From: Methylorubrum extorquens
GTDB taxonomy: Bacteria; Pseudomonadota; Alphaproteobacteria; Rhizobiales; Beijerinckiaceae
Length of the DNA stretch: 32,000 bases
Direction: 5' to 3'
Assembly: GCA_900234795.1 (NCBI GenBank)
Contig: LT962688.1
Location: 720,001 to 752,000 of the forward strand
The first letter of the stretch is position 1, and the number at the start of each line of letters is the position of its first letter. Both the position numbers and the translations under genes were made by a program. The notes under the pieces were generated by a model. The model saw nothing but the letters and a program-made list of their open reading frames with translations. It ran no database searches and had not been told where the DNA came from. This document shows, piece after piece, positions 1 to 32,000 of the stretch.

Positions 1-173
1 CGGCGCGCATCGACGGCGCCATGAGCAAGCGGGCCAAGACGACCCGCTCCGAGTTCTGGACCAGCCGGGAGCGCGATGCCCTCGTGCTCGGTGCCGTCGG
101 CGCCGCCCTGCTCGGAACCGCCCTGGCGGCGCGCGCTCTGCGCCGGCCGCTGCGTCTGCTCGGGCGGCTCTGA
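1..173 (+). CDS. 3' end of a hypothetical small membrane protein (partial at window edge, or a complete 50-aa peptide from ATG 21)
   Basis: Frame 3 is open from the window edge to TGA 171-173 with strong G/C third-position bias. The translation ...MSKRAKTTRSEFWTSRERDALVLGAVGAALLGTALAARALRRPLRLLGRL contains one hydrophobic helix. No family recognised. Confidence 0.3.
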   Translation, partial: ARIDGAMSKRAKTTRSEFWTSRERDALVLGAVGAALLGTALAARALRRPLRLLGRL

Positions 174-175
174 GC

Positions 176-280
176 GAAAGCGCATTCCGACGACGTGGTC
201 ACCGGTTCGTCGAGAGAATGCACGTCAAAACAAAGGCCTAGAGCGCCGGCCTGATGCAGTCAGGTCGGATACGGCCCTAG
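176..280. repeat. Copy of a dispersed Rhizobiales-type intergenic element (core GTGGTCACCGGTT...CAAAACAAAGGCCTAGAGCG)
   Basis: Non-coding stretch whose core (GTGG-ACCGGTT-CG-GAGAATGCACGTCAAAACAAAGGCCTAGAGCG, then a second CTAG at 277-280) resembles, from memory, a roughly 100-bp element scattered in intergenic regions of Rhizobiales genomes. Only one copy is in this window, so repetition cannot be shown here. Confidence 0.3.
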
Positions 281-351
281 CCCTTTCTTCACCCGCAGCG
301 GGCGGATAGGACCGTCCGATCTCCGGCCCGCCCGCGGGCATCCATGAGGAC

Positions 352-1230
352 TTGCCCGTGCCCGGTTACCTGCCCTTCGCCGGCGCCCTGAAGCTGCCCG
401 CCTATACCTGCGACAATTGCGGGTTCTGGCAGCGCCACTTCGAGGCGCCGCCGCATTGCCCGATGTGTCTCGACGCCCGCCACGTCGTGCCGCAGGACGG
501 CTGGCGCTTCCGCACCACGCGCGAGGCGCAAGACGCCTTTCCCTGCCACTGGGAAGAGCTGGAGCCCGGAATCTGGCGCTTCTGGAACGACCCGGTCTCC
601 GGCATCGGTCCGAGCGCCTACCTGATCCGGACCGAGAACGGGAATATGGGCTTCGAGGCCTGCCCCGTCTTCAGCGAGGCGGCGCTCGACCAGATCGAGC
701 GGCTCGGCGGGATGCAGGTGCTCTCGGCCTCGCACCCGCATTCCTACGGGGCGCTGGTGCAGCTTCAGGACCGCTTCGACCCGGAACTGTGTCTGCCGGC
801 GGCCGACTTCATCTGGAGCGCGGCGCTTCAGGTCTCCTGGCCCTACGACGACTTCCTCGAACCCCTTCCCGGACTGGAACTGCACCGCACCGCCGGCCAT
901 TTCGACGGCCACGCCGTGCTGTTCGACCGCAAGCGCAAGATCTGTTTCTGCGGCGACGCGCTCAAGTTCGAGCTCGACCCGAACGACTTTCGCAAGGCGC
1001 TGACGATCTCGGCCCACAAGGCCTTCGTGCGCGGCGTGCCGCTCACCGTGAACGAGCTGCGCCGCTATCGCGACGTGTTCGAACGCCTCGATTTCACCCA
1101 GACCTGGACTCCGTTCGAGCCCGCCGCCAATGTCGGCCGGGCCGAGGTTGTGGCGCTGATCGACGCCATGCTCGGCAGCCGGCCCCACGCCGCACCGGTG
1201 CCGCTGGACCATCTCCGCCGCGGCGGCTGA
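352..1230 (+). CDS. MBL-fold-like metallo-hydrolase family protein with N-terminal Cys4 zinc-ribbon
   Basis: 292-aa ORF with high GC3. The N-terminus has CDNC-x12-CPMC (zinc-ribbon pattern). It is followed by SASHPHSYG (degenerate HxHxDH), HRTAGHFDGHAVLF and CFCGDAL, which resemble later MBL metal-ligand motifs. The start may be GTG 358, which is better spaced from GAGGA 346-350, rather than TTG 352. Confidence 0.6.
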   Translation: MPVPGYLPFAGALKLPAYTCDNCGFWQRHFEAPPHCPMCLDARHVVPQDGWRFRTTREAQDAFPCHWEELEPGIWRFWNDPVSGIGPSAYLIRTENGNMGFEACPVFSEAALDQIERLGGMQVLSASHPHSYGALVQLQDRFDPELCLPAADFIWSAALQVSWPYDDFLEPLPGLELHRTAGHFDGHAVLFDRKRKICFCGDALKFELDPNDFRKALTISAHKAFVRGVPLTVNELRRYRDVFERLDFTQTWTPFEPAANVGRAEVVALIDAMLGSRPHAAPVPLDHLRRGG

Positions 1231-1303
1231 GCGCGCTCACGACAAGGCTCGCAGGCCGGGCCGGGCGGAAGACACGCATCCCATTTGGTTCGCAGGGGAG
1301 GGC

Positions 1304-1323
1304 GAGCGGTCTGAAGACCGCTC
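1304..1323 (+). terminator. Stem-loop downstream of the MBL-like gene (GAGCGGTC-TGAA-GACCGCTC)
   Basis: Perfect 8-bp stem with a 4-nt loop, 74 nt after the stop at 1230. There is no U-tract, so terminator function is uncertain. Confidence 0.3.
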
Positions 1324-1487
1324 CCTTCCGGCTATCTGCGAAGAGGCAGCGAAGCCGACCGATCGTCGAACCCAGGCGGACGGGCGAGGAGACACTGCCA
1401 GCGCAATGGCGAGTTTATATCATATGTTACTAGCGTAGTTGCCGTCTGTGCGACGCATGTCGAAACAAGATTGCAGCCTACAGACGA

Positions 1488-1516
1488 TTGTAACGTTCTA
1501 CACCACGGATTTTAAT
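1488..1516 (+). promoter_or_regulatory. Candidate sigma-70-type promoter for the chemoreceptor gene
   Basis: TTGTAA-N17-TTTAAT lies inside a roughly 140-bp AT-rich island (1413-1550, about 40% GC versus about 70% elsewhere). It is a motif match only. Confidence 0.25.
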
Positions 1517-1558
1517 CCATAATTTACTCAGAAAATGAACATTCGTCATAAGGGGCGG

Positions 1559-1663
1559 ATGAAAGACATCGAGCGAAATCGCCGAGATCCGCCCTCGATC
1601 AATGACGACATCGCTCTGGCGACGTGGCTGCCGGAGAAAGATTGCGTCACGGGGGTTCTGTGA
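1559..1663 (+). CDS. Possible 34-aa upstream ORF / leader peptide abutting the chemoreceptor start
   Basis: ATG 1559 is preceded by AAGGGG (1550-1555). The [37 protein letters not shown] ends at TGA 1661-1663, overlapping the MCP ATG 1663 (TGATG). GC3 is only about 73%, below neighbouring genes, so coding status is doubtful. Confidence 0.2.
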
Positions 1664-3123
1664 TGTTCCGTAAGCCCAAGCAAAGTGACGCCCAAGCGAA
1701 GCTCGATGCACTCGATCGATCGCTCGCGACCATTGAGTTCGCGATGGATGGGACGGTTCTCGACGCGAACCGGAACTTTCTCGACGCGATCGGCTACGAG
1801 CTCGACGAGATCAAGGGCCGGCATCACCGCATCTTCGTCGAGGCCGCCTATGCCGAGAGCGCCGATTATCGCGCCTTCTGGGAGACGCTGCGCGGCGGCA
1901 AGTACGCCTCGGGCGAGTTCCCCCGTCTCGGCAAGTCCGGACGCAAGATCTGGCTGGAAGCCACCTACAACCCGGTGCTCGGGGCGGACGGCAAGCCGGA
2001 GCGGGTGATGAAGTTCGCCACCGACATCACCGCCAAGAAGAACGAGACGAGCCGGCTGCTGACGATGATCGACGGTATGCCCGTCGCCGTCATGACAGTG
2101 GACCCGAAGGACGAGTTCAAGATCAACTATCTGAACAAGACCTCGGTGACGACGCTCTCCACCATCGAGGAGCATCTGCCGATCAAGGTCTCGGAGATGA
2201 TGGGCCGCTCCTTCGACGTCTTCCACAAGCACCCGCAGCATCAGCGGACGATGCTGGCCGACAGCAGCCGCCTGCCGCACCGGGCCAAGATCCGGGTCGG
2301 CCCCGAGACCCTCGATCTGCGCGTCTCGGCGATCCACGGGCCCGAGGGCGAGTATGTCGGCCCGATGGTGACGTGGTCGGTGATCACAGCCCAGGTTCAG
2401 ATGTCGGCGGACGTCTCGCGGGTGGTCGAGGCGGTGCGGTCGGCGGTGGAGCGGATGGGGTCCTCGGCGGAGGAGCTGTCGCGCTCGGCCGAGGACGCCC
2501 GGCAGCGCGCGGCCTCGGTGGCGGCGGGCTCGGCGCAGATGACGGCCTCGATCCAGGAGATTTCGGGGCAGGTCGGCAGCGTGTCCGAGCGCGCCCAGCG
2601 GATCGCGGCCCAGGCCGAGACAACCGATCTGACGGTGCGCCAGCTCGCCGAGAACGCGCGCAAGGTCGATGCGGTGGTGGCGATGATCCGCTCGATCGCC
2701 GATCAGACCAACCTGCTCGCCCTCAACGCCACCATCGAAGCGGCCCGCGCGGGCGCGGCCGGCCGCGGCTTCGCCGTGGTCGCCGCCGAGGTGAAGGCGC
2801 TGGCCGAGCAGACGGCGAAGGCGACCGGCGAGATTTCCGGACAGATCGCCGCGATCCAGAGCGCCACCGGCGAGGCGGTCGAGGCCATCGGCACGATCAC
2901 CGCGGCGGTGACGGACCTCTCGGGGCTCACGCTTGCGATGGCGAGCGCGGTCGAGGAGCAGGCGGCCTCGACGCACGAGATGTCCGGCAACATCGTCGGC
3001 GTGTCCTCGGCGGCGGACGCCACCGGCAGCCACGTCGACTCGGTCCGCACCATCGCCGAGGATCTCGCGACGCATTCCGCCGGCCTGGGCGCCAGCGTCG
3101 AGAAGTTCCTCAAGGCGAGCTGA
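1663..3123 (+). CDS. Cytoplasmic methyl-accepting chemotaxis protein with two PAS domains
   Basis: The N-terminus [59 protein letters not shown] is a typical PAS start. A second PAS-like region contains FHKHPQHQR. The C-terminal MCP signalling hairpin is [39 protein letters not shown]. No transmembrane or HAMP segment was seen. ATG 1663 is preferred over the track's GTG 1624. Confidence 0.9.
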
Positions 3124-3204
3124 GGACGGGACGCGGACGGGAAGAGCCGCGTAAGGCCGATGTGCCGCATGTCACGACATTCGGTCGTGCCATGCAACCG
3201 GGCG

Positions 3205-3242
3205 CCGCCGAAGGGCTTATCACCACTTCCGCCCTTCGGCGG
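3205..3242. other. 12-bp perfect inverted repeat (CCGCCGAAGGGC-N14-GCCCTTCGGCGG)
   Basis: Read directly from the sequence. It lies 82 nt downstream of the MCP stop, has no U-tract, and could be a terminator or mRNA-stabilising hairpin. Confidence 0.4.
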
Positions 3243-3254
3243 TCCGAGCCCGTC

Positions 3255-3461
3255 ATGATCGACAGCACACGCCTCCTCCCGCCCGGCTTCGGCCTTTCGA
3301 CGGATCCCGTCCTGTTCGGCGTGTCGGAGGGGCTCGCACGGCTGCTGCCGTTGCCGGACGACGACTTCGCCGCCCTTTGCCAAACCGGCACGGGCGGGGA
3401 GGGCGCCTTCCTCACGCTCGCCTCGGTCGAGCCCTCGGCGGAGGCGGACCCGGCGGGCTGA
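3255..3461 (+). CDS. Small hypothetical protein (68 aa)
   Basis: The ATG 3255 to TGA 3459-3461 ORF MIDSTRLLPPGFGLSTDPVLFGVSEGLARLLPLPDDDFAALCQTGTGGEGAFLTLASVEPSAEADPAG has very high GC3 consistent with coding. No family recognised and no clear RBS. Confidence 0.35.
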   Translation: MIDSTRLLPPGFGLSTDPVLFGVSEGLARLLPLPDDDFAALCQTGTGGEGAFLTLASVEPSAEADPAG

Positions 3462-3557
3462 AGCGGAGGGGCAAGGGGAAGGAGAAGGGCCGCCCTCCTG
3501 CGGCCACGTTCCTGGCCAGACTGCGCGGCGCAACGATCCGCGGAGACGCCCTCTTTC

Positions 3558-4202
3558 ATGTCCTTCCTTCAGGGACTTCCGATCGCCGACCTCATCGCCC
3601 ATTACGGCTACCTCGCCGTCTTCGTCGTCGTCGCGCTGGAGAGCGCGGGCGTTCCGATGCCGGGTGAGACCATCCTGATCTCGTCGGCCGTCTATGCCGG
3701 CAGCACCGGCAGCCTCAACGTCGTCCTCATCGTCGCCGCGGCGGCCGCAGCCGCGATCCTCGGCGACAATGTCGGCTACTGGGTCGGGCGCCGCTGGGGC
3801 ATGCCGCTGCTGCTGCGCTACGGCCACCTCATCGCCCTCGACCACGGCCGGCTGAAGCTCGGGCAATACCTGTTCCGGGAGCATGGCGGGAAGATCGTGT
3901 TCTTCGGCCGCTTCACCGCGATGCTGCGCGCCTATGCGGCGGTACTGGCGGGCGTGAACCGGCTCGATGCGCGCCGCTTCATGCTGTTCAACGGCCTCGG
4001 CGGCGTCGCCTGGGCCGGCATCATGGGCTTCGGCCCCTATGCCTGCGGCCGCTCGATCGAGCACATCGTCGGCCCCGTCGGCCTCGCGCTACTGGCCTTC
4101 GTGGTCTTCGGCGGACTGGCGCTCTGGCTGTTCATGAAGCGCCACGAGGAGCGGCTGCTGCTGAAGGCGGAAGCCGCGATCCCCGGCCCACTGACGCACT
4201 AA
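3558..4202 (+). CDS. DedA family inner-membrane protein
   Basis: The N-terminal signature YGYLAVFVVVALESAGVPMPGE is typical of DedA/SNARE-associated proteins. It has several hydrophobic helices and is 214 aa. Confidence 0.85.
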   Translation: MSFLQGLPIADLIAHYGYLAVFVVVALESAGVPMPGETILISSAVYAGSTGSLNVVLIVAAAAAAAILGDNVGYWVGRRWGMPLLLRYGHLIALDHGRLKLGQYLFREHGGKIVFFGRFTAMLRAYAAVLAGVNRLDARRFMLFNGLGGVAWAGIMGFGPYACGRSIEHIVGPVGLALLAFVVFGGLALWLFMKRHEERLLLKAEAAIPGPLTH

Positions 4203-4241
4203 TCTTTTTTCGATTTAGATCGCGACGGCGGCCATAAGGGC

Positions 4242-4500
4242 CCCTCACCCCGCCTGCGGGGAGAGGGCTTCGGCGACCACAGAACTCGGGTGTTCCCGAG
4301 TTCTGATCCAAGGTGCCCAAGTCGGGCAGGCCCGACTTGGGTCGTCGCCGAAGCGAGGCGGCAGCCAAAGGTGAGGGGGCGGTTCAGGACGGACATGCCT
4401 CGTCCTGAACCGCCCCCCCTCACCATCGCTTCGGCTACGCCTCCGCTTCCCGCAGGCACGACAGGGTGCCTGCGGGCCTCTCCCCGCGTGCGGGGAGAGG
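4242..4500. repeat. Array of six palindromic (REP-like) stem-loops between convergent dedA and tal/pgi
   Basis: Hairpins read directly: 4242-4267 (CCCTCACCCCGC/GCGGGGAGAGGG, one mismatch), 4281-4304 (10 bp), 4316-4341 (11 bp), 4371-4423 (17 bp perfect plus 4 bp after a bulge), 4449-4476 (11 bp), 4477-4500 (10 bp, CCTCTCCCCG/CGGGGAGAGG). Confidence 0.8.
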
Positions 4501-4508
4501 GGGAAGCC

Positions 4509-7334
4509 TTATCCGGCGACCGCTGTCTTGATCGCCGCGGCGACGCGCTTCACGCCGCCGGAGACATCACCGCCCTTGAGGTGGATTCTCAGCGCCCGGC
4601 GCTTGCGCTCGGACAGCACGGCGAAATCGCCCCGCGCCTGCGCCGCGATCACCGTCTTGAACCCGAGCTTGCGCCCGGGGATCGGCAGATCGGCCGAGGG
4701 GTCGGCAGTGATCTGGAGGAACACGCCCGAAGCGGGACCGCCCTTGTAGGCCTGCCCGGTCGAGTGGAGGAAGCGCGGGCCGAATTCCAGGCAAGTTGCG
4801 ACCTGCCGCGCGTCGCGCACCGTGAGCCGGGCCTCCTGCAACGCCGCGTGATGCGCCTCGTTGCGCTCCACATAGGCGAGCACGGCGACGTAGTCGCACG
4901 GCTTCACCCGCGCCAGATGCGCGGCCACGATCGCCTCGAAGCCCCCGCCGGGGCGCAGGACCTCCGCGTTGGCCGCATCGGCGTAGAGGGCGATCGTCGC
5001 GTCCTCGAAGATCGGCGTCTCGGCCGGCAGGGCGCCGGTCTCCTCGGCGCTGGCGAACAGCTTCTTCGTCTCGATCTTGCTCGCCTCGACGTCGGGCTGG
5101 TCGAACGGGTTGATGCCGAGCACCGCCCCGGCCACGGCGGTGGCGATCTCGAAGCGGAAGAATTCCTGCGGGAGCTGTTCCACCTTGTCGAGATCGATGC
5201 GCACCACCGGCTGCGCCTCGCTCTCTAGGATCTTCACCGCCTCGTCCTGGCGCGCATCGGCCTGGCTGGTCAGGCGGAGATACACGAACAGGCGGTCCTC
5301 GCCGTAGACGGCCGGTACGCCGACCGGCTCGCCCTCGACGGGGATGATGCCGACGCCTTCCTTGCCGGTCGACTCGGCGATGAGCTGCTCGGCCCAGGTG
5401 CCGAAGGTGCCGATGCCGGGGGAGGCGATGATCGTGATCTTGTCGCGCCCGAAATCCTTGGCCGCGACACCCATCGCCGCGCCGAGGCGCACGCCGGGAT
5501 TCACGGCGGGCGGCACCGCCGGCCCGCAGGAGCGGACCATCATCCGGGCGCTGTCGAGGAATTCGCGGATCTCGACGCCGGCCGCCGCCGCGGGAACGAG
5601 ACCGAAGGCCGAGAGCACGGAGTAGCGCCCGCCGATCTGCGGAACCCCCAGAAAGATCTTGCGGAAGCTGTCGTCCCTGGCGGCCTTTTCCATCGCCGAG
5701 CCGGGATCGGTCACGGCGACGAAATGCCGGCCCGCCTTATCGGCGCCGACGACCTCCTTCATCCGGCCGAGGAAGTAGTCGCGGAACACGTTGGGCTCGA
5801 GGGTCGAGCCGGACTTCGAGGCGACGATGAAGAGGGTCGTCTCGAGGTTCACCGCAGCCTCGACGGCGCGGACCTCGTCCGGGTCGGTCGAGTCGAGGAT
5901 GCGCAGCTTCGGGAAGCCCTCGCGGTGGCCGTAGGTGGCGGAGATCACCTCCGGGCCGAGGCTGGAGCCGCCCATGCCGAGCACCACCGCGTCGGTGAAG
6001 CCCTCGGCGCGGACCTCTTCGGCAAAGCTTTCGTAGAGATCGACCCGCTCCAGTTCGTCCTCGACGATGCGCAGCCAGCCGAGCCACTTGTCCTCGTCAC
6101 GGCCAGTCCAGACCGTGGCGTCGTGCGCCCAGAGCCGGCGGATCGCGCCGCTCGCGCGCCAGGACTCGACCGCCTTGTCGGTCGCCGCCTGGAGAGGCTC
6201 GTCGAACTTGAAGGTCTGCGCGTCGAGCCGGTGGTCGAGCAACGCCGCCCGCTTACCCGCGACCGCGCCGAGCAGGGCGTCGGCGGCATCGACGAAGAGC
6301 TGCACGCCCTCCTCGACGAGCTGGCGCGCCACCGCCTCGATGTCGATGCCGGCCTCGGCCAACCGTGCCATCACGGTCTCGGCCTCGCCGATATTCTCCT
6401 CCAGCGTCGCGCGCACCCGGCCGTGGTCACGGAACGCGTCCATGGTGGCCGGCGGCATGGTGTTGACGGTGTTCTTGCCGATCAACTCCTCGACGTAGAG
6501 CACGTCGGAATAGGCCTTGTTTTTGGTGCCCGTGGAGGCCCAGAGCAGGCGCTGCGCCTTCGCCCCCTTGGCCTCCAGCGCCGCCCATTTCGGCCCGGCG
6601 AAGATGCGCTTGTAGCGCTGGTAGGCGAGCTTGGCGTTGGCGATCGCCACCTTGCCCTTGAGATCCTCGTAGCCGCCGACCTCATCCAGCTTCTTGTCGA
6701 CGAGGCTGTCGATGCGGCTGATGAAGAAGCTCGCCACGCTCGCGACCTTCGAGACGTCGCCGCCCTTGGCGCCGAACTCGGTCAGCCCGTCGATGAAGGC
6801 GTTGGCGACCTCCTCGTAAACGCTCTGCGAGAACAGCAGCGTGATGTTGACCGAGATGCCCTCCGCCGTGAGCTGGCGGATCGCCGGCAGGCCGGCGGGG
6901 GTGGCCGGCACCTTGACCATGAGGTTGTCGCGCCCGACCGCCGCGTGCAGGCGGCGGGCCTCGTTCAGGGTCTCCTCGGTGTCGAGGGCGAGATAGGGGG
7001 AGACTTCGAGGCTGACATAGCCGTCGGCGCCGTCGCTGGTGTCGTAGACCCGGCGCAGGACGTCGGCCGCCGCCTGGATGTCGGCGATGGCGAGCCCCTC
7101 GTAGAGATCGATGACGCGGGCATCGCCCTGGCTCAGCACGGCCTTGAGGCTGTCGTCGTACTCGGCCGAGTGGCCGATCGCCTTCTCGAAAATGGCCGGG
7201 TTGGAGGTGACGCCGCGCAGGTCGTCCTTCTCCACCAACGCCTGGAGTTCACCCTTGGCGATGAAGCCGCGGGCCACGAAATCGAGCCAGACCGCCTGCT
7301 CGTGCTCGGCGAAGAGGGCGTTCAGCGCGTTCAT
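4509..7334 (-). CDS. tal: Bifunctional transaldolase / glucose-6-phosphate isomerase (Tal-Pgi fusion)
   Basis: 941 aa. The N-terminal transaldolase motifs are GVTSNPAIFEKAI and the Schiff-base lysine context MVKVPATPAGL. The C-terminal PGI/SIS motifs are VVLGMGGSSLGPEV and FIVASKSGSTLEP. Confidence 0.95.
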   Translation of the reverse strand: MNALNALFAEHEQAVWLDFVARGFIAKGELQALVEKDDLRGVTSNPAIFEKAIGHSAEYDDSLKAVLSQGDARVIDLYEGLAIADIQAAADVLRRVYDTSDGADGYVSLEVSPYLALDTEETLNEARRLHAAVGRDNLMVKVPATPAGLPAIRQLTAEGISVNITLLFSQSVYEEVANAFIDGLTEFGAKGGDVSKVASVASFFISRIDSLVDKKLDEVGGYEDLKGKVAIANAKLAYQRYKRIFAGPKWAALEAKGAKAQRLLWASTGTKNKAYSDVLYVEELIGKNTVNTMPPATMDAFRDHGRVRATLEENIGEAETVMARLAEAGIDIEAVARQLVEEGVQLFVDAADALLGAVAGKRAALLDHRLDAQTFKFDEPLQAATDKAVESWRASGAIRRLWAHDATVWTGRDEDKWLGWLRIVEDELERVDLYESFAEEVRAEGFTDAVVLGMGGSSLGPEVISATYGHREGFPKLRILDSTDPDEVRAVEAAVNLETTLFIVASKSGSTLEPNVFRDYFLGRMKEVVGADKAGRHFVAVTDPGSAMEKAARDDSFRKIFLGVPQIGGRYSVLSAFGLVPAAAAGVEIREFLDSARMMVRSCGPAVPPAVNPGVRLGAAMGVAAKDFGRDKITIIASPGIGTFGTWAEQLIAESTGKEGVGIIPVEGEPVGVPAVYGEDRLFVYLRLTSQADARQDEAVKILESEAQPVVRIDLDKVEQLPQEFFRFEIATAVAGAVLGINPFDQPDVEASKIETKKLFASAEETGALPAETPIFEDATIALYADAANAEVLRPGGGFEAIVAAHLARVKPCDYVAVLAYVERNEAHHAALQEARLTVRDARQVATCLEFGPRFLHSTGQAYKGGPASGVFLQITADPSADLPIPGRKLGFKTVIAAQARGDFAVLSERKRRALRIHLKGGDVSGGVKRVAAAIKTAVAG

Positions 7335-7404
7335 CTCTAGCGTCCTCGCGTAATTCTTGTGCGTCCCCCGTGCCCGGTAGATAGGGCGGTCGCGGGCGCC
7401 TTAA

Positions 7405-7540
7405 CCCTCCCCCCTCTGCGGGGGAGGGTGCCCTGCGGATGCAGGGCGGGAGAGGGGCCGACTCAGATCTTTCCGGAGCCGGCGCTCCCCTCACCCGACC
7501 CGCTTCGCGGGCCACCCTCTCCCGCTTCAGGGGGAGAGGG
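7405..7540. repeat. Cluster of GGGGAGGG/GGGGAGAGGG-type palindromic hairpins in the tkt to tal/pgi spacer
   Basis: Hairpins at 7405-7428 (CCCTCCCC/GGGGAGGG), 7430-7447 (GCCCTGC-GGAT-GCAGGGC) and 7515-7540 (CCCTCTCCC/GGGAGAGGG). They belong to the same family as 4242-4267, 4477-4500 and 22178-22198. Confidence 0.7.
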
Positions 7541-7556
7541 CTCAACGTCTGCGCCC

Positions 7557-9632
7557 TTACTTCTTGTGCTTGGCCGCCTGCGCGCGGGCCGCCTCGATGA
7601 CCTTCTCGGCGGTGAAGCCGAACTTGCCGAGCAGGTCCTTGATCGGGGCCGAGGCGCCGAAGGTATGCATGCCGACGATCGAGCCCGAGGAGCCGGCGTA
7701 GCGGTCCCAGCCGATGACGCTGCCCTGCTCCACGGCCACGCGCGCCAGAACCTCCGGCGGCAGGACGCTGTTGCGGTAGGCCTCGTCCTGGCGCTCGAAC
7801 AGCTCCCAGGACGGCATCGAGACGACGCGCGCCTTCACGCCTTCGCCCTTCAGGGTCTCGTAGGCGCCGACGCAGAGCTGCACCTCGGAGCCCGTGCCGA
7901 TCAGGATCACGTCCGGCGTGCCCTCGCTATCGGCGAGCACGTAGGCGCCCTTCGCGGTGCCCGAGGCGGGAGCGTATTTCGAGCGGTCGAAGGTCGGCAG
8001 CGGCTGGCGCGACAGGGCCAGCACCGCCGGCTGATTTTTCAGGGAGAAGATCACCCGGTAGGCTTCGGCCACCTCGTTGGCGTCGGCCGGGCGCAGGGTC
8101 AGGAGACCGGGGATGCAGCGCAGCGAGAGGATCTGCTCCACCGGCTGGTGGGTCGGCCCATCCTCGCCCACGCCGATCGAGTCGTGGGTGAAGATATGGA
8201 AGACCGGCAGCTCCATCAGCGAGGCGAGCCGGATCGGCGGGCGCATGTAGTCGGCGAAGACGAGGAAGGTCGCGCCGTAGGCGCGCAAGCCCACGAGCCC
8301 GAGCCCGTTCACGATCGAGCCCATGGCGTGCTCGCGCACGCCGAAATGGATGTTGCGCCCGCCCGGCTCGAACGGGGTCAGCGAGCCCGCGCCCTCGAAG
8401 GTGAGGTTCGACTTGTTGGACGGCGCCAGATCGGCCGAGCCGCCGAGCAGGAACGGCACGTGCTGGGCGATGGCGTTGAGCACCTTGCCCGAGGATTCGC
8501 GCGTCGCGAGCCCCTTGGCGTCGGACTCGAAGACCGGGATGTCGCGGTCCCAGCCCTCCGGCAGACGGCCTTCGAGGAAGGCCGACAGTTCCTCGGCATG
8601 CTCCGCATCCGCCGCCTTGGCAGCCTCGAAGAAGCCCTGCCACTGACTGTAGAGCGCGGCACCGCGCTTGCCGATGCCGTCGGCGAAGGTGTCGTAGACG
8701 CCGTCGGGTACCAAGAACTCGGAATCCTCCGGCCAGCCATAGGCGCGCTTGGCGCCCTTCACCTCGTCGGGGCCGAGCGCGTCGGAATGGGCCTTCGACG
8801 TGTTCTGCTTGGTCGGCGCGCCGTAGCCGATGATCGAGTTGACGATGATCAGCGTCGGGCGGTCGCTCGATTGCAGGAAGGTCTCGAGCGCCGAGGCGAT
8901 GGCGTGGGTGTCGTTGGCATCGGCCACCCGCAGCACCTGCCAGCCATAGGCGAGGAAGCGGGCGGCGACCTCTTCCGAGAAGGCGAGTTCGGTGTGGCCC
9001 TCGATGGTGATGGTGTTGTTGTCGTAGATCCAGCACAGGTTCGACAGGCGCAGGTGCCCGGCGATCGAGGCGGCCTCCTGGCTGACGCCCTCCATCAGGT
9101 CGCCGTCCGAGCAGATGGCGTAGACGTTGTAGTCGAACAGCGGCAGGTCGGGCCGGTTCAGGCGCTCGCCCTTGAAGCGGCCACCCATCGCCATACCGAC
9201 GGAGTTCGCCACGCCCTGGCCCAGCGGCCCGGTGGTGGTCTCGACGCCGGTGGTGAAGTGGTATTCCGGATGGCCCGGCGTGCGGCTGTCGAGCTGCCGG
9301 AATTTCTTGATGTCGTCCAGCGAGATGGCGGGGGAATTGCCGCCGTCCTTCTCGGCCACGCGGGCCAAGTGCAGCAGCCCGTAGAGCAGCATTGAGGCGT
9401 GACCGGCCGAGAGCACGAAGCGGTCGCGGTTCGGCCAATGCGGATGGGCCGGATCGTAGCGCAGATACCGGTTCCACAGGGTGTAGGCGACGGGCGCCAG
9501 CGCCATCGGTGCGCCGGCATGTCCGGAATTGGCCTTCTGCACCGCGTCGATCGCGAGCGTCCGGATCGTGTCGATCGCGAGCTTGTCGCCCTGGCTCAGG
9601 GCCGCCTTCGGGCTCGTGTCTGCACCGCTCAT
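7557..9632 (-). CDS. tkt: Transketolase
   Basis: 691 aa. It carries SGHAGAPMALAP near the N-terminus and the TPP-binding motif GDGDLMEGVSQEAASIAGHLRLSNLCWIYDNNTITIEG. Confidence 0.95.
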   Translation of the reverse strand: MSGADTSPKAALSQGDKLAIDTIRTLAIDAVQKANSGHAGAPMALAPVAYTLWNRYLRYDPAHPHWPNRDRFVLSAGHASMLLYGLLHLARVAEKDGGNSPAISLDDIKKFRQLDSRTPGHPEYHFTTGVETTTGPLGQGVANSVGMAMGGRFKGERLNRPDLPLFDYNVYAICSDGDLMEGVSQEAASIAGHLRLSNLCWIYDNNTITIEGHTELAFSEEVAARFLAYGWQVLRVADANDTHAIASALETFLQSSDRPTLIIVNSIIGYGAPTKQNTSKAHSDALGPDEVKGAKRAYGWPEDSEFLVPDGVYDTFADGIGKRGAALYSQWQGFFEAAKAADAEHAEELSAFLEGRLPEGWDRDIPVFESDAKGLATRESSGKVLNAIAQHVPFLLGGSADLAPSNKSNLTFEGAGSLTPFEPGGRNIHFGVREHAMGSIVNGLGLVGLRAYGATFLVFADYMRPPIRLASLMELPVFHIFTHDSIGVGEDGPTHQPVEQILSLRCIPGLLTLRPADANEVAEAYRVIFSLKNQPAVLALSRQPLPTFDRSKYAPASGTAKGAYVLADSEGTPDVILIGTGSEVQLCVGAYETLKGEGVKARVVSMPSWELFERQDEAYRNSVLPPEVLARVAVEQGSVIGWDRYAGSSGSIVGMHTFGASAPIKDLLGKFGFTAEKVIEAARAQAAKHKK

Positions 9633-9682
9633 GGAGTTACCGTCTTTCTCGCTTCCATCGCCCGCCGTCTGACGGAGTGCGA

Positions 9683-11542
9683 CTACTGCGCTGCGATGGA
9701 TTCGCCTACCCTCGACTCGGATACGTCCGCGCCGCTGCCCCGTTCCTTCGCAGGACCGGTCGCGCGGCTGTAATTGAGGATCGTGTTGACGAGCGCAACA
9801 TGCGTGAACGCCTGAGGGAAGTTCCCCACCAGCCGTTTCGCGTGCACGTCGTACTCTTCGGAGACCAATCCGAGGTCGGTGCAGACACCGATCAGGCGCT
9901 CGATCAGCGCGCGAGCCTCGTCGCAGCGGCCGAGGCCGATCAGATTGTCGGCGTACCAGAAGCTGCAGGGCAGGAACGCGCCCTCGTTGCCGGGCAGGCC
10001 GTCGGTGGTCTGGCCTTCGGTCTCGTAGCGCAGGATGAACCCCTCGCGCATCAGATGCGATTCGACCGCCGCCACCGTGCCGACGACGCGGGGATCGTCC
10101 TGGGGCAGGAAGCCCATATGCGCGATGAGCAAGAGGCTCGCATCGAGCGCCTTGCTTCCGTAGGATTGGACGAAGCTGTTCAGCTCCGGGTCGAACCCCT
10201 TGGCACAGACCTCGGCGTGGATCTCGTCGCGGATCGCCCGCCAGTGCGCGACCGGCGCTTCGACGGTGTGCGGATCGTCGTCGCCCATCAGCTCGACGCT
10301 GCGGATCGCCCGGTCGAAGGCCACCCAGGCCATCACCTTGGAATGGACGAAGTGGCGCCGCCCGCCGCGCACCTCCCAGATGCCCTCATCGGGCTGGCGC
10401 CACGCCGTCTCGAGGTGCTTGATGATCGCTTGGCCGACGCGCAGGCCGTCCTTGTTCTGCCCCATGCCGCGGGCACGGGCCTGGAACAGGGCGTCGAACA
10501 ATTCCCCGTAGACATCGAGCTGGAACTGGGCGATCGCCGCGTTGCCGACGCGCACGGGCCGCGAACCCTCGTAGCCGGGCAGCCAGTCGAGTTCGATCTC
10601 CGGCAGAAGCCGCTCGCCGGCGATGCCGTAGAGGATATGCGCCTGCTCCGGGTTGCCGGCCACCGCGCGGGTCAGCCAGTCGCGCCAGGCGCGGGCCTCC
10701 TCGATGTAGCCCGAATCCATCAGCGCCAGCAGCGTGAAGGTCGAATCGCGCAGCCAGCAGAAGCGGTAGTCCCAGTTGCGCACCCCGCCGAGTTCTTCCG
10801 GCAGCGACGTGGTGGGCGCGGCGACGATACCCCCGGTCGGTTGGTAGATCAGCGCCTTCAGCGTCAGGAGCGAGCGGCGCAGGATGGCGTCCCAGGGTGT
10901 CTGGAGCATGCAGCGGCTCGACCACTCGCGCCAGAACCGGTTGGTGTCGTCGAGCCAGCGGCGCGGCTCGATCGGTGCAGGATCGTCCTCGTGCGAGGCG
11001 CCGTAGCTCAGCACGAAGCGGACCGCGTCGCCCTTGTAGACCGTGAATTCCGAGACCGTGGTCTGGTGGGCGGAGCCGCGCATCGGCGCGTTGGTGCGCA
11101 GGACCACCTTGTGCGGCCCGGAGATGGCGCGCAGATCCCCGAGTTCGCTGCGCGAGACCCAGGGCACCGCCGAGCCGTAATCGAAGCGCACGGCCAGTTC
11201 CATCCGCATCGCCATCCGGCCACGCACGCCCTCGACGAGGCGGATCACGTGGCTGCCGTCGCCGACGGGCATGAAGTCGGTGACGCGGACCTCGCCCTCA
11301 TGGGTCTTGTGCGTGGTCTCCAGCACCAGCGAGCCGCCGCGGTAGCGCCAGGAATGCTGTGCCCCCTCCGCCGCCGGAGCGAGCTTCCAGAAGCCGTGCT
11401 CCTCCGTTCCGAGAAGGCTCGCGAACAGGGCCGAGGCATCGAAGCGCGGCATGCACAGCCAGTCGATGCTGCCGTCGCGGCCGACCAGGGCCGCGGTGCG
11501 CCCGTCGCCGATCAGGGCGTAATCCTCGATCCGTCCCGCCAT
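9683..11542 (-). CDS. Glycoside hydrolase family 15 protein (glucoamylase/trehalase-like)
   Basis: 619 aa. The N-terminus is IEDYALIGDGRTAALVGRDGSIDWLCMPRFD. The catalytic-domain motifs are NWDYRFCWLRDS and GAFLPCSFWYADNL. It lies 50 nt upstream of tkt on the same strand. Confidence 0.9.
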   Translation of the reverse strand: MAGRIEDYALIGDGRTAALVGRDGSIDWLCMPRFDASALFASLLGTEEHGFWKLAPAAEGAQHSWRYRGGSLVLETTHKTHEGEVRVTDFMPVGDGSHVIRLVEGVRGRMAMRMELAVRFDYGSAVPWVSRSELGDLRAISGPHKVVLRTNAPMRGSAHQTTVSEFTVYKGDAVRFVLSYGASHEDDPAPIEPRRWLDDTNRFWREWSSRCMLQTPWDAILRRSLLTLKALIYQPTGGIVAAPTTSLPEELGGVRNWDYRFCWLRDSTFTLLALMDSGYIEEARAWRDWLTRAVAGNPEQAHILYGIAGERLLPEIELDWLPGYEGSRPVRVGNAAIAQFQLDVYGELFDALFQARARGMGQNKDGLRVGQAIIKHLETAWRQPDEGIWEVRGGRRHFVHSKVMAWVAFDRAIRSVELMGDDDPHTVEAPVAHWRAIRDEIHAEVCAKGFDPELNSFVQSYGSKALDASLLLIAHMGFLPQDDPRVVGTVAAVESHLMREGFILRYETEGQTTDGLPGNEGAFLPCSFWYADNLIGLGRCDEARALIERLIGVCTDLGLVSEEYDVHAKRLVGNFPQAFTHVALVNTILNYSRATGPAKERGSGADVSESRVGESIAAQ

Positions 11543-11763
11543 CCCGGTCTCCGTCGCCGTACCCTGAGCCGAACGACGCGGGGGAAACGCGGACTTCGGC
11601 CTTACTCACAGAGCATCACGCGCGAAAAAGCCGCCGCGTCGGAGACGCGGTGGACGTGATCGCGGTTCTGCTCCGCGCGAAGTGGCGCAGCGGCCGCGCT
11701 TCGCAAGGTTTCGGGGCTAACGATTGTGAAGACCGCGCGTTTGGCGGCGCGGCGCGCTCCGTC

Positions 11764-12384
11764 TCAGCGCAGATCCGAGACGAGGCTGACGACCGAGCCG
11801 CTCAGGTTCGAGACGCTGGTCGTGACCTTGGCCGCCGCGCCGGAGCCGGCCGTACGGGCCGCATCCCAGACCGCGTCGACGGCGGCGAAGGGGAGGGCGC
11901 CTGCGGGCAGGACGCGATCACTCTCGTCCTCCACACGCGCCATAGCGGCCGGCGCAGGAATAACCGGCTCGGATGCGGCTTTCGCCGGGCTCGCTTGCTG
12001 CGTCGTCGCCATCCGGCTCGCGGTGGCGCGCCGGCGCTCGGTTCGGGTGGCGAGGCGCGGGGGGCGGGCCTGCGGTGGGGCGGCCTCGTTTGCGGCGACG
12101 AGGGGCACGAGGCGGGCGAAGGCCTCGCTGGCCGGCCCCGCCTCGACATCGGCGAGCAGGGCCTTGCCCGGATCGAACAACGTGAAGCCGGGCGCCGCAG
12201 CCATGGCCGGCACGGGCCGCGCCGATTCGACCGGCGGCATCGTCGGCCCCTTGGCCGGCTCGCGGCAGACGAGCGACAGCAGGGCGGCGGCCACGGCGAG
12301 GCCGAGGGTCGGCAGCAGGGGGGGAAGCACGGCGCGAGGGGTCGCGGACACGTCCGGCTTTCGCAGCGGATCGACGACGCGCAT
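11764..12384 (-). CDS. Hypothetical Ala/Pro-rich membrane-anchored protein
   Basis: ATG at 12384 is preceded by AGGAGGGG (12391-12398 on the minus strand). It has one hydrophobic helix (LPPLLPTLGLAVAAALLSLV) and high GC3. No family recognised. The track's longer 244-aa version starts upstream of the RBS. Confidence 0.5.
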   Translation of the reverse strand: MRVVDPLRKPDVSATPRAVLPPLLPTLGLAVAAALLSLVCREPAKGPTMPPVESARPVPAMAAAPGFTLFDPGKALLADVEAGPASEAFARLVPLVAANEAAPPQARPPRLATRTERRRATASRMATTQQASPAKAASEPVIPAPAAMARVEDESDRVLPAGALPFAAVDAVWDAARTAGSGAAAKVTTSVSNLSGSVVSLVSDLR

Positions 12385-12492
12385 GAACCGGCCCCTCCTG
12401 ATAGATTCGCGAGCGGCTTGAGTGTGCGCCCCGGTTTGCGGCAGAAGCGGGGCCGGCCGATGTCGGTTTGTAACTGTCGTTATGGACCGGGC

Positions 12493-12508
12493 GGGCATAC
12501 GGCTTGCC
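12493..12508 (+). promoter_or_regulatory. Weak sigma-54-like -24/-12 element upstream of nasT
   Basis: GGGCAT-ACGGC-TTGCC has correct GG-N10-GC spacing and GGCA/TTGC flanks. About 8 of 12 consensus positions match. It lies 129 nt upstream of the nasT ATG. Confidence 0.3.
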
Positions 12509-12636
12509 TGCGAGGCGTCCGCCCCTCACGAGGCAGGTGCTTGCGCACGTGCCTCCATGTAGACGGACCGCCTTCTTTACCTCGTGCCTTCCTCGCCTAT
12601 GCCTTCCTCGAACGGATCGAACCACTCCGGCCCTCG

Positions 12637-13224
12637 ATGACCGAGACCAGCCTCACCGTCGCCGTGATCGATCCGAGCCGCGCCCGCGCAGCGATCCTGG
12701 AGGAGGGCCTTCGCGCCTCCGGCGTCGGCAACGTCGTCGTTCTTGCCGACGGGCCGGACCTCCAGGCGCGGGTGGCGAGCCTGAAGCCCGACGTGATCGT
12801 GGTCCATCTTGAGAGCCCGAGCCGGGACGTGCTGGAGCAGATGTCGGGCCTGTCCCGGCAGGCCGAGCGGCCGGTGGCGATGTTCGTGGACCGCTCGGAC
12901 CAGACCATGATGCAGGCGGCGGTCGATGCGGGCATCTCGGCCTATGTGGTGGACGGGCTGCGCTCGGAACGGATCCGGCCGATCCTCGACATCGCGATCC
13001 TGCGTTTCAATGCCTTCGCCCGGCTCCAGCGCGAACTCGACGAGGCCCGCTCGGAACTTGCCGACCGCAAACTGATCGAGCGCGCCAAGGGCATCCTGAT
13101 GACGCGCAAGGGCATGAGCGAGGACGAGGCCTACAAGCTCCTGCGGCGGCAGGCGATGAACGAGAAGCGCAAGATCGTCGACATCGCCCGCGCCATCGTC
13201 ACCGCGGCGGATCTGCTCGGATGA
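12637..13224 (+). CDS. nasT: ANTAR-domain response-regulator-like antiterminator NasT
   Basis: 195 aa. An N-terminal receiver-like domain is followed by the ANTAR motif region ELADRKLIERAKGILMTRKGMSEDEAYKLLRRQAMNEKRKIVDIARAIV. An ATGA overlap joins it to the downstream NrtA-like sensor gene. Confidence 0.9.
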   Translation: MTETSLTVAVIDPSRARAAILEEGLRASGVGNVVVLADGPDLQARVASLKPDVIVVHLESPSRDVLEQMSGLSRQAERPVAMFVDRSDQTMMQAAVDAGISAYVVDGLRSERIRPILDIAILRFNAFARLQRELDEARSELADRKLIERAKGILMTRKGMSEDEAYKLLRRQAMNEKRKIVDIARAIVTAADLLG

Positions 13225-14237
13225 GGATCAGACTCGGATACGTTCCCCTCGCCGACGCCGCCCCCGTGATCGCGGCGGCGGAATTGGGCTTCGCACGCGC
13301 CGAGGGGCTCGAGATCGAACTCGCGCGCGAGCCCTCCTGGGCGACCCTGCGCGACCGGCTGGCGCTCGGCCATCTCGACGCCGCGCACATGCTCGGGCCG
13401 CTCGCCATCGCCAGCGCGCTCGGGCTCTCGGGGCCGGAGGCCCGTCTGAGCGTGCCGATGGCGCTCGGCCTCAACGGCAACGCCGTGACCGTCTCGAACG
13501 CGCTCTGGGCGGCGATGGCCCCGGAGAGCGACGGGCTCGGTGACGTGGCCGCGGCTTTCTCGGCGGTCGCCCGCGCGCGGGCCGGGGAGGGGCGTCCGCT
13601 CGTCATCGGCACCGTGCATCCCTTCTCCAGCCATTCCTACCAGCTTCGCCTGTTCGCCGGCTTGAGCGGGCTCGACCTCGACGCGACGGTGCGGCTGGTC
13701 GTGGTGCCGCCGCCGGAGACGGTGGATGCGCTTCGGCGCGGGCGGATCGACGGCTTCTGCGTCGGCGCGCCCTGGAACAGCGTCGCGGTCGCCGCAGGCC
13801 TCGGCCGGATCGCGGCACTCGGCTGCGAGATCGCGCCCGACTGCCCGGAGAAGGTGCTGGCGCTGCCCGCGGAGGGGGCCGACTTCACGGCACCTTTGGT
13901 CAGGGCCGTCCACCGCGCCGGACTTTGGTGCGCCGCCCCCGAGAACCACGAGGCCCTGAGCCGCCTGCTCGCCGAACGGGCAGAACTCGACGCGGATGCC
14001 GCGCTTCTCGCGCGCACGCTCAGTGGCGCGCTGATCGTGGATCGGGACGGAACCGAGCGGGCGAACCCGGCCTATCTGCGCCTCGACGCGGCGACCCACC
14101 GGCCGGACCCGGAGCATGCCCGGTGGCTGGTGGCGCAGATGGCCGCCTGCGGGCAGGTGGCGTCCGGCGACGACGCGGCGGACCGGGCGGCGGCGCTCTA
14201 CCGGCCCGACCTCTTCGCCGCAGCCATCGGCGGCTGA
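13221..14237 (+). CDS. nasS: Nitrate/nitrite sensor NasS (cytoplasmic NrtA-like periplasmic-binding-fold protein)
   Basis: 338 aa with no signal peptide. The N-terminus IRLGYVPLADAAPVIAAAELGFARAEGLEIEL is typical of the NMT1/NrtA fold. It is translationally coupled to nasT (ATGA at 13221-13224). Confidence 0.85.
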   Translation: MRIRLGYVPLADAAPVIAAAELGFARAEGLEIELAREPSWATLRDRLALGHLDAAHMLGPLAIASALGLSGPEARLSVPMALGLNGNAVTVSNALWAAMAPESDGLGDVAAAFSAVARARAGEGRPLVIGTVHPFSSHSYQLRLFAGLSGLDLDATVRLVVVPPPETVDALRRGRIDGFCVGAPWNSVAVAAGLGRIAALGCEIAPDCPEKVLALPAEGADFTAPLVRAVHRAGLWCAAPENHEALSRLLAERAELDADAALLARTLSGALIVDRDGTERANPAYLRLDAATHRPDPEHARWLVAQMAACGQVASGDDAADRAAALYRPDLFAAAIGG

Positions 14238-14266
14238 GCGTTTTTTCAGCGGCATGGGACCGGCTC

Positions 14267-14301
14267 GGGCTGCATCGCGCAGCAGCATCAGCCCATTTTT
14301 T
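14267..14301 (+). terminator. Intrinsic terminator after nasS
   Basis: GGGCTG...CAGCCC stem (14267-14294) followed by ATTTTTT (14295-14301). A weaker hairpin CAGCC-ATCGGC-GGCTG (14221-14236) plus T6 (14241-14246) precedes it. Confidence 0.6.
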
Positions 14302-14398
14302 GTGCACCGCATGAAATCCTGGGGCCGCTGAGCGCGGGCAGCGCAGCAAACCCGTGATGCCGGCGCTCCGAGAGGGGCGGCACGCTCTTCAGCGCAGT

Positions 14399-14415
14399 TG
14401 GCACGGCTCCTGCAG
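14399..14415 (+). promoter_or_regulatory. Sigma-54 (RpoN) promoter of the nrtA operon
   Basis: TGGCACG-GCTC-CTGCA versus the consensus TGGCACG-N4-TTGCW. The -24 element matches 7 of 7 and the -12 element 4 of 5, with correct spacing, about 155 nt upstream of the nrtA ATG. Confidence 0.65.
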
Positions 14416-14427
14416 AGATGTTCGCAC

Positions 14428-14474
14428 GGGCTCGTCAACGACGACGCGCCCCAAACGTCAGCAAGGCCGCTGAT
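14428..14474 (+). promoter_or_regulatory. Candidate ANTAR (NasT) RNA target: two tandem hexaloop hairpins
   Basis: P1 is 14428-14451 with stem GGGC(t)CGTC/GACG(c)GCCC and loop AACGAC. P2 is 14457-14474 with stem GTCAGC/GCTGAT and loop AAGGCC. Both loops have A at position 1 and G at position 4, and a 5-nt linker separates them. Confidence 0.5.
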
Positions 14475-14534
14475 CCGGACTGCCCGCACGCGACGAAGGT
14501 CGATCGCGCAGGCGATCCCGGACGGCGGCCTTTT
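14465..14534 (+). terminator. Leader terminator/attenuator overlapping ANTAR hairpin P2
   Basis: The long-range stem GGCCGCTG(a)TCCGG (14465-14478) pairs with CCGGACGGCGGCC (14518-14530) and encloses an inner hairpin. TTTT follows at 14531-14534. The 5' arm shares 14465-14474 with P2, so the two structures are mutually exclusive. Confidence 0.5.
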
Positions 14535-14568
14535 CCATGTGCAGACAGCGCACCGGAGCGAAGAGCGG

Positions 14569-15861
14569 ATGAGCATCGATCACGGCAACACGACCCGCCG
14601 CGGCGTCCTCAAGGGGGCGGCGGCTGCCCTCGCCCTCGCGGGTGCGGCTCGTGCCGCCTTGCCGGCCGGTGCCTTCGCGCAGGGCGGGGGGCCGGAGGTG
14701 AAGGGCGCCAAGCTCGGCTTCATCGCGCTCACCGATGCGGCGCCGCTCTTTGTCGCCAAAGAGAAGGGCATCTTCGCCAAGTACGGCCTGCCCGATACCG
14801 AGGTGCTGAAGCAGGCAAGCTGGGGCACGACCCGCGACAACCTCGTGCTCGGCTCCGAGGGCAACGGCATCGACGGCGCTCACATCCTCACCCCGATGCC
14901 CTACCTGATCTCCGCCGGCCGGGTGACGCAGAACAACGTGCCGGTGCCGATGTACATCATGGCCCGGCTCAACCTGAACGGTCAGTGCATCTCGATCGCC
15001 AAGGAGCATATCGACCACAAGATCGGGCTCGACACCAAGCCGTTCAAAGCCGCGCTGGAAGCCAAGAAGGCGTCGGGCAAGGCGGTGAAGGCCGCCATGA
15101 CCTTCCCCGGCGGCACCCACGACCTCTGGATCCGCTACTGGCTCGCCGCCGGCGGCATCGACCCCGACAAGGACATCGAGACCATCGTCGTGCCGCCGCC
15201 CCAGATGGTGGCGAACATGAAGGTCGGCACGATGGACTGCTTCTGCGTCTGCGAGCCGTGGAACGAGCAGCTCATCCACCAGGGCATCGGCTACACCGCC
15301 ATCACCACGGGCGAACTCTGGAAGGATCACCCGGAGAAGGCCTTCGCCATGCGCGCGGCTTGGGTCGACAAATACCCCAACGCCGCCAAGGCCCTGCTGA
15401 TGGCGGTGATGGAGGCCCAGCAATGGTGCGACAAGCCCGAGAACCGCGACGAGATGGCGGCGATCGTGGCCAAGCGCCAGTGGATCAACGTGCCGGTCGC
15501 CGACGTCGTCGACCGCATGAAGGGCAAGTTCGACTACGGCACCGGCCGGGTCGTCGAGAACAGCCCGCACATCATGAAGTTCTGGGGCGACAACGCCTCG
15601 TACCCGTATCAGTCGCACGACCTCTGGTTCCTCACCGAGGACATCCGCTGGGGCAAGTTCGACGCCCAGACCGACACCAAGGCGCTGATCGCCAAGGTCA
15701 ACCGTGAGGATCTCTGGCGCGAGGCCGCCAAGGCGCTCGGCGTCGCGGCGATCCCGACCTCCACCTCGCGCGGCGTCGAGACGCTGTTCGACGGCAAGGT
15801 CTTCGATCCGGAAAACCCCGCCGCCTACCTCAACAGCCTCGGCATCAAGAAGGTCGCGTGA
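14569..15861 (+). CDS. nrtA: Nitrate ABC transporter periplasmic substrate-binding protein NrtA
   Basis: 430 aa from ATG 14569. It has a twin-arginine signal (TRRGVLKGAAAALALAGAARAALPAGAFAQ) and the NrtA-type motif KLGFIALTDAAPLFVAKEKGIFAKYGL. The track's upstream extension (14398) is Arg-rich junk. Confidence 0.9.
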   Translation: MSIDHGNTTRRGVLKGAAAALALAGAARAALPAGAFAQGGGPEVKGAKLGFIALTDAAPLFVAKEKGIFAKYGLPDTEVLKQASWGTTRDNLVLGSEGNGIDGAHILTPMPYLISAGRVTQNNVPVPMYIMARLNLNGQCISIAKEHIDHKIGLDTKPFKAALEAKKASGKAVKAAMTFPGGTHDLWIRYWLAAGGIDPDKDIETIVVPPPQMVANMKVGTMDCFCVCEPWNEQLIHQGIGYTAITTGELWKDHPEKAFAMRAAWVDKYPNAAKALLMAVMEAQQWCDKPENRDEMAAIVAKRQWINVPVADVVDRMKGKFDYGTGRVVENSPHIMKFWGDNASYPYQSHDLWFLTEDIRWGKFDAQTDTKALIAKVNREDLWREAAKALGVAAIPTSTSRGVETLFDGKVFDPENPAAYLNSLGIKKVA

Positions 15862-16718
15862 TGGCTACCGGAGCAACGCTCACCGCAACCCGCGAACGTG
15901 CCGCCAAGGCCCGCACGCCCTTCATCACCATGGCCGGGCTGCGCGGCGTTGCCGCCCGCGTCCTGCCGCCGCTCGTCGTCCTGGCGGGCTTCCTGCTCCT
16001 GTGGGAGGTGCTGTGCTCCTCCCCCACCGCCGGCCTGCCGCCGCCCTCGCGGGTGGTGACGGAAGCCTGGGACATCATCATCGATCCGTTCTACGACAAC
16101 GGCGGCACCGACAAGGGCCTGTTCTGGCATATCGCCGCGAGCCTGAAGCGCGTGGCGCTGGGCTTCTCGCTGGCGGTGGTGGCGGGCGTGATGCTCGGCA
16201 CGCTGGTCGGCCAGTCCGACTGGGCGATGCGCGGGCTCGACCCGATCTTCCAGATCCTGCGTACGATCCCGCCGCTGGCGTGGCTCCCGCTCTCGCTGGC
16301 CGCCTTCCGCGACGGCCAACCCAGCGCGATCTTCGTGATCTTCATCACCTCGATCTGGCCGATCATCATCAACACCGCGGTCGGCATCCGCAACATTCCG
16401 CAAGACTACCGCAACGTCGCCGCGGTCATCCGGCTGAACCCGATCGAGTTCTTCGTGAAGATCATGCTGCCCTCGGCGGCCCCCTACATCTTCACCGGTC
16501 TTCGCATCGGCGTCGGCCTGTCCTGGCTCGCCATCGTCGCGGCCGAAATGCTGATCGGCGGCGTCGGGATCGGCTTCTTCATCTGGGACGCGTGGAACTC
16601 GTCGCACATCTCCGAGATCATCGTCGCCCTCGTCTATGTCGGGCTCATCGGCTTCGTCCTCGACCGGATGGTCGCCGGGCTCGGCGTGCTCGTGACCCGC
16701 GGCACCAGCGCAGCGTGA
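15861..16718 (+). CDS. nrtB: Nitrate ABC transporter permease NrtB
   Basis: About 285 aa with multiple transmembrane helices. The BPD-transport permease loop is ILRTIPPLAWLPLSLAAF. The start ATG 15861 overlaps the nrtA TGA by 1 nt, and GTG 15858 is an alternative. Confidence 0.9.
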   Translation: MATGATLTATRERAAKARTPFITMAGLRGVAARVLPPLVVLAGFLLLWEVLCSSPTAGLPPPSRVVTEAWDIIIDPFYDNGGTDKGLFWHIAASLKRVALGFSLAVVAGVMLGTLVGQSDWAMRGLDPIFQILRTIPPLAWLPLSLAAFRDGQPSAIFVIFITSIWPIIINTAVGIRNIPQDYRNVAAVIRLNPIEFFVKIMLPSAAPYIFTGLRIGVGLSWLAIVAAEMLIGGVGIGFFIWDAWNSSHISEIIVALVYVGLIGFVLDRMVAGLGVLVTRGTSAA

Positions 16719-16730
16719 GGGATTAAGAAC

Positions 16731-17525
16731 ATGGCACATCTCTCCCTCTCCCAGGTCGGCATCACGTTTCATCGCGGCGGCAAGGCATCGGAAGTGCTGC
16801 GCGACGTGAACCTCGACATCGCCAAGGGCGAGTTCGTCTCGATCATCGGGCATTCCGGCTGCGGCAAGTCGACGGTGCTCAACATCGTCGCCGGCCTGCT
16901 CAAGGCCTCGACCGGCGGCGTGCTGCTGGACGGGCGCGAGGTGAACGCCCCCGGCCCCGACCGCGCGGTGGTGTTCCAGAACCACTCGCTGCTGCCCTGG
17001 CTCACCGTGCGCGAGAACGTGGCGCTCGCCGTCGACAAGGTCTCGAAGGGCAAGAAGACCCGCGCCGAGCGCACCCAGTGGATCGAGCACAACCTCGCGC
17101 TCGTGAACATGGTGCACGCCGCCGACAAGCGCCCGAACGAGATCTCGGGCGGCATGAAGCAGCGCGTCGGCATCGCCCGCGCGCTCGCGATGGAGCCGAC
17201 CGTGCTGCTCATGGACGAGCCGTTCGGCGCGCTCGACGCGCTGACCCGCGCCCACCTTCAGGACCAGACCATGGAGATCCAGCAGCGGCTGAAGAACACC
17301 GTCATCATGATCACCCACGATGTGGACGAGGCGGTGCTGCTCTCCGACCGCATCGTGATGATGACGAACGGCCCGTCGGCGACCATCGGCGAGATCCTGC
17401 CCGTGCCGCTGGCGCGGCCTCGCCGCCGGCTCGACCTCGTGGAGGATGCCACCTACGTCCACGCCCGCGCCGCGGTGCTGGAATTCCTCTACGCCCGCCA
17501 CGCCAAGCCTGCTCTCGCTGCCTGA
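16731..17525 (+). CDS. nrtC: Nitrate ABC transporter ATP-binding protein
   Basis: 264 aa. Walker A is GHSGCGKST, the signature is ISGGMKQRVGIARAL and Walker B is LLMDEPFGALD. Confidence 0.9.
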   Translation: MAHLSLSQVGITFHRGGKASEVLRDVNLDIAKGEFVSIIGHSGCGKSTVLNIVAGLLKASTGGVLLDGREVNAPGPDRAVVFQNHSLLPWLTVRENVALAVDKVSKGKKTRAERTQWIEHNLALVNMVHAADKRPNEISGGMKQRVGIARALAMEPTVLLMDEPFGALDALTRAHLQDQTMEIQQRLKNTVIMITHDVDEAVLLSDRIVMMTNGPSATIGEILPVPLARPRRRLDLVEDATYVHARAAVLEFLYARHAKPALAA

Positions 17526-17550
17526 GTTCGTGAAGGGGGATCACGGGTTC

Positions 17551-18771
17551 ATGAGCGTGAAGGACAGACTCGTCGTCGTCGGCAACGGCATGGCCTCGCT
17601 CCGCTTCCTCGAGCGGCTGACGGAGCGCGCGCCGGGCCGCTACGACGTGACGGTGGTCGGCGCCGAGCCGGTGGCGGCCTATAACCGGGTGCTGCTCTCC
17701 TCGCTGCTCGGCGGCGAGGTGGACGAGGCGGCCTGCGGCTTCCGTCCGCTCCCCTGGTACGAGGAGCACGGCATCCGCCTCGTCACCGGCGCACCGGTGA
17801 CCGAGATCGACCGGGCGAACCGCATCGCCCTCGTCGGCTCCGCCCATGTGCTGCCCTACGACAAGCTGGTGCTGGCGGTGGGCTCGCTGCCGATCCGGCT
17901 GCCGCTGCCCGGCATCGACCTGCCCGGCGTCCTCACCTTCCGCGATTTCGCCGATGTGGCGGCGATCCGCAAAGCCGCCGTCGAGCATGCCAAGGCGGTG
18001 GTGATCGGCGGCGGGCTTCTGGGCCTGGAGGCCGCGGTCGGGCTCGCCCGGCTCGGGGTCGACACCACCCTGATCCACGTCATGGACCGAGTGATGGAGC
18101 GCCAGCTCGACCACGCGGCCGCCCGCCTCGTGCGCACGGCGATGGAAGCGCGCGGCGTCAAGGTGATGCTGTCCGCCGACACCGCCGCGATCGAGGGCGA
18201 CGGACGCGTCGAGCGCCTGCGGATGAAGGACGGCACCGTGATCCCGGCCGACCTCGTGGTGATGTCGGTCGGCATCCGCGCCTCGACCGCCCTGGCGCAG
18301 TCCTGCGGGCTCGCCTGCGGGCGCGGCATCACGGTGGACGACCGGATGACCACCTCCGATCCGGCGATCCATGCGCTCGGCGAATGCGCCGAGCACAGGG
18401 GCGTCGTTTACGGCCTCGTCGAGCCCGCCTACGAGCAGGCCGAGGTGCTGTCGCGGGCGCTTCTCGGCGAGGCGGCGACCTATCCCGGCACATCCCTTGC
18501 CACCAGCCTCAAGGTGTCGGGCCTGCCGGTCTTCTCGGCCGGATTGGTCGATACGCCCGAGGGTGCCGAGGCCGTCGTGATGCACGATGCCGCCGCCGGC
18601 CTCTACCGCAAGCTGATCATCGCCGACGGCCGCCTCGCGGGGGCGGTCTTCGTCGGCGATATCGCGGAGCAGGCGCGCTGCAAGGAGCTGATCCGCTCCG
18701 GCGCGCCGCTCTCCCCTGACGACCGGGACGACTTGATGTTCGGCCCGGCCCCGAAAACCCTCGCAGCGTGA
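17551..18771 (+). CDS. FAD-dependent NAD(P)H oxidoreductase, NirB N-terminal-like (Flp-like)
   Basis: 406 aa from ATG 17551 (RBS GAAGGGGGA 17532-17540). The dinucleotide folds are VVVGNGMAS and AVVIGGGLLGLEA, and GECAEHRG is typical of NirB/rubredoxin-reductase-type flavoproteins. It has no sirohaem or Fe-S domain. Confidence 0.85.
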   Translation: MSVKDRLVVVGNGMASLRFLERLTERAPGRYDVTVVGAEPVAAYNRVLLSSLLGGEVDEAACGFRPLPWYEEHGIRLVTGAPVTEIDRANRIALVGSAHVLPYDKLVLAVGSLPIRLPLPGIDLPGVLTFRDFADVAAIRKAAVEHAKAVVIGGGLLGLEAAVGLARLGVDTTLIHVMDRVMERQLDHAAARLVRTAMEARGVKVMLSADTAAIEGDGRVERLRMKDGTVIPADLVVMSVGIRASTALAQSCGLACGRGITVDDRMTTSDPAIHALGECAEHRGVVYGLVEPAYEQAEVLSRALLGEAATYPGTSLATSLKVSGLPVFSAGLVDTPEGAEAVVMHDAAAGLYRKLIIADGRLAGAVFVGDIAEQARCKELIRSGAPLSPDDRDDLMFGPAPKTLAA

Positions 18772-18782
18772 GTGAGGCAGCG

Positions 18783-20573
18783 ATGGCAGACGAATTTAAC
18801 GCCGAGCAGAAGCGCTACCTGGAGGGCTTCGCCTCCGGCATCGCCGCGGCCCGCATGACCGGCGGCCTCGCCGCGGGCCAAGCCCCGGCGAGCGCGCCGG
18901 CCGAGCCCACGGGCCCGGACGCGATCCACATCAAGGCACAGATCCGCACCGTGAAGGAGGGCGGCAAGCTCTGCGACCAGGAGAAGTGGAAGCGCGCCGA
19001 GAACCCGTTCGACGGCCATAACCGGCTGAAGGCGGAGGCCGCCACGGGCAAGGCTCCGAAGCCCGAGGACAACTTCCGCTGGCGCTACCACGGCATGTTC
19101 TGGGTCGCGCCGACCCAGACCTCCTACATGTGCCGGATCCGGGTTCCGAACGGCATCCTGCACCACTGGCAGTTCGCCGGTCTCGCCGACCTCGCGGATG
19201 CCCATGGCGGCGCCTACAGCCACGTCACCACCCGCGCGGGCCTGCAGGTGCGCGAGATCGCGCCCGAGCACGCCCAGCCCTTCCTCGACGGGCTGATCGA
19301 TCTCGGCCTGACCGCGCAGGGCGCGGGCGCCGACAACATCCGCAACGTCACCGGCTCGCCGGCCGCCGGCATCGACGCGCAGGAACTGCTGGACACCCGT
19401 CCCCTCACCAAGTCCTGGCACAACTGGATCCTGAACGACCGCTCGCTCTACGGCCTGCCGCGCAAGTTCAACGTCTCCTTCGACGGCGGCGGCGTGATGC
19501 CGGCGCTCGAAGAGACGAACGACATCGGCTTCCAGGCGATCCAGGTGCTGGAGGGCGCCCCGGTCGCGCCGGGCGTCTGGATGCGCCTCGTGCTCGGCGG
19601 CATCTCGGGCCACAAGGATCTGGCCCGCGACACGGGGATCGTCCTCAGGCCCGAGGACTGCAACCTTGTGGCCGACGCGATCATCCGGGTCTTCATCGAG
19701 AACGGCGACCGGACCAACCGCAACAAGGCCCGGATGAAGTACGTCCTCGACGCCTGGGGCTTCGACAAGTACATCGCCGCCGTCGAGGAGAAGCTCGGGC
19801 GCAAGCTCGACCGGGTCGACGCCGCCCATGTCGCCCCGCGCCGGCCGACCGACCGCTTCAGCCATGTCGGCGTCCATGCCCAGGTCCAACCCGGCCTGAA
19901 CTGGGTCGGCGTGGTGCTCCCCGTCGGCAAGATGACCACCGACCAGATGCGCGGGCTGGCGAAGATCGCCGCGGAATGCGGCGACGGCCAGATCCGCATG
20001 ACGGTCTGGCAGAACTTCATCTTCTCCGGCGTGCCGGACGCGAAGGTGGCCGAGGTCGAGGAACGGGTGCTCGCGCTCGGGCTCACGGTGAAGGCCGCCG
20101 GCATCCGCTCGGGCCTCGTCGCCTGCACCGGCTCGCGCGGCTGCAAGTTCGCCGCCTCCGACACCAAGGGCCACGCGATGATCATCGCGGACCATGTCGA
20201 GCGGACCGTGCCGAACCTCGACGTGCCGGTGAACGTGCACCTCACCGGCTGCCACCATTCCTGCGCCCAGCACTACATCGGCGATATCGGCCTGATCGGC
20301 GCCAAGGTCGTCGTCTCGGAGGAGGGCGACACCGTCGAGGGCTACGACGTCGTGGTCGGCGGTGGTTTCGCCGAGAACCCGAAGATCGGCACCGAGATCT
20401 GGAAGGCGGTGAAGGCTGAAGACGCGCCCTCGCGCGTCGAAGCGCTGCTCAACGCCTATCTCGCCCGCCGCCAGGGCCCGGAGGAGAGCTTCCAGGCCTT
20501 CACCGCGCGCACCGGCCCCGAGGCCCTGCGCGACGCCGCCGAAGAACAACCCGCCCTCAAGGCCGCCGCATGA
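18783..20573 (+). CDS. nirA: Ferredoxin-type nitrite/sulfite reductase hemoprotein (NirA family)
   Basis: The sirohaem-[4Fe-4S] ligand pattern is CTGSRGC (Cys codons 20124, 20142) and CHHSC (20250, 20262). It has a duplicated NIR_SIR-like architecture. ATG 18783 follows GAGG (18774-18777), and GTG 18768 (a GTGA overlap with the upstream gene) is an alternative. Confidence 0.9.
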   Translation: MADEFNAEQKRYLEGFASGIAAARMTGGLAAGQAPASAPAEPTGPDAIHIKAQIRTVKEGGKLCDQEKWKRAENPFDGHNRLKAEAATGKAPKPEDNFRWRYHGMFWVAPTQTSYMCRIRVPNGILHHWQFAGLADLADAHGGAYSHVTTRAGLQVREIAPEHAQPFLDGLIDLGLTAQGAGADNIRNVTGSPAAGIDAQELLDTRPLTKSWHNWILNDRSLYGLPRKFNVSFDGGGVMPALEETNDIGFQAIQVLEGAPVAPGVWMRLVLGGISGHKDLARDTGIVLRPEDCNLVADAIIRVFIENGDRTNRNKARMKYVLDAWGFDKYIAAVEEKLGRKLDRVDAAHVAPRRPTDRFSHVGVHAQVQPGLNWVGVVLPVGKMTTDQMRGLAKIAAECGDGQIRMTVWQNFIFSGVPDAKVAEVEERVLALGLTVKAAGIRSGLVACTGSRGCKFAASDTKGHAMIIADHVERTVPNLDVPVNVHLTGCHHSCAQHYIGDIGLIGAKVVVSEEGDTVEGYDVVVGGGFAENPKIGTEIWKAVKAEDAPSRVEALLNAYLARRQGPEESFQAFTARTGPEALRDAAEEQPALKAAA

Positions 20574-22175
20574 CCCAGCACGTCGCGCCCCCGCTCGTTC
20601 TCATCCCCGAGAGCGCCCCCTTCAACGCCGACCAGCGCTCCTGGCTGTCCGGCTACTTCGCCGCGCTGCTGGGCCCCGCCGTGGAAGGCGCCACCGCGCT
20701 CGCCCCCGGCGAGGCGCCGTCCACGGGTCCGAAGCTCGCCGACAACGACGACGCGCCCTGGCACGACCCGTCGATGCCGATCAACGACCGCATGGCGATC
20801 GCCAAGGACCGCTCCGAGCCGCAGAAGCTGATGGCCGCCATGGCCCAGCAGGATTGCGGGCAGTGCGGCTACAATTGCGCCGACTATGCCAACGCGATCT
20901 TCCTCAAGAGCGAGGAGCGGCTGAACCTTTGCCAGCCCGGCGGCAAAGAAACGCTTCGGATGCTCAAGAAGCTCGACGAGGAGTTCGGCGCCGCGGGGGG
21001 CACGGCCGCTCCGAAGGCGGAGGCGGGCGACGCTCCGAAGAAGGAGCCGGAACTCGGGCCGCTCGGCTATTGCCGCGAGAACCCGGTCGAGGCGACCTTC
21101 CTCTCCCGCACGCGCCTCAACGCGCCGGGCGGCGAGAAGGAAACGTGGCACATCGAGATCGACCTGCGGGATACGCCGATCACCTACGAGGCGGGCGATT
21201 CCCTCGGCCTGTTCCCCGCCAACGCCCCGGCGCTGGTGGATGCAGTGATCGCCGAACTCGGCACGCGGCCCGAGCGGATGATCGCGGGCAAGACCCTGCG
21301 CGACCGGCTGCTAACCGAGTATTCCCTGGGTGCTGCGCCGGACAACCTCTACCAACTCCTCTCGCTCCTGACCTCGGGTGCCGCCCGGAAGAAGGCGCAG
21401 GCGCTGGCGGCCGGCGAGGATCCGGACGGCGATGCGCAGCATCTCGACGTGCTCGGTGCGCTCCACAAATTCCCCGGTGCGCGCCCCGATGCCGAGGTCT
21501 TCCTAGAGGCGCTCGACGAGTTGCAGCCGCGGCTCTACTCGATCTCCTCCTCGCCGAAGATGGATGAGGGCCGGGTTTCGCTCACCGTCGATGCGGTGCG
21601 CTACAACCATCGCTCGCGCCTGCGCCTCGGCGTCGCCTCCACGCATCTGGGCGAGCGTCTCCCGGAGCAGACCAAAGTCCGGATCTACCTGCAGAAGGCG
21701 CACGGCTTCGGCCTGCCGGCGGATGCAGCCAAGGACGTGATCATGTGCGGCCCCGGCACCGGCGTCGCCCCGTTCCGCTCCTTCCTGCGTGAGCGCGCGG
21801 CCACGAAGGCCCCCCGGCCGCAACTGGCTGTTCTACGGCCACCAGCGGCAAGCGACCGACTTCTTCTACAAGGACGAGCTGAACGGCCTGAAGGAAGACA
21901 AGGTGCTGACCCGCCTCTCGCTCGCTTGGTCGCGTGACGGCACGGAAAAGACCTACGTGCAGGACCGCATGCGCGAGAACGGCGCCGAGCTGTGGAAATG
22001 GCTGGAGGGCGGCGCCCATTTCTATGTCTGCGGCGATGCCAAGCGCATGGCCAAGGACGTGGAGCGGGCGATCATCGACGTCGCCGCCCAGTTCGGCGGC
22101 AAGAACCCCGACGAGGCCGTGGCCTACCTCGCCGCCCTCAAGAAGAGCGGGCGCTATCAGGCCGACGTGTACTGA
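20570..22175 (+). pseudogene. CysJ-like FAD/NADPH flavoprotein (sulfite-reductase alpha-like) lacking the FMN domain; reading frame broken by one extra C at 21810-21815
   Basis: The FAD/NADPH motifs are RLYSISSSP, GPGTGVAPFRSF, YVCGDAKRMAKDV and the terminal ...RYQADVY. The frame switches at AAGGCCCCCCGGCCGC. Removing one C gives ...RAATKAPGRNWLFYGHQ..., which is colinear, as I recall it, with E. coli CysJ ...RAADEAPGKNWLFFG. An ATGA overlap joins it to nirA. It may be intact in reality if the C6 run is an assembly error. Confidence 0.85.
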
Positions 22176-22177
22176 GG

Positions 22178-22198
22178 GGGAGGGGGTTTTCCCCTCCC
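22178..22198. terminator. Bidirectional stem-loop between convergent cysJ-like and lysR genes
   Basis: GGGAGGGG-GTTTT-CCCCTCCC is an 8-bp stem starting 3 nt after the stop at 22175. It belongs to the same GGGGAGGG family as the other palindromes. Confidence 0.45.
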
Positions 22199-22204
22199 AC
22201 CGCC

Positions 22205-23111
22205 TCAGGCCGCCGGGTTGACCCGCGGATCGGCGCGCAGCCGTGCCGCGGCGAGATCGACGAAGGCGCGGGTCTTGGCCGGCGCCCGCCGTCCCTCGGG
22301 ACTGACGACGTGGATCGGAACCGGCGCCTCCTCGTCATCCGTGAGCAGGATGCGCAGGCGCCCTTCCGCCACCGCCGACGCGACCTGATAGGACAGCAGA
22401 CGCGCGATCCCCCATCCATCGAGGGCCGCCGCCAGCGACGCATCGACCGTGTTGCAGACGAGCCGGGCATGGACGCCCACCGTGGTGCGCCCCCTCGGGC
22501 CCGAACCGCCATTCCGGCAGGGCACCGGGGTTTGACGCGCCGATCACCGCGTGATCGCGCAGGTCGCGCGGTGTTTCGGGCACGCCGTGCCGCTCCAAAT
22601 AGCTCGGTGCGGCGCAGACGACCCGGCGCACGCTGCCGACGCGGGTCGCCGTGAGCCCGGAATCGGCCAGATGCCCGATCCGCACGCCGACATCGATGCC
22701 CTCCTCGATCAGGTTGACGATCCGGTCGAGGAACAGCGCGCGGACCGCCACCGCCGGGTAGCGCGCGAGATAATCGGTCACCACCGGCAACACGTAGAGC
22801 CGCCCGAATTGCACCGGGGCCGTCAGCGTCAGGACACCGGTCGGCGTCGCGGTCGAGCCCGCGGCGGTGGCCTCCGCTTCCGCGATCTCGGCGAGGATCC
22901 GGCGGCAATCCTCCAGATAGCGCCCGCCGGCCTCGGTGAGCTTCACGGAGCGCGTGGTGCGGATGAACAGCCGCGCCCCGATCACCGCTTCGAGTGCCGC
23001 CACGGCGCGCGTGACCGCGGCCGGGCTCATGGACAGCGCACGGGCCGCCCCGGCAAAGCCGCCGCTCTCGGCAACCCGCACGAACACCCGCATCCCTTGC
23101 AGCCGGTCCAT
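22205..23111 (-). pseudogene. LysR-family transcriptional regulator, frame broken by one extra base near 22490-22494
   Basis: The N-terminal HTH is MDRLQGMRVFVRVAESGGFAGAARALSMSPAAVTRAVAALE. The C-terminal LysR substrate-binding region (...TTVGVHARLVCNTVDASLAAALDGWGIARLLSYQV...KTRAFVDL) continues in another frame (track ORF 22205-22525). Deleting one G from GAGGGGGCG restores about 296 aa. Confidence 0.85.
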
Positions 23112-23255
23112 CGCCGCCCCTCCCTGTCTGGGGCAGAGTGGCGATTATTCCGCTCCGCGCAACAGTCGCTTGCCGACAATGCCGGTTCACCGCGCAACGG
23201 AGAAGGAGTGTGATCCACCCCACGGCCGATCCCGCGGCCGGGAGGAGACGACGCC

Positions 23256-23882
23256 GTGAAGCTCTACAGCCTGACACTCTCGGGCCATGCCCACCGGGCA
23301 CGCCTGTTCCTGTCGCTGGTCGGTCAGCCCTATGAGACCGTCGAGGTCGATTTCGCCGGGGGGCAGAACCGCTCGCCAGATTTTCTCGCGATCAACCCGT
23401 TCGGGCAGGTTCCCGTCCTCGACGATGACGGGACGATCGTGCCGGACTCCAACGCCATCCTCGTCTACCTCGCGAAGAAGCTCGGGCGCAGCGATTGGCT
23501 GCCCGAGGATGCGGCCGGAGCCGCGCGGGTGCAGCGTTGGCTCTCCGTCGCGGCCGGGCCGATCGCCTTCGGCCCCTGCGCCGCCCGCCTCGTCACGCTG
23601 TTCGGCGCCAGCTTCGATGCGGGGGAGGTGATCGCGCGCGCCCATAAGATTCTGGCGCTGATCGATGCGGAACTGTCGTCCCGCGACTGGCTCGCCGCCG
23701 ACCGTCCGACCATCGCCGACGTGGCGCTCTACAGCTACATCGCCGCCGCGCCCGAGGGGAACGTCGATCTCGCGGCTTACGAAAACGTCCGCGCCTGGCT
23801 CGCCCGCATCGAAGCGCTGCCCGGCTTCGTGTCACTCCCGGCCTCGCCGGTCGGCCTGAACGCGACGGGAGCCTCCGCATGA
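23256..23882 (+). CDS. Glutathione S-transferase
   Basis: 208 aa from GTG 23256, 8 nt after GGAGGAG. The motifs are [13 protein letters not shown] and [11 protein letters not shown], with a C-terminal helical GST domain. It is divergent from the LysR gene. Confidence 0.9.
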
Positions 23883-24796
23883 ACGAGCAAGCCGCAGTCT
23901 CCCCCTGGCACCGGGGCGAGGTGGCGATCCAAGAGAGTGTCGGCATGGCCGGCCGGATGGCCGAACTCGGCCCGCGGGTGATCCGCGATCACCTGACCGA
24001 GCAGCACCGGGCGTTCTTTCCGCTCCTGCCCTTCGCCGTCCTCGGAAGCGTGGATGGGGAGGGCCGCCCCTGGGCGACCTTGCGGGAGGGCGAACCGGGC
24101 TTCCTCCACGCGCCGGATCCGTTTCGGCTCCGGGTGGACGGGCGCCGCGAGCCCGACGATCCCGCCGAGGCGGGGCTGGAGGACGGCGACGGCGTGGCCC
24201 TGCTCGGCATCGAACTGGCCACGCGCCGCCGCAACCGCCTGAACGGAACCGTCGAGCGCGCGGGGCCGGAGGGCTTCGCGATCCGCGTCGAGCAGAGTTT
24301 CGGGAATTGCCCGCAATACATCCATAGCCGGCATGAAGGCCCCCGCATCGGAGACGGGGCGACCCGGCCCCGCCCCATCCTGTCGGACGGGCTCGATCCG
24401 GCGGCGCGGGCTCTCGTCGCGGCGGCCGACACCTTCTTCGTGGCGAGCTTCGTCGAGGATGCGGGCCAGCGGCAGGTCGATGTCTCGCACCGGGGAGGGC
24501 GGCCCGGCTTCGTGCGGGTCGGCGCCGATGGCGGCCTCACGGTGCCCGACTATTCCGGCAACCGCTTCTTCAACACGCTCGGCAATCTGCTGGCGAATCC
24601 GCGCGCTGGGCTGGTCTTTCCGGATTTTGCGACCGGCGCTCTGCTGCAGATGAGCGGACGCACCGAGATCACGCTCGATCCGAACGAGGACGAACGGATC
24701 GACGGCGCCGAGCGCCTCTGGCGGTTCGTGCCGGAGCGGGTCGTGTTCCGGCCTCGCGCGCTGGGGCTGCGCTTCGTCGAGCACAGGGCGGCGTAG
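23879..24796 (+). CDS. Pyridoxamine 5'-phosphate oxidase-related FMN-binding (split-barrel) family protein
   Basis: 305 aa. The assignment rests on overall resemblance to PNPOx-like flavin-nucleotide-binding proteins (SPWHRGE...IQ, FFVASF...[27 protein letters not shown]). An ATGA overlap joins it to the GST gene. Confidence 0.7.
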
Positions 24797-24803
24797 CGAA
24801 GCC

Positions 24804-25461
24804 TCAGTCGGATTTCCGACTGCAGCGGATGTAGCTCGCTTGGCCCTTGCCGCTCGTCCAGGTGAGCCGGTCATGCTCGACGAGGAGGCGGACCTGTGAG
24901 GTCCAGCGACGGCCGCGCTCGCTGCAATCGGCGGCCATGGTCCAGGCGCTGCCCTCGCGGCGGTTGTTGCGGAAACGGCAGGTGGTGCGCCCGGCCTTGG
25001 CCCCGTCCTCGGTGATCGTGGCGGGCAGGAAACCGCGGCGGCGCTGGCGCTGGCCGCAGGCCACCGGGGGTCGGTCCCCAGATGCCGACGAAGGCGGCAC
25101 GCTCCACCAGCGGCGCGGCGGGCCGCGGCTCGGCGGGGGGGACCACCGTCTCCAGCGGCGGTGCGGGCGCGGCGACCGTAAGCACCCGCGGCGGGTTGGC
25201 GGCGGGCGTCGCCGGCCGCTCCGGCTCGGGCAACCGCACCTCCGGGACGTCGATGCTGTCGGTCGGCGCGAATCGGGTCTGACCGGCGGGCGCCGCCACC
25301 GACCCGTCATCGGTGAGCACGATCAGGGTGTAAGCGAACAGGGCGCCCCAGCCCGCGGCCAGGATCACCGGGATCGCGAGACGCCGCGACAGAACCGCGG
25401 ACGTCACCTCCCGTGCCCCCTCACCGGTCCCGCCAGCCTCCTGCGCGCCGTCAGCCGTCAT
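24804..25461 (-). pseudogene. Hypothetical membrane-anchored protein (TM helix, Pro-rich linker, C-terminal 4-Cys domain), frame broken near 25066-25070
   Basis: The N-part (track ORF 24871-25461) codes cleanly to ...FVGIWGPTP. The C-part (track ORF 24804-25310) codes cleanly from VACGQRQRRRGFLPATITEDG... to the stop at 24804. Both have high GC3 only in those portions. Removing one base from the G5 run joins them. No family recognised. Confidence 0.5.
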
Positions 25462-25753
25462 CGGCTCTTCCGCCGCCCCCTCTCACCGCCTCTTCGGCCT
25501 GTGCTCCCGATATCAGCATTCTCGCGTCCGAGACGATGTTTCAGAAAACGGCGCCATGCGGCCGGCCGCGTCTTCGACCCGGGCCGCCCGCACCACAGGG
25601 CGCTTTTCCTAAAACGACTCAAGGCCATCGTGGCCCACATTCCGCGATAGACGCCGGGAATGCGGCAGAGGCACGGCAACCCCTTCCCGCAGCAAGCGGA
25701 ACCTGCCATGGTCAAGCTTGGCGGCCGCGACGGCCGTCGACCGTACCCGTGTA

Positions 25754-26083
25754 ATGAAACCTGTCACCCTCGCCGTTCTCGGCTCGGCACTGGCGCCTCT
25801 GCTCTCGTCGCCCTTTGCCCTCACTCCCGCCATGGCCCAGCCGCGCACGCAGACGGCGCGCCCGACCTGCGTGGAAGCGATGGCCCTGGTGAAGGCGGAA
25901 GGCGCGGCGACGCTCAGCTTCGGCGGGCGCCCGCCCGAGCGCTTCGTGCGCGACCGCAGCTTCTGCGAACTCACGGAAATCGCCGAGCTGCGCTTCGTCC
26001 CGACCCGCGACAACCCGCAATGCCCGATCGGCTATCGCTGCCGCGAGCCGGATTACGGTGACTGGAACTGGGACGCGAACTGA
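25754..26083 (+). CDS. Small secreted 4-Cys hypothetical protein (109 aa)
   Basis: ATG 25754. It has a signal peptide MKPVTLAVLGSALAPLLSSPFALTPAMA-Q, and the mature part has four Cys (PTC, SFC, PQC, YRC). No family recognised. Confidence 0.55.
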   Translation: MKPVTLAVLGSALAPLLSSPFALTPAMAQPRTQTARPTCVEAMALVKAEGAATLSFGGRPPERFVRDRSFCELTEIAELRFVPTRDNPQCPIGYRCREPDYGDWNWDAN

Positions 26084-26332
26084 GGGCGGAAGGTCCCGGA
26101 AAGCGGTCCCGGCAGTCGTCTCAAAAATCCTCGGAAAACTTGTCCACGGTGTCGCACCCGGCGGCGTCCGGCGCTGGCGGGCGGCAGCCCCACCCCGCGA
26201 CATGACCGAAATTTCACGTGACAGGCGCGGCTGCGCGCCACGTTCTCGCCACGACGGATAGCCAGGGCCGCCGCATTCGGCGATTGAACCCGTCCGTCGG
26301 CGCGCCATCCGATCCAAGGGTGGACAGGGCCG

Positions 26333-28471
26333 GTGCAGCGAGAAGGAACGACCCGCGTGGCCGCATTGAAGAGCAGGCTCGGCATCCAGGCCGTGCTGAC
26401 GGCGCTCGCCGCCCTCCTGCTGCTGGCCATGCCGGGGATTCCGAGCCCACCGCTCTACGTGTCGCTCGCGGGCTTCGCGATGGCGGGCATCCTCATCGCC
26501 TCGAACAGCCTCTCGGCCTACCTGAAGATTTTCATCTCGGTCTACGGCATCGGCTACCTGCTGCTGGCGGGCGCCAAGACCCTGGCGGCGATGGGCGCCC
26601 TGCCGGGCGTCGTCGCGGCGCTGCTGCCGCCGGATTTCGCCGCGACCGGCTCCGTGGTGTTCGCCGCCATCGTGCTCGCCGTCTCGCACTGGAAGCCGAT
26701 CCGCGACATCACGCTCATCGCCGACCCCTATTTCGCCAGCCACGACGCCCCGAGCCGGGAGATCGGCATGTTCCGCCGGTTCGGCCGCACCGAGGGCCAG
26801 ATCGGCCGCAACCTCGTGGCGCTGTCGATCTTCGTCAGCTTCGCGGACGTGGCGCTGACGCTGCGGTTCAACTTCTTCTACCGCGACATGTACAACGCGC
26901 TGCAGGAGTTCGACGCGCCGAGCTTCTGGTATCAGCTCGGCTGGATCTTCGTGCCGCTGGCGATCCTCAACGTCGTGATCGGCATGTTCGACATCTACGT
27001 CGATGCCGGATTGCAGCTCCGCTGGCGCACCTGGCTCACCCACAATCTCTACGAGCGTTGGCTCGGGGAGGGCACGCATTACCGCATCCCCTTCGTCGAC
27101 GAGCACGCCGACAACCCGGACCAGCGCATCCAGTCGGACGTCAACAACTTCATCGCCCAGACCACGACCCTCTCGACCCGGCTGCTCTCGCAGGCGGCGC
27201 AGCTCGTCTCCTTTATCGTCATCCTGTGGACGCTCTCGCGCGACTTCGTGCTGCCGTTCACGGACGCCGTGATCCCGGGCTTCCTCGTGTGGCTGGTGAT
27301 CGCCTACGCCGTGGTCGGCACCTGGCTCACGCACCTCATCGGTAAGCCGCTCATCGGCCTCGACTACCGGCAGGAACAAGTCGAGGCGGATTTCCGCTTC
27401 GCCCTGGCGCGCAACCGCATCTATTCCGAGCAGATCGCCTTGCTGCGCGGCGAGCGGGCCGAGGCGTCCCGCCTCGCCACCCTGTTCCACGCCATCGTCG
27501 ACAACTACGTCGGCATCATCTTCCGGCGCATCAAGCTGATCGCCTTCACCTTCAGCTACCGCCAGATGAGCGCGATCTTCCCGCTCGTCATCGCCGCGCC
27601 GTCCTTCTTTGCCAAGAAGATCACCCTCGGCGCCCTGCAGCAGACCTCGAACGCGTTCAGCAACGTCCAAAACTCGCTGAACTTCTTCATCAATTCCTAC
27701 ACCATCCTCGCCGCCTACAAGGCGAACACCATCCGTCTCGGCTCGTTCAAGCGGGCGATGACCCAGGCCGAGGCTCTGGCCGGCGCCGGCTACGGCCTCG
27801 CCAACGGCAACGAGACCGCCGGCGGCGTGACCGCCCGCGACCTGACGCTGGCGCTGCCCGATGGCCGCGAGATCGTGCATGCGGGCGCGCTCGAACTGCC
27901 GAAGGGCGGAGCGACCCTGGTCACCGGCCCCTCGGGCTCGGGCAAGTCGACCCTGTTCCGGGCGATCGCCGGGATCTGGCCGTTCGGCAAGGGCCGGGTC
28001 GACGTGCCGGCCGGACAGTCGGCGCTGGTTCTGCCGCAGCGGCCCTATCTCCCGCTCGGCTCCTTGCGCGGCGCGGTGGCCTATCCGAACCCGATCGACC
28101 GCTTCTCCGACGAAGAGATGCGCGACGCGCTCAAGGCCGCTCAGCTTCCCCAACTCGCGGACAAGCTCGACGAGGTCGATAGCTGGGACCGGCGCCTGTC
28201 GGGCGGCGAGCAGCAGCGCCTCGCCATCGCGCGGGCGATCCTGGCCAAGCCCGACTGGCTGTTCCTCGACGAATCGACCGCCGCCCTCGACGAGGAAACC
28301 GAGGCCGCGATCTACCGGACGCTGCGCGCGACGATGCCCGGCACGACCATCGTCTCGATCGGCCACCGCTCGACCCTGCACAAGCACCACGACCGCCGCG
28401 TCGAGATGAAGCCGACGGAGGGTGGCCGCTTCGAGCCGCGTCTATCGGCGATGCCGGCTCCGGCGGAGTAG
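26333..28471 (+). CDS. Fused permease/ATPase ABC transporter of the SbmA/BacA-like (YddA/Rv1819c-type) family
   Basis: The membrane domain motifs are FNFFYRDMYNALQEFD and DNPDQRIQSDVNNF. The ABC domain has Walker A GPSGSGKST, signature LSGGEQQRLAIARAIL and Walker B WLFLDESTAALD. It is 712 aa from GTG 26333. Confidence 0.9.
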   Translation: MQREGTTRVAALKSRLGIQAVLTALAALLLLAMPGIPSPPLYVSLAGFAMAGILIASNSLSAYLKIFISVYGIGYLLLAGAKTLAAMGALPGVVAALLPPDFAATGSVVFAAIVLAVSHWKPIRDITLIADPYFASHDAPSREIGMFRRFGRTEGQIGRNLVALSIFVSFADVALTLRFNFFYRDMYNALQEFDAPSFWYQLGWIFVPLAILNVVIGMFDIYVDAGLQLRWRTWLTHNLYERWLGEGTHYRIPFVDEHADNPDQRIQSDVNNFIAQTTTLSTRLLSQAAQLVSFIVILWTLSRDFVLPFTDAVIPGFLVWLVIAYAVVGTWLTHLIGKPLIGLDYRQEQVEADFRFALARNRIYSEQIALLRGERAEASRLATLFHAIVDNYVGIIFRRIKLIAFTFSYRQMSAIFPLVIAAPSFFAKKITLGALQQTSNAFSNVQNSLNFFINSYTILAAYKANTIRLGSFKRAMTQAEALAGAGYGLANGNETAGGVTARDLTLALPDGREIVHAGALELPKGGATLVTGPSGSGKSTLFRAIAGIWPFGKGRVDVPAGQSALVLPQRPYLPLGSLRGAVAYPNPIDRFSDEEMRDALKAAQLPQLADKLDEVDSWDRRLSGGEQQRLAIARAILAKPDWLFLDESTAALDEETEAAIYRTLRATMPGTTIVSIGHRSTLHKHHDRRVEMKPTEGGRFEPRLSAMPAPAE

Positions 28472-28579
28472 GGGCCGACACTCCGCGCCACGGGCGGACG
28501 GCGCGGTCTCACCGCCGGAGGCCCGTGGAGCCGATCCGGGCCTCCTCGCTCTGCGGCCCGGAGTCTCCTTCCGCCCCAT

Positions 28580-28606
28580 CGCGCGTTCGGGGTTTTCCGA
28601 CGCGCG
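28580..28606. terminator. Stem-loop between convergent ABC transporter and fructosamine-kinase genes
   Basis: CGCGCGT(t)CGG-GGTTTT-CCGACGCGCG has about 10 bp with one bulge. A second hairpin GGAGGCCC-N13-GGGCCTCC lies at 28517-28545. Confidence 0.45.
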
Positions 28607-28636
28607 TAAGCTTGAACGAAGCCGTCGGAAATCCGG

Positions 28637-29443
28637 TCAGACCCCGGCTGCCTCCAAAAAACCCTCGACCATGCCCCGGTAGCCGGCGCCGAACAGGCGC
28701 CAATGCACCAGGGCCGGCCAGAGCTTGTAAATCGGCGCGCGCTCGGCTGCGTCGGGCTCGGGGGCTCCGTAGGCCGCGCGGAAGCCGGAACCGGGGCGGC
28801 CGAACAGGCTCAGCATCGCCAGGTCGACCTCGGCATGGCCGTGATAGCAGGCCGGATCGATCAGCCCCGACACCCGGTCGCCTCCATAGAGCACGTTGCC
28901 GCTCCAAAGGTCGCCGTGGAGCAGGGCCGGGCGGGGCCGCTTCGGAAGGCGATTACCAAGGTCGTCCGCCAGCCGCTCGATCCGCCGGACGAGCGGGATA
29001 GGAAGGTGCTCGGCGTGGCAAAGCAGGCGGCGCCTGCCCCAGAAGGCCGACCAATCGTCGTCCCAGGCATTCTCGATGGCGACGGCGCCGAACGCGTAAT
29101 CGGCGTGCCAGCCGTAGCGCTCGCCCTCGGCGGCGTGCAGGCGGGCGACGACCCGGCCGAGATCGGCGTCGGTGCCCGGCCCCGAACCGGTATCGGGTAG
29201 GCATTCGAGGACGAGCACCGTCTCGTCCGCGGCCAGCACGGCGGGCGCCGGGGCGCCGGTCGCGGCGATGGCTGCGAGCATCCGAGCCTCTTCCCGCGGC
29301 GCCGGCCCGGTCTTCGCCACGGCCTCGCGCCCATCCCCCAGCCTCAGGCGGACGCATTGGGACAGGTCGCCGCCGGCCATCGGCCGGGCCTCGGCAAGGG
29401 GGACACCGAGCAGGTCCGCCGCGTGCCGGGCGAGGCCGTTCAT
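28637..29443 (-). CDS. Fructosamine/ketosamine-3-kinase family protein
   Basis: 268 aa from ATG 29443. The motifs LLHGDLWSGNVL and IDPACYHGHAEVDLAM are typical of the FN3K/YniA family. An ATGA overlap joins it to the upstream phosphatase gene. Confidence 0.9.
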   Translation of the reverse strand: MNGLARHAADLLGVPLAEARPMAGGDLSQCVRLRLGDGREAVAKTGPAPREEARMLAAIAATGAPAPAVLAADETVLVLECLPDTGSGPGTDADLGRVVARLHAAEGERYGWHADYAFGAVAIENAWDDDWSAFWGRRRLLCHAEHLPIPLVRRIERLADDLGNRLPKRPRPALLHGDLWSGNVLYGGDRVSGLIDPACYHGHAEVDLAMLSLFGRPGSGFRAAYGAPEPDAAERAPIYKLWPALVHWRLFGAGYRGMVEGFLEAAGV

Positions 29444-29919
29444 TCCGCTCCCGCGATCCGGCGAGCGAGGGCTCGGGCGCCTGCGGTCACATCGGCCCAG
29501 GTCGTGTCGAAGCCCTCCTGCGCGCCGTAATAGGGGTCGGCCACGGGCTCGCCCGCCCGGCCCGGCACGTGATCGAGGAGCAGGCTCAGCGCGGCCCGCG
29601 ACCCGTCCGGCCGCAGGGCCCGCAGCCGCGCGAGGTTGGCGAGATCCAGGGCAACGACGTGATCGAAGCGCTCGAAATCGGCCGGCGCGACCTGACGTCC
29701 GTGATAGCCCGCGATATCGACGCCGTTCGCCCGCGCCACCGCGATCGCGCGCGGGTCCGGCGGTTCGCCGACGTGCCAGTCGCCGGTCCCGGCGGAATCG
29801 ACCGTGACGTCGAGACCGATCCGCTCGGCCTCCTGCCGGAAGGCAGCCTCGGCCAGCGGCGAACGGCAGATGTTGCCCAGACACACGAACAGGATTGCGG
29901 AGTGGGAAGGCTCGGTCAC
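29440..29919 (-). CDS. Low-molecular-weight protein-tyrosine phosphatase family protein
   Basis: 159 aa. The P-loop is CLGNICRSP (C-x5-R-S) and the Asp loop is DPYYG. The GTG start 29919 overlaps the pepP stop (GTGA). Confidence 0.9.
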   Translation of the reverse strand: MTEPSHSAILFVCLGNICRSPLAEAAFRQEAERIGLDVTVDSAGTGDWHVGEPPDPRAIAVARANGVDIAGYHGRQVAPADFERFDHVVALDLANLARLRALRPDGSRAALSLLLDHVPGRAGEPVADPYYGAQEGFDTTWADVTAGARALARRIAGAE

Positions 29920-31754
29920 GCCGTAGCCTTTCCAAGTGGCCGCGTCGCCACCTCCAGCCAGTCCAGCGTCGGCCCGTCGAGATCCGGCGACAGGACCTCA
30001 CGCACCCGCGCGTGGTAGGCGTCGAGCCAAGCCGCGTCGTACGCGCCGAGCATGGCCGGATCGATCAGCCGCCGGTCGATCGGGGCCAGCGTCAGGGTCT
30101 CGAAGCCGAGCATCGTCCGGTCGCCGCCGGGGATCGTCCGCGGCTCGACGAGGATCAGGTTCTCGATGCGGATGCCGTAGGCACGGCTCCGGTAATAGCC
30201 CGGCTCGTTCGAGAGGATCATGCCGGGCTTCAACGCCACCGTGCCGGTCTTGGCGATGCGCTGCGGGCCCTCGTGGACCGAGAGGAAGGCACCGACGCCG
30301 TGGCCGGTGCCGTGATCGTAATCGAGCCCGGCCTCCCACAGGCTCATCCGGGCGAAGGCATCGATCTGCGCGCCCGTCGTCCCCTCGGGAAAGACCGCGC
30401 GGGCGATGGCGATATGGCCCTTCAGCACGCGGGTGAAGCGGTCGCGCATCGCGTCCGTGGGCGTACCGATGGCGACGGTGCGGGTGATGTCGGTGGTGCC
30501 GTCGGCGTATTGCGCGCCTGAATCGATCAGGAAGAGTTCGCCGGGCTGCGCCGTGCGGTCGGTGGCGCGGGTGACGCGATAATGGACGATGGCACCGTTC
30601 GGGCCCGAACCGGAAATGGTCGGGAAGGAGACGTCGCGCAGCAGGCCGCCTTCTCTGCGGAAATCCTCCAGTGCCTCGACAGCGGCGATCTCGCTCACCC
30701 CCTCGGGCGCGGTCCGGTCGAGCCAGGCGAGGAAGCGCGTCACGGCAAGGCCGTCGCGGTGGTGGGCGGCGCGGGTGCCGGCGATCTCGGCCGGGTTCTT
30801 GACCGCCTTCATCGCGGTGACCGGATCGGCGCCGACATCCGCGACGCCGCCGGCGGCCTCGATGCGATCCTTGAGGGCCGCCGCCGCCGTCGCCGCATCG
30901 ATCCGCACACGGGCGGCGCCGGTGCACAGGCCGGCGAGATCCGCGTCGAAGGCGCTGCGCGGGCGAAGGTCGGCCAGCGGTTCGAGGGCGGCGCGCAGGT
31001 CGGCGTCGATCTGCGGCGAGGTGAGGTAGAGCGCGGCCCGCCCCTCGCGGGGCACCAGCGCGTAGCCGAGCGCCAGGGGCGTGTGCGCGATGTCGGACCC
31101 ACGCAGGTTGAAGGTCCAGGCGAGGTTGTGGGGATCGGAGATCACCAGGGTGTCGATCCCGCCTTCCGCCAGCGCGGCGCGGATGCGGTCGAGCTTGTCG
31201 CTACGGGTCTCGCCCGCAAGATCATCGGGATGGGCGGCGACACGGCCCGCCGGCGGCCGGGGCCGCCCGGCCCAGACCGCGTCCACGAGATTGTCGGGCA
31301 CGGCGCGCAGGGATGCCCCCGCCTTGATGGCGGCGCGCTCCAGGCGGGCCACGCCGTCGGGCGTGTGAAGCCAGGGATCGTAGGCGAGGGTTTGGCCGGG
31401 CTTCAGGTGGGCGCCGAGCCAAGCCTCCGGCGTCGTCTCGGCCAGAGGCACCACGGTGATGATCCCGGTATCGACCTGCTCCGGCGCCTGGAGGGTGTAG
31501 CGGCCATCGACGAACAGGGCCGCCACGTCGGCCAGGATCACCGCGAGGCCGGCCGACCCGGTGAAGCCGGTGAGCCAGGCGAGGCGCTCGGCGTTGGCCG
31601 GCACGTATTCCGACTGATGCTCGTCGGCCCGGGGCACGACGAAGCCGTCGGCGCGGATCTCGCGGAGCGCCGCACGCAGGGCTTCGATCCGTTCAGGCCC
31701 CTTGGCGTGGCTGGGATCGTCGAAGGTCTGGAAGCGGGGCAGGGGCGTCGTCAT
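29916..31754 (-). CDS. pepP: Xaa-Pro aminopeptidase (aminopeptidase P, M24B, three-domain type)
   Basis: 612 aa. The metal-ligand contexts are DSGAQYADGTTDITRT, HGTGHGVG, SNEPGYY and IRIENL. It has an N-terminal creatinase-like duplicated domain. Confidence 0.9.
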   Translation of the reverse strand: MTTPLPRFQTFDDPSHAKGPERIEALRAALREIRADGFVVPRADEHQSEYVPANAERLAWLTGFTGSAGLAVILADVAALFVDGRYTLQAPEQVDTGIITVVPLAETTPEAWLGAHLKPGQTLAYDPWLHTPDGVARLERAAIKAGASLRAVPDNLVDAVWAGRPRPPAGRVAAHPDDLAGETRSDKLDRIRAALAEGGIDTLVISDPHNLAWTFNLRGSDIAHTPLALGYALVPREGRAALYLTSPQIDADLRAALEPLADLRPRSAFDADLAGLCTGAARVRIDAATAAAALKDRIEAAGGVADVGADPVTAMKAVKNPAEIAGTRAAHHRDGLAVTRFLAWLDRTAPEGVSEIAAVEALEDFRREGGLLRDVSFPTISGSGPNGAIVHYRVTRATDRTAQPGELFLIDSGAQYADGTTDITRTVAIGTPTDAMRDRFTRVLKGHIAIARAVFPEGTTGAQIDAFARMSLWEAGLDYDHGTGHGVGAFLSVHEGPQRIAKTGTVALKPGMILSNEPGYYRSRAYGIRIENLILVEPRTIPGGDRTMLGFETLTLAPIDRRLIDPAMLGAYDAAWLDAYHARVREVLSPDLDGPTLDWLEVATRPLGKATA

Positions 31755-32000
31755 GGCGGAAACCTACCGCGTCGGATGCCCTCGCGACACCCTCCTCCAT
31801 GGCCATCGCTCGAAAGCGATCACCCTGGTTTTTGGCTGGCCTCAGTCGCCGGCGCCCGCGGGCTTAAGCTCTCGCTCCGCTCGATGCTTTCAGGGGCTCG
31901 CGCCCCGAAAAGTCCGCTCCGCGCGGCGCACTTCGCGCCGGCAAGCCGCTCACGCGGCTTCGAGCAATCGCCGCTCCTCCTCAGCGCGGACGCGCCGCCG

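Follow-up and report, generated by a model that had tools for sequence, protein, structure and literature searches.

Escherichia coli CysJI (SiRFP/SiRHP) pairs a sirohaem-[4Fe-4S] hemoprotein with a dedicated NADPH flavoprotein encoded alongside it, on which the N-terminal extension of CysI docks (PMC11195156). In plants and cyanobacteria, electrons pass from an FNR-type flavoenzyme to an Fe-S carrier and on to ferredoxin (Fd)-nitrite reductase (NirA/Nii). The physiological donor of NirA in non-photosynthetic bacteria, Bradyrhizobium for example, has been assumed to be 'ferredoxin'. Proteins in which a flavin/NAD(P)H module and an Fe-S centre of its own together feed a partner metalloenzyme include Hcr (for Hcp), AsrB (of anaerobic sulfite reductase) and BoxA; we know of none that serves NirA. 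For gene content, a comparison is offered by the bipartite Nas system of Bradyrhizobium japonicum (narK-bjgb-flp-nasC plus nasTS-nirA; Cabrera et al., 2016, PMC4724949), in which nasC and nirA lie at different loci; NirA is taken to depend on ferredoxin in that study, which says nothing of bll4570, the CysJ-like gene situated right after nirA.

Here, we analysed a window of 32 kb (the whole stretch of DNA under study, positions 720,001 to 752,000 of the forward strand of contig LT962688.1, assembly GCA_900234795.1, Methylorubrum extorquens). It holds an operon for the assimilation of nitrate and nitrite, an ordinary one, from a bacterium resembling Methylorubrum extorquens. In this operon nasT and nasS, joined by an ATGA overlap, are followed on the same strand by nrtABC, a gene for a 406-aa flavoprotein (flp), nirA and a CysJ-like gene; next come a hairpin and, in convergent orientation, a LysR gene (Table 1). 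ORF positions and Pfam domains bear out the preliminary description of this DNA in that nrtABC and three downstream same-strand genes are present, and both the hairpin and the LysR gene that it placed at the operon end were recovered. It had also described overlaps or short gaps between the genes; the flp/nirA overlap holds with the GTG start of nirA (18768), whilst relatives are annotated from an ATG 11 nt past the flp stop, and this ATG (18783) is the likely start. Pfam scans of all large ORFs across the 32 kb detected neither a molybdopterin oxidoreductase nor a sirohaem synthase, and no NirD was found in the window; between nasT and the hairpin one gene directly follows another, which leaves no space for it. 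The claimed lack of nitrate reductase, NirD and sirohaem synthase between nasT and the operon end therefore stands. The LysR gene, which lies outside the system, is frameshifted at a C5 run (22490), and the LysR proteins of relatives have 301 aa.

Table 1. Features of the nitrate/nitrite-assimilation locus (window coordinates)
Feature	Position	Strand	Basis or remarks
nasT, ANTAR antiterminator response regulator, 195 aa	12637–13224	+	Pfam ANTAR (E = 1e-21) and Response_reg
nasS, NrtA-like nitrate/nitrite sensor, 338 aa	13221–14237	+	Pfam NMT1_2 (E = 4e-62)
Terminator-like hairpin and T6 run 3' of nasS	14267–14304	+	GGGCTG...CAGCCC, then TTTTTT
Sigma-54-type promoter-like element, TGGCAC-N5-CTGCA	14399–14414	+	Pattern match only
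Leader hairpin and U-tract, 35 nt 5' of nrtA	14465–14534	+	Folding, alignment of relatives
nrtA, periplasmic nitrate-binding protein	14569–15861	+	Pfam NMT1_2 (E = 3e-111)
nrtB, permease	15858 (or 15861)–16718	+	Orthologue with BPD_transp_1 at relative locus L001, 99 % identical (tblastn)
nrtC, ATPase	16731–17525	+	Pfam ABC_tran (E = 5e-35)
flp, Flp-like FAD/NAD(P)H oxidoreductase, 406 aa	17551–18771	+	Pyr_redox_2 (E = 3e-58), Pyr_redox, Rubredoxin_C
nirA, sirohaem-[4Fe-4S] nitrite reductase, 'NirA family protein' NF007126	18768–20573	+	NCBIfam, Pfam, Cys ligands
NirA N-terminal motif FNAEQKRYLEGF	18795–18830	+	Common to the CysJ-like N-terminus, hhalign probability 98 %
CysJ-like Fe-S flavoprotein, NF004859 'sulfite reductase subunit alpha'	20570–22175	+	534 aa once one C is removed; frame broken as given
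CysJ-like N-terminal motif FNADQRSWLSGY	20621–20656	+	Alignment, hhalign, six-frame motif search
RnfB-type Fe-S domain: Cys96, Cys99, Cys103, Cys121, then PGG	20822–20974	+	Sequence profiles
C6 homopolymer, one extra C, +1 frameshift in the CysJ-like gene	21810–21815	+	C5 or GCGCCC in L001, L002 and L084 (relatives)
Stem-loop where the CysJ-like gene and lysR converge	22172–22208		Overlaps the CysJ-like stop codon
LysR-family regulator, convergent	22205–23111	−	Pfam HTH_1 and LysR_substrate

Upstream of nrtA lie nasT, nasS, a sigma-54-like element and a leader hairpin that ends in a U-tract, an arrangement that may reflect NasS-NasT/NtrC control of the operon. The TGGCAC-N5-CTGCA pattern matched once in the window, against 0.05 matches expected, and is kept in 5/5 aligned Methylorubrum-group sequences (the window and four relatives); pattern matches of this kind also occur 5' of nirA or CysJ-like genes at other loci. 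The leader hairpin is conserved, yet covariation within it is almost nil, and by analogy with known NasT systems we regard it as a candidate NasT-controlled attenuator. NasS-NasT control is likely to be common to this locus and B. japonicum. The hairpin behind nasS, which is kept across Methylorubrum loci, may have a terminator-like function. At the operon end, the stretch containing the stem-loop folds at −37.9 kcal/mol (z = −2.7; 66 nt folded, including a second, smaller stem), no T-tract follows the stem-loop and a terminator scan gave no call there.

NirA was assigned to NF007126 with 1057 bits (cutoff 523; residues 5–596 of 601) and possesses two NIR_SIR and two NIR_SIR_ferr domains (Pfam). 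Cys453/459 (Cx5C) and Cys495/499 (Cx3C) are invariant in six diverse orthologues, so that its earlier classification as a ferredoxin-type sirohaem reductase with such ligands was borne out. The best PDB matches, and closest solved homologues, are plant Fd-nitrite reductases (3b0g, 2akj; E = 7e-67), which have the same Cys ligands and a K-x-N motif (K-W-N in tobacco NiR) that aligns with K-F-N here; further matches are to Mycobacterium tuberculosis (Mtb) SirA (7.5e-43), maize Fd-SiR (1.6e-22) and CysI (about 1e-18). In sequence, the protein resembles the plant ferredoxin-nitrite reductases far more closely than sulfite reductases; it is also 58 % identical to its B. japonicum orthologue bll4571, which that species needs both to grow with nitrate or nitrite as substrate and to show MV-nitrite reductase activity (PMC4724949). 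Such likenesses, together with the nitrate-gene surroundings, suggest indirectly that the physiological substrate is nitrite rather than sulfite. Unlike the plant and cyanobacterial enzymes, however, NirA has an additional N-terminal region of about 90 residues, and on NF007125 it remains below the cutoff (345 versus 594).

The start codon of the CysJ-like gene and the stop codon of nirA overlap as ATGA, a junction that had been described correctly. Its product contains FAD_binding_1 and NAD_binding_1 (Pfam) with NADPH-type residues, and RxYS, GxGxG, S-R...K.Y and a C-terminal Tyr are conserved in the family. An intact, 99 %-identical orthologue scores 928 bits on NF004859 (cutoff 432; positions 1–535 covered). 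The FAD/NADPH module is homologous to that of CysJ (E = 5e-85), and the C-terminal 370 aa superpose on E. coli SiR-FP60 (1ddg) with a TM score of 0.91 and an rmsd of 2.3 Å; nevertheless, with 378 bits on the CysJ model TIGR01931 the protein falls short of the cutoff (668), and the match is confined to model positions 221–597. Flavodoxin_1 gave no match in the window's protein or in 26/26 diverse family members, which supports the earlier description of the partner as FMN-less. That picture of a plain FMN-less protein did, however, overlook a four-Cys, RnfB-type Fe-S domain: Pfam FeS (PF04060) is matched by 26/26 family representatives, in all of which C96, C99, C103 and C121 are invariant, whilst the window's own protein scores 20.7 bits, under the gathering score of 23. 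TIGR01944 (rnfB) was matched at E = 2e-8, and a domain profile searched against the PDB retrieved RnfB chains only at E < 0.01 (8ahx_B, E = 5e-4; 7zc6_B, E = 6e-3); a Foldseek search with a model of the N-terminal 160 aa found nothing (best E = 4.5). The likeness to the N-terminal Fe-S domain of RnfB/RsxB is thus one of sequence, namely the CxxCx3-4C...CPGG pattern; the CysJ-like protein is otherwise soluble and FNR-fused, with neither a membrane anchor nor ferredoxin-type 2x[4Fe-4S] domains. Situated where CysJ has its FMN domain, the RnfB-type domain would carry a [4Fe-4S] cluster. BoxA appeared as a weak match in the profile searches; Hcr, AsrB and BoxA differ from the CysJ-like protein in their Fe-S domain types and partners. 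No experimental (biochemical or genetic) characterisation of the CysJ-like protein was found in the literature searched, in which subscription journals were scarce.

To place this gene pair in context, we counted pairing at 48 loci that encode full-length family members and have sufficient flanking sequence, and surrounding genes at 35 fully flanked loci. NirA was encoded immediately upstream, on the same strand, at 44/48 loci, the four lacking an adjacent NirA being two from Reyranella and two from Verrucomicrobia. The pair occurs in Bradyrhizobium (bll4571-bll4570, in the order nasT-nasS-nirA-cysJL), in Planctomycetes and in some Gamma- and Betaproteobacteria, and both of its members fall in curated NCBIfam families (NF007126 and NF004859). 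Moreover, nasT, nasS, nrtA or nasC lay within 10 kb at 27/35 loci, and several of the remaining loci had sigma-54-like elements directly 5' of nirA or cysJL. As the loci share phylogeny and are not independent, these counts overstate the support. In addition, a data table for B. diazoefficiens (in PMC4926349) lists bll4570 as co-induced with nrtA. The module had been called unusual; it is instead standard in Hyphomicrobiales, including Bradyrhizobium, and found beyond, and the present locus is an ordinary member of a widespread, database-annotated but under-studied NirA/CysJ-like variant. The accompanying idea of a partner dedicated to NirA, in a nitrogen rather than a sulfur context, gains support from the adjacency and the neighbouring nitrogen genes, and from such comparisons the CysJ-like protein looks dedicated to NirA and is probably its NADPH-driven electron donor.

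In this scheme the gene translationally coupled to nirA would encode the dedicated reductase of NirA, composed, in order, of a conserved N-terminal helix, a flexible linker, the RnfB-type [4Fe-4S] domain, a second linker and the CysJ-type FAD/NADPH module. NADPH would give its electrons to FAD, and FAD would give them to the tethered [4Fe-4S] domain; this domain, taking the position of the CysJ FMN domain and serving as a ferredoxin within the same protein, would deliver them to the [4Fe-4S]-sirohaem centre of NirA, where nitrite would be reduced to ammonium. The logic would be that of the plant and cyanobacterial system, except that here the FNR-type module and its Fe-S carrier form one protein, whose gene accompanies nirA. 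Both linkers have a pLDDT below 50 in the predicted model, which suits a mobile carrier domain. Furthermore, the N-termini of NirA (within its additional region) and of the CysJ-like protein share a motif, F-x3-Q-[KR]-x-[YW]-L-x-G-[FY], and translation of the window in all six frames revealed no further copy. Like CysI, NirA is a hemoprotein with an N-terminal extension, and homologous N-terminal helices may serve to assemble the subunits. The full proposal would be that NirA and 'sulfite reductase subunit alpha' make up a hitherto uncharacterised class of assimilatory nitrite reductases that run on NADPH and are widespread among Alphaproteobacteria, Planctomycetes and Verrucomicrobia, as well as in some Beta- and Gammaproteobacteria. 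In this class the RnfB-type [4Fe-4S] domain would do the work of free ferredoxin and of the CysJ FMN domain alike, and the subunits would assemble via these helices. We would give this proposal slightly less than an even chance.

The 406-aa protein bears on who reduces what. It corresponds to the first 390 residues of NirB (TIGR02374 positions 1–390 of 794), which together with its Pyr_redox_2 and Rubredoxin_C domains agrees with its earlier description as a NirB-N-like FAD/NAD(P)H flavoprotein; compared with NADH-nitrite reductase NirBD and with NasB/NasC-type NADH:nitrate reductase flavoproteins, it matches the FAD/NAD module of NirB but stands alone, without sirohaem domain or NirD, and Pfam detected no Fe-S or BFD (2Fe-2S) domain in it. 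One could accordingly imagine a NirB split in two, with the Flp-like protein reducing NirA and the CysJ-like protein serving something else, such as NasC; flp lies directly 5' of nirA here and at 13/35 fully flanked loci, this lineage keeps it there although nasC is elsewhere, and nasC directly follows the CysJ-like gene at 16/35 relative loci. We nonetheless consider this quite unlikely. The BFD-type 2Fe-2S domain that links the halves of NirB is absent from NirA but present in NasC, as a C-terminal Fer2_BFD like that after the NirB flavoprotein module, and cysJL-nirA adjacency is much tighter than that of flp and nirA. The presence of flp follows nasC rather than nirA: both occurred at 11 of the 35 loci, flp alone at two, nasC alone at five and neither at 17 (Fisher p = 5e-4), so that 11/13 flp-carrying relatives have nasC, and flp without nasC was confined to this lineage, the window itself holding no nasC. 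This fits the genetics of Bradyrhizobium, in which nirA-cysJL occurs without flp, flp adjoins nasC and mutation of flp prevents growth on nitrate while growth on nitrite persists (PMC4724949), such that Flp serves NasC and not NirA. The two systems have orthologous NasT, NasS, NirA, Flp and NasC; here, however, flp neighbours nirA and nrtABC instead of nasC, and in sister Methylorubrum species nasC is found with cysG at a separate locus. NasC was found in M. populi and M. zatmanii, with none named M. extorquens among the matches. The Flp-like protein is thus probably the reductase of NasC, acting as NAD(P)H-dependent donor of an assimilatory nitrate reductase whose gene would have been split from the operon in this lineage. 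The role of the second flavoprotein and the whereabouts of the nitrate reductase, two points left open in the preliminary description, are largely answered by the tracking of Flp with nasC and by the location of nasC elsewhere in relatives. At the five loci having nasC without Flp, the CysJ-like protein may also serve NasC.

The database name raises a different possibility, that NirA and the CysJ-like protein are the hemoprotein and 'subunit alpha' of an assimilatory sulfite reductase. NirA-type enzymes can reduce sulfite, the 'NirA' of M. tuberculosis being a sulfite reductase, the title of NF004859 reads 'sulfite reductase subunit alpha' and the FAD/NADPH module is closest to CysJ. Set against CysJI, however, the locus has a nitrite-reductase-type hemoprotein with the K-x-N motif of plant NiR that scores far higher against nitrite reductases than against sulfite reductases, and a 4-Cys domain instead of a flavodoxin domain. 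The surroundings consist of genes for nitrate and nitrite use with sigma-54-like promoters, and a survey of them aimed at nitrogen genes showed none for sulfur assimilation; in B. japonicum, moreover, mutation of nirA affects the use of nitrate and nitrite (PMC4724949). We hold a sulfite reductase to be highly improbable. A further question concerns the integrity of the CysJ-like gene, which had been taken as a single ORF: ORF 20570–21937 departs from the true frame at the C6 run, and the NADPH-domain half runs on in the +1 frame to 22175. Were the extra C that stands in the window real, this strain's copy would be missing most of the NADPH domain, and as a pseudogene it would leave NirA to use free ferredoxin or flavodoxin, or to idle; the failure to see nasC in the window or, among the matches, under the name M. 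extorquens means that the pathway might be decaying in this lineage. Yet the gene is intact in all relatives, and removal of one C yields a 534-aa protein one residue off M. extorquens WP_056155019. Comparison with a 98 %-identical genome revealed six +1 homopolymer expansions, the C6 run included, and zero contractions, which is an error signature; four of the six break genes intact in all relatives, these four coding sites lying in three unrelated genes within 3.7 kb. The remainder of the gene shows no decay, with 100 % protein identity to L002 over 362 aa at 98 % DNA identity, the differences being almost all synonymous. Because relatives are intact and five other +1 expansions lie nearby, the frameshift is probably a homopolymer sequencing error, and a genuine pseudogene appears unlikely. 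Taken as a whole, we find it reasonably probable that this is a nitrogen-regulated nasTS and nrtABC-flp-nirA-cysJL system in which the CysJ-like protein feeds NirA, Flp feeds NasC and the frameshift is an error.

Comparative evidence hence points to one specific neighbouring gene, adjacent at 44/48 loci, as the source of electrons for NirA. If the full proposal is true, misnamed genes number in the thousands and rhizobial NirA is wrongly labelled 'ferredoxin-dependent'; a widespread annotation, 'sulfite reductase subunit alpha', which distorts counts of nitrogen- and sulfur-cycle genes made from genomes and metagenomes, would be corrected. With a 4Fe-4S cluster replacing FMN, the pair would also represent a new wiring between an FNR module and a sirohaem enzyme.

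The nas genes, from nasT through the gene for an FMN-less, CysJ-like flavoprotein (cysJL), lie tightly packed on one strand of the window, the G+C content of which is ∼70 %. The preliminary description had placed an Flp-like flavoprotein, NirA and the CysJ-like protein behind nrtABC, with a hairpin and a convergent LysR gene at the end, and Pfam searches and an ORF map showed this account of gene order, including the FAD/NADPH module, to be essentially correct. NasA/NasC, NirD and sirohaem synthase had also been described as lacking between nasT and that end. In agreement with this, Pfam scans of all large ORFs of the 32 kb detected no molybdopterin enzyme or sirohaem synthase, and the genes are packed too closely for nirD to fit. 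An 892 aa ORF (25712–28390, − strand), considered as a hidden nitrate reductase, was rejected: it contains no Pfam domain and is the antisense shadow of a + strand gene for an SbmA/BacA-type ABC transporter. Elsewhere, and unrelated to the nas genes, a fused transaldolase/phosphoglucose-isomerase gene (941 aa) adjoins a transketolase gene and a GH15 glucoamylase/trehalase-like gene. Between the latter and nasT, positions 11817–11960 and 12556–12584 are poorly conserved with many indels, and a ∼206 aa hypothetical gene of relatives (− strand) overlaps this stretch.

Positions and domain content of features in the window, with one locus from a related species
Feature	Position	Strand	Remarks
Transaldolase/phosphoglucose-isomerase gene	4509–7334	−
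Transketolase gene	7557–9632	−
GH15 gene	9683–11542	−
nasT	12637–13224	+	Response_reg and ANTAR
nasS	13221–14237	+	NMT1_2; ATGA overlap with nasT
Leader between nasS and nrtA		+	330 nt
nrtA	14569–15861	+
nrtB	ends 16718	+
nrtC	16731–17525	+
Flp-like flavoprotein gene	17551–18771	+	406 aa; Pyr_redox_2 (E=3e-58), Pyr_redox, Rubredoxin_C
nirA	start 18768 (GTG) or 18783 (ATG), end 20573	+	two NIR_SIR_ferr/NIR_SIR pairs
cysJL	start 20570, end 22175 in +1 frame	+	ATGA overlap with nirA stop
Stem–loop 3′ of cysJL	22172–22208
LysR gene	22205–23111	−	convergent
Hypothetical gene	about 24850–25560	−	237 aa; frameshifted
Homopolymer expansion sites	14241, 21810, 22490, 25066, 25476, 26188
nasC-cysG two-gene locus	10001–14284		in L083 (M. 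zatmanii)

What the preliminary description had observed proved real in all but one respect: cysJL, taken as a single intact ORF, is broken at a run of six C residues (21810–21815), a frameshift that had gone unnoticed. The initial frame is correct until ...FLRERAATKAP, after which it goes astray and terminates at 21937; GRNWLFYGHQ...RYQADVY, the sequence that should follow, lies in the +1 frame. In three relatives (94–98 % DNA identity) the site is one base shorter, and removal of one C yields a 534 aa protein that differs from M. extorquens WP_056155019 by a single residue. Compared with the 98 %-identical locus of a close relative (L084), the window has six single-base homopolymer expansions and no contractions; four of the six disrupt genes that are whole in every relative (cysJL and the LysR gene once each, the 237 aa gene twice). 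As these changes all run in one direction, they indicate sequencing error; the expansions look like a systematic artefact, and the break in cysJL is very probably part of it. That the interrupted frame marks a real pseudogene is, given this pattern, improbable. A programmed +1 frameshift at CCC_CCC_C was also considered, and was rejected because the extra C is missing in every relative.

The CysJ-like protein is a full-length match to NF004859 (‘sulfite reductase subunit alpha’; 928 bits versus a cutoff of 432) and scores under the CysJ cutoff (378 versus 668) because the match to CysJ is limited to its FAD/NADPH half. In a full-length AF2 model this half superimposes on E. coli SiR-FP60 (TM 0.91, rmsd 2.3 Å), and the FAD, NADPH and 2′-phosphate residues are kept. 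The proposed lack of an FMN domain extends to the whole family, as Pfam detected Flavodoxin_1 in none of the 26 aligned representatives (one per 50 %-identity cluster). All 26 share instead four invariant cysteines (C96-x2-C99-x3-C103-x17-C121, then PGG) and match Pfam PF04060 (‘FeS’; best E 8e-7). The Cys segment resembles the N-terminal domain of RnfB/RsxB (TIGR01944, E=2e-8), and its profile, searched against the whole PDB, retrieved two RnfB chains (8ahx_B, E=5e-4; 7zc6_B, E=6e-3) and nothing else at E<0.01. An RnfB-type four-Cys domain, of predicted Fe–S nature, would stand where CysJ has its FMN domain. The AF2 model (pLDDT 85.7) comprises three ordered parts (helix 20–33, Cys domain ∼60–142 and FAD/NADPH module from 167) divided by two disordered linkers, a modelled layout that would suit a mobile carrier domain such as the FMN domain of CysJ and CPR. 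With this model, Foldseek matched the FAD/NADPH part alone; a model of residues 1–160 (pLDDT 78.7) had no Foldseek match in the PDB (best E=4.5), so the Fe–S assignment derives from sequence comparison only.

Its partner, NirA, belongs over its full length to NCBIfam NF007126 (‘NirA family protein’), with 1057 bits versus a cutoff of 523, and its Cx5C and Cx3C ligands do not vary among orthologs of Alpha-, Beta- and Gammaproteobacteria and Planctomycetes; the pair is already modelled in databases, but misnamed. Among solved structures, NirA is closest to the ferredoxin-nitrite reductases of tobacco and spinach (E=7e-67), with much weaker matches to M. tuberculosis SirA (7.5e-43), maize ferredoxin-sulfite reductase (1.6e-22) and E. 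coli CysI (∼1e-18). Sulfite reductases have K-x-K at the position of the K-x-N motif of nitrite reductases, and PRKFN of NirA aligns with PRKWN of the tobacco enzyme. Solved nitrite reductases lack any equivalent of the first ∼90 residues of NirA. Here a motif, F-x3-Q-[KR]-x-[YW]-L-x-G-[FY], opens NirA (18795–18830) as it does the CysJ-like protein (20621–20656), and its conservation extends from Alphaproteobacteria to Planctomycetes (45 of 53 NirA and 53 of 59 CysJ-like orthologs). In CysJI, N-terminal segments serve oligomerisation and subunit docking (PMC11195156). Profile–profile comparison of the two N-termini (hhalign) gave a probability of 98 % (E=1e-13), and the motif was otherwise absent from the six frames of the window and, in all loci, essentially confined to these N-termini. 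By analogy with CysJI, we speculate that the shared helix may serve in assembly or docking.

Far from being unusual, as it had been called, the module proved in a neighbourhood survey to be a typical example of a widely distributed pair. A family scan covering one genome per species yielded 80 loci. Among the 48 full-length members with 1.9 kb or more of sequence on their upstream side, 44 had NirA directly upstream on the same strand, the exceptions being two Reyranella and two Verrucomicrobia loci. Moreover, nasT, nasS, nrtA or nasC lay within 10 kb in 27 of the 35 fully flanked loci, and the Bradyrhizobium order is nasT-nasS-nirA-cysJL (bll4573–bll4570). The two Reyranella loci (L033 and L037, ∼9920–11605) carry a CysJ-like member with its own sigma-54-like element and no adjacent NirA. 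Other Verrucomicrobia (L064, L068, L069, L077 and L078) have the swapped order, with the cysJ-like gene ahead of nirA, and there the flavoprotein begins with a longer, more divergent N-terminal region. In one metagenomic protein (P0162, 984 aa) NIR_SIR and NIR_SIR_ferr precede the Fe–S/FAD/NAD module. The arrangement is a natural fusion or else an artefact of gene calling; as a single, divergent and possibly mis-called sequence, the protein was given little weight as Rosetta-stone support. In Bradyrhizobium, Cabrera et al. (2016, PMC4724949) showed that the NirA counterpart bll4571 is required for growth on nitrate and nitrite, and that an flp mutant can still use nitrite for growth. That study draws NirA as ferredoxin-dependent and never mentions bll4570. 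This CysJ-like counterpart bears the annotation ‘probable sulfite reductase (NADPH) flavoprotein’, and one data table (PMC4926349) shows it induced together with nrtA. Our literature search found no experimental study of the CysJ-like partner.

The Flp-like protein corresponds to NirB positions 1–390 (TIGR02374) and has no Fe–S domain. In NirB this module is followed by a BFD-type 2Fe-2S domain. Such a domain is present in NasC (∼900 aa; Molybdop_Fe4S4, Molybdopterin, Molydop_binding, Fer2_BFD) and absent from NirA. In 16 of the 35 fully flanked loci the CysJ-like gene has nasC as a neighbour within 10 kb, directly downstream in most of them; one of the 16, in Methylobacterium sp. E-066, reads nasTS-flp-nirA-cysJL-nasC-cysG. 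In the Methylorubrum lineage (the window and its close relatives L001, L003, L004 and L084) the downstream position holds the hairpin and LysR gene alone. In M. zatmanii and M. populi, nasC forms a separate locus with cysG, the gene for sirohaem synthase, and NasC and the CysJ-like protein apparently both occur in one M. populi MAG. Such an arrangement would account for the lack of a nitrate reductase and a sirohaem synthase in the window. The best 120 NasC matches included none named M. extorquens, and the extorquens group may be without nasC. Flp and nasC were both present in 11 loci, Flp only in two (both of the Methylorubrum lineage), nasC only in five and neither in 17 (Fisher p = 5e-4), figures that are indicative only, as the loci are phylogenetically related. 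With Flp tracking nasC, the BFD domain of NasC and the Bradyrhizobium genetics, donation by the Flp-like protein to NasC would be the best reading.

Upstream of nrtA, a sigma-54-type element (TGGCAC-N5-CTGCA, 14399–14414) is conserved in relatives and is the sole match in the window (0.05 expected); similar elements immediately precede nirA or cysJL in several loci without nasTS. It is followed by a long conserved hairpin and a U-tract (14465–14534), a candidate NasT-controlled attenuator, with no covariation support for the hairpin. Rfam families were detected nowhere in the window, a scan returned no sigma-70 promoter sites, and terminator matches were at chance level. At the level of pattern, the element and leader hairpin are consistent with NtrC plus NasT control.

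Comparative genomics thus gives good support to the proposal that NirA and a dedicated CysJ-like partner form a self-contained, NAD(P)H-dependent system. Electrons would pass from NADPH to FAD, then to the tethered [4Fe-4S] cluster and on to NirA. Like CysJI, the pair would form a two-component sirohaem reductase, with a predicted 4Fe-4S domain replacing FMN, and would be dedicated to nitrite.

Follow-up and report, generated by a model that had tools for sequence, protein, structure and literature searches.

A CysJ-like flavoprotein carrying a predicted RnfB-type [4Fe-4S] domain in place of the FMN domain is a probable electron donor of the assimilatory nitrite reductase NirA in Methylorubrum extorquens

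The analysed stretch of the Methylorubrum extorquens genome, a window of 32,000 nucleotides, contains a gene at 20570..22175 (+) that encodes a CysJ-like protein with an unusual N-terminal module. The gene likely specifies the reductase subunit of an assimilatory nitrite reductase that is NAD(P)H-dependent and has two components. This subunit would follow the layout of CysJ with a [4Fe-4S] domain substituted for the FMN domain. The product has 534 residues when position 21810 is read as a run of five C. From the N terminus, it consists of a short peptide (residues 13–35, 20606..20674), a first linker (residues 36–54, 20675..20731), a predicted [4Fe-4S] domain of the RnfB-FdI/CoFeSP type (PF04060; residues 55–140, 20732..20989), a second linker (residues 141–165, 20990..21064), the FAD-binding and connection domains plus the first part of the NADPH domain (residues 166 to ~415, 21065..21815), and the remainder of the NADPH-binding domain (21816..22175). 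All of these features lie on the + strand. The [4Fe-4S] domain is assigned by both profile and structure matches.

The protein is a member of NCBIfam family NF004859 (PRK06214), whose catalogue name is "sulfite reductase subunit alpha". Model positions 1–420 match with 680.3 bits (curated cut-off, 432 bits), and the genome search gave the same outcome. Positions 418–539 match with 239 bits in the next frame, where PF00175 is also found (E 1e-9). This split arises at a C6 homopolymer (21810..21815, +), where the frame opened at 20570 is broken; the last 120 residues continue in the next frame to 22175 and end with ...YQADVY and a stop codon. The original prediction made no mention of the break. 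Every other source has C5 at this site. One base fewer is present at 21810 in all four independent sequencing runs (X1, X2, X3, and X5), of which X1 is from a near-identical isolate and has a depth of 99, and two runs also drop one base at 22490, a lysR frameshift. A further frameshift in the assembly lies at about 25066. Relatives of the protein are 531–541 residues long, the FAD and C-terminal parts share a single frame in the related loci checked, and a 99%-identical relative has the intact 534-residue version. The indels cluster in homopolymers, as is typical of technical errors. With C5 in four independent runs, the frameshift in the window is most likely an assembly error. Were it genuine, the gene would be a pseudogene and the Cys module functionless in this strain. 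The assembly, a single 5.7 Mb contig, does have C6, and a protein atlas contains the truncated 455-residue ORF, identical letter for letter, but the four runs, the homopolymer-clustered indels, and the intact relative make a pseudogene scarcely credible. A programmed frameshift is also unlikely with one C fewer in four runs.

Residues 1–165 were originally described as lacking any flavodoxin motif and as carrying a cysteine cluster that could ligate an Fe-S cluster or Zn. The cluster is real. Translation from 20570 yields Cys96 (20855–20857), Cys99 (20864–20866), Cys103 (20876–20878), and Cys121 (20930–20932), which are the putative cluster ligands (20855..20932, +) and are arranged as C-x2-C-x3-C-x17-C-x-PGG. 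All four cysteines are invariant in 40 diverse relatives with N-terminal identity down to ~38%. The same spacing is found in 77 of 80 related loci, and the other three are broken ORFs. This conservation across the family indicates that the pattern is not due to chance.

The absence of a flavodoxin domain is also borne out. No Pfam flavodoxin family matches residues 1–165 at E ≤ 0.1, and no FMN site was found. The AlphaFold2 model of these residues, which has a pLDDT above 90 at about residues 60–140, is all-helical and contains no β-strands, and therefore does not represent a flavodoxin fold. Profile and structure searches of the region instead point to a known domain type, the [4Fe-4S] domain PF04060 present in RnfB (FdI) and at the N terminus of the CoFeSP large subunit. 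PF04060 matches residues 95–123 with 20.7 bits (E 3.5e-4), below the Pfam gathering cut-off of 23. Of nine relatives scanned, four score 23.2–25.2 bits (P0164, P0135, P0149, and P0173) and the others 19.4–22.4 bits. Positions 38–87 of the rnfB model TIGR01944 match residues 85–135 with E 1.6e-8. The four cysteines align with those of RnfB, and their spacing fits the pattern C-x2-C-x(3-5)-C-x(16-17)-C. A feature search of the protein atlas returned only PF04060 clusters, with scores of 0.78–0.83 that serve as leads and not as evidence.

RnfB was the only chain matched when the N-terminal profile was searched against the PDB, with weak sequence matches (E 0.11–0.8). The predicted model superimposes on residues 35–92 of RnfB (9eri_B) with a Z score of 5.3 and an rmsd of 2.3 Å over 57 residues, the sole match with Z ≥ 5 among 48,161 chains. 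The corresponding values for residues 5–59 of CoFeSP (9fzy_F) are a Z score of 6.5 and 1.8 Å over 54 residues. Z scores of 5–6.5 are modest for a small helical domain, and the predicted fold is like that seen in the RnfB and CoFeSP structures. Foldseek found no PDB match at E ≤ 0.001; its best rows have E ~6, with CoFeSP 9fzy_F at rank 2. Other matches were set aside. Ion-channel, TPR, and other helical proteins at Z 3–4 in the wide structural search reflect generic helix packing. A phmmer search of residues 1–167 against PDB sequences gave marginal matches only; the top one, the AMP-dependent synthetase 8ra0_A (E 0.11), spans the Cys region but does not conserve the ligands and was taken as a chance match.

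According to the original prediction, finding a known non-redox domain in this region would have refuted a relay; the match obtained is to a known redox domain. Of the two metal centres first considered, [4Fe-4S] is favoured over Zn on account of the homology to the [4Fe-4S] domains of RnfB (FdI) and the CoFeSP large subunit. The type and content of the cluster are predicted from this homology.

The PF04060 domains of RnfB FdI and the CoFeSP large subunit share with the present module the helical fold, the four-Cys motif C-x2-C-x(3-5)-C-x(16-17)-C, and a PGG after it. The RnfB FdI domain has been proposed to act as a mobile [4Fe-4S] shuttle on flexible linkers, and its CxxCx5Cx17C motif is shared with CoFeSP (PMC9588780). 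Unlike in RnfB and CoFeSP, the domain here has a CysJ-type FAD/NADPH reductase as its fusion partner and is not accompanied by a membrane anchor, further ferredoxin modules, or a corrinoid domain. Towards the N terminus, it is extended by a conserved segment (APWHDP...R74).

The FAD domain begins at GYCRENP (residue 166), as originally placed. Pfam FAD_binding_1 (PF00667, E 2e-26) matches from residue 170 and is followed by NAD_binding_1 (PF00175). A second, canonical CysJ, in which the flavodoxin domain is present, is also encoded in the genome. The FAD/connection/NADPH module shares 39% identity over 372 residues with residues 236–595 of this CysJ (E 2e-80). TIGR01931, which with NF008197 represents the diflavin reductase CysJ, aligns to the protein only from model position 220 and yields 197.5 bits (cut-off, 668). 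The genome's own CysJ also has the short N-terminal peptide in common with the CysJ-like protein. The proposal that the Cys-rich module replaces the FMN domain thus agrees with the comparison, in which the flavodoxin domain alone is exchanged.

The N-terminal peptide is predicted to form a helix at residues 20–34 and resembles the N termini of both canonical CysJ and NirA. Its motif, F-x-x-[DE]-Q-[KR]-x-[WY]-L-x-G-[FY], is present in 76 of 80 partner ORFs, and residues P13, A16, P17, F18, Q22, W25, and L26 are invariant in the 40-sequence alignment. The peptide matches the N terminus of CysJ from the same genome with E 0.019 and that of NirA with E 6e-5; the matching motif at the NirA N terminus is FNAEQKRYLEGF. 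The two linkers are variable in length and contain ~60% Ala, Gly, and Pro. Linker 1 is poorly modelled, with pLDDT below 50 at residues 37–50, and is 18–57 residues long in 120 relatives. Linker 2, an Ala/Gly/Pro/Lys/Glu-rich tether to the FAD domain, has pLDDT below 50 at residues 143–165, and the distance between the Cys motif and GDS ranges from 62 to 96 residues.

The overall layout is that of E. coli CysJ (SiRFP), which likewise has an N-terminal peptide, a one-electron carrier on a long flexible linker, and a FAD/connection/NADPH module ending in ...DVY. In SiRFP, the mobile Fld domain is attached through a 36-residue linker (10.1101/2024.06.14.599029). In both cases, a sirohaem/[4Fe-4S] haemoprotein partner, CysI in E. 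coli, is encoded alongside. The two systems differ in that the carrier here is an all-helical four-Cys domain of the [4Fe-4S] type rather than an FMN flavodoxin, and in that the partner is a NirA-family nitrite reductase that comes first in the gene order.

This partner, the presumed electron acceptor, is a sirohaem/[4Fe-4S] nitrite reductase encoded at 18768..20573 (+; NF007126, 1057 bits; PF01077 and PF03460). Its stop codon overlaps the ATG of the CysJ-like gene (ATGA). Further upstream on the same strand are a gene for a NirB-N-terminal-like (Flp-like) FAD/NAD(P)H oxidoreductase (17551..18771; TIGR02374 positions 1–390, E 8e-121; Pyr_redox_2 and Rubredoxin_C) and the nrtABC genes of a nitrate ABC transporter (14398..17525; NMT1_2, TIGR01183 ntrB, and TIGR01184 ntrCD), both of which serve only as operon context here. 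A NirA-family gene lies directly upstream of the CysJ-like gene in 80 of 80 related loci. Among 151 genomes sampled from the order, the CysJ-like gene is present in exactly the 18 that have a high-scoring NirA, with the genes side by side in each. The reductase gene is thus co-located and co-inherited with the haemoprotein gene, as expected for a two-component sirohaem reductase. The suggested relay partnership with NirA is consistent with this strict adjacency and with the co-occurrence in 18 of 18 genomes, from which electron transfer between the two proteins may be inferred. In this NirA subgroup, the N terminus is longer by ~50 residues, which are absent in two of the three partner-less NirA homologues. 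Rare single-ORF forms joining NirA and the reductase are also seen (P0271 and P0273) and weakly favour the pairing; each was found only once and may be an artefact of an indel where the ATGA overlap lies. Apparent fusions in G383 and G424 (open frames of 1173–1176 residues) were not counted, and in G383 the coordinates put the genes in different frames.

The protein retains the N-terminal peptide and the complete FAD/connection/NADPH module of CysJ, and an 85-residue predicted [4Fe-4S] domain of the RnfB-FdI/CoFeSP type sits between two flexible Ala/Gly/Pro-rich tethers in place of the FMN (flavodoxin) domain. These domain identities, the invariance of the cysteines, and the strict pairing with nirA are what the analysis shows directly, and they suggest the following path. 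NADPH would pass a hydride to FAD, and FAD would deliver single electrons to the tethered [4Fe-4S] domain. The domain would then swing to NirA and reduce its [4Fe-4S]-sirohaem centre, and six such reductions would convert one nitrite to ammonium. A path from NADPH through FAD and the tethered [4Fe-4S] domain to the [4Fe-4S]-sirohaem of NirA is the most likely one. The cluster type, the mobility of the domain, the formation of a complex, and the direction of electron flow are proposed by analogy with E. coli sulfite reductase, where the role of the FMN domain is known, and with Rnf, where that of FdI is known. Very low potentials are possible for [4Fe-4S] clusters in domains of this type, and reduction by NADPH/FAD would then be uphill.

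A chain from pyridine nucleotide through flavin to Fe-S in one polypeptide, serving a separate catalytic partner, is also found in BoxA, phthalate dioxygenase reductase, and BenC. These proteins use 2x[4Fe-4S] bacterial-ferredoxin or plant-type [2Fe-2S] domains, and none of these families matched the N-terminal module. The BoxA and BenC models match the FNR part weakly, and unlike the CysJ-like protein, the three reductases do not contain a CPR/CysJ connection domain. Ferredoxin-dependent NirA with free ferredoxin and FNR, as in cyanobacteria and plants and as proposed for Bradyrhizobium and P. aeruginosa, has the same type of catalytic subunit and the same order of carriers, from NADPH to FAD, an Fe-S carrier, and sirohaem. 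The difference is that the carrier and the FNR here would form one dedicated polypeptide encoded with nirA.

Three other roles have to be weighed against that of a dedicated donor of NirA. The pair could be a sulfite reductase, with the NirA-family protein reducing sulfite and the CysJ-like protein as its alpha subunit. Apart from the NCBIfam title of NF004859, this would fit the homology between NirA-family and sulfite reductase haemoproteins, visible in weak matches to CysI/Sir models, and the "NirA" of Mycobacterium tuberculosis is reportedly a sulfite reductase. However, the canonical CysJ is encoded separately in the genome, the nrtABC genes precede the pair on the same strand, and nrt genes are found in 30–45 of 80 related loci. 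In addition, a Bradyrhizobium NirA mutant no longer shows nitrite reductase activity and fails to grow on nitrate (PMC4724949). The presumed Bradyrhizobium counterpart of the CysJ-like gene is bll4570, and a table entry in one expression study, the only literature found on it, lists this gene as co-induced with nirA and nrtA. A sulfite reductase is accordingly very unlikely.

Greater weight, though still little, is due to the idea that the Cys module is not a relay. It could be a structural Zn site, Zn binding being possible at four-Cys sites, or a cluster through which O2, NO, or iron is sensed. In another version, the protein would act as a ferredoxin-NADP reductase, and a separate soluble ferredoxin would carry the electrons to NirA. 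Published NirA enzymes do accept plant-type ferredoxin in vitro (PMC8092218). On the other hand, the module has two [4Fe-4S] electron-transfer domains of known structure as homologues, with which its cysteines align, an FNR-like module with its own fused one-electron carrier has no obvious need of free ferredoxin, and no ferredoxin gene was seen between the two abutting genes in the 80 loci. Such a role is rather unlikely. That the Flp-like flavoprotein is the real donor of NirA, with the CysJ-like protein serving, for example, a nitrate reductase elsewhere or NO detoxification, is the most improbable of the three. Its gene does sit between nrtC and nirA in the window, and NAD(P)H reductases of its class are known from nas operons (PMC4724949). 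But it is found upstream in only 45 of 80 loci, as against 80 of 80 for the CysJ-like gene, and a Bradyrhizobium flp mutant grows normally on nitrite (PMC4724949).

The dedicated-donor role bears on how alphaproteobacteria assimilate nitrite. Their assimilatory NirA has been described as ferredoxin-dependent, and Flp, the one flavoprotein tested in Bradyrhizobium, is dispensable on nitrite (PMC4724949); the related P. aeruginosa enzyme is likewise termed ferredoxin-dependent (PMC8092218). Literature searches turned up no description or characterisation of this protein. At least several hundred species have the CysJ-like gene as the invariant neighbour of this NirA subgroup, and its product has exactly the parts required for electron transfer from NADPH to a sirohaem enzyme. 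In many alphaproteobacteria of soil and leaves, the flavoprotein is probably the NADPH-driven donor of NirA, so far unrecognised as such. A broader proposal, which has an even chance of being correct, is that the pair forms an assimilatory nitrite reductase holoenzyme of an unrecognised, NADPH-dependent class. In such an enzyme, the mobile FMN domain would be swapped for a mobile RnfB-FdI-type domain, the shared N-terminal helices would assemble a NirA–reductase hetero-oligomer like the sulfite reductase dodecamer, and NirA of Bradyrhizobium, Methylobacterium, and many Hyphomicrobiales would be self-sufficient with NADPH.

If the dedicated-donor role is correct, the widespread database name "sulfite reductase subunit alpha" would be corrected, and plant-associated Methylobacterium and Bradyrhizobium would have a name for the missing electron donor in their assimilation of nitrite. 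The CysJ/CPR scaffold would also offer a natural case of an FMN domain replaced by a [4Fe-4S] domain, of use for understanding and engineering electron transfer by domain shuttling.

The CysJ-like Fe-S flavoprotein (gene at 20570-22175, + strand) contains a four-cysteine module (residues 55-140) that lies between two linkers (residues 36-54 and 141-165) and precedes the FAD domain. Translation of the ORF from 20570 places Cys96, Cys99, Cys103 and Cys121 at 20855-20932 and the start of the FAD domain at residue 166 (GYCRENP), exactly as originally predicted. A Pfam search of the protein matched FAD_binding_1 (from residue 170) and NAD_binding_1, and returned no flavodoxin family at E ≤ 0.1. The AlphaFold2 model of residues 1-165, built from an alignment of 40 sequences, is all-helical, with helices at residues 20-34, 71-77, 83-91, 103-111 and 125-141. 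Its pLDDT is above 90 at about residues 60-140 and below 50 at residues 37-50 and 143-165. Given the lack of a Pfam flavodoxin match and the all-helical predicted structure, a flavodoxin fold is excluded for residues 1-165 as modeled, in line with the earlier failure to recognise a flavodoxin motif by eye.

The frame from 20570 becomes nonsense after ...KAP (around residue 415), and the remainder of the family model, 120 residues, continues in the next frame as far as 22175. The break lies at a C6 run at 21810-21815. Contigs of four public sequencing runs were compared over 21650-22650; all four, one of them from a near-identical isolate with a depth of 99, omit one base at 21810. A relative at 99% identity is intact at 534 aa, and both parts of the gene share one frame in the related loci checked. 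For these reasons, the gene is taken to encode 534 aa and its frameshift is attributed to an error in assembly or at the homopolymer. A true, strain-private lesion, which would make the gene a real pseudogene, is the less likely explanation of the broken frame. The divergent LysR-family regulator gene (22205-23111, - strand) has a broken frame as well: one extra base interrupts it in a G5/C5 run near 22490-22494, and two of the four runs (X1 and X2) omit one base at 22490. Together, the two sites point to homopolymer errors in the assembly.

The whole protein belongs to NCBIfam family NF004859 (PRK06214, "sulfite reductase subunit alpha"; 680 + 239 bits, cut-off 432). Within it, the Cys module matches a known redox domain. 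The RnfB model TIGR01944 aligns to residues 85-135 with an E value of 1.6e-8, and RnfB is the only PDB match of a profile of N-terminal fragments (8ahx_B, E 0.11), a match in which the cysteines line up. Pfam PF04060 "FeS" scores 20.7 bits over residues 95-123, just below its cut-off of 23, which is passed by four of nine scanned relatives (23.2-25.2 bits). A structural search independent of Foldseek, covering 48,161 representative chains, gave a single hit with Z ≥ 5: residues 35-92 of 9eri_B, the RnfB subunit in the Rnf complex from Acetobacterium woodii (Z 5.3; 57 residues at 2.3 Å rmsd). On re-examination, the Foldseek list also yielded 9fzy_F, the CoFeSP large subunit, whose [4Fe-4S] domain at the N terminus (residues 5-59) superposes with Z 6.5 and an rmsd of 1.8 Å over 54 residues.

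The four cysteines form the motif C-x2-C-x3-C-x17-C-x-PGG. All four are unchanged in 40 of 40 relatives, down to an N-terminal identity of about 38%, and 77 of 80 related loci have the x17 spacing. The RnfB "FdI" domain is small and helical, and has a CxxCx5Cx17C motif common to CoFeSP; in Rnf, two flexible linkers tether it, and a swinging motion has been proposed to let it shuttle electrons (PMC9588780). The individual scores are modest, yet sequence profiles, structure and motif concur, so [4Fe-4S] is the favoured cofactor. The original prediction allowed Fe-S or Zn and named a match to a non-redox domain as the contrary outcome; the match is to a redox domain, and [4Fe-4S] is favoured over Zn. 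A second architecture places the Cys domain (52-53% identical) after a DUF1667 domain, in P0209 (297 aa) and in P0276 (1154 aa), the latter being a large Fe-S flavoprotein with several further domains (Pyr_redox_2, Fer4_20, DHODB_Fe-S_bind).

A canonical 595-aa CysJ with a flavodoxin domain is encoded elsewhere in the genome. Its residues 236-595 share 39% identity with residues 166-534 of the protein (E 2e-80), and the complete FAD/connection/NADPH module is therefore kept. The N-terminal peptides are also alike (...APF...QRAWLTGFLAGL in CysJ and APFNADQRSWLSGYFAAL here; E 0.019). In E. coli SiRFP, the corresponding N-terminal part is the octamerisation domain and the next domain, FMN, is a mobile carrier with a 36-residue linker (10.1101/2024.06.14.599029). 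Among 120 full-length relatives, the first linker varies from 18 to 57 residues, and the Cys and GDS motifs lie 62 to 96 residues apart, with a linker of about 60% Ala+Gly+Pro between them. The exchange is clean: the FMN domain alone is swapped for an FdI-type domain and the flexible tethers are retained. The mobile carrier is the FMN domain in E. coli, whereas here it would be the FdI-type Cys domain.

The ATG of the gene overlaps the stop codon (ATGA) of the upstream NirA-family gene (18768-20573, + strand; 1057 bits on NF007126). With one genome per species, the N-terminal module is encoded at no fewer than 589 loci, mostly in Hyphomicrobiales, and the pairing is obligate: each of the best 80 of these at least 589 loci has a NirA-family gene immediately upstream. 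In an even sample of the order, 18 of 151 genomes carry the module, and NirA above 900 bits occurs in exactly the same 18, always adjacent. In an even sample of the class, 5 of 301 genomes carry it, a count that includes the unpublished genome G240 and is not for publication unless the depositor of that genome agrees. Three lower-scoring NirA homologues (645-726 bits; genomes G410, G398 and G386, the last 75% complete) are not accompanied by an Fe-S CysJ-like protein; in two of the three, the first ~50 NirA model positions are missing, the part bearing a peptide shared with the partner.

This peptide, F-x-x-[DE]-Q-[KR]-x-[WY]-L-x-G-[FY], occurs in similar form at the start of both proteins, at 18780-18820 in NirA (FNAEQKRYLEGF) and 20606-20674 in the partner (FNADQRSWLSGY), both on the + strand. 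The motif is fitted by 60 of 80 NirA ORFs, many of the other 20 ending at a contig edge, and also resembles the N terminus of the canonical CysJ. It may be a common assembly helix. A few single-ORF proteins in which the Cys module comes after NirA domains (P0271-P0275 and P0277; FAD domain additionally in P0271, P0273 and P0274) may be genuine fusions, or else products of indel errors where the two genes overlap (ATGA); all are singletons and so back the partnership weakly. On the - strand upstream of the nas cluster, genes for a fused transaldolase/phosphoglucose isomerase, a transketolase and a GH15 glucoamylase/trehalase-like protein (4509-11542) appear unrelated to the reductase.

A gene for a NirB-N-terminal-like (Flp-like) FAD/NAD(P)H oxidoreductase lies between nrtC and nirA (17551-18771). 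In Bradyrhizobium, NirA (bll4571) is needed for nitrate and nitrite assimilation, Flp is dispensable for growth on nitrite, and ferredoxin was simply assumed to be the electron donor (PMC4724949). The NirB-N-like protein is the less likely donor to NirA; its gene is present at only 45 of the best 80 loci. At 30-45 of these 80 loci there are nrt transporter genes. A free ferredoxin as carrier, with the cysteines as a structural or sensing site, would suit the Bradyrhizobium assumption and is less likely beside the match to a redox domain. A true sulfite reductase would suit current product names such as 'sulfite reductase subunit alpha' (NF004859) and 'assimilatory sulfite reductase (NADPH)...', and is likewise less likely. 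These names, with "Ion-translocating oxidoreductase complex subunit B" among UniRef names, are probably misnomers, being ill-suited to the conserved nitrate/nitrite assimilation context.

A search of the literature library found no account of what domains the protein has or what it does. Databases already list the family and both of its domains, and the architecture is therefore not unknown to them; its functional reading, in which an Fe-S flavoprotein reductase is dedicated to NirA and a [4Fe-4S] domain stands in for FMN, appears undescribed. We consider it likely that electrons would pass from NADPH to FAD, to the tethered [4Fe-4S] domain and on to the NirA [4Fe-4S]-sirohaem. For this relay, the type and potential of the cluster, the movement of its domain and the formation of a complex are inferred, and the shared N-terminal peptides may have a role. 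NADPH would be preferred, judging from the retained ...WSRD...YVQD segment, which goes with this preference in the CPR/CysJ family. The pair would then be a nitrite reductase that uses NADPH and follows the layout of sulfite reductase.
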